Shown here: piece after piece, positions 1-64,000 of the stretch
Layout: each line of letters opens with the position of its first letter
How positions within the stretch are numbered: the stretch's first letter is position 1
Virus record (IMG/VR): IMGVR_UViG_3300046542_000227
Span: 124,001-188,000 of that record
Strand: one strand, 5' to 3'
DNA: 64,000 nucleotides
Position numbers and translations under genes: made by a program
Notes under the pieces: model-generated
The model's input: the letters and a program-made list of their open reading frames with translations, nothing else
The model's database searches: none
Told to the model about the DNA's origin: nothing

Positions 1-2
1 GG

Positions 3-245
3 ATGGGTGCGCAGGTGAAAGAAATCACCAAGTTTCCCTATTCCATAGGGTCAGGTTCGAAGGCAGCACTATTGGCAATGAAGCGCTTGGGCTTTACTGC
101 CCCAGCCGCTGTTGCTTGTGGCATAGACGTAGACCCGCACTCTGGCGGAGAAGTGTGCTATGTAAACTGCCGCGGTAAGGCGAAGGAACGCGAGCTATTG
201 CGTTATACCTACAGTCCTGCCGATATAGACGAATTGTTCGAATAA
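3..245 (+). CDS. 5'-truncated C-terminal part of a proteasome-beta/HslV-like Ntn-hydrolase
   Basis: Motifs SIGSGS and DVDPHSGGEV match the GSG and D..SGG motifs of T1-family subunits; the gene runs off the window start. Confidence 0.6.
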   Translation: MGAQVKEITKFPYSIGSGSKAALLAMKRLGFTAPAAVACGIDVDPHSGGEVCYVNCRGKAKERELLRYTYSPADIDELFE

Positions 246-305
246 CCCTACCCCTCCCGCCGTTGGGAGGGGTTTATTCCGTCATCTCCTTATAAGGAAA
301 AACCC

Positions 306-1109
306 ATGAATACGCAAGCAGCTGCCTTCCTCGGTACCTACGGTTCTTACTATCAATCCGTGTGTGACGACGTGCAGATCGCGTTGGGTAATGTGAACGC
401 CCAAGCCCTGTTCGATTCCATCGTTGTTAAAGAATGCCTGACCAGTACTGAGCTGGATGCGGCCATCCATAGCCTGCGTGATCTGGTACCGGGTCTGGGT
501 TATAGCCAGGGTCAGAATCACATCTTCCGTGTCCTGGGCTACCGTAGCTGTGGTCTGGCTTTCGAGATCCGTAAGGTCTGGTCGTCGGTCTGGCAACACA
601 AGGAGCTGTCCCACCCTAACCTGTGGCATCAGTTCCTTTACGTCAACATGACCGATTCGGTATTCGGTTCCCGTGACTACAGCAAAGACCAGTGGAGCCT
701 GCACTACATCGAGTTCCTGTTTGAACCGTTGTTGCGTGGGTTGATCCAGTACGAAGACCAAGTCCCTGAGGTATTGGCCAATACGTTCCTGACCATGCTG
801 AACATCTCGCAACAGAAGACAATGAGCATGCCTATGGTGCGCACTCTGGCCGATCAGATCGAACATGAGATGAACGGTACCGTTCGGCACACCACGGCCA
901 TGAACCTCGTTGCAGTGGCTCTGGGCTACAAGACCTGGCCTGCGATGTTGGAATGCTGCCATGACTCCACCATCAACAACCGTCGTCACCCAAGTCGCTT
1001 CGGCATTGCCCGCTGGATCGTAGAACCACCACTGAACGGTGACCTCTCTGCGTTGAAAGCAGCTGGCATGATCGACGCTATTGGTAGTTACCCAACTGCC
1101 CGCGAGTGA
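306..1109 (+). CDS. Hypothetical protein with two copies of a short helical motif
   Basis: 267 aa ORF with AAGGA RBS; HSLRD...FRVLGYRS and TLADQ...VAVALGYKTW resemble each other. Confidence 0.6.
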   Translation: MNTQAAAFLGTYGSYYQSVCDDVQIALGNVNAQALFDSIVVKECLTSTELDAAIHSLRDLVPGLGYSQGQNHIFRVLGYRSCGLAFEIRKVWSSVWQHKELSHPNLWHQFLYVNMTDSVFGSRDYSKDQWSLHYIEFLFEPLLRGLIQYEDQVPEVLANTFLTMLNISQQKTMSMPMVRTLADQIEHEMNGTVRHTTAMNLVAVALGYKTWPAMLECCHDSTINNRRHPSRFGIARWIVEPPLNGDLSALKAAGMIDAIGSYPTARE

Positions 1110-1188
1110 AAGAAATACCCCCCAAGGTATAGTGTGTAGAAATACCACTTCCCAATAAAACCCCAACCAAAAGAAAAAGGATTACCCC

Positions 1189-1458
1189 ATGACCATCTCC
1201 GCCATCGCATCCAGCATCAAAGCCTCCGTAGCCGCAGAACTGGCTAACGTACAACTCCCGGAAGGCGTTGAAGTATCGGCCGAAGTGCAACAGTCCATCG
1301 CCGACGCTGGTGTTCGCGGTACTCTGAACGCCATCGGCGAACTGAACAATGCCAATGTCGTCTACATCAGCGGTTCGGTTGAAGAAGGCAACGACGACGT
1401 CGCCAGCTTCTCCCCATCCGAAATCCTGGGCGAGCTGTTCGGTTCCGTGAACTCGTAA
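1189..1458 (+). CDS. Small acidic hypothetical protein
   Basis: 89 aa, AAGGA RBS, strong C-ending codon bias, followed by a terminator hairpin. Confidence 0.7.
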   Translation: MTISAIASSIKASVAAELANVQLPEGVEVSAEVQQSIADAGVRGTLNAIGELNNANVVYISGSVEEGNDDVASFSPSEILGELFGSVNS

Positions 1459-1481
1459 TACCTGCTCGGCCTGCGCCAGAC

Positions 1482-1525
1482 TAGAGGAGCCTTCGGGCTC
1501 CTCTATGTCCGTCTACTGGTTTTAT
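1482..1525 (+). terminator. Intrinsic terminator hairpin
   Basis: TAGAGGAGCC-TTCG-GGCTCCTCTA followed by TGTC and a T-rich tract. Confidence 0.75.
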
Positions 1526-1544
1526 TTTTTACCTGCTGGAATGA

Positions 1545-2339
1545 GTGTACATGTACAATCCGGTAAACATTACTCGTGATAAACCACAAACCACCGTAGG
1601 TGATCAAATGGATACGACGACTACTGCAGCACAAACCGAAGAACATACCGCCACTCCAGGCGATGTCAATAACAACTGGAACCTGCGTGACGTGTTTGTC
1701 AACATGACCGTTGACGACTATGACGCAGCTTTCAAGAAGGGTTTCAAAGGGACTCAGGAAGAATGGGTTGAGTTCCTCGAAGGGATCACCCATCCGGTAG
1801 ACCCAGAAGCTATCGCAGCCTCGATTCCAGCCATGGAAGAGCTGCCGACACAAGTCAGTGACCGTGCGGTAGAGAAAGCGGCTACAAAGGCCGCTAAGGC
1901 CGCCGTGCAATATCGGACCGGTCCGTTCATCCGACTGATCATGTACATGACTGCAGCTTTCATGTTCCTGGTAACGGCAATGGGTGGGGCTGTGGCTTAC
2001 GTCGCTACCAACTACACGACAGCAGAACGCGTTGAGAACAATCGCCCTTGTGCGCTCAACCAAGAAGGTATCGAGATCTCCGGTACTCGCAGCTACAGTT
2101 ACATCGACCATCAGCTCTTTGGGTATCACTGGTCAACCCCGGACACACTCCTGACCAAGACCGTACTCAATGTCTCCATGAAAGGCTTGACGGTCGTAGC
2201 CATTACCAATGGCGAATCCAAAACAGTTCGGCGTGGTGAAGCAGAAGGTGGGGTATTGATTCTACCCGATGCTGACTACTACGCTTTCTTCTCCGCAGGC
2301 AGAGCCACAGGCGCCGCTTACAACGTACTCTGCAAGTAA
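1545..2339 (+). CDS. Single-pass membrane protein
   Basis: Acidic N-terminus and hydrophobic segment FIRLIMYMTAAFMFLVTAMGGAVAYVA; true start may be ATG at 1607. Confidence 0.65.
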   Translation: MYMYNPVNITRDKPQTTVGDQMDTTTTAAQTEEHTATPGDVNNNWNLRDVFVNMTVDDYDAAFKKGFKGTQEEWVEFLEGITHPVDPEAIAASIPAMEELPTQVSDRAVEKAATKAAKAAVQYRTGPFIRLIMYMTAAFMFLVTAMGGAVAYVATNYTTAERVENNRPCALNQEGIEISGTRSYSYIDHQLFGYHWSTPDTLLTKTVLNVSMKGLTVVAITNGESKTVRRGEAEGGVLILPDADYYAFFSAGRATGAAYNVLCK

Positions 2340-2348
2340 GGACCCGTT

Positions 2349-2837
2349 ATGACCTACAACCAAAAACATACGCTCAACACACTGCTGGTGAATCTGGTCG
2401 TGTTGATTCGCGATGCCAAGGTCTCTGAAGAGATTAAAGGTAAAGCGATTGCCATCGTCGACTTCTACCTGTACAACCCGTTCACGGCCAAGCAGGCGAA
2501 CTTCTTCCACATGCTGCACGGTACGGAGTTCTACACCACCAGTCTACGTGGGTATTACCACCCAACGCATGACCACTGTGCTGAGCAGGCATACGTGCCG
2601 TTGCTCACCCACATGCTCAAGACCAACTACGACAGCCTCGAAGCTGAACTGGAACGGTTGAAGATGTTGGAGGGGTTGTCGATTTACGATGATACGATTC
2701 CTACCGCTGAAACACTGAGGAGTCGTTTCGTTGAGGGCATTGCCTTGTACGAGTCGGTGGATCACCGGGACTACAACCAGCTGACCCGGACGCTACCCCT
2801 GCACCTGTTCGCGGAGGTAACCAATGAGAGCGCCTAA
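2349..2837 (+). CDS. Hypothetical protein
   Basis: 162 aa ORF packed in an operon with RBS. Confidence 0.6.
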   Translation: MTYNQKHTLNTLLVNLVVLIRDAKVSEEIKGKAIAIVDFYLYNPFTAKQANFFHMLHGTEFYTTSLRGYYHPTHDHCAEQAYVPLLTHMLKTNYDSLEAELERLKMLEGLSIYDDTIPTAETLRSRFVEGIALYESVDHRDYNQLTRTLPLHLFAEVTNESA

Positions 2838-3177
2838 TCCGAATCGGGTTCTCCCGTGGTTTGCTGGGACCATCGCTCTGATGTTCTTGGTACTGTCTGC
2901 CATGATGCATCCATCCGAAGCGGTATCGAGTACTGACGATACCCAGGACTACTACAGCTCTGTGTGTGCCTCGTTGCGTAACAAGTCGCAGCTTATGCAC
3001 ACTGCTGGTGAAGCGTTTGACCAGGCTACCGATGAGAGCCTTAAGTCAACATTCTGGGACCAGTACCAAGTCGCTCAGGAACAGCGCGAGCGATTGCTGC
3101 AACAACACCGGGCCAATGTGTCCTGGCAAGCATCGATGGGTAACCTGCCACCACGTGGCTCGACCTGTTTGTTGTAG
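2824..3177 (+). CDS. Membrane-anchored or secreted small protein
   Basis: N-terminal hydrophobic stretch WFAGTIALMFLVLSAM; overlaps upstream gene. Confidence 0.6.
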   Translation: MRAPNPNRVLPWFAGTIALMFLVLSAMMHPSEAVSSTDDTQDYYSSVCASLRNKSQLMHTAGEAFDQATDESLKSTFWDQYQVAQEQRERLLQQHRANVSWQASMGNLPPRGSTCLL

Positions 3178-3241
3178 GGGGACATAGAGCGGCGGGGTAA
3201 CACCCGCCGACTGTGCCGCATTTTATGATGTCAGAATAGGA

Positions 3242-3511
3242 GTGAAGCTCATGAGTGCGATTCGTCTTTACCGTAATGCTGCGAAGTCGTGGGTATTCGA
3301 TCACGATGGCGCTGAACGTCTGGCTGTTCTGTCTTCTGTGGATACCGATGAGTCATTCCGCTCGTTCGGTCTGCACCCCAACGGCGCTGTGTCCATCAAG
3401 GTATGTCCTACTGGCGAAATCGACGATGTCCAGTTGCTGGATGAAACTCCAGTGGCCGAACTGTACGTGCCTCGTGGCCATAGCCTCTATCGCGACCTTA
3501 CCCCAGTCTGA
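3242..3511 (+). CDS. Hypothetical protein
   Basis: 89 aa ORF with AGGAG RBS. Confidence 0.55.
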   Translation: MKLMSAIRLYRNAAKSWVFDHDGAERLAVLSSVDTDESFRSFGLHPNGAVSIKVCPTGEIDDVQLLDETPVAELYVPRGHSLYRDLTPV

Positions 3512-3571
3512 CTTTTTATACTGGGGTGGCCTGCATTATGTAACCATTCCCAAGTATAAGCGAATCAGCCG

Positions 3572-3913
3572 ATGTTCGACATGACGCAGAAACCGAACTG
3601 CACTTGGTCTCACACTAGTTGGGGCCGTGGTAAGCGCACCGTAGAAACCGGTCAAGGCTACTACGTGATCGAGCACATTGCCACTGGTAAGTGCATCGTA
3701 GGTAATTCCACCAACGTCACCAAAGACGTAGACGCTCAGATCGCGGCGTTGATGGCTGGCACGCATCCTAACAAACCGCTGCAGAAACTGGTCAGCATGG
3801 ATATGGACCTGAAACTCATTGAATATGAAGCCATGTCCGCTAAGGTCGCTAAAGACCGTGTCCGTGAAATCAAACGCAGCATGATTCCATCCTATCTCCT
3901 ACTGAACCCTTAG
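3572..3913 (+). CDS. Degenerate GIY-YIG-like domain protein
   Basis: GYYVIEHIATGKCIVGNS...GTHPNKPLQ resembles GIY-YIG/SegA-type N-terminus, but catalytic Tyr/Arg appear missing. Confidence 0.5.
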   Translation: MFDMTQKPNCTWSHTSWGRGKRTVETGQGYYVIEHIATGKCIVGNSTNVTKDVDAQIAALMAGTHPNKPLQKLVSMDMDLKLIEYEAMSAKVAKDRVREIKRSMIPSYLLLNP

Positions 3914-3923
3914 GGTATTTTGC

Positions 3924-4133
3924 ATGTCTATTAAACCAGGCGACACCGCAGAAGCTCGTGCAACACGTAATATCTCTGTGGCTGAAGATGAAGCACCGAT
4001 CTTGGTGATCAAAGCTGGCGATCGTTTGGTCGCTACCTCAGCTGCTGATGCCAATGGTTTCCAAACGTTTATCCACCTCCCCTCCAGTTTCGAGAACGTC
4101 ACCCTACACAAGGATGACGTAATCCCCGCGTAG
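3924..4133 (+). CDS. Hypothetical protein
   Basis: 69 aa ORF in operon. Confidence 0.5.
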   Translation: MSIKPGDTAEARATRNISVAEDEAPILVIKAGDRLVATSAADANGFQTFIHLPSSFENVTLHKDDVIPA

Positions 4134-4141
4134 GCACCCCG

Positions 4142-4669
4142 ATGACTCCAGCACTGCTTTACCACGGATCGCTGTATAAACAGAACGAACTAAAGCCCGG
4201 TTTTCAACATACCGGCAAGCTGGTCCAGTGGGACGGCATTGAAAACAATACCTACCTTTACACTACGTCCGATAAACCTGAAGCGATCAGCCTCGGTCTG
4301 GGTAGTGCGTTGGAGAAGGTGTTGGACTCACGGCGTTACGCCACGTTCGATAACAACGTGGTCGTGTACTTCTTCGGCGATCTCCCTGATGCAGAAAAGC
4401 TGCGTGAGTTGGAGATCTACGTGTACACGATCAAACCTGCCCCGGCTGATGGCTGGGTGAAGAATGAGAACCCATTTAACAATATCGATACCGAATGGGT
4501 AACACAGGCTACCGTGCGTGGCTTGCTCAAGTGTGAACGGGTAGACGTGGCTGGCTGGTTGCAAGATAAGAACCTGCTGTTCACGACCCGCTCTGTGGAT
4601 ACCTGCCCTAAGTCGCTGGTTGATTCCAGTGGCCAGTGGGGTGGTAAGACTGTCCGCGTGCAGCTGTAA
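4142..4669 (+). CDS. Possible ADP-ribosyltransferase-fold protein
   Basis: N-terminal LYHGS...ELKPG, later YLYTTS and YVYTI strands, as in Arr-like ART folds; the fold call is tentative. Confidence 0.4.
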   Translation: MTPALLYHGSLYKQNELKPGFQHTGKLVQWDGIENNTYLYTTSDKPEAISLGLGSALEKVLDSRRYATFDNNVVVYFFGDLPDAEKLRELEIYVYTIKPAPADGWVKNENPFNNIDTEWVTQATVRGLLKCERVDVAGWLQDKNLLFTTRSVDTCPKSLVDSSGQWGGKTVRVQL

Positions 4670-4744
4670 ATCCAGGCGAGGGGAAACCCTCGACCTGTTT
4701 TTCTTTTATGCCGCCTAGGAGGTGCATTGATCAAAAAGTATACT

Positions 4745-4935
4745 AGGGTGCCCCATGATGTGTTTAAGCCAGGCCTCTGTGGCTTTCTGGCTTTTATTCA
4801 GCTGTAAGACCCGGCCATTACTACGCCATCTTCGTGGTAGGCCATTCTAACCCTGCGTAAGCGGGACCTTTAGCTCAGTCCAGCGTTCGGCGGTGAGGAC
4901 CGCAAGGATACAATAAGACGCCCGTCAGAGCTAGT
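4745..4935 (+). ncRNA. Candidate structured non-coding RNA A
   Basis: ORF-free interval with nested stems (AAGCCAG/CTGGCTT, GGCC..CTAC/GTAG..GCC, CCC-GC-GTAA-GC-GGG, AGCTC/GAGCT) and GNRA/UUCG-type loops. Confidence 0.45.
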
Positions 4936-4946
4936 GAGATAAGTAC

Positions 4947-5264
4947 ATGGCAATACGTCAAAGTTACACCATCGCCCACGGTGGTCGTTATGAACTGGGT
5001 AACCATATCGGTAAGATCGGGAGGGTGCAAATCATCTCCATCACCGTTAACGGAAAAGCGATCCGTTACTCAGACTTAACCCATCGGGAATCTGGTACGC
5101 CGAACCGCTATTATGTGGAAGTCGGTCGTTCCTTCGATCCACTTGTCGGTGGCATGATCATGGTCAATAAAGATGCTCACGTAATCGAGACCTTCATTGC
5201 ATCGGATCAGTTCTATGACAGCGTCGTTGTGACGCTTGACATATACGAGGCAGGGGAGTCGTAA
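4947..5264 (+). CDS. Hypothetical beta-rich protein
   Basis: 105 aa ORF between ncRNA candidate A and a hairpin at ~5251-5275. Confidence 0.55.
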   Translation: MAIRQSYTIAHGGRYELGNHIGKIGRVQIISITVNGKAIRYSDLTHRESGTPNRYYVEVGRSFDPLVGGMIMVNKDAHVIETFIASDQFYDSVVVTLDIYEAGES

Positions 5265-5301
5265 GACTCCCTGCTTTATGTTCGCCTACCAGATTTCAAG
5301 A

Positions 5302-5321
5302 CTATATCACCTAAGCGATAG
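5302..5321 (+). promoter_or_regulatory. Putative early (virion RNAP) promoter CTATATCAC-N6-GATA; further copies at 9497, 16461, 26911, 42076, 48029, 60683, 61023
   Basis: Eight intergenic copies, each just upstream of a plus-strand gene; resembles the TATATTAC early motif of phiKZ. Confidence 0.7.
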
Positions 5322-5342
5322 ATAGAAACGTGGAGAGTCGCA

Positions 5343-7493
5343 ATGGAACTTAACGAAGCTGATCTAAAGATCGGTTTTCTTCGTGACGAGATCACCAAAC
5401 ATGATCATCGTTATTACGTACTGGATGACCCGATTATCCAAGACCAAGCTTATGATAGCTTGATGCTCCAGCTGCGTACGCTGGAACAAGCCTTCCCTAG
5501 TTTGATCATCCCGACATCTCCGACTCAGCGCGTAGGTGGTTGGCGCTCTAACCAATTTGAAGCAGTGACGCATGACTACCCGATGCTTAGCTTGGGTAAC
5601 GTGTTCAACATCGAAGAACTACTGGCATGGTTTAAGACTATCCCACTGGGTACTCACGTTATCGGTGAGTGGAAGTACGACGGCTTGAGTTTGAGCCTGA
5701 CGTATGAAGGTGGGATCCTGACCCGGGCGGTAACGCGTGGTGATGGTGTCGTCGGTGAAGACGTAACGGTTAACGCTGTACACGTCGGCGGTATTCCGAA
5801 GAAGATCAAGTACGCCAGCAAAGCCTCGGTGGTTACCATCCGTGGTGAAGTGGTGGTGAACAAAGAGATCTTCGAACACGTCCAGGCTACATTGGAAGCT
5901 GCGGGTCAGAAGAAGTTCGCTAACGAACGCAACTATGCGGCTGGTAGCCTACGTCAGAAGAACCCACAGATCACCAAGGATCGTCAGTTGCACTTTGTGG
6001 CCTACAGCTGCAAGTCAACCGACGAGGACTTCAAACGTCACAGTGATTCGCTGGAGTACGTGTCGAAGAATGGCTTCCACATTGCACATTGCTTTGGTAC
6101 CTTCGATCTGCCGATTGATGAGCAGACCTTGGGCTTATCGGTAGCGGTGGCTGGTGGTCTGCGTGAGAAGCTTCCTGTCGTTATCGATGGCCTGGTGTTC
6201 AAGGTGGATAACTTCGACATCCAGCGTCAAATGGGTTTCCGTTCTCGGGAGCCTCGGTGGGGGACGGCATATAAGTTTCCAGCGACTCAGGTGACCACCA
6301 CGCTTGAAGCGGTGGACTTCCAAGTCGGTCGTACGGGGAACATTACGCCAGTAGCCCGGATCACACCGGTGCGGGTGCATGGGGTTGTGGTGACTAACGT
6401 CACATTGCATAACCCAGATGAGATCACTCGCCTGGGTGTGGGGATTGGCAGCAAGATCATCATCGAACGACGTGGGGACGTCATTCCGAAGATCATGGGG
6501 ATTGATCCGAACTACAAGGTCAATACCACGCCAATCATTATCCCGACGGGTTGCCCGGTCTGTGGTGCTCCTATCGCTCCTCGGATGCGTAAGGCTGGTA
6601 AGGAGCAAGAAGTTAGTGCGGTGGTTTACTGCACGAACCACAGAGCCTGTGAAGGCCAATTACAAGCACGCATGGAATACTTCGTCGGCAGTGATGGTCT
6701 GGATATTGAAGACCTTGGTGGTGCAACTATCGCTACGCTGATTTACGAAGGCAAGGTGGGTCGTTGGGGCGACATCTACCGACTGACCTACGATGACTTC
6801 GACGGTTTGGATGGCTTCGGGGAAGCTACGATTACCAAACTGCTGAAGAACATCAAGTTGTCGAAGGTGACCACTCAACGTAAGTTCCTGACTGCTCTGG
6901 GTATCACTGGCGCCAGCACTGGTACATGTCGACGTATGGTGGAAGCACTGGGTAGCATCGAACGTATTTTCCATGCTGCATCACAGACTCTGGAGCAGAT
7001 CCGTGACATTGGTCAGGACACAGCCGAAGGGATCATCGAGTGGTATCGGGAGAACTACGGCGACGTTCAGGACTTGCTATCACATCACTTCACCTTCAGT
7101 GACGTTGGTGATGTAGCGGCTGAACTCAGAGGTACCTTCACTGAGAAGGCGCTTATGAAGCTGGCTAAGCGTGATAGTTTGAGTAATGACGGGATCGATG
7201 TGTTGCGCAAGCAATGGGTTGATTGGGGTCTGCATGAGTCCTGCGAAAAAGTAGAACGACTCAAAGGCCCTCTCGATGGTCAGACTTGGGTGCTTACCGG
7301 TAACTTCTCTCACTTCAGTCGTAATGAGGCAACGGATAAGTTGCGGCTGCTAGGGGCAACTGTAACCGATAGCGTATCCAAGAACACCACTTGCGTCATT
7401 GCGGGTCCAGGGGCTGGAGCAAAAGAAACCAAGGCAAATTTGCTCGGCGTTCCTGTGCACGGGGAAGTTTATCTGCGTGCAGTAATCGAATAA
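5343..7493 (+). CDS. ligA: NAD-dependent DNA ligase
   Basis: KYDGLS adenylation motif, TRGDG, OB fold GRTG, Cys4 zinc finger, HhH repeats and C-terminal BRCT (VLTG...VSKNT). Confidence 0.97.
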   Translation: MELNEADLKIGFLRDEITKHDHRYYVLDDPIIQDQAYDSLMLQLRTLEQAFPSLIIPTSPTQRVGGWRSNQFEAVTHDYPMLSLGNVFNIEELLAWFKTIPLGTHVIGEWKYDGLSLSLTYEGGILTRAVTRGDGVVGEDVTVNAVHVGGIPKKIKYASKASVVTIRGEVVVNKEIFEHVQATLEAAGQKKFANERNYAAGSLRQKNPQITKDRQLHFVAYSCKSTDEDFKRHSDSLEYVSKNGFHIAHCFGTFDLPIDEQTLGLSVAVAGGLREKLPVVIDGLVFKVDNFDIQRQMGFRSREPRWGTAYKFPATQVTTTLEAVDFQVGRTGNITPVARITPVRVHGVVVTNVTLHNPDEITRLGVGIGSKIIIERRGDVIPKIMGIDPNYKVNTTPIIIPTGCPVCGAPIAPRMRKAGKEQEVSAVVYCTNHRACEGQLQARMEYFVGSDGLDIEDLGGATIATLIYEGKVGRWGDIYRLTYDDFDGLDGFGEATITKLLKNIKLSKVTTQRKFLTALGITGASTGTCRRMVEALGSIERIFHAASQTLEQIRDIGQDTAEGIIEWYRENYGDVQDLLSHHFTFSDVGDVAAELRGTFTEKALMKLAKRDSLSNDGIDVLRKQWVDWGLHESCEKVERLKGPLDGQTWVLTGNFSHFSRNEATDKLRLLGATVTDSVSKNTTCVIAGPGAGAKETKANLLGVPVHGEVYLRAVIE

Positions 7494-7533
7494 GAGAAAG
7501 CGGACAAGGAAGTCCAATCGTTAGGAGTTAGCG

Positions 7534-7848
7534 ATGCACGACTTTGATGAGCGGTACGGAGCTATTAAGCGTAACATGTCCGATTACAGTAATCAGACAT
7601 CCGTACCTCAGGGGAGGAGATTCATCTATGCTTACGTGGATCTGACCAATCGGATCATTCACTTAGGCAAAACGATTTCACCAGTCAACATTGCCTCGTA
7701 CTACCATGCCTTCAGGCGTAAATATTCAACGGCAAAGTTACCTGCAAAGCTTAAGGGTAGTGACAAGAATACCCGTCTGCTTTTCTTTATCAAAGACGAC
7801 CCTGATGGTAGTGTCTACCAACGAGTCATGCGCCCCAGCCGATGGTGA
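7534..7848 (+). CDS. Hypothetical protein, weakly GIY-YIG-like
   Basis: FIYAYVD...IHLGKT; AGGAG RBS. Confidence 0.5.
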   Translation: MHDFDERYGAIKRNMSDYSNQTSVPQGRRFIYAYVDLTNRIIHLGKTISPVNIASYYHAFRRKYSTAKLPAKLKGSDKNTRLLFFIKDDPDGSVYQRVMRPSRW

Positions 7849-7856
7849 CCGACACA

Positions 7857-8057
7857 ATGACCAATCCAAACAACTGTGATACCTGCGACTATAAACAGAT
7901 GCGGGGATCCGAACACGACGACAAACAACACTGCTACATGTTTTACGATTCCCCTGTGGAACAATGCATGCAGCACACCGGTCACCGCGTGGCCGAAACC
8001 AATCTTACTAACGCACTGCGTGACTTCGTAAAGTTCATGCCTAAGGACCTACTATGA
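7857..8057 (+). CDS. Small Cys/His-rich protein
   Basis: CDTC...HCYM...CMQH; overlap-coupled to the next gene. Confidence 0.55.
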   Translation: MTNPNNCDTCDYKQMRGSEHDDKQHCYMFYDSPVEQCMQHTGHRVAETNLTNALRDFVKFMPKDLL

Positions 8058-8668
8058 CCACCGTCGTACTTACACCAGACTTTATTTTGGCTGACTGCCG
8101 TGTGACCTGTAAGATCGCTGCGGTTGATGCGATGGGTAAGACCGTCCAGCTTGATTGCATCACCGACGAGTTCGGTAAGATCGGCGAGTGGCGTCAGTCC
8201 CTCGATGGCGATGAGTGCTACGGCTTCGTGTTGTTCGGTGAAGTTGAAACTGCACAGGCCTTGGCTAAGTACTTGGACACAGTCGGTCTGTCCAACCTTA
8301 AGGACAAGCTCGATGCATTGGGTGGTTTCAAGATCAAGCTGCCACAGGTAGCCACGGGCATTGCTTGGGTCACTGAGGCTAAGCGCATGATGTGGGTGAC
8401 CTTGGATCCTCAGGGTTATCAGATCCATGAAGCTGAGCCCGGTAAAGAATACGTTGCCTTAGGCAGCGGCGCTGCATTGTTCGACCAATACTACCAACGT
8501 CCTAAGGACATCATGTCGGCCTTCCTTTATGCAGCCAAGGAAGATCCGCAGTCGACCCATCAGGTCTATGACCGTTGGACGCAAGAAACAGCACACATCG
8601 TTCGTCATCGTATTCCAGATGGCGAAGTCCCTAAAGTACTTGAAGAGTTGTTAACCGGCGGGCTCTGA
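8054..8668 (+). CDS. Proteasome-beta/HslV-like Ntn peptidase
   Basis: N-terminal M-T-T nucleophile, ADCRVT (D17/R19-like), GKI, ALGSGA and EDPQS. Confidence 0.65.
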   Translation: MTTVVLTPDFILADCRVTCKIAAVDAMGKTVQLDCITDEFGKIGEWRQSLDGDECYGFVLFGEVETAQALAKYLDTVGLSNLKDKLDALGGFKIKLPQVATGIAWVTEAKRMMWVTLDPQGYQIHEAEPGKEYVALGSGAALFDQYYQRPKDIMSAFLYAAKEDPQSTHQVYDRWTQETAHIVRHRIPDGEVPKVLEELLTGGL

Positions 8669-9141
8669 TGTATTCGCAACTGATCGTGGTTGACTTTAGC
8701 AAGGTAAAGAAGCAGATCGACTTCTCTGGACTAACTGGGTTCACTACGGACACTGTGTCCTATTATCGAGACGATCTGTTTCCTGACTTCTCAGCGTATC
8801 TGTTTAACTACGAGCGCTGGGGTGAGCGACCACTATTTCAACTGGCTTTCATGTTTGAAGGACAGCCAGAACCTAACGGGGTTCTTATGAACTCGGTTGA
8901 GGTAAATGAAATCGTACTACGATCCGCTCTGCGTTACGCAGCGTGGGTTAAGGGTGAGCTGTCAGTAGTTACCCATAAAGGCAACCGTACCATATGTGGC
9001 TATGCCTCTACCGAGAAATACCCCGACCTTGGCAATACGTTGCAATGGTTAGTGGAACCAATCGCGGAGAAACAAGATGCGGAACCTAGCAGTGGAGAAG
9101 ATCCAGCGGAACCGGCGGGAGCGCCAGTTCTACCTTACTAA
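8668..9141 (+). CDS. Hypothetical protein
   Basis: 157 aa ORF, TGATG-coupled to upstream gene. Confidence 0.6.
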   Translation: MYSQLIVVDFSKVKKQIDFSGLTGFTTDTVSYYRDDLFPDFSAYLFNYERWGERPLFQLAFMFEGQPEPNGVLMNSVEVNEIVLRSALRYAAWVKGELSVVTHKGNRTICGYASTEKYPDLGNTLQWLVEPIAEKQDAEPSSGEDPAEPAGAPVLPY

Positions 9142-9208
9142 TGTCGGTGTGATTGTTGCCGGTGTTAGTTACGCTTTGTTCGAACTGTTCAAGCCACTCT
9201 TGCATTGA
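9077..9208 (+). CDS. Candidate 43-aa membrane microprotein (not in ORF track)
   Basis: GGAG RBS at 9066; MRNLAVEKIQRNRRERQFYLTNVGVIVAGVSYALFELFKPLLH: basic N-terminus plus one TM helix. Confidence 0.45.
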   Translation: MRNLAVEKIQRNRRERQFYLTNVGVIVAGVSYALFELFKPLLH

Positions 9209-9235
9209 AGGAAAGTTTTACACATTCTGTAATGG

Positions 9236-9477
9236 TATGTGAAACAGTCCTTGCATGCTACTCACATAGCTCTTTAAAACCCAGGCAACACCCCCAAGGT
9301 GGGCTTCGTCCCCATCATTAACCCCTATCGTACCAGCGTTTAGGGGCAGCTAAACCCGGAAGTGAAGTAGACCCTCGCAAGCAGGCAGCTGGCCAGCGTA
9401 GCGCGGTCGAACATGAAAGGCAATAGCTCTAGCATTAAGAAGTGCAGACCCCCGCCCTCCGGGGCGGGTCTATGCCC
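9236..9477 (+). ncRNA. Candidate structured non-coding RNA B
   Basis: ORF-free; starts at AATGGTATG late-promoter-like motif, ends in GC hairpin; stems TATGTGA/TCACATA, CCCCTA/TAGGGG, CAGCT/AGCTG and a GCAA tetraloop. Confidence 0.5.
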
Positions 9478-9529
9478 GTTCGAACATATTCAACGTCTAT
9501 ATCACTGAGTTGAATACCTACATCTACAG

Positions 9530-9940
9530 GTGGTCATCATGCATGCCCGTTGCACTACGTTGCAAGAAATGAAAGCCCATAAGTGTGAGCGTCCTACATG
9601 TCAGTTCGCTCCAATGTTTCAGGTGTTCGACGTGAACAGTCATGGACTGCACGAATCGATCTACCTGTGTAAAGACCATTATGCCGACTTGCAGCATGAA
9701 CAAACTGCAGCTCAGGCCAAACAGTATTGTGAGCTGTGCGGTAACCCAGACACAAAGTTCTATGACTCACCGAAGTTTGGTGATGCTAACCCCAACAAGA
9801 TCTACCAGGTTTGTGCTGGTTGCAAACAAGAGCAGGAGGATCTGACGCAGGCGGAGTTCGAAGCTCAAGAAGAAGAACCCGCACCCGACGAAGTCGATGA
9901 TCGTCCTAACATCGACCCTACTCCTTACGATGAGTTCTGA
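9530..9940 (+). CDS. Cys-rich putative zinc-finger protein with acidic tail
   Basis: CERPTC, CKDH, CELC, CAGC motifs; Glu/Asp/Pro-rich C-terminus; early promoter at 9497. Confidence 0.6.
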   Translation: MVIMHARCTTLQEMKAHKCERPTCQFAPMFQVFDVNSHGLHESIYLCKDHYADLQHEQTAAQAKQYCELCGNPDTKFYDSPKFGDANPNKIYQVCAGCKQEQEDLTQAEFEAQEEEPAPDEVDDRPNIDPTPYDEF

Positions 9941-9942
9941 AC

Positions 9943-10299
9943 ATGACCGTAGCTAACTTTAAGATCACCGTGGATGGCCGTGAAGTTCACGTGACACCGG
10001 CCGACCATCCAACCCTAGTGGCAGATAGTTTCGGCATGGTGCAACGCATGGGTTACCTGCTGGGTATCTCGACCGGTTATCTGGCGGGGTTGGCTGAGGC
10101 ATGTAAAGACGACAAGATTGCCAAGCTCTACACTACCAAACCGGTAGCCATGGTTACCTTGAGTGGTGAGTTCACAGAGCAGGACGTCGACGATGTTAAG
10201 CGTGCCATGTCCCACATGCTGGGTGTGATCAAAGGACTTACTGATAAGAATCAGGCCTTCATCGAAATCGAAGACCTGTCCTTCAAAATCTACTTCTAA
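9943..10299 (+). CDS. Hypothetical protein
   Basis: 118 aa ORF in tight operon. Confidence 0.6.
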   Translation: MTVANFKITVDGREVHVTPADHPTLVADSFGMVQRMGYLLGISTGYLAGLAEACKDDKIAKLYTTKPVAMVTLSGEFTEQDVDDVKRAMSHMLGVIKGLTDKNQAFIEIEDLSFKIYF

Positions 10300-10302
10300 G
10301 GA

Positions 10303-10650
10303 TTGCACATGTCCACCGTTACATTCTCATTACGAGTTGACGACATTGCAGTACAACCAGACACCAATGGTCCGGTTACCTGTACCATCATGGACCAAAG
10401 CATGGCGGTAAACAACCTGATCTATCTGATCGGGTTTGCCATTGGTTGGATGCGTCAGGACTCTACTACCCATGGTGACATGTGGATTTGCACATCGATC
10501 CTCACCCCTAACGAACAACGGGTCGTCGGCAGGTACATGCACATGGCCATGCAATACATGCATGTCCGTACTCGACATCCAGACCTGTTGCATTATGATC
10601 CTAATGGTCAGGTCATTACTATCCACCGCGACGAAAGCCGAGATCTTTAA
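10303..10650 (+). CDS. Hypothetical protein
   Basis: 115 aa ORF, AAGGA RBS. Confidence 0.55.
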   Translation: MHMSTVTFSLRVDDIAVQPDTNGPVTCTIMDQSMAVNNLIYLIGFAIGWMRQDSTTHGDMWICTSILTPNEQRVVGRYMHMAMQYMHVRTRHPDLLHYDPNGQVITIHRDESRDL

Positions 10651-10652
10651 TT

Positions 10653-11174
10653 ATGGGTATCCGTAGAACATTCGAACCACTGCCAGTATTTGAAGCGCTG
10701 TTTTACATGCAGATGCGTATGATCCCTGACTGCAACGTCATCAATCATTCCTCTGTGTGTGAGAAGCTGGACGTCTACAAAGTGATGTGCATCGGCTACG
10801 CTAAGTGCACCCTTGATGGTCGCCTGCATGGTGTACCGATGTTGGCTAAGTTGGGTGAAGACGGCAGTATCACTAACTGGCTCGTTGTCGGCACTGATAA
10901 GGGCGTGGTGGTGGTCAGTGAAAAGGGTGAGATCTACTGGTCTGATTCCTACAGCGAAAAGGTGAAGAAACACTTCCCCAATAACCAGAAGAAAATCGAT
11001 CTGGTGGTTAAGAAGGCACTGGTCTGTGGCTTGTCCATCCGCCGGTTGTTGACGTATCTGGAACAGGATGTAAAGGGTCCAGATACCGAGCTGTACATGG
11101 TCACCAATGCAATCCACGGTGCTGCTGACTTGATGGGTAACGGTGATCTAAATAAAGAACTCGGTTTCCCGTGA
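10653..11174 (+). CDS. Hypothetical protein
   Basis: 173 aa ORF ending at a palindromic hairpin. Confidence 0.6.
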   Translation: MGIRRTFEPLPVFEALFYMQMRMIPDCNVINHSSVCEKLDVYKVMCIGYAKCTLDGRLHGVPMLAKLGEDGSITNWLVVGTDKGVVVVSEKGEIYWSDSYSEKVKKHFPNNQKKIDLVVKKALVCGLSIRRLLTYLEQDVKGPDTELYMVTNAIHGAADLMGNGDLNKELGFP

Positions 11175-11175
11175 C

Positions 11176-11213
11176 GACATAAAGCCCCTCCCATCGCGGG
11201 AGGGGCCTATGCC
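11176..11213. repeat. Palindromic hairpin family RCATA-GC stem-loop-TATGY, likely bidirectional terminators; copies or variants at ~9444, 16399, 16703, 19603, 24582, 33280, 37745, 42015, 43038, 50102, 52912, 59541
   Basis: Recurrent intergenic inverted repeats with conserved outer arms, mostly at convergent gene junctions. Confidence 0.75.
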
Positions 11214-11219
11214 GCTTTT

Positions 11220-12098
11220 TTATTTGACCGAAGCATCGATCCAAGCAATGCAGCCGCGCATCCAGGCGTAGAACGCATCGTAACCGACGCAAGGACGGTT
11301 GTAATACGCATGACTGAAACGAGCCGAGTAGTCGAAGATGTCATTGATCAAGCGGAAACAGTTCCGGTTGTTCTCAACATCACGGCCGTAGGTGGCATTA
11401 GCTACCAGCTTCGCACCGTCTTCACTGTAGAGGTACCAGCGCTTGTTCAGTGTGGTGGCGAACTCACGGTCCCAAGCATCATGATAGCCAGTGTGGCTAT
11501 AGAAGCTGTCGACCATGTAGATCAGACTGGCTACCAGTTTAGTAACCTGCTCTTTGTTCAGGGCAGGTAGGCTAGCACCCTTCTTGCTGACGTCGTATTC
11601 CGTACCCAGCACGTTGAACTTCGGCGGCACGAACTTGAGGTCCATGGTTTCGAGGTGCGCAGCGAGCTTGTCGGGTTTGGTGTAGCCATACGACTTAACA
11701 AACTCGAAGGAGGGCTCTACCTTCTTCCAGTACGGGTCAGCAATCTTCTTGTTGGCAGCGTTCGACTTAACCCAGGCATCGGCCAGCTTACGCATACCGC
11801 CATTGTAGTCGCCAGTGAACGGTTCGCCGTATTGGCTAATCTTGACTTCACCTTCCACGAAGCGGCGCTTAGCGAGCCATTCTGGATCGAGGTAAGTCTT
11901 GCTCAGGGTGGCTTTGTTCAGTTGTGGGTCACCCTTGTCGTCAGACAACTTAGGTGCACGACCATGGCGGATGTTACGGAAGACGTCACCGATTGATTGG
12001 AAGAAACCTTCTTCCGATACAGTCAGATAGTTTTCGATGGAGACGCGTTCGTCGCCAACGGCACCCACGTTTTCATTTAGGAACTTTTCGAGATCCAT
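11220..12098 (-). CDS. Putative internal head protein, paralogue 1
   Basis: Acidic N-terminus with SIE and SEE|GF prohead-protease-type sites, KTYL..EWL..R motif, C-terminal DASVK. Confidence 0.6.
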   Translation of the reverse strand: MDLEKFLNENVGAVGDERVSIENYLTVSEEGFFQSIGDVFRNIRHGRAPKLSDDKGDPQLNKATLSKTYLDPEWLAKRRFVEGEVKISQYGEPFTGDYNGGMRKLADAWVKSNAANKKIADPYWKKVEPSFEFVKSYGYTKPDKLAAHLETMDLKFVPPKFNVLGTEYDVSKKGASLPALNKEQVTKLVASLIYMVDSFYSHTGYHDAWDREFATTLNKRWYLYSEDGAKLVANATYGRDVENNRNCFRLINDIFDYSARFSHAYYNRPCVGYDAFYAWMRGCIAWIDASVK

Positions 12099-13127
12099 TT
12101 ATTTCACCGATGCATCAATGAGTCGAGCGTAAGCCCGGATGATCGAATCAACATGGCGCAAATGGAATGCGATCATGCGATTCGGAATGCTGTAGACGTT
12201 CTTCATGAGGTCAAACATGCGCTCATGGACGTCAGTGTCGATTGGGTTCTGGCTGGCAGCGTCCGGGCCAGTGTTGTACTCTTCGGCGCGTTCCATGTAA
12301 TCTTCGAGTTCACCGATGTACGACTTGACGACTTGGAAGCCCTTCATGTTGGCGAAGTCCACGCGAAGCTCGGCCATGATATCCAAAGCCTTGGAGACTT
12401 CGATGATACCTTGTGCCGAAGTCATGACTTCGGTTGCAGACAACGCGGCACGTTTGTAGTCTTTGAGCTTAGCTGCGTTGAATGGCTTGTCGCTGTCCAG
12501 CGCTGGCGTCAGGATACGCTGAACGTGGGTGTTACCGAACGTGGTCCGGAAGTCTACAGTCAGGCGCACTTGGGATTGCTCCAGTGCCTCACTGATTGCT
12601 TCGAACTCGAAGTAGTTCAGGTTATCGGCACCCTGAGTGTTGGTCTTGCGCATGATGCGCTGCAGTTCCAGGTCGATCAAACGCAGGTACTGAGAATACA
12701 CCTCGGCAATCTTGCGTTGTTTTTCGAGGAAGTCTGCAATCGGTGCGGCCAGGTCGGTGGTGTTGATTACACCGTCGATACCGATATAGTCGTAAGAACC
12801 ATCGAGCTTGAGGATGGTGCCTTCACGCACACTGCGCCGGGCCAACCAGTCAGCATTTAGATAGGTCTTCTCCAATGCCTTGACGATAACGTCACGACGA
12901 GCAGACCAGCCACCGGCCATGGCACTAACACCTGGCTTACCTGGCTCAGACAACCAAGTCCAGAAACGTTTGAGTACTTCGGTGAAACCCTCTTGGGAAA
13001 TGGTCTCGTCACCATCCACACCAAAGAGCGCATCGACCTGCGATTCGACCGGAACTACCGTGTCGGTATCGGCCGTTGCGTTGTTATCAAGAAAGCTTTG
13101 AATATCCACATTAGTCCCCTTGGACAT
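12099..13127 (-). CDS. Putative internal head protein, paralogue 2
   Basis: SQE|GF site, KTYL..DWL..R motif, C-terminal DASVK; likely start MSKGTNV at 13127. Confidence 0.6.
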   Translation of the reverse strand: MSKGTNVDIQSFLDNNATADTDTVVPVESQVDALFGVDGDETISQEGFTEVLKRFWTWLSEPGKPGVSAMAGGWSARRDVIVKALEKTYLNADWLARRSVREGTILKLDGSYDYIGIDGVINTTDLAAPIADFLEKQRKIAEVYSQYLRLIDLELQRIMRKTNTQGADNLNYFEFEAISEALEQSQVRLTVDFRTTFGNTHVQRILTPALDSDKPFNAAKLKDYKRAALSATEVMTSAQGIIEVSKALDIMAELRVDFANMKGFQVVKSYIGELEDYMERAEEYNTGPDAASQNPIDTDVHERMFDLMKNVYSIPNRMIAFHLRHVDSIIRAYARLIDASVK

Positions 13128-13193
13128 GCCCCAAATGTTTACCACATACAATGCCAATTTGCCGTCAGCATTGCATGTGGTAAGCCCTGAGAG

Positions 13194-14930
13194 TTAGAAC
13201 TGTCGCACGTCGAAGTCGACGGTCATCGTTCCGGTGAAGGTTGCTGGTACACCCGATACCTGCGTAATCCGCACGTCGATGTCGTTACCTGGAACCACTA
13301 CAAACGCGCCAGTAAAGCTGAACCGAGGTGGTCCATCCTTAACGTGATCATAGTACGCCACAACGTTGGTAGCCAACCCTGCCACAAACAGCTGCGCTAT
13401 ATAACGCTGACCGTTAGCGGGTACGTTGTTACCTTGGAGGTTACAGATCACACGAGCGAACGAAGCACGCAATGGCGTGTTGATAACGGTAGCACCAGAT
13501 GACACCACACCACACTTATACGGATCCACTGTGGCACCATCAAAACTCATGCGGGTTGCAGAGTTATGTGGGATCGTAGTGCCTGGGTCGGTCCGATGTA
13601 CGCGTGGTTCGATGACCCGTCCTTTATCCGTGTAGCTATAGGTGTCCAACTCAGCCGGCCACAGTGGGCTACCAGGATCGATCTTCATACCGTCGCCAGT
13701 ATAATGGAAGCTGAACGCCTGGTGCATGTCCACACCGTTCCACAGTGTCTTACGGACAGCAATGTAGTCGGTGATGTCTGGAATACCACCATCGAGCGGA
13801 TCGTTATGGATCAGTCGACCTGCGATAGGACCAGTACAGTTGGTATAGCGCACGATACGTGGCATGTGTCCTTGCAACACAATACCACCACGGTCTGGTC
13901 GATCCTGAGCACCGAAGTAGTTAGTGCACGCGTCGTAGATAACACCCACTTCAATGGACGTATCGGTACCTGTAGTAAAGCGTGGTGGTGCTGCGAACCA
14001 GTACACCCCAGGGAGGCCACCGTTTTCACCACCGAAGCGCACCTTCGTCAGACGAATACCACCGAAGGAATCGACCCAACGGCAACGAGGACCGAACACA
14101 CCACTAGGCACCAGCATGATGTCGGATATGGTGAGCAAGCCAACGTGCTTAATAACAGCGGTATCGAGATCGAACCAATCTGAATACGGCTGCATCCAAC
14201 CACCAGAAATGAAGGTGTGGTCGCACTCGGTGAACAGCGAACGACGGCAACGCGACCAACGGCAGTTTTCGAAGATAGCTTGAGTCGAAGTTACACCGTA
14301 GTCAGTCGCAGTGTTATGCAGGTTCACCGCGTAGTCGTTAGAGCCAACGAACGTACAGTTGCGGAACATCCACAGACCGAAGTTAACGTTCTTGTTGTTG
14401 AGGTGAACTTGAGTCAAGCCACCAATGAAGTAGATGTTCTCGTAGTGAGCACGGTAACTGAGGTTCCCCACGATCATGTCTACGTTCGGCCCGGCTTCAA
14501 TAGAAGCAAAGCCATTGGCACGCAGGAACACAGCGGTAGGCATGGTACGGGTGAGTTTAACCCGAGCACCTTTAGGGATCGTTAGACCTGGGGTAACCAC
14601 CACAGTACTAGGCTCACCCGCACCGATCATCGGCTTCCAGTATTTGGTCTTGGAGATCTGCCAGTTAACAGCACGCTCGTATGCATCCGAGTCGTCGTTA
14701 ACCCCATCACCCACAAAACCTTTGAAGTCAGACAGATCACGATTACCATCGAGTTTAATTTCGACGGTCTGATCTACAGTAGAAGTAGAAGTGACATCAC
14801 CAGGACGATAGGTGATTTTACGGGAACCCAAAGAACTTAAAAGGTCTGTTCGGATGCCGGCGTCGTTGATAAGTTGATTGACATAAATAGCTAACTTTGT
14901 TAAAGCACCGGCAGACATAGATATCTCCAA
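13194..14930 (-). CDS. Tailspike/depolymerase-like beta-helix protein with C-terminal beta-sandwich
   Basis: FVGDGVNDDSDAYERAV (pectate-lyase-3-like start motif), repetitive F.NC beta-helix rungs, C1q/TNF-like C-terminus. Confidence 0.7.
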   Translation of the reverse strand: MEISMSAGALTKLAIYVNQLINDAGIRTDLLSSLGSRKITYRPGDVTSTSTVDQTVEIKLDGNRDLSDFKGFVGDGVNDDSDAYERAVNWQISKTKYWKPMIGAGEPSTVVVTPGLTIPKGARVKLTRTMPTAVFLRANGFASIEAGPNVDMIVGNLSYRAHYENIYFIGGLTQVHLNNKNVNFGLWMFRNCTFVGSNDYAVNLHNTATDYGVTSTQAIFENCRWSRCRRSLFTECDHTFISGGWMQPYSDWFDLDTAVIKHVGLLTISDIMLVPSGVFGPRCRWVDSFGGIRLTKVRFGGENGGLPGVYWFAAPPRFTTGTDTSIEVGVIYDACTNYFGAQDRPDRGGIVLQGHMPRIVRYTNCTGPIAGRLIHNDPLDGGIPDITDYIAVRKTLWNGVDMHQAFSFHYTGDGMKIDPGSPLWPAELDTYSYTDKGRVIEPRVHRTDPGTTIPHNSATRMSFDGATVDPYKCGVVSSGATVINTPLRASFARVICNLQGNNVPANGQRYIAQLFVAGLATNVVAYYDHVKDGPPRFSFTGAFVVVPGNDIDVRITQVSGVPATFTGTMTVDFDVRQF

Positions 14931-15023
14931 TGGTCGGTTCTATTGCTTATCACATATCGTTAGCAAGGAAATACCGGATGGTTTTATAGTCTGTTACTTC
15001 TAAACTGACATGGACTATTCGCC

Positions 15024-15296
15024 GTGACTGAGATCCTGCCCCGCCATCAATTTGAATTCCTAATGAAACACAACGACTTCGTTATTAATGAGGGTCGTAT
15101 TTCGTGTAACTTGTGTGGCAGTAATTGTGGGCAGTGTGGTGTCGGTCGTCAGCAATCGGACTGTCAGGATTACATTGATCACCATGCTGAGGAATTCGGA
15201 ATCAAACCCTTGCCCAAACTTAAAGACATGCCATTCCCGTCACCGATGGTGATCCTGATGGCTATCGCCTCTATCGTACACGTCTTCGTTCAATAA
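15024..15296 (+). CDS. Cys-rich protein with C-terminal TM segment
   Basis: CNLCGSNCGQC and terminal MVILMAIASIVHVFV. Confidence 0.55.
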   Translation: MTEILPRHQFEFLMKHNDFVINEGRISCNLCGSNCGQCGVGRQQSDCQDYIDHHAEEFGIKPLPKLKDMPFPSPMVILMAIASIVHVFVQ

Positions 15297-15305
15297 GGAC
15301 ATCCC

Positions 15306-15713
15306 ATGCTGACCAAAGCCGCCACACCTGAAGTTAAAGCCCTGTATGACCAAGCCATGGCTATCTTTAATAGCTATGCTATCGCTCGGGTTTATGCCAG
15401 CGAGATCACGATGGTGATTGATCGTAAGCCAAATGCCACCGAACACGACATCTGGTTCTACAACTTCAGTAAAGGTCCTGAGCGCTTTGCTCAGCTGGTT
15501 AATGCTGGCGAGTACATGTTGCTGGACTCTGGATTGTCCGAGATCAAGGTGGTGAACTCCATGCGTGGGTTGCCTACGGTATTGACTGAAGCACGTGAAC
15601 GCTGCTGCCAGATCGAAACCGGGCTACCGTATCTTGTCGCTACCGGTAAAGCAGACCTACCCGAACGTCCTCGTGGTCGTGGTTACCTGCGTCGTAGTAA
15701 GGAGGTCGCATGA
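15306..15713 (+). CDS. Hypothetical protein
   Basis: 135 aa, AAGGA RBS. Confidence 0.6.
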   Translation: MLTKAATPEVKALYDQAMAIFNSYAIARVYASEITMVIDRKPNATEHDIWFYNFSKGPERFAQLVNAGEYMLLDSGLSEIKVVNSMRGLPTVLTEARERCCQIETGLPYLVATGKADLPERPRGRGYLRRSKEVA

Positions 15714-16171
15714 CACTGAATCGATATCGTTTTTATAAAACCGAGAACCAGTACTCGGGTCGGTGTCCGGCAGGGATGACGCCTGATCATCTTGGTGCCT
15801 ACTGCTTGGTGGATGATGTCGCTTTAGACCTCGATCAGGCCAAGGCACTACGTGACTTTAACCGACGACTGAAGCGGTTAGGTCATGGGTCGGTACATGA
15901 GTTAGTAGTTAAGCTCGAAGCTGAACAAGAGGCGTTCGATAAGACCCGTGCGCGCATCGAGCCGATGAAACAACATCTTCAGTTCTTCAAGGTAGCCGAC
16001 GGTGAATCCGAACGAGGTTTTAAGGTTGTCCGTGTTCGCGATGACCATGCCCAATTACTGATTGATGAACACATGGAGATCTGGGTAGCTTTTATTAACC
16101 AGAGACCTAGCGATAGAACGATGGTGTTCTTGGATGCCGACTTGCACATCAAGCGCATCATGCATGTTTAA
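15710..16171 (+). CDS. Hypothetical protein
   Basis: 153 aa, AAGGAGG RBS, ATGA overlap. Confidence 0.6.
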   Translation: MTLNRYRFYKTENQYSGRCPAGMTPDHLGAYCLVDDVALDLDQAKALRDFNRRLKRLGHGSVHELVVKLEAEQEAFDKTRARIEPMKQHLQFFKVADGESERGFKVVRVRDDHAQLLIDEHMEIWVAFINQRPSDRTMVFLDADLHIKRIMHV

Positions 16172-16305
16172 TTATATACAGCAGTCGTAGTGCTTGCACC
16201 TTGAGAACCTTATCTACTCTCTTGACCGATGGCGTACCCGTCCGCATTAAACATCGGTAGGACTTCGGTCCCACGACTGCGCCTAATTAAACAGAGGATC
16301 GTGAT

Positions 16306-16398
16306 ATGGCAGCGAAACGTAAACCTGCACCTAAGGTCAAACCTGAGGCTAAGCCGGACAATCGTATCAGTATCAAGATCCCGCTGTGCCTGCAATAA
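16306..16398 (+). CDS. Candidate 30-aa Lys/Pro-rich microprotein (not in ORF track)
   Basis: AGAGGA RBS; MAAKRKPAPKVKPEAKPDNRISIKIPLCLQ; followed directly by a hairpin. Confidence 0.45.
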   Translation: MAAKRKPAPKVKPEAKPDNRISIKIPLCLQ

Positions 16399-16515
16399 AC
16401 ATCTAGCCCGCTTCGGCGGGCTTTATGCCGTCTCGGACTTGAATGCACTATCCTTGAGAACTATATTGTCTTTGTGAATAAGGATCAATCGATCCTTAAC
16501 CATGGAGTAACAATA

Positions 16516-16692
16516 ATGAGCTTCTTTGACATCTTCAAACATGAACCTAAACGTGCTGCTCTGAACCATCGGTTGGCTTCGGCTAAACGTGGTCTGGAAC
16601 GTGCTATGCGTTTGCATGGTATCAACAGCGACCGGGCTCGTGAGTTTGACAAACTCATCGATAAACTGGAAGCCGAGAAACATTATGCATAA
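16516..16692 (+). CDS. Small basic hypothetical protein (58 aa)
   Basis: Early promoter at 16461 and GGAG RBS place the start at 16516. Confidence 0.6.
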   Translation: MSFFDIFKHEPKRAALNHRLASAKRGLERAMRLHGINSDRAREFDKLIDKLEAEKHYA

Positions 16693-16748
16693 GTGCATAG
16701 GCGGCATAGCGCTCTCCCTCACGGGAGAGCGACTATCCTTTTTTCTTT

Positions 16749-17771
16749 TTACTTAACCGACGCATCGATCAGATGGATCAGGCCACGCAACATCAAGCCG
16801 ATCTCATAACCACCATTAGAGGTGTTGGCAGACCAGTCGTACTCGATACCGTAAGAGAACGTAGACAAGTCATCAGCCATGCGACCGATCTCATCCACGG
16901 TGTCTTGGTCTTTGACGTGGAACTTGATCATCGCCACTACGCGTGGGTCTTTCTCAGTCCAAGCACGATCAGCACTGCCCTGGGTGTACATGTCGGTGTA
17001 CCAGCTGGTATCCTTGAAAGGATTCATTGGCGAACCATAGTAAACCGTAGTCAGTTGCTGGATCAGACCTGCCGCCTTAACTACACCCTCAGCATCGAGA
17101 TGTGGCAGTCTGGCGTCAGCCGGTTCCAACGCCCACACCATGTCAACGAAGTCAGCACCGTCTGGTACCGCAGCGTTATTCTTGGCACGGACTACACGAA
17201 CCATCTCAGGATCTTTCCAGCTACTGCCAGTGAAGAGATCCAGATACGGCTTAACCTGAGCCAACAGTTTGTTGATGACTGGCTTGTTCTTGTCCGAGCA
17301 AACTTTCATCGCTTGGATCAACTTAGCCACAGTGGCCGCTGGATCACCTTGCAACAGGTTACCACCTTTAACCATGACCTCGCCCGGGATCAGACGACGA
17401 GACTTCACCCACGTCAGATTACCGTACGTGCGTTTGATCTCTTCCATCTTGGACGGCATGTTCATGTCGGACAGTTGTGGTTTCTTGCCACGCATGACGT
17501 TACGCAGCACATCGCCAGCGGCGTCCATGAAACCTTCGTTAGACAATGTCTCACCCAACGGAGCGATCTGGTCATCACTGCCCATACCGACCATTTCCAG
17601 CCAGTCTTCGGTGGAAGACTTTTTGTCGTCTTCATGGTCTTCACGAATTTCTTCGATGTCCGACTTGATGAAGTCCTTGATGGTTTCTTCCGGCAGGTCT
17701 TTCTTCTCACCGAACTCGCGAACCCGTTTAATGGCTTCGCCGATCTCGGCTCCTACGTTCTTCTCCGACAT
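16749..17771 (-). CDS. Putative internal head protein, paralogue 3
   Basis: Long acidic N-terminal region, SNE|GF site, RTYG..TWV..RR motif, C-terminal DASVK. Confidence 0.6.
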   Translation of the reverse strand: MSEKNVGAEIGEAIKRVREFGEKKDLPEETIKDFIKSDIEEIREDHEDDKKSSTEDWLEMVGMGSDDQIAPLGETLSNEGFMDAAGDVLRNVMRGKKPQLSDMNMPSKMEEIKRTYGNLTWVKSRRLIPGEVMVKGGNLLQGDPAATVAKLIQAMKVCSDKNKPVINKLLAQVKPYLDLFTGSSWKDPEMVRVVRAKNNAAVPDGADFVDMVWALEPADARLPHLDAEGVVKAAGLIQQLTTVYYGSPMNPFKDTSWYTDMYTQGSADRAWTEKDPRVVAMIKFHVKDQDTVDEIGRMADDLSTFSYGIEYDWSANTSNGGYEIGLMLRGLIHLIDASVK

Positions 17772-17782
17772 GAGGTGTTTCC

Positions 17783-18583
17783 TTAAGCGTTAGCCAACCA
17801 CCTGGTCAGGAGGGGCAGTTGACGATGGGGGTCTGGGAATAGCCGTGCCGTAATGCCGAAGCGATCGCTACGATCAAAGCGTTTCCATTTACCTTCGGGT
17901 TGGGCCAACCGGTCGGCAACGATGTACATCGCCATCAGGTTCACACCCAAGCCACAATGGCTGCTATACACTTCGATGTTCTCGGAGCGTTTGGTTTCTT
18001 TCTCGATGCAGCACTGCCAAGCCACGACGCCGTCGGTACGGCTGAAGATAGAAGTGGTCGGTACTGGCGGGGTACGCTTGAAGGCTTCGAACTCAGCGCC
18101 TTCAGGTACGGACTGACCGCTGGAGAGTTCATACAGACGCCATGCAGTAGTGGCCTTAGCCGACTCAGCAAACGGTGTACCCATGGTCACGACTTGGCGA
18201 ACCATGTCAGTGAGTTCATGCGATACGTGGCGAGCGTAGATACCACCCAGAGACCAGCCGATCACAGTGACCTTACGACCACCGTGCAGGGCGTAGACTT
18301 CACGCACCTTAGCGAGGCAGCCCTCCAGCACGCCTTCACGTGGACCACGGTTGACGCCTTGATCCCAGCCGTAAGTGGTGTAGCCGAGGTTGTCCAAGAA
18401 CTCACGCAGTACTGCAGTGGTGAGATCACCCGCACCAAAGCCTGGGAACACCACAACCGGATGGCCATCGCCTTTAGGGGCACGACGCATCAACGGCTTC
18501 GTCAGCAACGCAGTAGCCAGTTCCCCCAGCGCACGCCATTCCAGAGTACGCAGGATATAGCCAGGAGCTTTCAATTCACGCAT
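17783..18583 (-). CDS. Alpha/beta-hydrolase (lipase/esterase-like)
   Basis: Oxyanion PGF, nucleophile elbow GWSLGG, DGVV and SHCG triad motifs. Confidence 0.85.
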   Translation of the reverse strand: MRELKAPGYILRTLEWRALGELATALLTKPLMRRAPKGDGHPVVVFPGFGAGDLTTAVLREFLDNLGYTTYGWDQGVNRGPREGVLEGCLAKVREVYALHGGRKVTVIGWSLGGIYARHVSHELTDMVRQVVTMGTPFAESAKATTAWRLYELSSGQSVPEGAEFEAFKRTPPVPTTSIFSRTDGVVAWQCCIEKETKRSENIEVYSSHCGLGVNLMAMYIVADRLAQPEGKWKRFDRSDRFGITARLFPDPHRQLPLLTRWLANA

Positions 18584-18638
18584 GGTGTTACCTCACTTTT
18601 ATTATTGGCAGTGGGATGATCCCAATTGATAATGCATG

Positions 18639-19568
18639 TTACTTGATGGAGCGATCAATCCAACGGCAAGACGCCAGCAACACGTCACCGTAATAACGAC
18701 GCACGACTGCAAACTCCTCAGAGCCCCAGTACATCGCAGCAGGGTCTAACCGGGTGGACACGTAGATCCAATCCTTTAACTTGCGCTGTGAGCCTTTGGG
18801 GAGCTGTGGGTTCTTGCTGTGACACAGTTGGATGAAGGGACGGGTCTGTACTGGACCTACCACGTCAAACGAAACCCGGGTAAAGGCATCACGCAGGGTA
18901 TTGAGCTCTTCGAGTTGTTCGAGGATACTCGCTACTAGCGTTTCGGTCTGGACGTAGTTCAGTGGACGGGCTTGCCATGCTACTTCAACTGGAGGCTTAA
19001 TCAGGTTAAAAGCTTTAGGGATTAGCCGATCCCCCACTGGAAACACCCGCGGTGGGTTCTTATAGAAGCTACCGACTTCAGGGATACCCTTGAGAAGCTT
19101 CAGGGCCTTGTCTAAGGCTTCATCGGTTAGCCCCGGGGTCAATGCTTCAACCACAGGCTTCACGGCTTTAAAGTAGGCTGTAACGGCTGCTAGCCATTCA
19201 CGGTGGACGGTGATGCAGAATGTCCCTGCATCCACCACCTGTTCACGGAGTTGCTCGGGGAAGATCTGATCCAAGTAAGGCAATAGATCACTACCTTCAA
19301 CTTTGGACTTAACCCAGTTCTGTTTACGCAGCCAGTCCTTGTTACCGTACTGACGACTGATCGCCGTCATGGTGGACTTAAAGTTGTACGTGTGTTCGAG
19401 TCTAACGGGTTTGTAGTCATCCCCTTTCAAACTCTTACCGAGTGAACCAAAGATAAACTCCTTGGCTTTATCGAAGAACCCTTCTTGTGAAATCACCAGG
19501 TTCTCCAGACTAACTCGGGTTTCGGTATCGAGTGCTGCCGATGAGGCTAGCCACTTATCAACGTCCAT
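18639..19568 (-). CDS. Putative internal head protein, paralogue 4
   Basis: SLE and SQE|GF sites, RQYG..DWL motif, C-terminal DRSIK; likely start MDVDKW at 19568. Confidence 0.6.
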   Translation of the reverse strand: MDVDKWLASSAALDTETRVSLENLVISQEGFFDKAKEFIFGSLGKSLKGDDYKPVRLEHTYNFKSTMTAISRQYGNKDWLRKQNWVKSKVEGSDLLPYLDQIFPEQLREQVVDAGTFCITVHREWLAAVTAYFKAVKPVVEALTPGLTDEALDKALKLLKGIPEVGSFYKNPPRVFPVGDRLIPKAFNLIKPPVEVAWQARPLNYVQTETLVASILEQLEELNTLRDAFTRVSFDVVGPVQTRPFIQLCHSKNPQLPKGSQRKLKDWIYVSTRLDPAAMYWGSEEFAVVRRYYGDVLLASCRWIDRSIK

Positions 19569-19634
19569 GAAAACCCCCTGTTTAAATACACAAGATAAAG
19601 GCGGCATAAAGCCCGCCGAAGCGGGCTCCATGGC

Positions 19635-20828
19635 TTAGCGTGGCAACCAGATACCTTGGGACTTCGGACGGTGCAGTGGGAAGTCGAAAGTACGACCGTG
19701 GTCATCGTGGCGAACCACGTTCACACGGTACTGACCATTGTCTTGTTCTTGTGGCGAGGCTTGGGTAGCAGCCACGTCCAACCAAGTGGTCATGTAAGGC
19801 AGCGGCATTGCCAGTGGGGCTTTAAAGTCCACTGGGCGCTCCAGTACATCCAGCGCATCAGCTACGTTGTAGTTGATGTAGGAACCAATCTCGTCCCAAC
19901 CTACACCCGGTACAATCGAACCGGAGTCACGTTGGAAATTCCGCCAGCGCATTTCAGAAGCACGTACTTCGAGTGCCATGTCATCGAGCAGTTGACGGTT
20001 GGCTTTCCAGCAAGCACGACCGCGTGGAGTGGACATCTCGTACTGGAGCACGTACTTACCGACGTTAACGTGGATCTCGGCTTCGTCTTGTGCGATGCGC
20101 TGTACCGCTTTGCAGATTGGCATGTAAGCACCAGTCTGAGCGATACCGCCAGTCACAGCAAACGAACCCATGAAGTTCACACGTTCCAGCAGGAACAGAG
20201 CCACGGTGAACATGAACGCAGCACGATAGGCTTCTTCGGAGTCACGAGCGATCAGACCCAGGGAGACCTTCAGACCCGTGCGATAGGATTCACCCATCAC
20301 CCGGCCGATGGTTTCCATACGCGACATGCCTTCTTTGATCTGCAGTACGCCCACCAGCACCGCGTTCGGTGCATCGAAGCTGTAACGGACGATCTCGGAA
20401 TAGGTAGTAGCGTGCAGGTTCTCGTTGGCTACGATTTGGTCCCACACTACTTTAAGTGCAGAATTGGTCACGAAGTGGTTACCCACTGCCATGATCGAGT
20501 TGGCGGCCATGGTGTCGCCTTCCCATTGCCAACCCAGGTTCTGGATCATAGCTTGGGCGATGGCCTGTTGCTCTTTACCTTCTTGCTTGAACTCCAGCAT
20601 ACAAGGGCTGAAGTCAAACTCATTGGTGTCCCAGTCGAGGCCACGCAGGCTACGCCAGAAGTCCCAGAGCTTTGGGTGTGGATCGTTTACGGTGTCGAGC
20701 AAACCAGCCTGCTCACCCAAGAACAAACGGCTGTCGCCATAGTTCTCTTTTTCGGCGTTGAAGATGTTACGGTCAAACATTGCAACTGATCCCGGTAGGA
20801 CCAGACCTGCTTCATTCAAATTGGACAT
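19635..20828 (-). CDS. nrdB: Ribonucleotide reductase class Ia beta subunit
   Basis: Di-iron ligands WEGD, ENLH, LERVNF, DEAEIH; radical Tyr in ENLHATTY. Confidence 0.92.
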   Translation of the reverse strand: MSNLNEAGLVLPGSVAMFDRNIFNAEKENYGDSRLFLGEQAGLLDTVNDPHPKLWDFWRSLRGLDWDTNEFDFSPCMLEFKQEGKEQQAIAQAMIQNLGWQWEGDTMAANSIMAVGNHFVTNSALKVVWDQIVANENLHATTYSEIVRYSFDAPNAVLVGVLQIKEGMSRMETIGRVMGESYRTGLKVSLGLIARDSEEAYRAAFMFTVALFLLERVNFMGSFAVTGGIAQTGAYMPICKAVQRIAQDEAEIHVNVGKYVLQYEMSTPRGRACWKANRQLLDDMALEVRASEMRWRNFQRDSGSIVPGVGWDEIGSYINYNVADALDVLERPVDFKAPLAMPLPYMTTWLDVAATQASPQEQDNGQYRVNVVRHDDHGRTFDFPLHRPKSQGIWLPR

Positions 20829-20892
20829 AGTGGATGTCGTCTATTAAAAATTTGGAGTGAAAGCCGGGTGTTACCCCGGCATGCCTAAGTAG

Positions 20893-23373
20893 TTAGACGG
20901 AGCACCCGCCGGAAGTACAGACAGGACCGCTGGTGTCGAGGCCATCATCTTCAGCCACTTCACGACGTACCCGTGCCATTACCCCAGCCAACGCCTCTTT
21001 GTCAGACGAATCACTGTTGGTGTAGTACACAGTCTTCTGACCGAGGTGCGCTGCGTAGTTGGTTTCTTCGATCAGGTCGCTGGAGCTAACCTTCTCATCG
21101 CCCTGGAAGGTAGCGTACCAGTCTGCCGAGATCGACATGTCGGTCCACTTCTGGAAGATCGCGTAGGTTTCCGAATGCTGACGACGCGTACGGTTCCAAG
21201 CGATGGAGTACCATTCTTTCAGGGTGTCGGCTTCTGGAGCAACCCAAAGCATCGAGTTGTCACCGTCGGTCTTGGTGATCGACAGTTCACGCAGGTCCAT
21301 GATCGAGTTGGTGCAAGCACTGTACTTGGACGACGACTCACCTGGCATGTAGCAGATCAGGCTGGAGAAGCGACCACCACCGTTGTCAATCAAACGCTGG
21401 GAAACTTCAGGCCAGTCGTATTGGTTAACGAACGGAGCGAGAGCATCGACATTACGGTTGTAAGTCGTTTGCGGAGTCCAGCCACGTGGCCAGTCGGTCT
21501 TGTGGATCCACTCAGCATTGCCACGCTCTTGACCCAAACGGATCGAAGCGTTGATCAAGTGGTACGCATGACGTTCAGCCATGCGATGCAGCTCCTGCAT
21601 GCCTTCTACAGACGTGTACGACAGCTTACGCTGAGCCATGTAGTGGGCAACGTCCATCAAGCCTACACCAGCGTTACGGCGCGCTTGAGCAGTGAGCTTC
21701 ATGTGCGGCAACGCGTAGTTGTTATGGTCGATGCAATAGTCAACCATGTACAGAGCGTTATACGACGTCTCGGCGTACTGCTCTTCGGTGTGGATGTTCG
21801 TTGGGATCAGTGCGGCCAAAGCACAGAGCGATACTTCAGGCTCTTGACGCTTCTCGATCACTTCAGTTACACGATGGTAAGTGAAGGAACCTTTCAAGCG
21901 GAACTCAACACCTGGCTTGAGTTCCAGTGCCGCAACGGCACCAGGGAAGCCACGGATCTCGACCGGTACGTTCGAGTCGAGGAACATGCCTTTCTGCTCA
22001 GCGGTATCGAACTTGATGAAGCCCATGAACTTGGTGCTGTTAAGCTCCATGAAGTTATCATAGTGCCAAGTCGGTTGAGTTACCTCAACACACAGGTTCG
22101 ACGACAGGATCTGATCACGGTGTGGCGTGTGGAAGTTGATCTCATCGATCATGGCCAGATAGAAGCGACCAGTCTCGAAGCCTTCGGAGCGGGCATTGAC
22201 TACCAGCTGACGGGCCGAGATCCAGATCTTCTTGAAGGCCGGGTCTTGTTCGTAGCGCTCGTAGATGGCGATGAACTCATTGAGGTCTTTGCCGTACAGC
22301 GCACGGTACAGGTCTGGTGCGGTGTGGATGTTGAACAGGAACACCTGCTCATCAGCCGCCGACTTCGACAGCAACCAGCGGTTGAGCATCATCGTGTAAT
22401 CGATGCTACGGTTACGCTTGTTGATCGGGGTACGTGGATTCTTCAGAACCATGATCTCGACCACTTCTGGGTCGTAGGCGCTGAAGAACTCGTTCAGGCT
22501 GCCGCCACGGCTGCCTTGCTTGTTCGACTTAACGATACCGGTTTGCTTACCGTAGTACGGAATCTTGCCGGAGTGGATAATGCTACCACCACGGATTGGG
22601 TCACCGAGGCTACGCACCTGCATGTTCTCGCCCAGACCTGCGGACATGTAGGTCATGACTTCAGCAATAACTGAAGAAGCCGTGATCGACTCTTTGGTAT
22701 CGCTGCAGGTAAACAGGCAGCATGAGAAGAAGCCATTGTGGCCAGTGCCCATGTTGTTGTGGTTCGGTGTAGGAGCCGACAGACGCTCGTTAGCCAGATC
22801 GCTGTAGAACGATTCCAGACGGGCCATACGAGTAATCGGGTCATGTGGTTCGCAAACCACCATAGCTACACGAGCCAGTGCATGCTGACGGGTTTCGTAG
22901 ATGCGACCGGTCAGACGGTTGCGCAGGGCATATTTGTCGCGACCCTGCTTGAGCTGGTAATGCGCACAATGGAAATCACGTTCGTGATCAACCCACTTCT
23001 CGATCTGCGCGTACTCTTCTTCGGAGTAGTTCAGCTCAACCAGGACGTTAGCGGCTTGCATGACAGTGTGCACTTCACGCAGCGTCAAACGCTTCTTGCT
23101 GCCAAAGACTTCCTTATGGATGTCGGTGGCGTAGATACGACCAGCCATGAGCTGACCGGCCCAGGTGTTCTCATTCAGGGCATTACGGATAAGGCCGTTG
23201 TTGAATTCTTTCGCGTGGCAGCGCTCAGGCATCTGAGCTACTGTTGCTACGACGATCTTTTGCCAGTCGATAAACTTAGCAAACCCCTTGGCTCCCCATT
23301 TCCCCCAGCCAAGTGCCTTACCGGCATCGAACGATACCACAGTACCATCGCGTTTGATGAACTCTTTAATCAT
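20893..23373 (-). CDS. nrdA: Ribonucleotide reductase class Ia alpha subunit
   Basis: ATP-cone start IKRDG, SAPTP, FSCCL, SNLCVE, MPGESSS and C-terminal CxxxxC. Confidence 0.95.
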   Translation of the reverse strand: MIKEFIKRDGTVVSFDAGKALGWGKWGAKGFAKFIDWQKIVVATVAQMPERCHAKEFNNGLIRNALNENTWAGQLMAGRIYATDIHKEVFGSKKRLTLREVHTVMQAANVLVELNYSEEEYAQIEKWVDHERDFHCAHYQLKQGRDKYALRNRLTGRIYETRQHALARVAMVVCEPHDPITRMARLESFYSDLANERLSAPTPNHNNMGTGHNGFFSCCLFTCSDTKESITASSVIAEVMTYMSAGLGENMQVRSLGDPIRGGSIIHSGKIPYYGKQTGIVKSNKQGSRGGSLNEFFSAYDPEVVEIMVLKNPRTPINKRNRSIDYTMMLNRWLLSKSAADEQVFLFNIHTAPDLYRALYGKDLNEFIAIYERYEQDPAFKKIWISARQLVVNARSEGFETGRFYLAMIDEINFHTPHRDQILSSNLCVEVTQPTWHYDNFMELNSTKFMGFIKFDTAEQKGMFLDSNVPVEIRGFPGAVAALELKPGVEFRLKGSFTYHRVTEVIEKRQEPEVSLCALAALIPTNIHTEEQYAETSYNALYMVDYCIDHNNYALPHMKLTAQARRNAGVGLMDVAHYMAQRKLSYTSVEGMQELHRMAERHAYHLINASIRLGQERGNAEWIHKTDWPRGWTPQTTYNRNVDALAPFVNQYDWPEVSQRLIDNGGGRFSSLICYMPGESSSKYSACTNSIMDLRELSITKTDGDNSMLWVAPEADTLKEWYSIAWNRTRRQHSETYAIFQKWTDMSISADWYATFQGDEKVSSSDLIEETNYAAHLGQKTVYYTNSDSSDKEALAGVMARVRREVAEDDGLDTSGPVCTSGGCSV

Positions 23374-23616
23374 GGGTTTAGCTGCCTAATCCGAAGCTTT
23401 AAGTGTTGGGGTTTTTCAATACGAATGTTGAAAACCGAATTCATATGAAAACCCGTTGAGTAAAAAATCACGGAGCCCGTCACGTGACTTGACCGAATTC
23501 TTGGGTACTTCTGTATTTAAATTTTTGAACATAGGATTAGCTCATTTGCCTGCTGAGATGGTATGGGTAAATCGAATGCCATAAAGAGCACAAACCAACC
23601 GACAAGGACTAGGGCG

Positions 23617-24099
23617 ATGACTGAAGTGTGTATGATTGTAGCGGCTACTAAAGAGGGGGTTATCGGTACTGGTAATACCTTACCTTGGCATATCAAGGAA
23701 GACCTGGCCTTCTTTAAAGAGAAGACCATGGGTTATCCGGTGATCCAAGGCCGTAAGACCTTCGCTTCTATCGGTCGTCCCCTACCTGGTCGGCAGAACT
23801 TTGTGCTGACACGCAGCCAAGAGCCTATCGAGGGCGTAACGCTGCTACATGAGCCAGTGATTCCCAACATAAAAGCCAAGCGGGTCTTCATCATTGGCGG
23901 CAGTGAGGTCTATAAGGCCTACGAGGACCGGATCGATGAGATCTTCCTGACTGAAGTTGGCTTGGACGTGACTGGTGATGCTTCATTACCCTTCCCGATC
24001 GAAGCCCCTACATGGATTCTCCAATCGGCGGAGTTTAAAGTGTCGTCGAAAGGGGTCAGTCTCTGCTTCCAACACTGGACGAGGAATAAAGATGAGTAG
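23617..24099 (+). CDS. folA: Dihydrofolate reductase
   Basis: MIVAAT..GVIG..N.LPWHIKEDL.FFKEKT, IQGRKTF.SIGRPLPGR, IIGGSEVY. Confidence 0.95.
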   Translation: MTEVCMIVAATKEGVIGTGNTLPWHIKEDLAFFKEKTMGYPVIQGRKTFASIGRPLPGRQNFVLTRSQEPIEGVTLLHEPVIPNIKAKRVFIIGGSEVYKAYEDRIDEIFLTEVGLDVTGDASLPFPIEAPTWILQSAEFKVSSKGVSLCFQHWTRNKDE

Positions 24100-24580
24100 T
24101 TTTACAAGAGCAAATGCCACGATTGCATTCGACCGCGAAGCTTCGTTGGTGCTGGAAAAGAACCATTGGCGTAACATCGCACCTTTCCGCTTCTACATCG
24201 GCGAGAAGGACTCCAATGAATGGGTGGATGTACCTGCAGGCATTCTGTCTGACGGCGCTACTGTTCCATTCCCGGTTAACGCGTTGATCCCGGCTTGGGG
24301 TAGCTATGGTCAAGCGGTATTGATGCACGATTACCTGTGCAACACCTACACCAAGAAGATTTTGGTGGACAGTGTGGTCACGGTAGTGACGATTGACCGC
24401 GCAGAGATCGATAGCATCCTCAATGAGGCCATGGAAGTGCTCAAGGTTGAAACTTGGCGCCGTCTGGCTATCATGACAGGGGTTACCGGCTATCGCCTCC
24501 TGATGCGCCCTACAGCGCCTCGGCGTAATCCTGCTCGTGTACGGCTGGAAGCTGCCTTCGATCCGAATGCATACGCCTGA
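24092..24580 (+). CDS. DUF1353-like protein
   Basis: VPAG..SDGATVP and AVLMHDYL motifs; overlaps DHFR stop. Confidence 0.75.
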   Translation: MSSFTRANATIAFDREASLVLEKNHWRNIAPFRFYIGEKDSNEWVDVPAGILSDGATVPFPVNALIPAWGSYGQAVLMHDYLCNTYTKKILVDSVVTVVTIDRAEIDSILNEAMEVLKVETWRRLAIMTGVTGYRLLMRPTAPRRNPARVRLEAAFDPNAYA

Positions 24581-24622
24581 CGGCATAGTGCCCTCCCCAA
24601 TCGGGGAGGGCCTTTATGTCGC

Positions 24623-26803
24623 TTATGCCGCTCGGCGGAATCCACCGTACGGGGTTGGCTGTTGATAGCGGTTCACACGTGCTTGACGGGAACGTTCATC
24701 GGTAGCCTGTTTGATCATGGCGTCAATACCCACACCACCTGCATCATCACCGAAGTCGATCTCTTGAGACAGACGACGCAGCTGCATTTCGATACGGGAT
24801 ACGGCCATGTGATCCTTGGTGGTCTTAAGCAGATCCAGCAAGTTGTCGAATACTTCACGCATTTCAGCGTTACGCGCGATCTTACGACGTTCGATAGGGG
24901 AGACGTTCGACTCGTAAGCACGAGCTCGTGTCAGCACCGACCCTGGGGCGATACCATAGTGGAAGAGGTTCTGTCCTTTAATAGCCAGCCAGTGAGCCAG
25001 CAAGTAGGCAATAACCAAGTCGTCGTGTGCGCCTTTGGCGTGGTCAACCCGACCGTCTTTAACGATGAGGGTGAAGAACTCGTTGATGAGCTCTTTGTCT
25101 TTGATGACATGACCACCGTAACGGACAGCCGACATCATGATCTCGCCATACAGGCTATCACGAGAATGACGACCCGAACCTGCGGTGTTGAAACCGAAGT
25201 AGCGCTTGTACGGATTGTAGAAGCTGATCTGACGTTGCGACACTGGGGTCTGCAGACGGCGGAACTCTTCTTTGAAGTCATCCTTCTCATCGACGATGCG
25301 GTTGTAGATCCGTTTGAATGGATCGATACCCAAGGTGTTGAGGACAATGATCAGACTGTCCAAGATAGACAGGCCAGTCGACTTACGTTCGAACATGTAA
25401 GTGACGTTCACGTATTTCACCAGCATGTCTGCGATGAAGTGTGCGTACTGTTCGATGTTGGTTTCGTTGACTCGGCAAGTCATCAGGACTTCTGCAGTCT
25501 CGATGTCGTAGAGGATCATACCCATGGCGTCGTTGTCGCCACCCAGGCCTTCCGATGGGTCGAGGGCCAGGATAGTACGGCTGTTAGCCATACGTGCGTC
25601 TAGCTGCTCACGAGGGATCTGCCAGCGCAACGCGTAACGGTAGTCGTTGATCTCCATGTAGACCGGTTCAACTTCAGACTTGGCGATACGTGCGCGAGTC
25701 TCTTCATCAAACGGAGAACCAGTGGAGTCAGCGGTCCAGATGTTGAAGTAATCTCGGTCAGCCAGTTCCCCAGACGATGCCGAATCACGCAGCTTACCCA
25801 AGAGCCACTCATCAGACATACCCAGCTGTCGATGGTTGAACGCACCATAGACCAATGGCTTAAGTCCAGTGCTACCTTTATCGACGACTTCATGCAGAAT
25901 CGCTTCAGAAGGTAGGTCGAGGTAATGCTCAGACCAAGTAGCCCCACCGGTTAGGAAGGCATGTGCCCATTTACCGTCACGCGTCAGGATCGAACCTGGA
26001 GTCGTAGTGAAGATGTTACCGTAAGGCTGATTCGCTTCACGGGCTTGGTCACGGGCAGCACCAGCCGATGCCAGAGCTACAGGCAACGATACCCCGATCA
26101 AGTTGATGTAGGGTACTTCGTCGAACTGCATGATAGGTACGGTCATACCACGACCGAGTTTGTCGGCGGCGATCTTGTCGTTTCGACCTACTGCGGTCTT
26201 GTACTTGTTGTTCAAACGGATGCAGGTCAACAGGTCGGTGTTGTCGGCGTCGTTCGGGTTGGCTGGGTGAATGTAGTCCGGCATCAAGTCACGGATCTCT
26301 TTCATCCGCTCGACGTTGGAGTTCTTCAGTTTGGTATCTTTCGTGATCAGGTTGATCGTGGTGTTCGATGCCCAGATGTACATCAACGGTGCAGTCAAGC
26401 TATCCGTCGAACCAGATTTACCTGTCTGACGTGGTTGGATCAGTGCGAAGTCAACGTGGTTAAAGAAACACCAGTATAGGGCGAGGTTACCCCGGTTCGC
26501 TTTAAAGCGGATAGGTACGTCGCCGGAGTTGGCTGGGAGTCTTGCAACTTCACGGAAGTAGTACCATGGATTATAACGACATTCCATGGCAATCTTCATC
26601 TTGATCTCTGCCGACAGATCGTCAGCATGTGGATCAATCCCGGAGAGTTCAGGCTGCAGTAGCGCCAGCGGCCACTCGCAGTTATCGATCCCCATCTTCT
26701 TGTAAAGTTTTACGACACGTAGAAAGGATTGGTTACTGGTGTTATAGTCGACTACGGCCGTAGGAAACCTGGCCCAATCGCTCTTACGTAAAATGATATC
26801 CAA
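24623..26803 (-). CDS. terL: Terminase large subunit (phiKZ gp25-like)
   Basis: Walker A PRQTGKS, Walker B MQFDE, nuclease LALDPSEG and AHDD; size and synteny. Confidence 0.9.
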   Translation of the reverse strand: MDIILRKSDWARFPTAVVDYNTSNQSFLRVVKLYKKMGIDNCEWPLALLQPELSGIDPHADDLSAEIKMKIAMECRYNPWYYFREVARLPANSGDVPIRFKANRGNLALYWCFFNHVDFALIQPRQTGKSGSTDSLTAPLMYIWASNTTINLITKDTKLKNSNVERMKEIRDLMPDYIHPANPNDADNTDLLTCIRLNNKYKTAVGRNDKIAADKLGRGMTVPIMQFDEVPYINLIGVSLPVALASAGAARDQAREANQPYGNIFTTTPGSILTRDGKWAHAFLTGGATWSEHYLDLPSEAILHEVVDKGSTGLKPLVYGAFNHRQLGMSDEWLLGKLRDSASSGELADRDYFNIWTADSTGSPFDEETRARIAKSEVEPVYMEINDYRYALRWQIPREQLDARMANSRTILALDPSEGLGGDNDAMGMILYDIETAEVLMTCRVNETNIEQYAHFIADMLVKYVNVTYMFERKSTGLSILDSLIIVLNTLGIDPFKRIYNRIVDEKDDFKEEFRRLQTPVSQRQISFYNPYKRYFGFNTAGSGRHSRDSLYGEIMMSAVRYGGHVIKDKELINEFFTLIVKDGRVDHAKGAHDDLVIAYLLAHWLAIKGQNLFHYGIAPGSVLTRARAYESNVSPIERRKIARNAEMREVFDNLLDLLKTTKDHMAVSRIEMQLRRLSQEIDFGDDAGGVGIDAMIKQATDERSRQARVNRYQQPTPYGGFRRAA

Positions 26804-26975
26804 GTTGTCATCCTCGGGAAATTAGCGTTTTGCCCACGGCGGAATAAAAGAAAAAGGGCGGTAAAAGTCCATACCATTGGCGCAACACTTGATTCCACTG
26901 TATTTGAAACCTATATTGTCCATGTGAATTAGGAGCATTAAGCCCCTAATCACCACCCCTTTAAGGAGTAACAAC

Positions 26976-27197
26976 ATGATTCTTCAATACATGTTTCTAC
27001 AGCATTCCTGCGCAAGCATGAGTACTGGTAAGGCAGAAGCTCTCTGTGAGCACTGCAAGCGGCAGCAGGTTCCGGAGTCGGAGCCTGATGTGATTAACCG
27101 GCTGGTCCAGTTCACCGTTAAAGATACGGTAACTGAAGAGGTGCGTGTATACGCCCTGTGTCATGCCCACTTCGTTGATTGGGTTTTGGCAAACTAA
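26976..27197 (+). CDS. Small Cys/His-rich protein
   Basis: CASM, CEHC, CHAH; AAGGAG RBS; early promoter at 26911. Confidence 0.6.
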   Translation: MILQYMFLQHSCASMSTGKAEALCEHCKRQQVPESEPDVINRLVQFTVKDTVTEEVRVYALCHAHFVDWVLAN

Positions 27198-27253
27198 GTA
27201 ACACCCCTCCCTTTCGGGGGAGGGTTCCTATACCCCACGCAAGGAATAAATAA

Positions 27254-27334
27254 ATGAAAGACTTCGTCAAGCTCGCAATGGCTACCGTTGTTATCGTGGT
27301 TGTCATCAAGGCTATTAACGCCGGCCGCATGTAA
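27254..27334 (+). CDS. Candidate 26-aa membrane microprotein (not in ORF track)
   Basis: AAGGAA RBS; MKDFVKLAMATVVIVVVIKAINAGRM. Confidence 0.5.
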   Translation: MKDFVKLAMATVVIVVVIKAINAGRM

Positions 27335-27368
27335 TCCAACCCCCACTATCCCTGTAAGGAATAAAGAC

Positions 27369-27680
27369 ATGACTATCAAACATGTAGTAGCACCACAAGC
27401 TTTCAACGAAGAACAACACATGCAGATGCGTGCTGACAGTTTCCAGACTGCCGGCAATCGGGTGTATCTGTTTGAAGGTGCTTCGGTACTGGTCGACATC
27501 AAGACCAACACCATCACTGCGATTAATCGCGTTCAGGGCATGACCTTCGAACCGATGATTGCTGTAAAACGTATTGCGTACTACCTCGGGTTCGTCTACT
27601 ATGAAGGCGAGCGTCACGAGTTGGACATCCGCCAGCCTAGTAGTGGTCTGTTCAAAAAGCTGTTCAGCTTCTTCGCTTAA
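27369..27680 (+). CDS. Hypothetical protein
   Basis: AAGGA RBS places start at 27369. Confidence 0.6.
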   Translation: MTIKHVVAPQAFNEEQHMQMRADSFQTAGNRVYLFEGASVLVDIKTNTITAINRVQGMTFEPMIAVKRIAYYLGFVYYEGERHELDIRQPSSGLFKKLFSFFA

Positions 27681-27712
27681 CCCCAACCCTACTCCTTATA
27701 AGGAATAACACA

Positions 27713-28156
27713 ATGCAATTTGCCAACCGCAAGAACGCTTTGAAATTCTTCAACCTGTCGATGATCGAACACAACCATCGTGATCACGCTGAATACAACA
27801 TGATGAAAATGCATGGTGTGCTCATCGACGGCAAACCACACATGGTGGTGACTGGTCTGGCTGGCGATATCTTCATCTTCGCTCCGACCATCAAACGTGA
27901 TGACCGCAAGCCTTCGGGTTATGCACTGGTGATCGATGGTGCTGTGGAAGACGGTGCCGGTCCTGAACCACTGACCGACATGACCATCAAGTTGTTCAAC
28001 GAAGCAGTATCGAAGGGTCACCACCCAACCGAACTGCTGGCGTGCATCAACGAGCACCGGACCTGCATGTTGGCTCCGGAAGAAATGGATGACTTCGATG
28101 AAGCCTACTCGGAAGAGCTGGCCCATCTGGCAGTAATGCTCGAACTGTTGTCGTAA
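27713..28156 (+). CDS. Hypothetical protein
   Basis: 147 aa, AAGGA RBS, terminator hairpin after stop. Confidence 0.65.
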   Translation: MQFANRKNALKFFNLSMIEHNHRDHAEYNMMKMHGVLIDGKPHMVVTGLAGDIFIFAPTIKRDDRKPSGYALVIDGAVEDGAGPEPLTDMTIKLFNEAVSKGHHPTELLACINEHRTCMLAPEEMDDFDEAYSEELAHLAVMLELLS

Positions 28157-28243
28157 CAAACTGGGGACCTCGGTCCCCAGCTTTCTTTTCTGTATCACTT
28201 CCTTTTTTACGCTGTACCCTAACTAATCTCGTGGAGACTTAAC

Positions 28244-28909
28244 ATGGCTACTATCAATGCTCAAATCACCGCTCAAGAAGCTAACCGTCTGGTGTTCCTC
28301 GATTCTCGTCGTGCTAGCTATGACGGTCGGGTCATCGAGTTCACCACTACCTACATTGATCACCTCGAAATCCGTGCTATACGTGAAGCTAACGGTAACA
28401 CTGTATCGAGCCGTGAGCTGGCTGGTTGGCCGGAACACCGTATCGCCAACGACAAAGGCATCATGGCCTTGTTCGCTTCTAACAAGAAGTGGAAACAAAT
28501 AAAGATGTGGATGGAATGCTACAAGGTCAAGCTGGACATCGTCGACCAAGCTCAAGTCACCTATCGTGGTAGTAGCTCGCAAGAAGAACTCCTGCATTGG
28601 GTTGAAACTGCTAACCTGATCGGTTACGGTTTCGGCATGATGTCTGGTGGTCCTTGGTCTAGCATGACGGACATCAGTCTGCATGATGCGCTGGGTATGA
28701 TCTACGGTGGTGCTCACAGTCAACTGCACGTCAAGATCCGTGTCGGTAGTTTGGAGATGTACCAGCCGTTCACTCACGTCGCTGCTCAATGCCCACGTCG
28801 GGAACATGAGCCAGTACGTGAAGAAGTAATCACCACTACCGCCGGTGAAGTTATCGGTGCCCTGCTGGGTGCTGGCTTGACCGCTTGGATGGGTCGTAAC
28901 AAACATTAA
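28244..28909 (+). CDS. Hypothetical protein
   Basis: 221 aa, GGAG RBS. Confidence 0.65.
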   Translation: MATINAQITAQEANRLVFLDSRRASYDGRVIEFTTTYIDHLEIRAIREANGNTVSSRELAGWPEHRIANDKGIMALFASNKKWKQIKMWMECYKVKLDIVDQAQVTYRGSSSQEELLHWVETANLIGYGFGMMSGGPWSSMTDISLHDALGMIYGGAHSQLHVKIRVGSLEMYQPFTHVAAQCPRREHEPVREEVITTTAGEVIGALLGAGLTAWMGRNKH

Positions 28910-28927
28910 TCCTCTTAAGGAATTGAC

Positions 28928-29275
28928 ATGTCTATTAATCTAGCTAACCACGTTGCACCTGTTGAGTTCATGACCACTGATGCCGGTCAGGTCTACATCT
29001 ACGTCAGCGACGTACTTGCTGACGGTGGTATGGACGCTGCAAGTATGGCTGCCTTGGCGTGGGCAGTCGAAGCTGTTGATCATGAAGACAAGGAAAACAA
29101 CCTAGCCCTGACTCTGGATATCCCAGCGTCGGTTGCGGCTTGCCTGGACTTCTACAATGAAGACAAGGCTGAGGGTATCACCATTGCACTCGAAGTCAAG
29201 CCACAGTTTGATGTCCTCCGGGCTAAGCTGGAGGAAGCAATAAAGATCATCGACAGTGTACGGTGGATTGAGTAA
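28928..29275 (+). CDS. Acidic hypothetical protein
   Basis: 115 aa, AAGGA RBS, terminator hairpin after stop. Confidence 0.65.
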   Translation: MSINLANHVAPVEFMTTDAGQVYIYVSDVLADGGMDAASMAALAWAVEAVDHEDKENNLALTLDIPASVAACLDFYNEDKAEGITIALEVKPQFDVLRAKLEEAIKIIDSVRWIE

Positions 29276-29369
29276 ACAACTGAGTGTGCCTACCCTTCGG
29301 GGTGGGCATTACTTTCTTTTTAATGTCTGGTGGTCTATTCTTTGTGACCCACCAACCTAGGCAATTGAG

Positions 29370-30044
29370 ATGTCAGTCGATATTACGAAGTACTTGATCG
29401 CTACTCCACTCCCGGTGTCATTGGAAAACCCAGTAGCCTTAGAACTGATGGGTGATGAAGCATTGCTCTACTGCCCAGAAGTAATCAGTCTGTTGGCTGA
29501 TGGTTCCGTACAGCTTACCGCTCCTACTAAAGGCGCATCCAGCAAGAGCACGCATCGTACACGTTGTGAATGGAAAGAACCTGAGTACTGGACTCTGGAC
29601 AGTGCGGCTAAACATTGGAGCCGTCAGGAAATGACGGTAACCAAAGTCAACGCTGCTGGGAAAGTAGTGATTGCGCAAGTCCATGTGAAGGACGCCACTA
29701 CACCACCGCTTAAAGTGTTCTGGAACAAAGGTAAGATTACCTGCGGTTTCCGTGCTAGCTTTGTTAGCCCAGAGATCGTTAACAGTACACTACATCCAGA
29801 TGTTCCTTTGGGTGCACGCTTTAAGATCAGCATCGGTGTTACTGCTGCTGGCTCGGTCTCGGTTAATGTGTTGTGCAACGGTGTGCCTTCAGCGAAGGTC
29901 ATGATGCGTCTGGGTAGTTCCTGGGATAACCAATGCCTCCAGTTCCATGGTGGTGTCTACAACCAGATCGATTATAGTGACGACACCTTAGCCGAAGATG
30001 GTTCGGTGTGCGTTATCCACGACCTCAGTACAACCCACGAGTAA
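29370..30044 (+). CDS. Polysaccharide lyase family 7 (alginate-lyase-like)
   Basis: RTRCEWKE, IAQVH and FHGGVYNQ correspond to the PL7 RxELR, QIH and YFKAGxYxQ motifs. Confidence 0.85.
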   Translation: MSVDITKYLIATPLPVSLENPVALELMGDEALLYCPEVISLLADGSVQLTAPTKGASSKSTHRTRCEWKEPEYWTLDSAAKHWSRQEMTVTKVNAAGKVVIAQVHVKDATTPPLKVFWNKGKITCGFRASFVSPEIVNSTLHPDVPLGARFKISIGVTAAGSVSVNVLCNGVPSAKVMMRLGSSWDNQCLQFHGGVYNQIDYSDDTLAEDGSVCVIHDLSTTHE

Positions 30045-30102
30045 AACATATACCCTCTACCTTAATGCGGTAGAGGGTTTTATTCCGTTTAGGAGTTTCG
30101 AC

Positions 30103-30954
30103 ATGCTAACTAAAGAACAATGGAAAGCCTGGTACGACTACCGTGTACAGTTCACCAAGGATACTACCGGTCGTGAAGAAGAAGAGTCCTACCTGAAGAT
30201 CTTTGCTGATCTCTTCGACATCACTACCTACGACGATGACATGGATGAGTACTTCGGTCAGAAGATCCTCACCGTGTTGCTCAGCATCGTTAACAAAACC
30301 CACTGTGATTACCATGTAGAGCGTCAGGGTTACATTGACTACCTGATGGTCTGCCAGTTCAAGGGTGTCTACCCATTACTGGAGTGGGGTACATCGATCC
30401 GTACTGCATGGATCAACCCGCCAGATAAAGGTTGGGATCTGAATGACGTGCTGGGTGATTATTGTGGTGCTCCAGCTGGCCCTGTCCTGCGTACTCGTGC
30501 AGAGATCGAAAGCTTTATCTTGATCACGGCCGAACTGATCGTAGAGCAAGTGGCTGAGGTGCACCGGAATGCTGCTGACGCTATTGCTGCCAGCACTGCG
30601 ACAGAAGTATCGTGGATTGCACGCATGGCGCCCACCATCGACATGCCGCTGCCGTCTCTAGCCGAAGTCTACTCAGACGACCAGCGTGTTCTGCACCACA
30701 CCCACTTGGCAGCTCTTACTGCCGAAGTAAACAAAGTCCTGGGTGTAACGCTGGGCAATACACACGTTAGCTCCATCGAACAACTGGACCTGCTTATCCG
30801 CGATACCGTAACCAACATGTTAGGGGCCAACGACGGCAGTACGCTTACTACCGGCGCTACCGCCACAGTAACAATGCGTCGTGGTGATCAGAAGATTGCT
30901 TGGCAGATCATCCTCGAAGCACACGGCCTTACCGCTGAAATCATAATCGACTAA
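30103..30954 (+). CDS. Hypothetical protein
   Basis: AGGAG RBS places start at 30103. Confidence 0.65.
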   Translation: MLTKEQWKAWYDYRVQFTKDTTGREEEESYLKIFADLFDITTYDDDMDEYFGQKILTVLLSIVNKTHCDYHVERQGYIDYLMVCQFKGVYPLLEWGTSIRTAWINPPDKGWDLNDVLGDYCGAPAGPVLRTRAEIESFILITAELIVEQVAEVHRNAADAIAASTATEVSWIARMAPTIDMPLPSLAEVYSDDQRVLHHTHLAALTAEVNKVLGVTLGNTHVSSIEQLDLLIRDTVTNMLGANDGSTLTTGATATVTMRRGDQKIAWQIILEAHGLTAEIIID

Positions 30955-30970
30955 GTACAAGGAGTAGACC

Positions 30971-31498
30971 ATGGAACATTCTCAGAAAGCATTGGATCTG
31001 TTAGAAGATAGTCTCGACGATGACTTCTGGACCGGGCAAGAACTGGATCCAGAGATCAACGTTGTTCAGTTGGAAATGGTTCTGCGTCAGTATGGCTTCC
31101 CGGGGCTGGTGGATCTGGCTACGGTGCGTTATGCCGTTAAGAACAGCGACGATCGTACTACCCGTATCGGCATCGTTACCGATAAGTTCTTCTACGAGAT
31201 CGATGCTGATAACCTGCTGATGCGTACAGCTATGGTTGGTCGTTGGCCACTGGTCATGGATCAAGCCACCTTTGATCTGTATCGCCACCACAGCAAGAAC
31301 CCAAGCCAGGTGATTACTTGGCCTGCTGGTGTTACCCACTTCGAACTGACCAAGGTGTCGTACGACGTCATGCGTTGGGAAATCCCAGAACTGGGTGACC
31401 GTGGACACAATGTCCAACTGCGGCGTTCTGCCGATATCCACAAGTCACCAACCACTATCTACATCGGCGATCCAGTGCCGAACGAGGAAGAAGAATGA
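30971..31498 (+). CDS. Hypothetical protein
   Basis: 175 aa, AAGGAG RBS. Confidence 0.65.
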   Translation: MEHSQKALDLLEDSLDDDFWTGQELDPEINVVQLEMVLRQYGFPGLVDLATVRYAVKNSDDRTTRIGIVTDKFFYEIDADNLLMRTAMVGRWPLVMDQATFDLYRHHSKNPSQVITWPAGVTHFELTKVSYDVMRWEIPELGDRGHNVQLRRSADIHKSPTTIYIGDPVPNEEEE

Positions 31499-32214
31499 GC
31501 ACTCCATTCGTAAGCGTCCCAACCGCTAGCCGTGTTTTCTGCAAGTGTCCACTGTGTGAGCAACATGAGTTCGGTGTTAGCCACCTGTTCCACGATGCGG
31601 CTAAATCGGAGAAGGGCTTCTATGAAGTGCACTGGAGCTGCAGTCAGTGTCATGCTAAGTTCGACATCCGTATCTTCGCCGATCGACATGTGGAGTTCTC
31701 ACAGTCCGGTGTGAATGAAGATCCGTTCATCGAGTCGGTCGTGCTGCTGCGGTCGAATACTGGTACCGATGCCCACCCGATCTATGCGGTCGTGCGCACG
31801 CGTTCCTTCAAGAAATCCTTGGAGGAAGAGAAAGCAGAACCAGGTAGTTCGGCCATGCATTTCTACTACACCGAAAACACTTGCCCTACCAACTGGTTCC
31901 GTGACACAGTTGCATTGATCCAAGACGGTGACGATGACCCGCATGGTTGCTTTGAGTTCCTAGCTGCTCGTTCGGAAGCTGAAGTCATTGCGGCACTGAA
32001 GCTTAACTCTGGAGTCGACATGCAGCAGTACGACGAGAAAGACCCGACTGACTTCATCAAAGATAACGTCCGGTTGATCTTCCCTGAACTGTTCGAAGGT
32101 GGTGATACCTTCGACGCTGAGCGCGGCTTAGTTGGTATTGAAATCGAAATGCCGAAGGATGGCTCGCTAGGTCGTGGGGCTTCGTCGGTTCTGTTGATTG
32201 CACCTAAGGACTAA
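31495..32214 (+). CDS. Zinc-ribbon-containing hypothetical protein
   Basis: CKCPLC...CSQC; ATGA overlap. Confidence 0.65.
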   Translation: MSTPFVSVPTASRVFCKCPLCEQHEFGVSHLFHDAAKSEKGFYEVHWSCSQCHAKFDIRIFADRHVEFSQSGVNEDPFIESVVLLRSNTGTDAHPIYAVVRTRSFKKSLEEEKAEPGSSAMHFYYTENTCPTNWFRDTVALIQDGDDDPHGCFEFLAARSEAEVIAALKLNSGVDMQQYDEKDPTDFIKDNVRLIFPELFEGGDTFDAERGLVGIEIEMPKDGSLGRGASSVLLIAPKD

Positions 32215-32216
32215 AG

Positions 32217-32528
32217 ATGTGTAACAATGCTGAGGGTTATGTTTGGACAGCTGCTCAACGTAACCGTCTACGATACGCCTCCTTTAAACGGGAGGCTACT
32301 ATTCGACAGAAGGTCATGATCAATGGCAAGATCTTCCCTAACCTAACACAAGCTGCTAAGGCTTTGGGTGTAAGTGCCAAGACCGTGAAGCGTTGGGCTA
32401 CTGAAGGTATCCCTGCACAGTCTGCTCGAAATGGCGATGTGTCCAAAGAACTGCTGGCTTCGATAAAACTAATCCAAATGGTAGATGAGGTTAATCCCAA
32501 TGCGATCCCGGGTTCGGCGCTACAATAA
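32217..32528 (+). CDS. NUMOD1/HTH-like DNA-binding protein
   Basis: KVMINGKIFPNLTQAAKALGVSAKTVKRW pattern. Confidence 0.65.
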   Translation: MCNNAEGYVWTAAQRNRLRYASFKREATIRQKVMINGKIFPNLTQAAKALGVSAKTVKRWATEGIPAQSARNGDVSKELLASIKLIQMVDEVNPNAIPGSALQ

Positions 32529-32841
32529 GCTCAGGCTATTGCTTGGGTGGCTTTATGTGGTTGGTTTCTGTATTGCCATCGGTGCAACACGACCGCTGGT
32601 CTACGCTTGGCAATACTGGCAAGGTTGGCGCTTACGTACATTGGCTGATGAAGCTACGGTGTTGTCACTTGCCCGTACTTACAACCGTCAACTGTATCCC
32701 ACGATACAGGGTTTTGTTAGTTCGTTCTTCCTAGGTGGTGCTCACTTTACTTACATGAGACTACCGTGTTGGCAACCCGGACTAAACAAAACAGTTATCT
32801 CAAGTGGTTCGTTCAAGCTTGTCATTATATCTCACCTTTGA
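32485..32841 (+). CDS. Possible membrane protein
   Basis: Hydrophobic LLLGWLYVVGFCIAIG segment; overlaps both neighbours. Confidence 0.4.
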   Translation: MRLIPMRSRVRRYNKLRLLLGWLYVVGFCIAIGATRPLVYAWQYWQGWRLRTLADEATVLSLARTYNRQLYPTIQGFVSSFFLGGAHFTYMRLPCWQPGLNKTVISSGSFKLVIISHL

Positions 32842-32851
32842 GGGGAAACGT

Positions 32852-33274
32852 ATGTCCTGGGTTACTAGCGAAGCAGTTAACCGTTTGAGTGAAGTATTCG
32901 TTCGTGGTGTGGTCAGTGGTGACATGGCCGATAAAGGGGTTGAAGACGTACTGATCATGTTGATGGTTAACGCCATCGTGGGTCTGCCCGACAAGATGGT
33001 ACGTAGCAACATCGTCATCGGTCGTAAACCACTTCCTGAGGGAGCGCTATACGAGATCCACATGTTGGAACGCGGTCAGGAACGTGAATTGCCTTCTGTC
33101 GTTACTGTCAAGATGACCGCCAAGTCCACAGTCGAGGAATTCTGGTACGGTACAGAGCGACCGGCTAACTACGACTACGTGGTGATGATGGCTAACCATA
33201 CGGCGTTCTTGTACGACATCTTCTACGTCTACGAGCAATTGTTCAACGTGGACCTCGTCCGCGGTAAGTGGTAA
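32852..33274 (+). CDS. Hypothetical protein
   Basis: GAGGGG RBS places start at 32852. Confidence 0.6.
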   Translation: MSWVTSEAVNRLSEVFVRGVVSGDMADKGVEDVLIMLMVNAIVGLPDKMVRSNIVIGRKPLPEGALYEIHMLERGQERELPSVVTVKMTAKSTVEEFWYGTERPANYDYVVMMANHTAFLYDIFYVYEQLFNVDLVRGKW

Positions 33275-33328
33275 CAAGCGACATAAAACCCCTCCCGTAA
33301 CTGGGAGGGGCTTATGCCGTTTTTCTTT

Positions 33329-34972
33329 TTACGTGCGGTACACGGACAGTGCAGTTGTTGCCAAATGCAGGTCAGTGTCGTAGGTGCGTTTAATCCAGCG
33401 GATGAACAGCAACTCACCATTGGCCAAATCGTTGTTGACGATCTGATCTTTGTTCCAGTCCCCTACTGGGAACTCGTAAGCGTTGTTCATGAACTGCAGG
33501 ATGAAGTGAGTCGGTTGCGGCGCATCTTCCTCGACTTCGATGTTGAACAGTGGTTCGGCAGCGTAGTACATCTGATTCAGCCAATTCGCCATGGTGGTGT
33601 TACCCATGCCGAGGTTCAGCTTCCAGTTGTTCACGCTGACGTAACGCATGCTGGCGATCATGCTGCGACCATAGCCTGCGGTTTGGTTCGGGGTGAACAG
33701 GATTTCCCAGTTCGCCGGTTGGTTGTCACCGCTGTTGAGCAACGCGATGCGCATGGTCTGCACATGACGGTACTGAGCGAAGCGACCATCGACCTTGTTG
33801 ATGTCGATTGCCACGGTGATTTCCTGAACCACACCGTAAGACTTCGGATCGAACGGATTGGAGTTGGTGCCCAACTCGACGTACGGAGTGACGTTGTAGA
33901 ACGTCTGACGATCGAGGTTGTACATCCAGTACTCCATCCGGTAGCCCAGTGCAGCACTGACCCAGATCGGATAGCCGAACAGTTTGATTTCGTAAGCACC
34001 ATCAGCTGCCACAGTACGTGCACTGTAATCAACCGACAGGGTGCGGTTCAACGAAGGCACCATGTTGAAGCTGACTTCATCGTCAGCCAGTTGATAGTTC
34101 AGAACCATCGGGAACTGCTGGCCGATCTCGGTAGCGATGTAGTTACGCAGGCCGAACAGAGTGAACTGTCCACCGTTAACCGACTGACGCGAGATCGTGC
34201 CATCGCTGTAGGTAACGATCGCAGTCAACGGCAAGGATTCTACCGTAACGTTGAGCGGGAAGCCTACAACTTGTGGATCAGCCGAGGAGATGAACGGCGA
34301 GTCCAGATGGATGCCCTGTACGTAACGCTTGCTAGCGTCAGCACGACGGATCGCTTTGGAGTTCTGGATCAACAGTTGAGCTTGGGATACCGGAGTGCCT
34401 TGCTCACCGTAGAACACCACAGTAACGAGCTGACCATTGTCAAACGCTTCCATGGTGTACCCAGGCGCTGGCGCTTTAGCCGGCTTGCTGGTCACCGGGT
34501 CGTAGATCTCTTCGATTGGCACGGCGGTCCCGAGGAACGTCCCCGATGGATCGTACATAGCCGAGATCACCTTACCGAACTCTTCCGAGATGTCAGCACC
34601 CAAGAAGACTTGGTAATGCTGCATTTCACGGTGGTAGCTGTGCAGACGGTAATCTGGGGTCAGCGTGTGCGGAGTAACCGAGGTATCCAAGAACATCCGG
34701 AAAGATTCCGAACTGTAACCAGGACCTACGGCAACCAGTTTCGCATCAGCATCGCCATCAGAATCAACCGGTGGCTTCCATGGTACCAACACCGAATAAC
34801 CGGTGGTGATGTCCACATCCACTACACGGAAGTAACCTTGGGCCCAGTCCAAGATCTTGTCGTCTTTGTTCGGTACCCATTTGCCGTCGCTACCTGGGGC
34901 AACGATTTCCCAGCGGCCAAACTCGCGATAGCCCCGCTCGGGGTCGCGATAAACAGAATCATCAAAAGCCAT
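33329..34972 (-). CDS. Virion structural protein (phiKZ gp26-like, baseplate region)
   Basis: 547 aa; position in the conserved block before the sheath. Confidence 0.7.
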   Translation of the reverse strand: MAFDDSVYRDPERGYREFGRWEIVAPGSDGKWVPNKDDKILDWAQGYFRVVDVDITTGYSVLVPWKPPVDSDGDADAKLVAVGPGYSSESFRMFLDTSVTPHTLTPDYRLHSYHREMQHYQVFLGADISEEFGKVISAMYDPSGTFLGTAVPIEEIYDPVTSKPAKAPAPGYTMEAFDNGQLVTVVFYGEQGTPVSQAQLLIQNSKAIRRADASKRYVQGIHLDSPFISSADPQVVGFPLNVTVESLPLTAIVTYSDGTISRQSVNGGQFTLFGLRNYIATEIGQQFPMVLNYQLADDEVSFNMVPSLNRTLSVDYSARTVAADGAYEIKLFGYPIWVSAALGYRMEYWMYNLDRQTFYNVTPYVELGTNSNPFDPKSYGVVQEITVAIDINKVDGRFAQYRHVQTMRIALLNSGDNQPANWEILFTPNQTAGYGRSMIASMRYVSVNNWKLNLGMGNTTMANWLNQMYYAAEPLFNIEVEEDAPQPTHFILQFMNNAYEFPVGDWNKDQIVNNDLANGELLFIRWIKRTYDTDLHLATTALSVYRT

Positions 34973-34975
34973 GGT

Positions 34976-37663
34976 TTATATCCCGTTGTCAACGAAGACA
35001 AACACTGAGACATCTGGAGGTACCTGGAGGTACGTCTTCAATGCCCGTTTCAAGAAGTTGTAGCGTTCGATTGGTAGCCCCACCGGAGCCCCTTTCCAAT
35101 GCGGGTAAACCTGCACATGGTTTTCGTTGTATGCTCGGTTAGCCAGATCGTGTTCCAACAACCATTCGTAGCTAGCCAGCCACGTACGGATATCGGCTTC
35201 ACTGTAGTGATCCATAATCCCTGGAGGATTCAGATACCCAGCTTTCAGGTCATGTACCAGCTTGTTGGCAAAGCACGACACCACAGCGTATTGCCGGGTA
35301 ATCGTGTCGACTGGTCCACGCACACGTTTCGGATACAGGTTGCCCATGTAAGCACCCACCGCAGCATCTTTAGCATTGTCCTCATCCCGGGCCTTACAGT
35401 CGTAGATGTAGACATCGCGGAACACCATCGGTGGAGTCTGGATGCTGTACGGTGCACCGTTACGCTCATCGGTAACCAACACCGTGCCCCACTCCTCTTC
35501 GAAATGCAGAGTAGCCGGATCGCGGTAGTGACCATCGATGATGATCCGTTGGACCTTGTGAGTGTGCAGGTTGTAGGTTGCATCGTTAGACAGCAGACCG
35601 TACTCGATGAACCCGAACTCCGATTGAACCGGACGGGTCAGATCACCTTCACACATGCCGTAACCACGCACGAGGATATCCTGCATTGCCGTAGCATTCA
35701 GGTATTCCATGTTGTGGATCACGATCTCAGGCCACTTGACGGTGTAGTCAAGGTCTTCAATAAGCGGACGTTTGTTGAGGAAGATATCGAGCTGAGCGAA
35801 TGGTACTTCCAGCAGCTTGTATTGATCCAAGCCCTGGTGGGTTTCATAGCTCGCCACACTGAAGCGCAACTGACCCGCGTCCTTATTAAGGCTCAGGGTG
35901 TAGTTGAGGAAGGCGTCGTCTTGACGAACGCAGCCATACCACTGGGTTTCGTCATACGACCACACCCAACGAGGGGTAGGTCCAGACTCATCCATGTAGC
36001 CCCAATCGATGCGGTTCGGTAGATCCGTGATATCAAGCCAGCCACCCTGCTGTATCCCCGCGTACAGTGCAACCACGTAGATACGGTAGTTGTAGCCATC
36101 CTTGAGTGTGACAGGAGTTTTGTCGTAAACCGTGTTCAGGGAGTTCCCACCCTTACCGACGATTGCTTCAACCCGCACTGCCGCAGTATTACGAACTGGA
36201 TAACGACGACCCGCCGCATGATAGTGGTATTCCAGCATGACCCCAGCGGCATCGAACTCATACACCGTGGCATTATACCAGTAGGCATAAGCAAGCTCAG
36301 CTTCACGACGACCGCCGTTGTTAGCTACCAGAGCAGGGGTTTTAGCCAGAATGCTAGCAGCAGCGTGATAACCAAACACAGCCCCAGCAAACTCTTGCGC
36401 AGCACTCTTCTGTTCTGTGGTGACGTCCGGATCCATGTAACCGATCGGTACGACCTGGGATTGTGGCGCACCCATGAACTTGACGTAGGCCGCCTTCTCC
36501 AAGTTAGCCGCTTTCCACAAGGCCAAGGACGAGTTCACCCCAGTCATTGCAGCCACTACCCGAGCATCCGACATCCGGTAGAGCTCATGGATACGAGACG
36601 CTTCCGGTTGGAGTGGACGGTCATAACCAGACTGACGGAAATACACCCGCAGTTTGAGTTCAGACAGACTGGTCCACTTGTCTTCGGTGAACTTGGTCGC
36701 ATCGATGATAAAGCGTGGATCGGTTGGGTGGTTCTGCATGAAGCTGTTCAGCCGTTCCACTGGGACCGAGTAGTCCTTGTGAGTCAGCTGGCGCACCCAG
36801 TTACCTTCGTTACGATGGTAAGTCGCCCCGAGGAACCGTCCATTGCCACCACCTTCCTTAATAAGGAAGATATCCAGGTCGTCGTAGAACTTGATCGACT
36901 TAACCGTTGGATCGTTGTAGTGGATGAGGAACTTGTTCTCGTTGTCCAACGTCGACAGGAACGTTGGGATGCTACTCAACGGAAAGTCAATGTACTTATC
37001 GATCGACGAATCGATGATCAGTTCCATCGCATCGCCCGGTGAGCAGTTCATCAAGCTCAAGGCATTACTGAAGCGACCGTTGACGTAGTAATACGGCGTG
37101 CGCCCTGGCCGTGCTGTAACCGCTTGGTTCATGGCGATCTGCAGTGCAACTACTTCCTGAGTCGACTTCGGGGTACCACCCATCACGAACACGTACTTAC
37201 GTGCCGCATCGGTCGAACGCTCGGAATCGAAATAGGCGTTATTGTAAAAGCGCAGATAAACGTCTTGCAGATCCAGCGTGTGCACCCGTTCGTTGATCTT
37301 GACGGCAACGATCAGGTTCTTGGTCTTGGTCAGCAACAGGTGAACGTTGTGACGTGGGAACTGAATCCCGTTGTTCAGGTACAGCTCCGAATACAACGCT
37401 GTCTCGTTGGCGATATCAGCCAACGACATCCAGTCATTGTAACGCTTCGGAATACCCAGTAGCGTCGGCTCTACTTTGCCGATCTGGTAGATCTGGTAAT
37501 AATCGCGCTCGGTCGGCAGTAGGTACCGTTCGAAGTCGACAGTGTAGGCTGTGTGCACACCAGAGCGAGGGGATAGCCGCACGAGACGATACACGTGCTG
37601 CCGGTCCATCGATGGGTTACACCAAACCGTACTGATCGCATGGCGCAGAAGGTACTCGTTCAT
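34976..37663 (-). CDS. Virion structural protein (phiKZ gp27-like, baseplate region)
   Basis: 895 aa; size and synteny. Confidence 0.7.
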   Translation of the reverse strand: MNEYLLRHAISTVWCNPSMDRQHVYRLVRLSPRSGVHTAYTVDFERYLLPTERDYYQIYQIGKVEPTLLGIPKRYNDWMSLADIANETALYSELYLNNGIQFPRHNVHLLLTKTKNLIVAVKINERVHTLDLQDVYLRFYNNAYFDSERSTDAARKYVFVMGGTPKSTQEVVALQIAMNQAVTARPGRTPYYYVNGRFSNALSLMNCSPGDAMELIIDSSIDKYIDFPLSSIPTFLSTLDNENKFLIHYNDPTVKSIKFYDDLDIFLIKEGGGNGRFLGATYHRNEGNWVRQLTHKDYSVPVERLNSFMQNHPTDPRFIIDATKFTEDKWTSLSELKLRVYFRQSGYDRPLQPEASRIHELYRMSDARVVAAMTGVNSSLALWKAANLEKAAYVKFMGAPQSQVVPIGYMDPDVTTEQKSAAQEFAGAVFGYHAAASILAKTPALVANNGGRREAELAYAYWYNATVYEFDAAGVMLEYHYHAAGRRYPVRNTAAVRVEAIVGKGGNSLNTVYDKTPVTLKDGYNYRIYVVALYAGIQQGGWLDITDLPNRIDWGYMDESGPTPRWVWSYDETQWYGCVRQDDAFLNYTLSLNKDAGQLRFSVASYETHQGLDQYKLLEVPFAQLDIFLNKRPLIEDLDYTVKWPEIVIHNMEYLNATAMQDILVRGYGMCEGDLTRPVQSEFGFIEYGLLSNDATYNLHTHKVQRIIIDGHYRDPATLHFEEEWGTVLVTDERNGAPYSIQTPPMVFRDVYIYDCKARDEDNAKDAAVGAYMGNLYPKRVRGPVDTITRQYAVVSCFANKLVHDLKAGYLNPPGIMDHYSEADIRTWLASYEWLLEHDLANRAYNENHVQVYPHWKGAPVGLPIERYNFLKRALKTYLQVPPDVSVFVFVDNGI

Positions 37664-37715
37664 TTAGGCTACCTGTGAACTGAGGTGACAAATTATACTG
37701 GCATGCTTAGTTAAA

Positions 37716-37731
37716 GCTCATAACATCGAGT
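37716..37731 (-). promoter_or_regulatory. Putative late promoter ACTCGATGTTATGAGC; identical 16-mer at 38809-38824
   Basis: Exact 16-nt repeat ahead of two consecutive minus-strand structural genes; contains the TATG core known for phiKZ nvRNAP late promoters. Confidence 0.65.
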
Positions 37732-37797
37732 GCTATGCTATCAAGACATAAAGCCCTCCCCTTTCACGGGGGAGGGTATATGCCGCGTTGTGTGAAA

Positions 37798-38760
37798 TTA
37801 TTTGAACTGTTCTGCGACTTGGCGGTAGACCAGATCCGTGAACGTTTTATGGTCACGGTCACTGCCGGCCGATTTGGCCCGCATGAAGATCGCCGACTTG
37901 CGGTAGGACTTGTCCTCCAGCGCACAATAAACCATGGCAATAAAGGTAGGCAAGTGTTCCAGTGCCACACCAATGTTCTCACGATAGTTGACACCGCTGA
38001 AGCTACCAGCAACCAACAGCCAGATGTCCGGGAACTTCAGCTTACCCATGCGAATGGTGCCGAGGTCTTCCGAGACAGTACGGGCCAAGTCATCGAAGGT
38101 AGCCAGTGACTTGATCGTGTCAGCCACTTCCATTACCGTACGCAGGTCTGCCTTGGTAACCCGTTGCACGATGTTCGCCATTTCCAGGCGAGCTTCCGGA
38201 TCGGTCGCTACCGCGTCGTCCGACATGCCCAGGTAGTAGTAGGCAACCGCAATGCTGACCTTCAGTTCAGCAGCCAAATCCAAGTTGAACTTCTGGCTCA
38301 GGGCCAGAGTAATCCAACGAGTAAAGGTGATCATCGGTACATCGCCGAGGCGGCGAATAACTGCTTTATCACCCTTCATCAACTGCAAAGTCAGTGCCCC
38401 ACGAATGCAGTGGAACATGTAATCGTTTTCAGCAGTTAGACGGTATGTACCTGTACGGCGATCGTATCGCATATACGGTCGACCATCCAGGACAAGCCTG
38501 GGTTCCTGATCAGTCCCCAGATTCACATATTGGGTGAAGCCGTTGACGTCCTCGTGTTCTTCGCTTGGGGTAACGAAGTGAAAGTTTTTAATAACGTTAC
38601 CACCAGGAGTCTCAACCTCAGGGAGAGGAAGATCGATCTGGGCGCGCTTGATCTGGCTGATGATTTTATCAGTTTGATACATGCGTCCTTGGTGGGTATC
38701 GTAAGGCATGAGAATCATGCTGCGACTCCATCGTTGGTCGATTAAAAATACATTGGTCAC
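37798..38760 (-). CDS. Virion structural protein (phiKZ gp28-like)
   Basis: 320 aa, divergent from the sheath as in the phiKZ block. Confidence 0.65.
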   Translation of the reverse strand: MTNVFLIDQRWSRSMILMPYDTHQGRMYQTDKIISQIKRAQIDLPLPEVETPGGNVIKNFHFVTPSEEHEDVNGFTQYVNLGTDQEPRLVLDGRPYMRYDRRTGTYRLTAENDYMFHCIRGALTLQLMKGDKAVIRRLGDVPMITFTRWITLALSQKFNLDLAAELKVSIAVAYYYLGMSDDAVATDPEARLEMANIVQRVTKADLRTVMEVADTIKSLATFDDLARTVSEDLGTIRMGKLKFPDIWLLVAGSFSGVNYRENIGVALEHLPTFIAMVYCALEDKSYRKSAIFMRAKSAGSDRDHKTFTDLVYRQVAEQFK

Positions 38761-38857
38761 TTAATAGCGCCAATGCTGTTTAATATCTATGGATTGAATT
38801 GGGTTAACGCTCATAACATCGAGTCACCGTGCACCACGCCCTCCTAGGAGACAAAAG

Positions 38858-40924
38858 ATGGCATCTATCAACTCGACGCCGCGGATCGTTTACGGCGGCA
38901 TCAACGACAAGTCCCGTGGGACTCCGTCGCGGGCACCGATCACTTACCCGCAGCACGCGCCTCTGTTGCGCCTGTGGTGTGAAACCGGTACCGACAAAAC
39001 CGTTTTTCTCGGCAACGAGAACAGCGACTTCAATACCATGTTCGGTGCGCAAACGCTGGCTCGTCGTGGTAAGTTCTTTAACCTGCAATCGCTGCTGGCA
39101 GAAACCCTGCTCGGCGCCGGTAACGGTTTCTTCGTTAAGCGCCTGATTCCTCAGGATGCCAAGAAGTCCCGTTTGATCGTAGGTCTGGAAATCGTTCGTG
39201 ACGATATCCCGGCTCTGCTGGAGCGCCTGTCGGGCTTCAACTACAACGGTCAGATCCCGGCTCAGAACGCTGATCCACTGCCTCCTATCGATGGCCTGCG
39301 CGCACGTATTGTCGTCGTGCCAGCTACCGGTGAGCCAGGTACTGCCGAAGTTATGCCCGGCACCCTGTTGGCGGAGAAGGATGGCACTCAAGCTGACATC
39401 TATCCACTGTTCGAATTGCCTGCCTCGTACTTCGGTGCCAGCGGTAACAACCTGGGCATCCGTGTCTGGGCTCCGAACGACAAGACCAACGAAGTCTGGG
39501 ACGAGGCTACGGCCGAGACCTTCAAGACCCGTATGTTCCGCATGCAGTTCATGCAGAAAGTCGCCAACACCAACATCCCGGCCATCGTGCTGACGGCGTT
39601 CGGTGAAGACTACGTTGATGTGTGCTTCACTCCTGGTGCGTACAGCGCTACCACGGACAAAGAGTACTACCTCGGCGACACGCTGATCAAAGCCTACAGC
39701 GACGACGGTATCGAGTCGGGCCTCGCGCCTCTGACTTCCCCGTTCAGCAAGGTCTACGTCTACGACGAGCACATCAAAACTGTGCAAGACCTGATCTACG
39801 CTCGTGAACTGGCCAACAACCCAGCTCTCGCAGCGAGCGTTACCCAGTCGAGCCAGATCGATTTCCTGACCGGCACTGGCACCGACGGCGACCTGTACCA
39901 ATCCTTGTACCTCCTGGGTGCTCTGGATGGCGGTATCGTGTTGGGCGACGGCACCACCGTTTACGCTAAAGGCGGCGAAGACGGCACCATGACCCACGCT
40001 GCTTATGAAGAGCTGGTGACTGTTGAAAACACCGCGTTCGGCCAACTGGGCGATCTGTACGAGAACACCGCGCTGTATCAGTTCTCGCACATTTACGACA
40101 CCGGTCTGTCGATGGAAGGCAAGTTCGCAATGATGAACGTGCTGGGCCAACGTCGTGACCTGAAGACCATCTTCACTACCTACGTCGAATCCGAACAGCG
40201 TGCCCCGACTCTGTCGGAAGAGCTGTCTCGCGGCCAGGTTCTGATGACCCGTCTGAAGGCCTATCCGGAATCGACTCTCTACGGCACCGGCATCTGCCGC
40301 GCCGAAGTCATCTATCAGACCGGTGAGCTGATGGGTGGTGGTTACAGCAAGCCTGTGCCACAGATCATCGACTACGCGAACAACTGGGCGAAGTTTGCTG
40401 GTGCTGGCACCGGTATCCTGCTCGATGGCGCTGACATCGATATCGACCCGAACAACATGGTCACCTTGGTGAAGAACCTGAACGTGCCGTACTTCCCGGC
40501 CCGTGCTCAGTCCAACGCCTGGGAATCCGGTGGTACCTACTCGTTGACGTACGACACGCGTAGCAACTACTACCCTTGCGTGCGTTCGGTTTACCAGGAC
40601 GAGACTTCGGTTCTCCTGTCGCCGATCACCACCAACATCGCCTGCGACATCGTGCGCCAGATCATCCGCATTCACCAGAAGTTCTCTGGTAACGCGAAGC
40701 TCACCAAAGAGCAGCTGATCGAGCGTTCCGACAAGGAGATCCTGCGTATTGTTGAAGGTCGTTACGCTGGCCGGGTGCAGATCCGTCCAGAGACTTACAT
40801 CAACGATGCCGATGCCAACAATGGTGTGACCTGGCACTGTAAAGTGCGGTTGTACGCGAACAACCCTCGCACCACCATGTTCTTCGAACTCGAAACCTAT
40901 CGCATGGACGCCCTGGCCGAGTAA
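38858..40924 (+). CDS. Tail sheath protein (phiKZ gp29-like)
   Basis: 688 aa, N-terminal INSTPRIVYGGINDKS, strong codon bias, followed by tube gene. Confidence 0.88.
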   Translation: MASINSTPRIVYGGINDKSRGTPSRAPITYPQHAPLLRLWCETGTDKTVFLGNENSDFNTMFGAQTLARRGKFFNLQSLLAETLLGAGNGFFVKRLIPQDAKKSRLIVGLEIVRDDIPALLERLSGFNYNGQIPAQNADPLPPIDGLRARIVVVPATGEPGTAEVMPGTLLAEKDGTQADIYPLFELPASYFGASGNNLGIRVWAPNDKTNEVWDEATAETFKTRMFRMQFMQKVANTNIPAIVLTAFGEDYVDVCFTPGAYSATTDKEYYLGDTLIKAYSDDGIESGLAPLTSPFSKVYVYDEHIKTVQDLIYARELANNPALAASVTQSSQIDFLTGTGTDGDLYQSLYLLGALDGGIVLGDGTTVYAKGGEDGTMTHAAYEELVTVENTAFGQLGDLYENTALYQFSHIYDTGLSMEGKFAMMNVLGQRRDLKTIFTTYVESEQRAPTLSEELSRGQVLMTRLKAYPESTLYGTGICRAEVIYQTGELMGGGYSKPVPQIIDYANNWAKFAGAGTGILLDGADIDIDPNNMVTLVKNLNVPYFPARAQSNAWESGGTYSLTYDTRSNYYPCVRSVYQDETSVLLSPITTNIACDIVRQIIRIHQKFSGNAKLTKEQLIERSDKEILRIVEGRYAGRVQIRPETYINDADANNGVTWHCKVRLYANNPRTTMFFELETYRMDALAE

Positions 40925-40958
40925 TCGGCCAGTTCGTTCTTCACAAGGGTAAATACCA

Positions 40959-41825
40959 ATGGATCGTTACAGCAGTCCGTTTATCGGTCAGAACGGTTAT
41001 GGCCGGGGCCAGTCCCCGGGCACTATCAACCTGGCTCAAGCCGGTACCCACACCATGGCACCGGATCTGGCGAACATCGCCAGTAACACACCACTCGTCG
41101 CACGGAACCTGGTACCGTTCCTCATCGAGCCGCCACGGTTCTTTGAATTCTTGCCGAACCGCGAACTGGCAGTCCGCTGCCTGAAAGCGTTCATCGAGAA
41201 GCACACCCGCACCATCAACGGTCTGAACCAGCAGATCTCGGTCGACACTGCCGATAACCCCTACGGTGGTTCCGGTGAAGCGATCAAGGTTGCGACCAAC
41301 GTTACCCGTGCCCAGTCGAACCCAACCTTCGGTGGTTGGGAACTGCAAGGCCGCGCGGTTACCCGCTTCATCAAGTGGTGGATCCAGTACGGTATTGGTG
41401 ACGAAAACACCAAGATCCCTCTGGTGGTAGCCGATGGTGCAGTACGGGCCGATCAGTATGATGCATCGTTCTACGGTGCTACCATCCTGTTCGTTGAACC
41501 GGACGCGTCCTTCTCCGAGCCGATCTCGGCTTGGTTGGGTACCAACATGTTCCCTCTGGCGACCCCGCCTTGGGAAGGTCGTAAGGATGCTGGCCAGTTG
41601 GGTCAGAACCTGGAGTTCGATATCGAGTTCTCCATGGTCTCCGACGTTTCTGTGGGCACTACCATCTTCGCTCGCGAAATGATGCGCTCCCTGAACCTGC
41701 GTGGCATGAACCCGAACGATCGTCGTCTGTGGTTCACCGGCGTTAGCGCCGACGTGGCAGCTGCTCAGAATGGCCTGCAACAGCAGCTCACTGAAGGCGC
41801 TGCTGCTCGTCAGAACGTTGGTTAA
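40959..41825 (+). CDS. Tail tube protein (phiKZ gp30-like)
   Basis: 288 aa directly after the sheath. Confidence 0.85.
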   Translation: MDRYSSPFIGQNGYGRGQSPGTINLAQAGTHTMAPDLANIASNTPLVARNLVPFLIEPPRFFEFLPNRELAVRCLKAFIEKHTRTINGLNQQISVDTADNPYGGSGEAIKVATNVTRAQSNPTFGGWELQGRAVTRFIKWWIQYGIGDENTKIPLVVADGAVRADQYDASFYGATILFVEPDASFSEPISAWLGTNMFPLATPPWEGRKDAGQLGQNLEFDIEFSMVSDVSVGTTIFAREMMRSLNLRGMNPNDRRLWFTGVSADVAAAQNGLQQQLTEGAAARQNVG

Positions 41826-41838
41826 GGAGTAATCCTTA

Positions 41839-42012
41839 ATGGCAGCCGTGTTGAATCAACCTACCTCCACAGCCGGGACTCCGGCACCCGCACAGGCAAC
41901 TGAGCGAAAGGCCCAGGGTCAACTGGTGTCCACCGGAGTCGCGGCTGCTCTCAACGGACTGGCTGGTGGTCTAGAGCAAGCTGCTAAAGAGCGTGCACTG
42001 GACAACCTGTAA
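41839..42012 (+). CDS. Candidate 57-aa Ala/Gly-rich microprotein (not in ORF track)
   Basis: AAGGAG RBS right after tube stop; hairpin follows its stop. Confidence 0.55.
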   Translation: MAAVLNQPTSTAGTPAPAQATERKAQGQLVSTGVAAALNGLAGGLEQAAKERALDNL

Positions 42013-42118
42013 AAACATACTGCCCTCCTCGATATGAGGAGGGCTTTATGCTGTCCACTGCATTTAGTCTGAGACCTATATCACTGAAGAGATAAACCAC
42101 CCAATCTAAGGAAGTGTT

Positions 42119-42385
42119 ATGTTCAAGTCTCTACTGGTTGTCATGCTATCTCTGTTCGCGATCTCGGCCTTTGCTGATACCGACGAGGAGATGTACAAGA
42201 ATAGCTACATGGTCATGTGCGAAGGTTACGTGTGCCAAGACCTGCGCAACAATGAATGGTTCCCAGTGGCCGATACTGAAGAACCACAGTACGGCTACGT
42301 GTTGCACTTCACCAAAGACTACACCGATGTGGAAGTACTCAAAGCCACGCCTTACATCCTAGAGCGACTTCGCGGGGAGCAGTAA
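42119..42385 (+). CDS. Small secreted/periplasmic protein
   Basis: Signal peptide MFKSLLVVMLSLFAISAFA; early promoter at 42076. Confidence 0.7.
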   Translation: MFKSLLVVMLSLFAISAFADTDEEMYKNSYMVMCEGYVCQDLRNNEWFPVADTEEPQYGYVLHFTKDYTDVEVLKATPYILERLRGEQ

Positions 42386-43035
42386 TGTCTAAAGTACACC
42401 AGTTGACACCAAAGCACGTTGAGGGTGTGGACTCGATGGGTAACCCCTTCGTGATCCACTTGTTGGGTTTTATGCCGTCCAATCTGGGTAGTCTGGCGGA
42501 ACTGCCTAACGTCTACCTGTACGAGCCCGAAAGCCAGTTCCACTTCTTCTTGCGGTTTGAGTTCGTTGGTGACATTAACACCACTCGGACTTTTATCAAC
42601 AACTATGAGTTGGACATCCTGACCAGCATGTATTGCGCTTTGATCAAAGCGCATATCCGTGATGCCGGGTTCAGTCTGCCTGAGCAAGTGGTGATCAGTG
42701 ACGTACACCAAATGCTACTCACCTTCCGGGATTCTGGCGTGTGTCATTCTTACGGGTGGTTGTACCGTGGGATGTCGCAAAGCTTTATCTTCGAGATGGG
42801 TGCAGTGTTCTTCCATGTCTATCGTGAAGAGAAGGCCGATCGTTGGTCTATCCCAATCGAGGTCAATGGCGTACGTCATCAGATCTACTTGATCACCAGT
42901 CCTACGAAAGTACGGCTGGATCCACAGACGGTGTTTGAAGGTAACGCCCAAGCGTACAGCGAACTCGAAGATTGGTTTAACAAGACCGTCAACGAATCGC
43001 CGTATACCCGGGCTGAGTTTGTAATGGTGCGGTAG
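42385..43035 (+). CDS. Hypothetical protein
   Basis: 216 aa, TAATG coupling. Confidence 0.6.
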   Translation: MSKVHQLTPKHVEGVDSMGNPFVIHLLGFMPSNLGSLAELPNVYLYEPESQFHFFLRFEFVGDINTTRTFINNYELDILTSMYCALIKAHIRDAGFSLPEQVVISDVHQMLLTFRDSGVCHSYGWLYRGMSQSFIFEMGAVFFHVYREEKADRWSIPIEVNGVRHQIYLITSPTKVRLDPQTVFEGNAQAYSELEDWFNKTVNESPYTRAEFVMVR

Positions 43036-43077
43036 ACGGCATAAGGGGAGGCTAGGCCTCCCCAGTGCTTTTTCTTT

Positions 43078-44313
43078 TTAGCGTTTGGTGTAGTAATCTT
43101 TCGTCATCGCACGCAGCACGATATACAGAAGGGTCCCGGTTCGCACAGCTGCGATCTGGGCCTCGTATTTATTCCGTCCCGTGGCTTGACGCACCAGCTT
43201 CTCAGCTTCAGTACGCAACAGCATTACCGATGGGTCGGTGGAACGCGAGGCTGTCAACAGTGCTTTGAGTTTGGCGATGTTGGTAGCAAGGTCATTACGC
43301 TGAACCGAAGGTAGACGGTTTACATAAAGGTGATCGAAGGAGTAGAGCAGCACTTCCTTAACGATCTCTTGCAGGTAGTTCTGATGCGGGGCGAAGTAGT
43401 TGTTCGACATGTAACGCAGTGTCGTAACCAACAATGGCTTCGGCATCGTGTTCATACCCGACGCTACGACGTCTACAAGCTCGTCTCGGATGAAGTTGCG
43501 CTCAGATGGGATAATGTCATTGATGTACCGCATAAACGACGCATAGCCGTTCTTACGGTCTTTGAGCACCATCTCACCATCAGCGTTGATCGTGGTATCT
43601 GACGTGGTCTTCACTCGCACGCCAGTGTCACTGAAGTGTTTGTGGATCGCGTAGATCTTCTTGATCAATTCACGGATACGAGATTGGGTATCGGTAACCG
43701 TACGGATCAACATGCCGTCTGGCTGGAAGTCCTGCAGGCAACGATAGTAGATCGACTTGGCCGACACAATGTCTTCAGCACGAGCACGGATCAAATCACG
43801 CCACGAACCATAACGACGAATGTCGAAACGACCGTTGAGGGCGAGGTAGGTCGCTGTCGCAACCTCTTTGTCTGCTGGGTACTGGAACCGCTTCACCAAC
43901 AACGAGGTGATAAAGCGATAGTGTAGAACCATGTACGCATGCACCATAGCCTCATGGCGCAACGATTGGGCAACACCCGTGGCTTTCATCAACCGATGGA
44001 CGATGTAGGCTGGTGTGTAGTTGAAGGCGTCACTCATGACGTTGAATTCATGGTTGATCGCATCGATCTTACGGAAGTCCGCAAGAAACAGATCTTCGTC
44101 GACTTCCAGTACGTCTTCGTACCAGCTGTCTCGGTCACTGTCAAAGAATTTGACGGGGTTAACCCCCAGGAGAACACCACCAAAGAAAGCAGAGTGGTCT
44201 TCATTACGGTTCATGAAACGGATGGAGTACTGAATCACCCGCTTACAGAACTCGGCATCGAATTTAACGTGATCGAATTGACGATCAAATACCTCTTTAA
44301 TCGTAACGCCCAT
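43078..44313 (-). CDS. Conserved virion protein (phiKZ gp32-like)
   Basis: 411 aa; size and position after tube gene. Confidence 0.65.
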   Translation of the reverse strand: MGVTIKEVFDRQFDHVKFDAEFCKRVIQYSIRFMNRNEDHSAFFGGVLLGVNPVKFFDSDRDSWYEDVLEVDEDLFLADFRKIDAINHEFNVMSDAFNYTPAYIVHRLMKATGVAQSLRHEAMVHAYMVLHYRFITSLLVKRFQYPADKEVATATYLALNGRFDIRRYGSWRDLIRARAEDIVSAKSIYYRCLQDFQPDGMLIRTVTDTQSRIRELIKKIYAIHKHFSDTGVRVKTTSDTTINADGEMVLKDRKNGYASFMRYINDIIPSERNFIRDELVDVVASGMNTMPKPLLVTTLRYMSNNYFAPHQNYLQEIVKEVLLYSFDHLYVNRLPSVQRNDLATNIAKLKALLTASRSTDPSVMLLRTEAEKLVRQATGRNKYEAQIAAVRTGTLLYIVLRAMTKDYYTKR

Positions 44314-44417
44314 GTCCCTGTACCGGTTGGGTTAAAAGTTCACAAGATTGAGCAGTCTCAAAAACAATACAAACCTAGATTATCCTCATGTTAAACAATC
44401 CACGCGAGGGCTTGATT

Positions 44418-44678
44418 ATGGATCTCTTCGATCTGGAACGTGAAGTAGCTGAACAAGAGAATGTACGCATTGCATTCATCCACCCCGAAAAGGACTTGGT
44501 GTTGACCAATTCCTATCGAACCCTGCATCCAGTTGCCTTGCCCGATGGCGCTGACGACAGCATGTTGGTAGACCGTGTTATTGACGTGGTGGGTCACGGT
44601 CGTCCATTCATGCTGTTGCTGGAAAACGAAGCCACTGTCTTCAATACCAAAACAGCACCACAAAAACAACTCAACTAA
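44418..44678 (+). CDS. Hypothetical protein
   Basis: GAGG RBS places start at 44418. Confidence 0.55.
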   Translation: MDLFDLEREVAEQENVRIAFIHPEKDLVLTNSYRTLHPVALPDGADDSMLVDRVIDVVGHGRPFMLLLENEATVFNTKTAPQKQLN

Positions 44679-44691
44679 GTAAGGGTTTCAC

Positions 44692-45459
44692 ATGGCTGAT
44701 AGCAAGCGGATTTTGATTCCATGGTCGGGTGGTGCCGACTCTACGTTGTTGATCGCCGAAGCACTACGTGCCAAAGATCGCATTTGGTACTGTACCTTCG
44801 AAGCGGGCCAACCTAATACCCAGATCATGGCAGAAGCAGTAGCTCGGGAAAAGTTAGAGGAACGGCTCAAGCGGCGTTTCGCTGAAGCGCCAGAGATGCA
44901 CCTACACCGGAGCAAACTGGTGTTGGATACCAGCGGTACCAACTTGCCGATGAAACAGCTTCCAGCATGGTTCATGCACTTGATCACCATGGTTGCTGAC
45001 AAAAGTGGTCAGTTCTATTTCGATGAGATCCATCTGGGTTACTTGCTCAACGATGATGCTGCCTATTCGCTTAGCAATTTGAAGTTAGCTTGGCACCACA
45101 TGTGTCTGGCTGTCTACGGGATTGACCGTGATCCACCGAAGCTGATGTTCCCATTGCTGCGTTATCGCAAAGGGCAAGTGTTGGCTGAGTTAACTCAATT
45201 GGGTCTGATCGACCTGATTTCGATCTGTGAGCTACCCCAGCTCTATGACGACGGTTGGCGTCAGTGTAACGAATGTCCATCCTGCCATAAACACAACACC
45301 GCCAAGGCCGTAGACGATCTGCACAATGGCATGCGCTGGCGTGGTGACTTGTTGGTTGATTACGATCACCGTACTAAACCGAATCCTGAACTGGTTGATG
45401 AAAGTCAACTTACCGAATACCCACTCGAAAAGGAAGCTACCTGTGAACAAACGTCTTAA
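44692..45459 (+). CDS. QueC-like PP-loop ATPase with C-terminal zinc site
   Basis: WSGGADST PP-loop; SIC-x12-CNECPSC zinc cluster as in QueC. Confidence 0.75.
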   Translation: MADSKRILIPWSGGADSTLLIAEALRAKDRIWYCTFEAGQPNTQIMAEAVAREKLEERLKRRFAEAPEMHLHRSKLVLDTSGTNLPMKQLPAWFMHLITMVADKSGQFYFDEIHLGYLLNDDAAYSLSNLKLAWHHMCLAVYGIDRDPPKLMFPLLRYRKGQVLAELTQLGLIDLISICELPQLYDDGWRQCNECPSCHKHNTAKAVDDLHNGMRWRGDLLVDYDHRTKPNPELVDESQLTEYPLEKEATCEQTS

Positions 45460-46213
45460 CGTAATGACCACCCTGGGCCAACTGCTGTCGATGCATATCG
45501 CTGACTACGCACGTGGTCGTGCTGGCCGCGCCCCCAAGCTGTCGATCCATGGCAAGCAGCAGAACATCAAGATGCAGTTCCAGATCCATGAGAAAGTCGT
45601 GGGTGAGTTGGTACTGGTCTGCCCGAAGAACGACCCGGATCCAGAGAACTACGTCGGCCGCTTCGGGAACTGGGATGTGACGCTGCCTGAGACCGAGGAC
45701 TGGGCACATGCGATCCGTAAGCTGCCACATGCCAAGCGTCAGGAACAGCGTGACTACTGGGCAGCTATGGACATCCTGTACATGATGGCCATGGTGGGCT
45801 TTAAGGTCGTTACCTTCGACGGTAAGAACAGTCACATCCATGCGGCTGGTGTATTGGCACCGGGTGGCGCTGAAGGCTATGGTCGTTTCCATTTCAACTT
45901 CAACGTAACTACGGCGTATGACTCACACCGCAACTTCTACGGTCAACACGGTGGTGCAATGCCTGTCCTACCGGATCACCTGAAGACGGATGAAGACCGT
46001 CAGGCTGAGATCAGTGCGGCGCTGCAGGATCCATCGACAGAAGTCGTACGAGTTGTACCTGGTGTTGAAGCTATTCACACCATCCGTGGTCGTGAGACCG
46101 GTGTGGTAACATTCGGCGCAATGGACCAGGTGACGCCTGAAGAAGCAATCCAGATCCAACAGGCGATTGCCACCGGTGGTTCTTATGAGGGTACCAAGAA
46201 TGAACCAGCCTGA
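45443..46213 (+). CDS. Hypothetical protein
   Basis: GTG start with AAGGAAG RBS, overlapping the QueC-like gene end. Confidence 0.6.
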   Translation: MNKRLNVMTTLGQLLSMHIADYARGRAGRAPKLSIHGKQQNIKMQFQIHEKVVGELVLVCPKNDPDPENYVGRFGNWDVTLPETEDWAHAIRKLPHAKRQEQRDYWAAMDILYMMAMVGFKVVTFDGKNSHIHAAGVLAPGGAEGYGRFHFNFNVTTAYDSHRNFYGQHGGAMPVLPDHLKTDEDRQAEISAALQDPSTEVVRVVPGVEAIHTIRGRETGVVTFGAMDQVTPEEAIQIQQAIATGGSYEGTKNEPA

Positions 46214-46619
46214 TCCATGCCAACTCACCAGAGCGCATCTCGACCAGTTCATGGACAAGCTGGCTGCACGTGCTCCATTCCGTAAAAGCATTGTGGTACC
46301 ACGTGACGATGGTCGTCGCGGTAAGGTGTTCCGCACCCAATGCGATGGCATCGAGATGGTGATGCCCTTACCACCAGGTGAGTACGTGGAACAACCGCCC
46401 GAATGGCAAGGATCAGTACCGCATCCAAAGGCTATGTACTACGACCCGCGATCGTTCGGTACTGCGCCGTACGAACCTGACCTAATCAGTCATATCGACG
46501 TGGTCGATGCGGCTGGTAACCGGGTAGATGTTGCTGCTGTACCGCAGCGCTATTTGATTGCCGAGTTCGAATCCGCGCCGCGCGCCGCGTCCGAAGTTTT
46601 GGCTAAGGGCGATGAGTAG
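46200..46619 (+). CDS. Hypothetical Pro-rich protein
   Basis: GAGG RBS, overlaps upstream gene. Confidence 0.55.
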   Translation: MNQPDPCQLTRAHLDQFMDKLAARAPFRKSIVVPRDDGRRGKVFRTQCDGIEMVMPLPPGEYVEQPPEWQGSVPHPKAMYYDPRSFGTAPYEPDLISHIDVVDAAGNRVDVAAVPQRYLIAEFESAPRAASEVLAKGDE

Positions 46620-47030
46620 CGCTTCGCTAATGTGAGTGTTTCCTTAAACACTTATCCATTACCAAGGGTTTCTGTTCTTTAGGGATTGACAGAATAAAGA
46701 CAGAGGGGGTAAACCCCTCTGATCTTATTTTGTTTTTTGATTTAAAGAGAAAATAAAAATACTAGATATATAGATTAATTGGGGGAGGGAGCCGGTTAGG
46801 CGACCGACTCCCAATTAATATCCTTATTCTTTAGTAATAACCCCCCTCCCCCTGTTTGGGGGGTCTTATTCCGTGTTGGGGTAAATCCACGAGTGAGTGA
46901 CAAAACACTCACCGTGTTAATCTCATACGGCAAAAAACCCTTCCCGAAGGAAGGGCTAGCTTTCGCTACAGATGGGTGCCCTGACAAATGGATACCCGAT
47001 TCCCAACCAAAGGAACATATCATTAAGGAT
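46620..47030. other. AT-rich intergenic region with clustered hairpins
   Basis: At least five inverted repeats plus an A/T tract at ~46720-46780. Confidence 0.7.
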
Positions 47031-47035
47031 TCGCT

Positions 47036-48025
47036 ATGCAAACGTGTGTTGTAGCCATCGTGGGTTTGGAGTTCACCGATAACTTCCGTCATCTGCCGCC
47101 AGTATTCGAAAAGCAACTCGGTGACGAAGACGTGCGCTTTCTGATCCACTCGACTCCGGTGACAGAACAACACAACGGTCGCTTGGTGTGCAACTACGAT
47201 CTACTGCTGGACGTGGGTTATGAAACCGCTCATCCGAAAGCGGACTACGTTTCCAAACGTTTGAGCAAGACCGATCAAGCCATTGAACTGGCGAGCATCG
47301 CTGCTGAGATCGGTGCACGGCATTTCGTTCCAGTTCCGGTACTGAGCAAGAAACCCAACCCGACCAATATCTACGACATGCTGCACATGCCACCGCTGGT
47401 GCTCATCAAGCCAACCGATGGGGCACGTGGTGTGGGACACATTGTGTTCGATAACACCAAAGCGAGTATGTTCAGGTTCTTGAACGAGTTGCGTAACCGT
47501 AGCCCAGAAGGTACGGTTGAGGAAGTCTTGGCCAAATACGCTGACGCCATCGAGCTCCACAATGGAACCTCGAACTATCCTGGCGAAGCGGCCTACATGT
47601 TGACCAGCCAATCGCTGATGGTCACTGGCTTGATCCGTGGCATCACCCAAGAAGTTCGTGTGGTTACCAATGCACATAGCGAAGCGACGTTGGTCAAAGT
47701 ACGTGAGCGTAAGAGCAACGTAGATCCAGCGTACGACAAGCAAGGTAAGTACGAACAAGCCACCGGCGCTAATCGTGATAACGACAGCCTGTACTACGAC
47801 CTCGATAGCGTGATTGCTAACGTCGATGTGTTGGCTGAAGTCAAAGCAATGCTCAAGCGACTGCCACCTCTGAACTCGGTGGACCTGTTCTTCAATGAGC
47901 GGGGTTGGGGTATCTTCGAATACTGCAACCAGTTTGGTACCGAAGCCTTCGAGATCGATGACTCGGTCAATCTACACACCAACCTGTTGGCGTCATTGTA
48001 CCTGAAGAAATTCAAACCAGAATAA
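47036..48025 (+). CDS. ATP-grasp fold ligase (RimK/GshB-like)
   Basis: LIKPTDGARGVG, EVRVV, SVDLF and IFEYCN match ATP-grasp motifs. Confidence 0.7.
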   Translation: MQTCVVAIVGLEFTDNFRHLPPVFEKQLGDEDVRFLIHSTPVTEQHNGRLVCNYDLLLDVGYETAHPKADYVSKRLSKTDQAIELASIAAEIGARHFVPVPVLSKKPNPTNIYDMLHMPPLVLIKPTDGARGVGHIVFDNTKASMFRFLNELRNRSPEGTVEEVLAKYADAIELHNGTSNYPGEAAYMLTSQSLMVTGLIRGITQEVRVVTNAHSEATLVKVRERKSNVDPAYDKQGKYEQATGANRDNDSLYYDLDSVIANVDVLAEVKAMLKRLPPLNSVDLFFNERGWGIFEYCNQFGTEAFEIDDSVNLHTNLLASLYLKKFKPE

Positions 48026-48099
48026 GAACTATATCACTGACCTGAATAATCCTACGCTAGGGACATAGCGAATAACTTTCCAACAACGGGACTTTACTC

Positions 48100-48456
48100 A
48101 TGCAGCAAAAATCCGAATTCCCTTTCGACGACCTTACCATGGAATCCGAACACGAAGTCTCGCGGGTCATCCGCTACTTCACGCTTCCCGGCATTGAACG
48201 TTGGGATGATCCCCAAACGGTCGAACACCACCTGCAGCAAACCAGCGGTGACTTCGCCTTGTTCTTCGCTACAGACGAACACCGGATCCCACGCATTGTC
48301 GTGGTCTTCGAAACCGGCTTCACTTTCAACTTCTACCTGTACCAAGTTGGTATCTCGCAGGATGATGCCGTGCGCTTGTTTAACGAGTTCATCGAAAAGA
48401 ACACCGATGCCGTTTGCGAGTTCATGCTCGAACATCCCCTGTGGTTGGCCGCTTAA
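48100..48456 (+). CDS. Acidic hypothetical protein co-transcribed with phuZ
   Basis: 118 aa between early promoter 48029 and phuZ; strong codon bias. Confidence 0.65.
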   Translation: MQQKSEFPFDDLTMESEHEVSRVIRYFTLPGIERWDDPQTVEHHLQQTSGDFALFFATDEHRIPRIVVVFETGFTFNFYLYQVGISQDDAVRLFNEFIEKNTDAVCEFMLEHPLWLAA

Positions 48457-48483
48457 TCCCCCTTTTCTACCTGGAGTAAAACC

Positions 48484-49482
48484 ATGCAACAAGCACAATT
48501 GCCAGCAGTACCAAAACTCGCCATCTTCTGTGCCGGTGCTTTCGGTATCACCACGGGCCTGCGTCAGCCTCAGAATGCTGATACCCGGGTTACCTACATC
48601 GACACCAGCGAAGCCAACCTGACCAGCGACATCGACGACGCCAAGTGCTACCGCATTCCAATGCCACCGGAAGCCGATGGTCGTGTAGTACGTGGCGGTG
48701 GTGGTCAAGATCGTCGCCGTACGGCCAAAGCGGCAATGCCACACATCGCTCCGATCCTGGAGCGTTTCGTGCCTGGCGCATTCAACCTGCTGGTGTTCTC
48801 GTGCTCGGGTGCATCCGGTTCGGTTATCTGCTCGTTGCTGGCTCGTCAACTGTCGGCCGCTGACCACAGCTTCCTGCTGCTGTGCGTTGGCGAAACCACC
48901 ACCACGAAATACCTGACCAACACCCGGGATACCTGGAAAGGTCTGGAGAACATGGCGCTGTCGACTGGCCGCCCATTCGTGATGTCCTACCACCACAACC
49001 GTCAAGGCGTGCCACAATCGGCCGTGGACCAAGATGTCGACTTCGTGATCGAAGCCGTCACCGCCCTGACCTGCCAGTTCAACAAAGACCTGGACGCCAG
49101 CGACATCCACAACGCCCTGAACTTCAACAACGTGACCTCGGTGCCACCACAACTGGCCACCATCTCGATCAGCGACAATCGCAAGACTGCCGCCGCCGTC
49201 ATGGAACCGATCACCCAACTGTCGCTCTACTGCGATCGCGACGAAGCCAGCGTCATCGGCACGCCGCATTACAGCAAGTTCGGCTACCCACAAGAACCAC
49301 TGGTCAGCGCTTTCGATCAGCTGCACTTCATCGTCAACACCATCTCGGTCGACGAGATCAGCAAAGATCTGCGTGAAGCCGAAACCGTGCAACAACAAGC
49401 TCACGGCAACTATCGCAAGCGCGCTGCGCTGGTGAATGTCCGTGATGACGAAGTGACCGCCGACGGCCTGGTTCTGTCTTAA
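48484..49482 (+). CDS. phuZ: Phage tubulin PhuZ
   Basis: CAGAFG, IDTS, GGGQDR, SGASGS signature variant, T7 loop LDASD, acidic C-tail DDEVTADGLV. Confidence 0.9.
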   Translation: MQQAQLPAVPKLAIFCAGAFGITTGLRQPQNADTRVTYIDTSEANLTSDIDDAKCYRIPMPPEADGRVVRGGGGQDRRRTAKAAMPHIAPILERFVPGAFNLLVFSCSGASGSVICSLLARQLSAADHSFLLLCVGETTTTKYLTNTRDTWKGLENMALSTGRPFVMSYHHNRQGVPQSAVDQDVDFVIEAVTALTCQFNKDLDASDIHNALNFNNVTSVPPQLATISISDNRKTAAAVMEPITQLSLYCDRDEASVIGTPHYSKFGYPQEPLVSAFDQLHFIVNTISVDEISKDLREAETVQQQAHGNYRKRAALVNVRDDEVTADGLVLS

Positions 49483-49500
49483 GTCACACGCCTAAAGATG

Positions 49501-49523
49501 GGGTGCCTTCGGGCACCCTTATC
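49501..49523 (+). terminator. Terminator hairpin after phuZ
   Basis: GGGTGCC-TTCG-GGCACCC followed by TTAT. Confidence 0.7.
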
Positions 49524-49603
49524 TTGTGGTAAATCCAATACCAAACTTTTTCTTTTTCTAATGGAGATGAAGCTATCGCATTTACACCCTGAGGAGTTAC
49601 CAG

Positions 49604-50107
49604 ATGGGGAAATCATTAACCAAGCAAATGGATGAGTTACTCGCCGATGACTTAGCGCTAGACCTCTTCCAGTTTACGGTGACCATTAAACACACATTGA
49701 AGCTTACTCGTGTGATCACGGGCTTCGTCTTTGCCTACAGTAAAGACAACCAGATCTACTACGACATGGTCCCATTGGTTTACGAACGCAATGGCATGCG
49801 AATCAAACTCCCCAAGTTTGCGATGCCCCCTGTGGTGAAGCAACGTATAGCCAAACATCAGTACCAGCGCTGGTATGTTTACAGTGACACGGTACTCTAT
49901 CCACTCCAAACGGCAAAACCCAATGTGCTCGAAGAATCCTTTATATTCACGGTAGACGATAACCCGTACTACCAAACACAAACCGCGTATCAAGAGGAAA
50001 CGATGTTCCTACGCAAGAAAGCATTGATGCATTGCCGACCCTTGAAGCCCGGATGGGGTGTTACATTGCGACGTAAACAAGTTGTAGAAAAGCTGGAACC
50101 AGCATAG
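49604..50107 (+). CDS. Hypothetical protein
   Basis: 167 aa, GAGGAG RBS. Confidence 0.6.
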   Translation: MGKSLTKQMDELLADDLALDLFQFTVTIKHTLKLTRVITGFVFAYSKDNQIYYDMVPLVYERNGMRIKLPKFAMPPVVKQRIAKHQYQRWYVYSDTVLYPLQTAKPNVLEESFIFTVDDNPYYQTQTAYQEETMFLRKKALMHCRPLKPGWGVTLRRKQVVEKLEPA

Positions 50108-50143
50108 ACCCCTCCCAGTGCCGGGAGGGGCTTATGTCGTTTT

Positions 50144-50509
50144 TTATTTCTGTGCTGGATCATTGGGTACGAGATAGAAGCGATAGGTCTCTTCAATCAA
50201 ACCTTCCCGTGATGGATGTGGATCCCAGTAGAGTGCATCACCTGACATCACCACACAATGGATCGATCCCCGTGGAGAAGGACCCGATGCAATACTGAGC
50301 ATGCCATCGTTGTGGGTATAACGCAGCGACAGGTGGTTATCCTCAAGCCAGTCTTCCACACGATCCCAGAACACCTCTGCCGAACAACCATCGTGATGGA
50401 AGTGCGGTACATCAGCCATCGGTCGATTCAGGTAAGTAGCAATACAAGCCTGCAGACAGTTCCCGAAGCGACCATTAGCTGGATCATGCAAGATGGACTG
50501 GTCGTGCAT
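50144..50509 (-). CDS. Papain-fold (C39-like) peptidase-like protein
   Basis: GNCLQAC, IHCVV and WDPHP give a Cys-His-Asp order; ATG abuts the upstream TAA. Confidence 0.55.
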   Translation of the reverse strand: MHDQSILHDPANGRFGNCLQACIATYLNRPMADVPHFHHDGCSAEVFWDRVEDWLEDNHLSLRYTHNDGMLSIASGPSPRGSIHCVVMSGDALYWDPHPSREGLIEETYRFYLVPNDPAQK

Positions 50510-51310
50510 TTAGATAGCCCCTACCATAGTGCGCAGTGTGCGACGGCGGGATTCTGGATCGTTGAAGTTCTGTGCCACGTTCTTCCACTTCTTCAGCGCC
50601 AGCTTGTAGTCTTCCAACGCGGAGGACCATTCATTGACGGCATCACCGAACACGCCGAGCTCTTGACCACCCGACAGGAACGCTTGACCGATCTTGACGC
50701 GATAGGTGTTGAAGATGTAAGCCTTGGTCGCCAGTACACAGAGTTCAGCAAAGTCCAAGATCGCTTGTGGGCGAATAAAGGTCAGCGCTTCATCGTTACC
50801 CAGACGGCAGCGCAAGAACGCAGCAGTATAAGGCAAGTAGGTGTACTTGACGATGAACGTGTTGTGGTTGATCAGGTTGATGTAGGAAGTAGCAGCTGGT
50901 GGAGTGCGCAGTGCCGAGTCGAGCACCTTACGCATTTCACCACCCATGGCCGATTCAGGGTAACGCATCACACCCGAGGCTACGCTGTAACCCAAGATGC
51001 CGAAGTGCACCGAGTAGATCTGACGGATCGGACGGTTCTGGGTGAGCTCTTCCGGGATGTGGTACATCACGGTGTATTGATCGATGTACTCGCTGGTGAC
51101 TTGACCGTCCAAAGGGATGTATGCCTCGGTGCCACCTACGATGTCCATGTCCACCAAAACCTTAGCATCGATGATCGCTTCTTGTAGGCGAGTCCGCATC
51201 GAGACCGGGCTGGAGCACATGTAAAAATCAGCCTGAGTAAAGAAGGCCTTCAAGATTTCTGGAGGGATTTCGAATTCGATGTCATCCAGAGCTTTAACCA
51301 ATGGGTTCAT
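50510..51310 (-). CDS. Conserved phiKZ-family protein (gp42-like by position)
   Basis: 266 aa with AGGAGG RBS and upstream TATG; synteny. Confidence 0.6.
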   Translation of the reverse strand: MNPLVKALDDIEFEIPPEILKAFFTQADFYMCSSPVSMRTRLQEAIIDAKVLVDMDIVGGTEAYIPLDGQVTSEYIDQYTVMYHIPEELTQNRPIRQIYSVHFGILGYSVASGVMRYPESAMGGEMRKVLDSALRTPPAATSYINLINHNTFIVKYTYLPYTAAFLRCRLGNDEALTFIRPQAILDFAELCVLATKAYIFNTYRVKIGQAFLSGGQELGVFGDAVNEWSSALEDYKLALKKWKNVAQNFNDPESRRRTLRTMVGAI

Positions 51311-51451
51311 AAAGCCTCCTAATTTGCCGTGTAAGGCGTTTTAACTAAATAAAGTACCCTCATACCTGATAGTATACTAGAGGGGGCGTATACGTGATCT
51401 AAAGGCGTTTCAGAACTACATCATAGACGTAGTTAACCTCGGGAACCACCT

Positions 51452-51787
51452 ATGAACAAACAAAACACGGCGATGTCTTACAAAATAGACATAGCGGCTG
51501 TGCTCAACGAGGTGCGCAATGTTCCGCCTACCCTCAATGGGTATCTGGTGGACGCTGATACGTTAGTTGACATATTCATACTGCGCACACTGAACTCATT
51601 CGAGGTCTGTACCTATTTCCCAACACCGCCGGTGATAACAGACCCGATCGTTCTGGCATGGATCGACAGCTTAGAATACGCAAAACGATTGTTGTGGCAA
51701 CTGTCCAAGGTCCCGCCGCAACACTCAGGAACACAGGTTTCGTATATACGTCAAGGCGAAAGCATTTGGCTATTCTACATCATTTAA
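51452..51787 (+). CDS. Hypothetical protein
   Basis: 111 aa; promoter variant CTACATCAT at 51416. Confidence 0.6.
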   Translation: MNKQNTAMSYKIDIAAVLNEVRNVPPTLNGYLVDADTLVDIFILRTLNSFEVCTYFPTPPVITDPIVLAWIDSLEYAKRLLWQLSKVPPQHSGTQVSYIRQGESIWLFYII

Positions 51788-51802
51788 CGGAATGCGAGAA
51801 AT

Positions 51803-52903
51803 ATGAGCGGTAAACTGTTCAGCCTGAATACCCGTTGCTACATCAGCCTCCTCCTCACTGTATCCGCCAACTACTGCAAACACCATAACGAGATCGCACA
51901 ATCAGGCCGCATTACTGAACCGTTCCACCGTACCTTGGTCACCCAACCGTTGATCCCATTCGATGCTCAACGCGCCATTGCGTTTATCCATGCCATGGTT
52001 AAAGCCGACGTGTCTTCGTTCTTGGCTTATGGCAAAGGCGATACTCAGTCCGACGTCATGGCTGAACTGTTGTTCGGCGAAGGCACTCAGTTGACCGGTG
52101 GTATCGGTCAGGTTGTGGATGACTTCATGTCGGTGGAAGAAGTCGATGACATTTATATGGACATCGATGGCCAGCTCTCACGGTTCTTGGAACGTGACAC
52201 GTGGGCGGTGGTTGACGTCTACGACATGGGCAAGTCGGTCAGCGTAGTCATTCAAGAAGACATGCGTATTAAGGAGTGGAAACAACTGCGTGGGTATCGC
52301 AGTACATTCACCCCAACGCTGGAACTTGAACTGTCTGACATGTTCAGCTACCTGCGCACCAAGACCAACCAGACCCTGAAGAAGATCGAAGTAAAGAAAG
52401 ACGAGGCTACCTTTACTGTGTGGCCGGGTGAACGTCTGGACTTCAAACCGATGTTGCTGGAAATGTTGCTGGTTCGTTATCCGAACCTGCGTACGGATTC
52501 CCAGATCGGTGCATCGACTGAACGTACTGCCGCTGGCGGTCCACGTAATGTTGAAATACTGGTGGCTGCAGGTCTGGTGAATAATGGCACTCAGGTTATT
52601 GACCTGAATGACCAACAGATCCGTACCGTCAACAACTTCATCGATCGTCTGGTTACGCCGGTCGTAGAATCCTACGCAGTACATCGCTTCATGCAGACGC
52701 TGGATCCACTGACTGTTTACACGGTCGAGATCACCAGCGCCGAGAAACTGGTCATCACCCGTCAAGACGACGACGTGGCGACTGTTACACCTGCTGACGA
52801 CAATGTGCGTTTGAAGGAACTGGCAGAATCCTACCTGCGTGGTGATTTCCTGCCAACCAAGGAACGTGAAGAAGCCGAACGCTACATTCAAGAAAACCAA
52901 TAA
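51803..52903 (+). CDS. Conserved phiKZ-family hypothetical protein
   Basis: 366 aa, biased codon usage, located in the gp43-gp49 interval. Confidence 0.6.
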   Translation: MSGKLFSLNTRCYISLLLTVSANYCKHHNEIAQSGRITEPFHRTLVTQPLIPFDAQRAIAFIHAMVKADVSSFLAYGKGDTQSDVMAELLFGEGTQLTGGIGQVVDDFMSVEEVDDIYMDIDGQLSRFLERDTWAVVDVYDMGKSVSVVIQEDMRIKEWKQLRGYRSTFTPTLELELSDMFSYLRTKTNQTLKKIEVKKDEATFTVWPGERLDFKPMLLEMLLVRYPNLRTDSQIGASTERTAAGGPRNVEILVAAGLVNNGTQVIDLNDQQIRTVNNFIDRLVTPVVESYAVHRFMQTLDPLTVYTVEITSAEKLVITRQDDDVATVTPADDNVRLKELAESYLRGDFLPTKEREEAERYIQENQ

Positions 52904-52951
52904 CAACGCTGAGCTCTGGGGTGACCCAGGGCTTATGCCCGGGCTACGACC

Positions 52952-53326
52952 ATGAGCAAGTCATTTATCTTCGTATTTGATCCCGAGATCTTATTGCCAG
53001 ATGGCCTGGCCAAGGAACCTTTTCGTAACAGTGAACACTACTTCCATGCCTTAGCATTCCTAACCAGCACGATCCGTGACTTTAATAGCGGTGTGAGTAT
53101 CTACCAAGGTGAGGATTACAACGAGAGTATGGATGAATGGTTTACCTCGTACATGGAGAACCACGACCTGTATCACCTAGAGGATGTTCGGGGCAGCATG
53201 ATGAAGAAAGCCACGCACATGCATAACCTGTTACCAGACGGAATCTTCGAACGGCTAGACATCCATGAGCTTAGACCTCGCGGTGTGTTCTATTCGGGGA
53301 TCATCCATGACATCGATTACCGTTAG
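52952..53326 (+). CDS. Hypothetical protein, tandem paralogue A
   Basis: FDPEILLP...RGVFYSGII. Confidence 0.6.
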   Translation: MSKSFIFVFDPEILLPDGLAKEPFRNSEHYFHALAFLTSTIRDFNSGVSIYQGEDYNESMDEWFTSYMENHDLYHLEDVRGSMMKKATHMHNLLPDGIFERLDIHELRPRGVFYSGIIHDIDYR

Positions 53327-53340
53327 TTTGGAAGCCTCTC

Positions 53341-53709
53341 ATGAGCAGAACCTTCTTAGCGTGTTTCAGCCCGGAAGACCTGCTGCCTAGAGATCCAGTC
53401 CTTAGGAAGCAGTATCGCTACGACATGGATTACTTTGACTCCCTAAGCATAGCTGCCGAAGCAATGCGGTTGCGTGCATGGAATCTGACCCATTCTAAAA
53501 AACGGACAGACAAACACTACAAAGCGATCGATGATATTGCCCATGGGCAGATCGAAGAACGGGTTGGGTTCAAGTACGTTCACATCGAAGAGATCTTAGC
53601 CGAGCGTGGGGAATACATGCAGCGGTTGTTACCGATGGGTGACATCAGCGACATGCGTTTGCATTGTTTACATGAACGTGGTGCCTTTTATACGGGGGTA
53701 TTGCAATGA
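53341..53709 (+). CDS. Hypothetical protein, tandem paralogue B
   Basis: FSPEDLLP...RGAFYTGVL. Confidence 0.6.
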   Translation: MSRTFLACFSPEDLLPRDPVLRKQYRYDMDYFDSLSIAAEAMRLRAWNLTHSKKRTDKHYKAIDDIAHGQIEERVGFKYVHIEEILAERGEYMQRLLPMGDISDMRLHCLHERGAFYTGVLQ

Positions 53710-54077
53710 AGGAGTTAATCGTCATGCCAATGACCCCCAAGAACAACATGTACGCTATCCGCATCACGGATCTGTTTACCGAACAGGAGATGGCTGTAGC
53801 CTTAACCCGGTTCAAGACCCGGCAAGGTGTGATCGAGTTCCTTGTAGACTTTACCGATTACACCTACATCTTCACCCATGATCTTACTGCGAAAGAGGTG
53901 GATCTGGGTAAGGTGCCACATGTCTTCGATGCGATTGTCAATGCGGCTCGACGACTGCGTTCGATCATCGGGTTCTCAGACACACGCCAAGTCGACAGCT
54001 ACCGGCTTACCCGCACAACGGTGTTCATCGTAGTCAGATACGAGGTCCCAACCAATGAACATACTGGTGACCTTTGA
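53706..54077 (+). CDS. Hypothetical protein
   Basis: 123 aa, ATGA overlap. Confidence 0.6.
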   Translation: MKELIVMPMTPKNNMYAIRITDLFTEQEMAVALTRFKTRQGVIEFLVDFTDYTYIFTHDLTAKEVDLGKVPHVFDAIVNAARRLRSIIGFSDTRQVDSYRLTRTTVFIVVRYEVPTNEHTGDL

Positions 54078-54564
54078 ATCAAGGTCGTTACAGTTTGGCC
54101 TATCCAAGTTTGACGATCATGAATCGGTTAAGGTAGCCATTACGTTGGTACTCCAATGGTTCCTTAACGCGGTGCATAGAAAGCTAACCCCTGACGACGT
54201 TATTGATAACATCGCACAGGTGGTTAGCGATACTTACGTTTATGCCGAGTATATGCTTGGCGACAATAGTTTGATCGACAATCGTACTGGGGTAGTGTCA
54301 ACCCTCAATTATCCAACGGTGCACAGTGAGTCTGATAAAAATTACCGGTTTGGCGAATACAGTACAGCCCATAGCAACTTGTACTGTCGTTACGGTGAAA
54401 TAGTCGAACACATCGTGCTGAACTACGCACGTCAAGCGATGGGGTTTCTTCAGACCCTAGAGCAAGACAAGCACGGCACCAGCATTCAGTGCTTGGAATA
54501 CACCGAGCGGTATATAGCTGCCCTCGTGCATTGCCGGAATCTTATCGAGTACAACAATGAATGA
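54055..54564 (+). CDS. Hypothetical protein
   Basis: 169 aa, GAGG RBS. Confidence 0.6.
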   Translation: MNILVTFESRSLQFGLSKFDDHESVKVAITLVLQWFLNAVHRKLTPDDVIDNIAQVVSDTYVYAEYMLGDNSLIDNRTGVVSTLNYPTVHSESDKNYRFGEYSTAHSNLYCRYGEIVEHIVLNYARQAMGFLQTLEQDKHGTSIQCLEYTERYIAALVHCRNLIEYNNE

Positions 54565-55063
54565 CATCGTACGTACTGCCCCGTTTCATGCCCACGTAAT
54601 GGTGGACACTACTTTCGTCATGGAACAGTTCCGCCCGATCATGACGATGATGGAAGCCTGCATCTCCAATGCTGATGCTGCCATGTACCGCGCCTTCGAT
54701 ATCGATGGTGCCTACATGCGTCTGTTCGAAGCAGCGGATCACTTCCTAGCTTTCGAGCTGGGACGAAAGCGGGGCAACATTGGCTTTGACTTCTATATAC
54801 AGGAGTACTTTGCCCAACCTGCCCAGTACCTCATGGCTAACCAAGACTTCATGCGTGCTGGTGGTATCTACTTCGCCAATGCCGTGGGTTACCTAACCCG
54901 TTGCCTGAACCTCGCTAGACTCAATGCTGAGGAGATCGGTGCGGTGGTGGTTGAGGTTGACTCCACCCCGTATAACGGATGGGGGTTGTTTACCTACATC
55001 GTGACTGCTCATTTTGACAATCACCTGTATGTAGATGTACAAACTCCCGGCATGGTCTACTGA
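54557..55063 (+). CDS. Hypothetical protein
   Basis: 168 aa, overlaps upstream stop. Confidence 0.6.
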   Translation: MNDIVRTAPFHAHVMVDTTFVMEQFRPIMTMMEACISNADAAMYRAFDIDGAYMRLFEAADHFLAFELGRKRGNIGFDFYIQEYFAQPAQYLMANQDFMRAGGIYFANAVGYLTRCLNLARLNAEEIGAVVVEVDSTPYNGWGLFTYIVTAHFDNHLYVDVQTPGMVY

Positions 55064-55149
55064 ACGGTATGTGAAAAGAACAACCGATCTTGACGTCCGT
55101 GACTAATGACAGAATAAATCGGATACCAAGATCGTTTAGGAGCATCACC

Positions 55150-55533
55150 ATGAACATCGCCATCAACTTCTATAGTGCGGACTACGCCAAGTTCGTTGAA
55201 GAGCGGGTCGAGGAAGTCTACCGTGACACGGACGCTGAATACAATGGCGTTCGTTTGCTGCAAGGTATTGCCCACGACATGACCATTCGGTTTTACGATT
55301 ACCTCGTGCCGAACACCATCAGTCGTGAAGACCTGTTGGAAGACGAAGACCCAGTATTGGTTTTGTTAACCCGCCTCATGATCCTGTTAGAAAAGACTTA
55401 CCCCACGGCCAGCGTTATAGGCTTCTACCCCGTGGACCTGAAAGGGCATGTCCTCGGCGTGATTCATGTACCCAACGGCCAAGGGTTCATCAATGCCACC
55501 TCCATTAACCACTTATCAGGATGCGCAACATGA
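55150..55533 (+). CDS. Hypothetical protein
   Basis: AGGAG RBS places start at 55150. Confidence 0.6.
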   Translation: MNIAINFYSADYAKFVEERVEEVYRDTDAEYNGVRLLQGIAHDMTIRFYDYLVPNTISREDLLEDEDPVLVLLTRLMILLEKTYPTASVIGFYPVDLKGHVLGVIHVPNGQGFINATSINHLSGCAT

Positions 55534-55946
55534 GTACTGATATTAGCAACATCCAGATCGGCCAACGGTTCTCCTTCGAGGTGTATCCGTCGTCGATCAT
55601 GGGCAACAACTTCAAGGACGTCGTGCTGGAAGGTGTGCTGAGTCCAGACATGGCCCGTGCGTTCGGTATCGACATTGTTAGCCTGCACGCTAACGTGTAC
55701 CGTACCTTGCCTTCCACGGTGCCCAATGACCCCACCAAGTACAACTACATTCGCGTTCGTCACCAGAACAACAGCTTCAGCGTTGTAGGTATCCCGTACG
55801 TGCGTCCAGACAGCGTCGTGATCTCTACCCACGGCGTACTGAACCTGCGCTTTGACGGTGTGACCCAACAGGACCAAACCCGGATCCTCAACGCACTGTC
55901 GGCCAACGGTTACTCACCATCGGTAAACCTGTTGACGCAACAATAA
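55530..55946 (+). CDS. Conserved phiKZ-family protein (gp49-like by position)
   Basis: Directly upstream of the DNA polymerase subunit; ATGA overlap. Confidence 0.55.
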   Translation: MSTDISNIQIGQRFSFEVYPSSIMGNNFKDVVLEGVLSPDMARAFGIDIVSLHANVYRTLPSTVPNDPTKYNYIRVRHQNNSFSVVGIPYVRPDSVVISTHGVLNLRFDGVTQQDQTRILNALSANGYSPSVNLLTQQ

Positions 55947-56043
55947 TACCCTTGTGTTTAATGGATTGCCATGGTCGACTCATGGTAATTCTCCGATCGA
56001 AATTTGACTCCCCTTCGGGGGAGTCTTTTATTCAGGATGGCAC

Positions 56044-58215
56044 ATGGGTATTCGCAATGCATTCGTTCTCCCGGATTCGGAATATATCCGGGATCTGAAT
56101 ATCATCGACGGCACCATCGACGATAACGCCCGTTACGTTTCGTTGATGACACAAGACCCGTACGAAGAGTGCCGTGTGTTTGTACACGGTCTGCTCGCAC
56201 CAGAAGGTGAATTCAAACTGCGTAACCCCAAAGCGTTGATCCTGGACAAGGATCTGAACGGTGACCGTAAAGCGGTGACTGGAAACGTCATGGGTTTCAT
56301 CAAACGTGTGGAGCAACAAGGTCTCCTCCTGTCGCCGTCGATGACGGCTTATATGCCCTCAGCTCAACGCCAATCTACCCACGCTCTCTACATCGAAGAA
56401 GGTGTAAAGAACCGTTCGGTGGTAAAGCGGGAGATGATGGACTCGGAGCGTGCCGCTACTACGGAGAAAGATCCGCTCAAGAAGACGACACACAAAGAAC
56501 GTGCGCTGATGAAAAAGGGTGCACAAAACAACCTGAAGATCAACAATAACTCCTACTCAGGAGCCACGGTATCTGTTGCAACGATTCTGCATTACAAGTC
56601 GACTCACTCTTCATTGACCTCGACCTGCCGTAGTGCAACCTCTTACGCGAACGCTTCGAACGAGAAGTTCATCCGAGGCAACCGCCACTATTACACACCA
56701 GAAGTGGTTAAGGCCAACCTGGTAAGTTTGGTTAACCTTGCGCCATTGCAACAGGTTGAACAAGCTGTTGAGCAGTACGGTCTGTGCTACCCATCGCCAG
56801 ATCAGGTGATGGAGATGGTTTGGGAATCCAGTCGCCACTATTGGCAAGAGACTCCTGAGCTGGACAAGATCCGTCTGATGGTGACTAACATGACGCCAGT
56901 GCAACGCGCTGCGGTTATGTACGTCGGTGACATGTACCACCTGTACCTGCTTAACAAAGAACCAATCCGCAAGTTCCTGTTCCAGCTCTCGGCTGTGGGT
57001 AATCCAGCTACCGATATGCTGACTGACTCCGAGTACGACGATGTCGATGGTGACACGAAGCTGCTGGCTACCTTTATCTGCTATCAGGAAGTGGCTGGTC
57101 GCAAGATGAAGGAAATGAAAGAGCAGAACATGGATGACTATAACAAGGTCATCGCTACTGCCGGTAACGTACTGAAGACACTGGAAGAATACGAGCTGAT
57201 GCTCAAAGCGTTCTTCCTGACCAAGTGCTTGCCTTCATCTATTCATGCCTTCCCATCGATCCGTCGTAAAGCTGTACCGATCTCCGACACAGACTCCACG
57301 ATGTTTACATTGATGTGGTGGGTCAATGAACTGTTCGGTGAAGAAGAAGCCTTCTCGGCTGCTGCTCGCCGTCTGACGTTCGCCATGGTGTTCATGGTAT
57401 CGGAAGTGGTAATGCACATCCTCGCTGTGCTGTCGCGCAACATGGGTGTGGCTGATGACAAACTACGCTTGCTGGCGATGAAGAACGAGTACTACTTTGA
57501 AGTGCTCAGTCTCACCGCTCGCTCGAAGCACTACTATGCGTCTCAGGACGCTCTGGAAGGCCTCATGTTCAGCAAAGCGAAGATGGAGGTGAAAGGAGTA
57601 GGGCTCAGGGACTCTAAGGTTCCTCCGCGCATTCAGGCCCAAGCCAAGAAGATGATGGAGCGTATCATCAACACCATCAAGGCTGGCAAGAAGATCCAAC
57701 TCCACGACCTCCTCACCGAAGTCGCCAATATCGAACGCAGTATCAAACACTCGTTGGAGACTGGTCAGTTTGAATACTTGACCACAGCTCAGGTTAAACC
57801 GGCTGACTCCTACAAGTCGGATGAGAACGCAACCTTTAAACAGTACTCGCTGTGGCAGGATGTGTTTGCTCCGTCGTTTGGCAATACCCAGAAGCCGCCT
57901 TACCAAGCGGTGAAGCTCAGTCTGGTTACGCACAACAAAACCGAAGTCGATGCATGGTGTGAGAAGATGAACAACCCGGCGCTGGCGCTGCGGTTGAAGA
58001 CCTGGATGATGAAAGAAGGTAAGCGTGATATGAATACCTTGATCATCCCGGCAGCGGTAGTAGAGTCCTCCGGTATTCCCCGTGAGATTACCTGTGCTAT
58101 CGATACCCGTCGCGTTATCAGTAACGTAATGGGTGCGTTCTACATTATCCTTGAATCACTTGGCATCATGTTGGTAGAGAAGAATAACATCCGTTTGATC
58201 TCTGACTACTATTGA
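56044..58215 (+). CDS. Family-B DNA polymerase catalytic subunit (phiKZ gp50-like, split polymerase)
   Basis: Motif B QNNLKINNNSYSG and motif C ISDTDS; motif A and exonuclease motifs absent, as expected for the split enzyme. Confidence 0.85.
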   Translation: MGIRNAFVLPDSEYIRDLNIIDGTIDDNARYVSLMTQDPYEECRVFVHGLLAPEGEFKLRNPKALILDKDLNGDRKAVTGNVMGFIKRVEQQGLLLSPSMTAYMPSAQRQSTHALYIEEGVKNRSVVKREMMDSERAATTEKDPLKKTTHKERALMKKGAQNNLKINNNSYSGATVSVATILHYKSTHSSLTSTCRSATSYANASNEKFIRGNRHYYTPEVVKANLVSLVNLAPLQQVEQAVEQYGLCYPSPDQVMEMVWESSRHYWQETPELDKIRLMVTNMTPVQRAAVMYVGDMYHLYLLNKEPIRKFLFQLSAVGNPATDMLTDSEYDDVDGDTKLLATFICYQEVAGRKMKEMKEQNMDDYNKVIATAGNVLKTLEEYELMLKAFFLTKCLPSSIHAFPSIRRKAVPISDTDSTMFTLMWWVNELFGEEEAFSAAARRLTFAMVFMVSEVVMHILAVLSRNMGVADDKLRLLAMKNEYYFEVLSLTARSKHYYASQDALEGLMFSKAKMEVKGVGLRDSKVPPRIQAQAKKMMERIINTIKAGKKIQLHDLLTEVANIERSIKHSLETGQFEYLTTAQVKPADSYKSDENATFKQYSLWQDVFAPSFGNTQKPPYQAVKLSLVTHNKTEVDAWCEKMNNPALALRLKTWMMKEGKRDMNTLIIPAAVVESSGIPREITCAIDTRRVISNVMGAFYIILESLGIMLVEKNNIRLISDYY

Positions 58216-58272
58216 TACACCGCCCCGGGTAATACCGGGGCTTCTTTTATTCCGTCTATGGGGACAATAACA

Positions 58273-58644
58273 ATGCAACTGGAAGATCGCGTACAAAACA
58301 ATTTGATCCGTCTGGCTACTGAGGACTTCGGGGTTATCTTGGCTCCGGTCTTTGAACGTGTCGGTAAGCGGGCTTTCAACATCGCTAGCTACCCACCGAA
58401 GATGGCCAACAACGATGAGTGGTTCGGTCAGGGTATCTACATTGATCGTCGCTTCGGTACCCGTTACGCGGTCCTGGAAATGGATGACCACTTCCTTATC
58501 TACAATGCTGGCGTGAATACGCGAATGTATCGCCAAGACAAACTGGGCCTCCAGTACCACCTACCCATCCATGCGACCACTGTCACCATGCGTGCTGATG
58601 AGTTCATTCCTGCTGTCAAGAAGCTGAATGAGAAGTACGCCTGA
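58273..58644 (+). CDS. Hypothetical protein
   Basis: ~123 aa ORF after a hairpin at ~58222. Confidence 0.6.
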   Translation: MQLEDRVQNNLIRLATEDFGVILAPVFERVGKRAFNIASYPPKMANNDEWFGQGIYIDRRFGTRYAVLEMDDHFLIYNAGVNTRMYRQDKLGLQYHLPIHATTVTMRADEFIPAVKKLNEKYA

Positions 58645-58677
58645 ATACCTTCTATCTACAGTAACAAGGATTAGCCA

Positions 58678-59538
58678 ATGCAATTCTCAATGAATGGTAA
58701 AGTTTCCGCATCCATTGCTGACATGCTCGATATTCCTGCAGGTCGGGTTACGTTTACCGATCGATCCAGTCCTTACCTGCGTGGTGGTTCCCTTAACCAT
58801 GGTTTGCGCCGCGATGAGCTGCCGGTACTGACTAGCCTTCGGGTTGGCCATGGTGGGCATGTTACGGGTTCTTGGGGTAGCACCAAGATTCAGAATGCCA
58901 GTTATTCCGGCATGCGGTTGCCCATGGGTAACTACATGGGTAAGTCTATGGCTAGCTGGTATTACAGAGAGCCTATGTTCAGAGGTATGGCTGATCTGGC
59001 TGTGGCGCTCCACCACTGTAAATACCTGTCGGTGAATGTCTCACAGTTACGCCTTACACCGCTGATCTTCGTGCATGAGTTGTTGTCGATACATAACAAC
59101 TTCGTCATGCACCACGCGCGCAACGTAGGCAAGTCATGGTCCATTCAACGGATGCTGGGGATGCTCCAGCGGGGTTTGGTAAGCGTGCCGATGTGGTCTA
59201 CTCTGTTCGAGCGGTCAGAGTTCAGTTCGGACTACCTGCCTGAGTCCTACCGCAAAGCTAGATCACGGTTTAGCTGGATGTCAGACATACACTTCGGGTC
59301 ATTCGACAGTAGCCTTTACCCTGAGTATGGTGGATATGTCTTGTGTGATTCGATCACCCAGTATGACTACATGTCGATATTCCCGGAGCGTGGACTGCCA
59401 GTAACGTCCGAGTGTCTGCGTCGCAAGATCTACGGCGCATCTATCCCTGCTAAGCGTAGTAAAAAGAAACCAGTAGAACCCCGCGTGTTGTTCCCATCGC
59501 AGACCCCTGCTCAGATCTCTGCTTGGGTAAACCGTTAA
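58678..59538 (+). CDS. Basic hypothetical protein
   Basis: 286 aa, AAGGA RBS, ends at a palindromic hairpin. Confidence 0.55.
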   Translation: MQFSMNGKVSASIADMLDIPAGRVTFTDRSSPYLRGGSLNHGLRRDELPVLTSLRVGHGGHVTGSWGSTKIQNASYSGMRLPMGNYMGKSMASWYYREPMFRGMADLAVALHHCKYLSVNVSQLRLTPLIFVHELLSIHNNFVMHHARNVGKSWSIQRMLGMLQRGLVSVPMWSTLFERSEFSSDYLPESYRKARSRFSWMSDIHFGSFDSSLYPEYGGYVLCDSITQYDYMSIFPERGLPVTSECLRRKIYGASIPAKRSKKKPVEPRVLFPSQTPAQISAWVNR

Positions 59539-59574
59539 ACGGCATAAAGCCCTCCCGTAATGGGAGGGCCTATG

Positions 59575-60651
59575 TCAACTCACCATCTTCAATACTTGCT
59601 CGACTTGTTGCTTGTAGATACGTGCCAGTTCAGGATCACCAATCGTACCGACGGTGTTATCCCACTTAGCCTCCAACAAAGCAATCTTGATTTTACCCAG
59701 CGCAGCGCCATCGGTCCGGTTAGATGTAAGCACCTGACTGACCAGATACTTCACGTAAGGTAATCGGGCGAGAATGATCGCCCATTCATTTTGCCGTGTC
59801 ACAGGATCCTTAGGAATCCCTGCGGTATGGAACAGGTTATCTCCAGACAGCACCGGGGTTGACCATGCCAGTTGTTCGATGTCTTCGCTACGATGAGCAG
59901 AGGCACCATTCACCACTGTACACACCCGGTCAATCCGTGGAGCCATGTCAGTAAGATAGAAAGGATGCGCAATCGGGAAGTTGGGAGTACCAATTCCCTG
60001 AGCTGCCCGCGCCAGTCTATTAAAGAAGGCAATGTCCAGATAGCTATCAATCGCATTCGGTAACACGAACCCACCGATAAAACGATAGACGGTATCTTTA
60101 GGACCACCCTGAGGAACATGATGACGCAACCAATGGCGATACATCACCGCCAACATCGGAACGTTCAACGACGCTACCCCGTAACCTTTACCCGGGGTTT
60201 TGTTGTTCATGATCGGCAGGTTGAGATCTGTCCGCGAATGGTAGAGGTAACGGAACGGTTGCAGTTCACGCCACGTCTGTTTGAGGTTGCTGGTATCGAA
60301 GCTTTCAGTGTTGGCAATAATGACCTCACTGGTAGCCTCACCCAACGTCACCCCACCGACGTGTGCTTTACCCTTACTAATAGAAGAGGTCATGCCGAAC
60401 GCTTTGATCAAGGGATCACAAACGTCCTCGACCATGGCTGCGAATGCACGGTCGTCCAAATCCATGCGCATGTGAATATGCAGAAGGATGTTGCCAAGGA
60501 TGTTCTTGCCGTCGACCTGTTTGGGGTTACGACGGTAGTAGGACTTGACATCCTCCAGCATTCCCACGTAGCTACGCCGAACGTAGATCAGATCGGGGAA
60601 TACATAGGGACTCGTCTTTCGGGACGGTACCCCTTTGAAGAGATCGTACAT
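59575..60651 (-). CDS. Conserved phiKZ-family protein (gp52-like by position)
   Basis: 358 aa, divergent from the chimallin locus. Confidence 0.65.
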   Translation of the reverse strand: MYDLFKGVPSRKTSPYVFPDLIYVRRSYVGMLEDVKSYYRRNPKQVDGKNILGNILLHIHMRMDLDDRAFAAMVEDVCDPLIKAFGMTSSISKGKAHVGGVTLGEATSEVIIANTESFDTSNLKQTWRELQPFRYLYHSRTDLNLPIMNNKTPGKGYGVASLNVPMLAVMYRHWLRHHVPQGGPKDTVYRFIGGFVLPNAIDSYLDIAFFNRLARAAQGIGTPNFPIAHPFYLTDMAPRIDRVCTVVNGASAHRSEDIEQLAWSTPVLSGDNLFHTAGIPKDPVTRQNEWAIILARLPYVKYLVSQVLTSNRTDGAALGKIKIALLEAKWDNTVGTIGDPELARIYKQQVEQVLKMVS

Positions 60652-60730
60652 GACTAAATCCCGAATGAAAAATAATTAACCACTATATCATCGTTGTGTA
60701 ATTGAACCTGTAATAGCTAAGGAGCTAGTA

Positions 60731-60883
60731 GTGAGTACTCTGTCTTTGGAAGAACGTGTAGCCATCGCCGCTGACAAGGGAGCGCAGATCGCTACCGAAG
60801 ACTGGACCGGTTCGGAAGAAGGAAAAGCTGAGCTTGGCTCCTTCCTGGATTCCCTCGACGTTCCTCGTGAAAAGGAAGACTGA
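60731..60883 (+). CDS. Candidate 50-aa acidic microprotein (not in ORF track)
   Basis: Early promoter at 60683, AAGGAG RBS, GTG start: MSTLSLEERVAIAADKGAQIATEDWTGSEEGKAELGSFLDSLDVPREKED. Confidence 0.6.
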   Translation: MSTLSLEERVAIAADKGAQIATEDWTGSEEGKAELGSFLDSLDVPREKED

Positions 60884-61094
60884 AAAAAGAATTACACGTC
60901 GTAGTGTATAGTATGTGAACTAGCATATGGTTCATCGCACCTTTGGTGTATGTTCCTATGCTGCCGACATTTAGGTCTTTTTACCTACCCCACAGAAAAG
61001 TGGAATTAAAAATACCTGAAGCCTATATCACGTAGAAGAATAACCGCAATCGGTTACGCTTACGTATATACCCAACCAAAAGGAAACAAGAGTC

Positions 61095-62969
61095 ATGGCA
61101 ATTCAAGACGAAGAGAATGGCGCACAAAACAACGGCCAGCAATCGGCTCCGGGCACCATGGGTACTCAGAACCCGTACAACGGCACTGCTGAACAGTCTC
61201 AGGCCCGCGCCACTCACCTCGGTGATGTGAACAGCCTGCTGGCTCGTGGCGGTAAAGCCGATAACACCGAAGGCCGCTCCGGCGAACTGCTGACCGCTCT
61301 GACCCTGAACGGTAAAGAAGCAGTTGCAGCTCAGAACCTGACCCCGGACTTCGAACTGGTTCGCTTCGATCGCGATCAACATCGCGTCGGCGTCGGTGCC
61401 ATCCTGGTACTGCGTGCGTACCGTAAAGGTGCCGATACCTACATCGCTGTTCGCCCACTGCTGGTCGACAACAAGCAGGTTTCGCTCAAGCCTCGCATCC
61501 TGACCATCGGTCAAGAGCGCCTGGAAATCCCTACCTACGTCGCCGACGTACTGTCCGACGAATACTGGAACCGTATCACTCGCCACGTGCAAGACCACGT
61601 TGCCAACCCGAAGGCGATCGTCGCCAACGCTGGCTACCTGGAAGTACCGAGCGACTTCGACGTGTCCGACAAGAACTCGGCCGACGTTACCAAGCTGTTG
61701 TCCGTATCGGTCAACCGCTGCGACGACGTGCTGGCTCGCGTTAACGGCGAAACGCCTTTCAACATCGCTGTCTTCAAAGCAGCGAACGAAGTGCTGACCG
61801 CCAAGCTGGACTTCTCCGGTACTCCGCGCACTGACCTGTTCGGCCAACCGATCCGTTCCGACATCCAGGTGTCCATGAACCGCAGCATCCGCGGCAACGC
61901 TGAAGCTGATCCGTTCTACGACGCTGACACCCAGTTCTCCTCGGTGAGCTGCTACGTCAACCTGGAATACGCACCGGCCAACGCCCCACAAGGCTACGCT
62001 CCGGCTGCCGTAATGGAAACTCAGCTGTTCACCCCGACCATCGTCATCACCGACGTACGTCAGGCCAGCTGGATCGGCGCCAACACGCCTGAGCTGTACT
62101 TCCTGGCTCTGTCCAACGCCTACCGCACTACCGCTGGTACTGCATGGGCCGGCAGCCTGCTGCCAGACGTTGCCAAGAAAGACGACCCACGCGACATCGG
62201 TGCTCTGACCTACCTGACCAAGGACGCGAAGAAGACCAAAACCAAAACCGATACCTTCACCCCGGCTCACTTCGGTGAACTGATGTTCATGCTGGTTCGT
62301 CCTAACCCGACGTTCCTGATCGACATCAACCCGGTCGGCGAAAACTCGGCAATCGAAAACGTCCTGCTGATGGCGGCCAGCGATGGTCCGAACCGTGAGC
62401 GCGCCGTAGCGATCCTGGTATCGAGCCTCAACAACCTGACCGCTGGCCACTTCAGCCAGATCTTCGACCACACCAAGCACCACTTGATCCGCATGTACGG
62501 CACCGACGTACACCGCGGCTACTACCTGGACGCACGCGAAGATCGTCACGATCTCCGTGACCTGGGCACGCTGGAAGCGCTGAACGCATCGGGTGGCAAC
62601 ATCCAAGAGTTCATCGCCTACTACCGTACCATGTGCGACCAAGCGATCCACCCGGAAATCCGCCTCAAGCAGCGCGTCGGTTACGAGCGTCAGTACCTGA
62701 GCCAGAACCTGGTGATCCGCGGCAAGTACCACCGTCTGGTCTGGACTCCTGAGTTCATCCTGGCGCTGGACAATGCGGTTAAAGCTGCAGGCGTATCCGT
62801 CGACGTGGAAAACGTGAGCACCGTTTACGGTTCTCAGCGCTTCACCGGCAACACTGCTGTTACTCAGTTCGCTGTGGCTCAACAAGCACAGTACGGCCTG
62901 GGTGCCAACGCAGGTCAGGGCGGCTACGGTCTCCCAGGCGGCGCCGGTGCTGGTACCATGATGTACTAA
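61095..62969 (+). CDS. chmA: Chimallin, phage nucleus shell protein (phiKZ gp54 / 201phi2-1 gp105-like)
   Basis: 624 aa, own early promoter and terminator, strongest codon bias in the window, directly upstream of the nvRNAP beta-prime gene; assignment mainly by size and synteny. Confidence 0.85.
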   Translation: MAIQDEENGAQNNGQQSAPGTMGTQNPYNGTAEQSQARATHLGDVNSLLARGGKADNTEGRSGELLTALTLNGKEAVAAQNLTPDFELVRFDRDQHRVGVGAILVLRAYRKGADTYIAVRPLLVDNKQVSLKPRILTIGQERLEIPTYVADVLSDEYWNRITRHVQDHVANPKAIVANAGYLEVPSDFDVSDKNSADVTKLLSVSVNRCDDVLARVNGETPFNIAVFKAANEVLTAKLDFSGTPRTDLFGQPIRSDIQVSMNRSIRGNAEADPFYDADTQFSSVSCYVNLEYAPANAPQGYAPAAVMETQLFTPTIVITDVRQASWIGANTPELYFLALSNAYRTTAGTAWAGSLLPDVAKKDDPRDIGALTYLTKDAKKTKTKTDTFTPAHFGELMFMLVRPNPTFLIDINPVGENSAIENVLLMAASDGPNRERAVAILVSSLNNLTAGHFSQIFDHTKHHLIRMYGTDVHRGYYLDAREDRHDLRDLGTLEALNASGGNIQEFIAYYRTMCDQAIHPEIRLKQRVGYERQYLSQNLVIRGKYHRLVWTPEFILALDNAVKAAGVSVDVENVSTVYGSQRFTGNTAVTQFAVAQQAQYGLGANAGQGGYGLPGGAGAGTMMY

Positions 62970-62990
62970 GTACCAGACCACGGTAATAAA

Positions 62991-63023
62991 GAGAGGACCT
63001 TCGGGTCCTCTCTCTCTTTTTTT
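62991..63023 (+). terminator. Intrinsic terminator after chmA
   Basis: GAGAGGACC-TTCG-GGTCCTCTC followed by a T7 tract. Confidence 0.85.
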
Positions 63024-63048
63024 GCCCTCCGACACAAAAGGACCAAGT

Positions 63049-64000
63049 ATGGGTGTTAGCCTACAGTGCGTCGATCACGATCAGGTGTTCAATAACCTCC
63101 CTTACGAACCTTTGATGGTGAGCTCTCTTGATACTTCCACTCCCGAGAAGTTGATTGAGTTCAAACGCCATATTTACAGTCACTACAACAACAGCGATAC
63201 GATTGAGGAATCGGCTGCTTGTACCTGTAAAAAGATCACTGATGTTGAGAAGATCGGTACCTTTTGCCCGGATTGCCACACTAAGGTGGAAGGCAGCAAC
63301 GAGCGTCCTATCGTACCGTCAATGTGGATGGAAGCGCCAGAAGGCGTAACCAGTCTGATCAGTCCACACCTGTGGATTATTCTGGACAGCAACACCACGA
63401 CGAAGGAGTTTAACTTCCTTCGCTATCTGACTGACACCAAATACAAGTTCGTGTTCGAACGCTTGAGCTCTAAAGAGACCAAGCGCAAGGTTGAGAAGTT
63501 GTTGGCACAGAACTTTGAACGTGGCCTCAACGCGTTCATCCGTGACTTCGATCGCATCATCGAGTTCTTCTTTCAAGCGAACATTATCGACAAGAACAAA
63601 GCCGAACTGGCAGCGTTCATCGGTAACAACAAAAAGGCCTTCTTCCCGCAAGTGCTACCACTGCCATCGCGGGTGTGTATGGTGGTTGAATCCACCACCA
63701 GCGGTACCTACATCGATAAGCCAATCCTCCTTGCGGTGGACGCTGCTTTGTCGATGGCTTCTATTGGGTCAACCAGCTTTAAGCTGAAGTCCATTGAAGT
63801 TCAGAACATCACCGCTCAGTCGATTGCGACCCTGAGCATGTTCCACCAGATTTATGACAAGGAGCGCCTGGCGCGTAAGCCTGGTCTGATTCGCCGACAT
63901 GTGTTGGCCAGCAGCCTGTATCTCACAGGCCGTAACGTGATCACCTCGATCTCGAAGCCACACAACTACGAGCAGATCGAACTGCCGTGGGGGATGGCGG
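63049..64000 (+). CDS. Non-virion RNA polymerase beta-prime N-terminal subunit (phiKZ gp55-like), 3'-truncated
   Basis: Open from ATG 63049 to the window end (read by hand); CTC...CPDC zinc ribbon and RKPGLIRRHV...GRNVIT matching beta-prime GKxGRFR...GRSVI. Confidence 0.88.
   Translation, partial: MGVSLQCVDHDQVFNNLPYEPLMVSSLDTSTPEKLIEFKRHIYSHYNNSDTIEESAACTCKKITDVEKIGTFCPDCHTKVEGSNERPIVPSMWMEAPEGVTSLISPHLWIILDSNTTTKEFNFLRYLTDTKYKFVFERLSSKETKRKVEKLLAQNFERGLNAFIRDFDRIIEFFFQANIIDKNKAELAAFIGNNKKAFFPQVLPLPSRVCMVVESTTSGTYIDKPILLAVDAALSMASIGSTSFKLKSIEVQNITAQSIATLSMFHQIYDKERLARKPGLIRRHVLASSLYLTGRNVITSISKPHNYEQIELPWGMA

What the first reader, a model, noticed from the sequence alone, without database searches (positions are those of the whole stretch)
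47036..49482. ATP-grasp ligase next to the phage tubulin: possible PhuZ- or host-protein-tagging system
ATP-grasp enzymes include RimK (C-terminal glutamylation) and eukaryotic tubulin-tyrosine/glutamate ligases. Here one lies two genes upstream of phuZ, whose acidic C-tail drives filament assembly, with an acidic 118-aa gene in between. With the nearby QueC-like enzyme and the Ntn and papain-like peptidases, this suggests a writer/eraser toolkit for peptide tags. Adjacency is the only link, and an early promoter at 48029 separates the ligase from phuZ.
Basis: inference. Interest (0 to 1): 0.6.

Follow-up and report, generated by a model that had tools for sequence, protein, structure and literature searches.

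The report
Accessory phage ATP-grasp ligase, not PhuZ-linked
The gene beside the phage tubulin really is an ATP-grasp ligase, from an unnamed family found on phage-like contigs, but its position next to PhuZ is a quirk of one small lineage and nothing shows that it modifies PhuZ.

Summary
Window 47036-48025 (+) encodes a 329-aa protein with no Pfam or PHROG hit, yet its AlphaFold2 model (pLDDT 89) is an ATP-grasp fold (LysX/ArgX Z 14.9/14.8, RimK 12.7). It carries the ATP-grasp catalytic residues, including the ExR motif typical of peptide-bond-forming ligases. PhuZ (48484-49482), the acidic 118-aa gene, a QueC-like gene and a promoter-like motif at 48029 are all real.

- **Adjacency** exists only in the closest relatives (49-70% identical ligases).
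- **Distant ligase-bearing genomes** have PhuZ 45-110 kb away.
- **Three Xoo-sp14-type genomes** have the ligase and chimallin but no PhuZ.
- **phiKZ, 201phi2-1 and PhiPA3** have PhuZ but no ligase.
- **Two close relatives** deleted the ligase and kept the promoter, the 118-aa gene and PhuZ.

The ligase belongs to a large unnamed family (478 clusters), seen here only on jumbo-phage genomes and unannotated metagenome contigs. The canonical ExN motif is replaced by Ex[C/S/Q]xQ.

Most likely it is a stand-alone, dispensable accessory carboxylate-amine ligase acting on a host or phage target. The substrate is unknown. A loose, non-obligate association with the QueC-like gene recurs in two clades.

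The parts
47036..48025 (+). 329-aa divergent ATP-grasp ligase (AG). Key residues: linker Lys K78; K125 plus the G129-A-R-G-V-G134 loop; E206-x-R208; R223 and Q241-A-T-G; D283; E295-Y-C297-N-Q299.
   Evidence: ORF. AF2 model and fold searches. Family alignment and residue conservation. All 7 SNPs listed in an independent soil-metagenome contig are synonymous.
46620..47035 (+). Unique, highly structured, conserved intergenic region upstream of AG. It holds terminator-like hairpins at 46701-46721 and 46844-46863, a long hairpin at 46761-46835 and a hairpin at 46938-46955.
   Evidence: Terminator scan. RNA fold z = -6.7. Conserved in relatives, including those without AG. 92% nt identity to L037 against 73% for AG. 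Not repeated elsewhere in the genome.
48029..48037 (+). Promoter-like motif CTATATCAC between AG and the 118-aa gene. It is probably a virion-RNAP early-type promoter serving the 118-aa gene and PhuZ.
   Evidence: 13 copies genome-wide, all on the + strand in the pattern count. One copy lies upstream of chimallin. The motif type matches PMC7598289. It is retained in L033, where AG is deleted.
48100..48456 (+). 118-aa acidic protein of unknown function that co-inherits with PhuZ.
   Evidence: pI 4.5. Orthologues sit directly upstream of PhuZ in Noxifer, L012, L033 and L037. AF2 pLDDT 87 with no significant structural match, best Z 4.5.
48484..49482 (+). PhuZ phage tubulin.
   Evidence: PF22334 at 96 bits; phrog_4733 at E 1e-88. 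71% nt identity to Noxifer PhuZ.
49500..49519 (+). Terminator-like hairpin after PhuZ.
44692..45459 (+). QueC-family PP-loop ATPase (SGGADS motif and a C-terminal Cys cluster). It is a loose, non-obligate neighbour of AG.
   Evidence: PF06508 at 30.7 bits; phrog_1550. It sits upstream of AG in two distant clades. It is absent from five AG-bearing genomes.
45443..46619 (+). Variable gene 'c41', read here as two overlapping ORFs in different frames (45443-46213 and 46167-46619). It fills the space between the QueC-like gene and AG.
   Evidence: A single 593-aa ORF in L012 and 737 aa in Noxifer. tblastn shows the frame change.

Best explanation
The 329-aa protein is a catalytically competent, stand-alone ATP-grasp carboxylate-amine ligase. 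It belongs to a large unnamed family that I saw only on jumbo-phage genomes and unannotated, phage-like metagenome contigs.

By analogy with the ExR-bearing ATP-grasp assemblage (RimK, LysX/ArgX, GshB, Ddl), it should work in three steps: bind ATP-Mg between the central and C-terminal domains, phosphorylate a substrate carboxylate to an acyl-phosphate, and pass the acyl group to an amine to form an amide or peptide-like bond.

It is a dispensable accessory gene. It sits in a variable, mosaic island between a conserved structured intergenic element and the promoter of the 118-aa gene and PhuZ. Its neighbourhood to PhuZ is lineage-specific synteny, not a functional coupling.

Its substrate is most likely a host or phage component other than PhuZ, either a protein carboxylate or a metabolite.

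Shown: the fold, the conserved catalytic residues, purifying selection, the phyletic pattern and the gene losses. Inferred: the ligase chemistry, that the enzyme is active, and the class of substrate.
For: - Fold: AF2 pLDDT 89. ATP-grasp enzymes fill the top of every structure search.
- Catalytic template, as listed in PMC4431377, conserved over 174 family members: K78 in 170/174; K125 as K or R in 174/174, with the Gly-rich loop; D283 in 174/174; E295 in 174/174; E206 in 171/174; R208 in 174/174.
- Selection: all 7 SNPs listed in AG from an independent metagenome contig are synonymous.
- Family size: 478 representative clusters at E<=1e-3, none named.
- Provenance: every contig over 190 kb that I examined is a jumbo-phage genome.
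- Accessory status: truncated to 60 aa in Noxifer and to a 7-codon stub in L033. Absent from phiKZ, 201phi2-1 and PhiPA3. AG is 73% nt identical to L037, while flanking genes and the upstream intergenic region are 86-97% identical.
- No conserved neighbour across about 8 clades.
- Own transcription context: terminator-like hairpins upstream, and a separate promoter motif downstream for the 118-aa gene and PhuZ.
Against: - No Pfam, PHROG or PDB sequence-level hit reaches significance. Profile alignment to E. coli RimK recovers only the K125/Gly-loop segment.
- The canonical ExN Mg2+-binding Asn is replaced by C (96), S (58) or Q (15) of 174. Metal binding, or even activity, could therefore differ from textbook ATP-grasp enzymes.
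- No substrate, partner or product is identified.
- Some ATP-grasp folds are kinases (ITPK1 Z 13.2, PPIP5K2) or non-enzymatic (synapsin Z 13.4), and these score almost as well as the ligases.
- No expression data: no RNA runs hold this phage.
Confidence: 0.7

Rival explanations
1. PhuZ-tagging: AG adds amino acids such as Glu or Tyr to the acidic C-terminal tail of PhuZ, or to the 118-aa protein, to tune filament dynamics, like TTL/TTLL enzymes on eukaryotic tubulin.
For: AG lies 459 nt upstream of PhuZ on the same strand, with no terminator between them. The arrangement is kept in L004/L012, L005 and L037. TTLL11 and TTLL6 appear among the structural matches, at Z 12.5 and 10.2.
Against: - Linkage is absent outside the closest clade. 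PhuZ lies 45-110 kb away in PCH45, G001, G002, G006 and G007.
- AG is present but PhuZ is undetectable in Xoo-sp14, G004 and G005.
- PhuZ is present but AG is absent in phiKZ, 201phi2-1 and PhiPA3.
- AG was deleted in Noxifer and L033 with the 118-aa gene and PhuZ intact.
- A separate promoter motif precedes the 118-aa gene.
- AG evolves as a mosaic island, whereas PhuZ and the 118-aa gene are conserved.
- TTL-family chains score lower than LysX/ArgX, synapsin and RimK.
- The 118-aa protein ends in ...LWLAA, with no acidic C-terminus.
Confidence: 0.04
2. Host- or phage-protein tagging for takeover or counter-defence: AG ligates an amino acid or peptide onto a carboxylate of a host protein (as RimK does on S6) or of a defence component, possibly together with the QueC-like carboxylate-activating enzyme.
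For: - The ExR motif places AG in the assemblage made up almost entirely of peptide-like bond ligases (PMC4431377).
- The best structural neighbours, LysX/ArgX, and RimK further down the list, act on protein C-terminal Glu.
- The patchy, mosaic, accessory distribution is typical of conflict genes.
- Family members lie near a Tad2-like gene (L028) and near a PRPP-synthetase-like plus NAPRTase-like pair (L007).
- The QueC-like gene lies within 1.5 kb upstream of AG in two clades that are only about 30% identical.
- QueC-family enzymes are now known to conjugate a nucleobase to protein in defence systems (10.1101/2025.04.06.647259 and PMC13279940, seen).
Against: - No target is identified and there is no conserved partner gene.
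- Five AG-bearing genomes have no QueC-family gene, and Noxifer keeps the QueC-like gene without AG.
- The anti-defence neighbours are several kb away, in gene-dense phage DNA.
- The Z-score margin over small-molecule ligases and kinases is only 1-2 units.
Confidence: 0.35
3. Small-molecule ligase or kinase: AG makes or modifies a metabolite, such as a dipeptide, a glutathione-like compound or a nucleotide derivative, or it phosphorylates a small molecule in phage-directed metabolism.
For: - Many ATP-grasp neighbours in the fold searches are small-molecule enzymes: Ddl/VanA, BacD, GshB, PurT/PurK, ITPK1 and DcsG at Z 11-13.
- Sub-threshold Pfam hits go to GSH-S_ATP.
- Distant members sit among nucleotide and cofactor genes: thymidylate synthase in PCH45; thymidylate kinase in L011; HD_4, Thg1, PRPP-synthetase-like and NAPRTase in L007; a radical-SAM cluster in clade C.
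- Invariant polar residues in the small N-terminal domain (N53, D55, R75) would suit a defined small ligand.
Against: No pathway context is conserved between clades. In clade C AG is antisense to the radical-SAM genes. No metabolite-binding domain or fused enzyme was found: the fusion extensions have no Pfam hit and no match to neighbouring genes.
Confidence: 0.3
4. Inactive or structural ATP-grasp-like protein, like synapsin: loss of the ExN Asn means AG only binds a nucleotide or acts as a scaffold.
For: The Asn of ExN is replaced in 173 of 174 members. Synapsin is among the top structural matches.
Against: Every other catalytic position is essentially invariant across 174 divergent sequences (K78, K125, R208, D283, E295). 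A conserved Q/E two residues after the replaced Asn (170/174) could take over the metal ligand role. A comparable shift, ExGD, is documented for R2K.3 in PMC4431377.
Confidence: 0.08

Closest known systems
LysX/ArgX amino-group-carrier-protein ligases and RimK (RimK/LysX/GshB group of ATP-grasp ligases)
   Same: Best structural matches: 5k2m and 3vpb at Z 14.9 and 14.8 with about 240 aligned residues, and RimK at Z 12.7. AG shares the single-polypeptide three-domain layout of about 300-330 aa, the Lys plus Gly-rich loop, ExR, the Mg-binding Asp and the Glu of ExN.
   Different: Only 10-12% identity, and no Pfam RimK or GSH-S_ATP hit above threshold. The N-terminal 60 residues are predicted as six short beta-strands with no helix before residue 78. 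The Asn of ExN is replaced by C, S or Q, with a conserved Q/E at +4. No LysW-like or S6-like substrate gene is nearby.
Tubulin tyrosine ligase / TTLL glutamylases
   Same: ATP-grasp fold. TTLL11 Z 12.5, TTLL6 Z 10.2, TTL Z 10.4, tubulin glutamylase Z 8.9.
   Different: They are no closer than many unrelated ATP-grasp enzymes, and there is no PF03133 hit. AG lacks the microtubule-binding extensions. Gene linkage with the phage tubulin is not conserved.
R2K-clade ATP-grasp enzymes (CDC123, R2K.2, R2K.3), the ATP-grasp peptide ligases previously noted in jumbo phages (PMC7824862)
   Same: Sporadic presence in phages, predicted protein-modifying ligases, ExR motif. R2K.3 also has a non-canonical ExN (ExGD).
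   Different: R2K lacks the linker Lys and the ssxGbGl loop (PMC4431377). AG has both: K78 and G-A-R-G-V-G. Only 1 of 31 members gives a weak R2K_3 hit, at E 0.019. R2K was reported in subgroup 2.2 jumbo phages, and no hit mentioned phiKZ-like nucleus-forming phages.
Hypothetical proteins Xoo-sp14 gp94 (QNR51785.1) and PCH45 QFP93101.1
   Same: The only homologues in cultured phages: 29.5% and 23% identity with full-length coverage. They are the BFVD top structural hits, at TM 0.80 and 0.75.
   Different: Both are annotated only as hypothetical proteins. They lie in different genomic contexts: no PhuZ in Xoo-sp14, and PhuZ 45 kb away in PCH45.

Membership tests
ATP-grasp superfamily | Three-domain ATP-grasp fold | tested here: met
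   AF2 pLDDT 89.1 and pTM 0.86. Foldseek found 178 PDB matches at E<=0.001, and the 50 listed are all ATP-grasp enzymes. VIA Z 14.9 to 10 for more than 35 ATP-grasp entries, spanning residues 1-329.
ATP-grasp superfamily | Lys in the linker before the central (RAGNYA) domain | tested here: met
   K78 sits at the start of helix 78-92 and is conserved in 170/174 members. Its structural role is inferred from position, not from coordinates.
ATP-grasp superfamily | Lys at the end of strand 2 of the central domain, followed by the ssxGbGl loop | tested here: met
   V-L-I-K125-P-T-D-G-A-R-G-V-G. K or R in 174/174, G129 in 168, G132 in 157. hhalign aligns this segment to the RimK segment LVVKLVEGTQGIG.
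ATP-grasp superfamily | Acidic Mg2+ ligand in strand 4 of the C-terminal domain | tested here: met
   D283, in S-V-D-L-F on strand 281-287, is conserved in 174/174.
ATP-grasp superfamily | ExN motif at the end of the last conserved strand | tested here: not met
   E295 is conserved in 174/174, but the Asn position (297) is C 96, S 58, Q 15 and N 1. Q299/E299 is conserved in 170/174, giving Ex[C/S/Q]xQ.
Peptide/amide-bond-forming ATP-grasp assemblage (RimK, LysX, GshB, Ddl, TTL and others) | [quoted passage not shown] | tested here: met
   E206 in 171/174 and R208 in 174/174, on strand 203-211. The criterion comes from PMC4431377.
Pfam RimK (PF08443) / GSH-S_ATP (PF02955) | Score above the Pfam gathering threshold | tested here: not met
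   No hit for the window protein. PF08443 is absent from the whole phage genome. GSH-S_ATP is sub-threshold in 6 of 31 members, best E 0.00098.
LysX/ArgX-LysW system | Adjacent small carrier protein with a Zn ribbon and an acidic C-terminal Glu | tested here: not met
   Downstream small proteins differ between clades and none ends in an acidic tail. The p118 model has no LysW-like match, best Z 4.5.
R2K clade | Absence of the linker Lys and of the ssxGbGl loop, with a second K/R in the loop | tested here: not met
   The linker K78 and a canonical loop are both present (definition).
TTL/TTLL tubulin-modifying ligases | PF03133 domain and functional association with a tubulin substrate | tested here: not met
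   No PF03133 hit. TTL-family Z scores of 8.9-12.5 are no better than those of unrelated ATP-grasp enzymes. Genomic association with PhuZ is not conserved. Enzymatic action on PhuZ cannot be tested with these tools.
PhuZ (phage tubulin), for the neighbouring gene | TubZ_C_2 domain and PhuZ PHROG profile | tested here: met
   PF22334 at 96 bits against 27; phrog_4733 at E 1.1e-88 over residues 10-331.
Nucleus-forming (chimallin-encoding) jumbo phages, for the host genome | Chimallin (nuclear shell protein) homologue | tested here: met
   G000:185185-186957 (window 61185-62957) is 40% identical to phiKZ gp54, E 5.9e-115.

The most novel reading that the evidence does not exclude
The family is a phage-specific protein-tagging ligase, RimK/LysX-like in chemistry. 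It would add an amino acid or peptide to a carboxylate of a host factor or defence protein. In some lineages it would work as a cassette with the phage QueC-like carboxylate-activating enzyme, for example to mimic, block or reverse QueC-dependent protein conjugation in CBASS type IV or Qat defence. That would make it a new kind of phage counter-defence by post-translational modification.
Probability: 0.12. Interest if true: 0.75.

Novelty: new member of a known kind. Interest (0 to 1): 0.3.

Why it matters
The attractive idea of a prokaryotic 'tubulin code', with a phage TTL-like writer acting on PhuZ, is not supported. Effort should not go there first.

What remains is still useful. This is a sizeable, unnamed ATP-grasp family (478 clusters at 50% identity) that current annotation libraries miss. 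Here it was seen only on jumbo-phage genomes and unannotated, phage-like contigs. It has an altered metal-binding motif and the gain, loss and mosaic behaviour typical of host-interaction or counter-defence genes.

Two cultured phages carry it, Serratia phage PCH45 and Xanthomonas phage Xoo-sp14, so its function can be tested directly. Naming the family would improve jumbo-phage annotation.

Tried and rejected
- Pfam and PHROGs on AG, the 118-aa protein and their neighbours gave no hit for either protein.
- phmmer and profile hmmsearch of AG against PDB sequences returned only chance hits.
- hhalign of the family profile against E. coli RimK aligned only the Lys/Gly-loop segment, with probability 1.5%.
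- Complex prediction of AG with full-length PhuZ gave no support (ipSAE 0.00 in both runs).
- Rosetta-stone search: seven longer family members carry N- or C-terminal extensions, but these have no Pfam domain and no similarity to any neighbouring gene or to the phage genome.
- The candidate conserved neighbour 'c45' is adjacent to AG in PCH45 and L011. In this genome its homologue lies 83 kb away, so I treated the adjacency as chance.
- The invariant Cys297 as a possible catalytic nucleophile was rejected. Across 174 members the position is C, S or Q.
- An Rfam scan of the structured intergenic region gave only a weak manA hit (21.6 bits against a gathering score of 55.2) and a spurious miRNA hit.
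- RNA evidence: no RNA run holds this phage. Only soil, rhizosphere and wetland DNA metagenomes do.
- Fold searches of the 118-aa protein found nothing above Z 4.5 except its Noxifer orthologue.
- A sigma-70 promoter scan found no more sites than shuffled sequence.
Full report
**What is there**

The window is part of a 267,320-bp phage genome with direct terminal repeats (G000:124001-188000). The genome encodes a chimallin homologue at window 61185-62957, 40% identical to phiKZ gp54 (E 6e-115). It also encodes PhuZ. It is therefore a nucleus-forming, phiKZ-like jumbo phage. Its nearest cultured relative is Pseudomonas phage Noxifer, at 71% nt identity over PhuZ.

The flagged interval holds three + strand genes:
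- a 329-aa ORF at 47036-48025, here called AG;
- a 118-aa ORF at 48100-48456;
- PhuZ at 48484-49482, with PF22334 at 96 bits and phrog_4733 at E 1e-88.

The 118-aa protein is acidic, with pI 4.5. A QueC-family gene lies at 44692-45459 (PF06508, 30.7 bits).

**Is AG an ATP-grasp enzyme?**

Sequence libraries do not see it. There was no Pfam or PHROG hit, and nothing in PDB by phmmer or by a 31-sequence profile.

Structure does see it.
- The AlphaFold2 model built on alignment A1 is confident, with pLDDT 89.1 and pTM 0.86.
- Every leading match in four libraries is an ATP-grasp enzyme.
  - Foldseek against PDB gave RimK, Ddl, synapsin and PPIP5K2 at E about 1e-7.
  - VIA-align gave LysX/ArgX at Z 14.9 and 14.8, synapsin 13.4, ITPK1 13.2, VanA 12.9, RimK 12.7, BacD 12.6 and TTLL11 12.5. 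More than 35 further ATP-grasp entries scored Z>=10, spanning residues 1-329.
  - ESM-Atlas clusters carried RimK, GSH-S_ATP and ATP-grasp_3.
  - BFVD gave viral ATP-grasp proteins.
- Six of 31 family members also give sub-threshold GSH-S_ATP hits, best E 0.00098.

**Catalytic residues**

Burroughs et al. (PMC4431377) list the superfamily template. The table shows how AG and 173 relatives fit it.

| Template feature | AG residue | Conservation (of 174) | Status |
|---|---|---|---|
| Linker Lys | K78 | 170 | met |
| Strand-2 Lys plus ssxGbGl loop | K125, then D-G-A-R-G-V-G | K or R in 174 | met |
| Acidic Mg ligand | D283 | 174 | met |
| Glu of ExN | E295 | 174 | met |
| Asn of ExN | C297 | C 96, S 58, Q 15, N 1 | not met |
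| ExR motif | E206, R208 | 171, 174 | met |

- The ExR motif marks the assemblage [quoted passage not shown].
- Where the Asn of ExN is replaced, a Q or E two residues further on is conserved in 170 of 174 members. The family signature is therefore Ex[C/S/Q]xQ.
- The cysteine in the window protein is not family-invariant, so it is unlikely to be a nucleophile.
- AG is not an R2K-clade enzyme, because it keeps the linker Lys and the canonical loop.

**AG is a live gene**

In an independent soil-metagenome contig, all seven SNPs listed in AG are synonymous.

**Size and range of the family**

The word-based search found 33 relatives. The exhaustive profile search found 478 representative clusters at E<=1e-3, of which 364 are at E<=1e-10. 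All are unnamed metagenomic proteins.

Wherever the contig exceeds about 190 kb it is a 193-290-kb jumbo-phage genome. Shorter contigs show only unannotated, phage-like gene content.

In cultured phages only Xanthomonas phage Xoo-sp14 and Serratia phage PCH45 have it, and both copies are annotated as hypothetical.

**Is it linked to PhuZ?**

Only in the closest relatives. In L004/L012 (54% identical AG), L005 (49%) and L037/L038 (70%), AG sits one or two small genes upstream of PhuZ. The whole region is syntenic there in any case.

Elsewhere the pattern breaks down.

| Genome or phage | AG | PhuZ | AG-PhuZ distance |
|---|---|---|---|
| PCH45 | present | present | about 45 kb |
| G002 | present | present | about 70 kb |
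| G006 | present | present | about 72 kb |
| G007 | present | present | about 107 kb |
| G001 | present | present | about 110 kb |
| Xoo-sp14, G004, G005 | present (chimallin shown in Xoo-sp14 and G004) | none detected | - |
| phiKZ, 201phi2-1, PhiPA3 | no homologue at profile E<=0.1 | present | - |
| Noxifer | first 60 residues only (gp029, 81 aa, 38% identity) | present | - |
| L033 (268.7-kb phage) | 7-codon stub | present | - |

- For the Xoo-sp14-type genomes, PhuZ was sought with both a PhuZ protein query and the PHROG profile. G004 and G005 are 99-100% complete by CheckV.
- phiKZ and 201phi2-1 are the phages in which PhuZ and its acidic C-terminal 'knuckle' were characterised (PMC3678025).
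- In L033 the stub runs straight into the same CTATATCAC promoter region, followed by intact 118-aa and PhuZ genes.

So the 118-aa gene and PhuZ form a conserved unit with their own promoter. AG has been lost from in front of that unit in two relatives, Noxifer and L033, which carry remnants of different length.

Against the close relative L037, identity varies gene by gene.

| Feature | nt identity to L037 |
|---|---|
| AG | 73% |
| Intergenic region upstream of AG | 92% |
| 118-aa gene | 90% |
| PhuZ | 86% |
| Gene for the 411-aa protein (43078-44313, - strand) | 91% |

AG is therefore a mosaic, fast-changing island, unlike PhuZ.

**Transcription context**

Two terminator-like hairpins, at 46701-46721 and 46844-46863, precede AG. 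None lies between AG and PhuZ, and one follows PhuZ at 49500-49519.

The motif at 48029, CTATATCAC, occurs 13 times in the genome. All copies are on the + strand and none on the - strand, against about one expected per strand. The five copies inside the window all lie in intergenic DNA. One copy lies 160 nt upstream of chimallin.

This matches the roughly 10-nt AT-rich early-promoter type described for RNAP-encoding jumbo phages (PMC7598289). The promoter is therefore real. That it is 'early' is inferred.

**Other neighbours**

No gene is consistently adjacent to AG across about eight clades.

The only recurrent association is with the QueC-like gene.
- It lies within 1.5 kb upstream of AG in the window clade and in a second clade (L013, L042, L043).
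- The AG and QueC-like proteins of that clade are only about 24-32% identical to the window's.
- The association is not obligate. Five AG-bearing genomes have no QueC-family gene, and Noxifer keeps the QueC-like gene without AG.

Other contexts include:
- a radical-SAM gene cluster, with AG antisense to it, in clade C;
- HD_4, Thg1, PRPP-synthetase-like and NAPRTase genes in L007;
- thymidylate synthase in PCH45;
- a Tad2-like gene in L028.

The 118-aa protein folds confidently (pLDDT 87) but matches nothing known, with a best Z of 4.5. It has neither a Zn ribbon nor an acidic C-terminus, so it is not a LysW-like carrier.

**Verdict**

AG is best explained as a stand-alone, dispensable accessory carboxylate-amine ligase of a new, unnamed ATP-grasp family seen so far only in phage contexts. 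The mechanism is inferred from the conserved template: an acyl-phosphate intermediate followed by amide bond formation. The substrate is unknown.

| Substrate hypothesis | My estimate |
|---|---|
| Host or phage protein carboxylate | about 0.35 |
| Small molecule | about 0.30 |
| PhuZ | about 0.04 |

These are rough, separate estimates and do not sum to one.

The complex prediction of AG with PhuZ gave no support.

Noticed in passing
window 46620-47035: This 416-nt intergenic region occurs once in the genome and is strongly structured (RNA fold z = -6.7). It is better conserved than the flanking genes: 92% nt identity to L037 against 73% for AG. It is retained in Noxifer and L033, which lack AG. 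It contains a long hairpin at 46761-46835 and a hairpin at 46938-46955 with compensatory changes between phages. It could be an ncRNA or a regulatory element. Rfam gave only a weak manA hit (21.6 bits against a gathering score of 55.2).
   Followed up: partly
window 5302, 9497, 42076, 48029, 61023 (and 8 more in G000): CTATATCAC is a strand-specific motif with 13 + strand copies and none on the - strand in the 267-kb genome. The five copies in the window are intergenic. One copy lies 160 nt upstream of the chimallin gene. It is a likely early (virion RNAP) promoter consensus for this phage lineage.
   Followed up: partly
window 45443-46619: The homologue of a single 593-aa ORF (L012), 737 aa in Noxifer gp028, is read here as two overlapping ORFs in different frames: 45443-46213 and 46167-46619. 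This could be a frameshift, a pseudogene or two genes. An independent contig (X3) covering 45857-46343 showed no indel there.
   Followed up: partly
L003/L032 (Noxifer gp029) and L033:1007-1290: The ATP-grasp gene is deleted in two relatives, to different extents. Noxifer keeps an 81-aa ORF equal to the N-terminal domain only. L033 keeps a 7-codon stub (MRTIVNY*) joined to the CTATATCAC promoter region of the 118-aa gene and PhuZ.
   Followed up: yes
window 39400-55950 vs L037: Divergence from a close relative is mosaic, gene by gene. AG, the QueC-like gene, the 121-aa gene at 50144-50509 and the ORFs of 88, 216, 124 and 122 aa are 57-74% nt identical. Interleaved genes are 86-97% identical. 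This suggests cassette-like exchange or rapid evolution of accessory genes.
   Followed up: partly
L015, L016, L017, L019 (IMG/VR jumbo-phage contigs): In one clade the ATP-grasp homologue sits antisense inside a cluster of at least two kinds of radical-SAM enzyme genes (with the CxxxCxxC motif), some in multiple paralogous copies.
   Followed up: partly
MT939492.1 (Xoo-sp14), G004, G005: These Xoo-sp14-type genomes have the ATP-grasp gene but no detectable PhuZ, by either a protein query or the PHROG profile. G004 and G005 are 99-100% complete. Chimallin was checked and found in Xoo-sp14 and G004. These look like PhuZ-less nucleus-forming phages.
   Followed up: yes
L007:11635-13038 and L028:8068-8634: Distant family members lie a few kb from a PRPP-synthetase-like plus NAPRTase-like gene pair. 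From memory this pair resembles the phage NAD+ reconstitution pathway. Another member lies next to a Tad2-like gene, so these are accessory, counter-defence-type regions.
   Followed up: no
It has no Pfam hit, only phrog_5845 (unknown function). It belongs to the conserved block with DUF7484, independent of AG.
   Followed up: no
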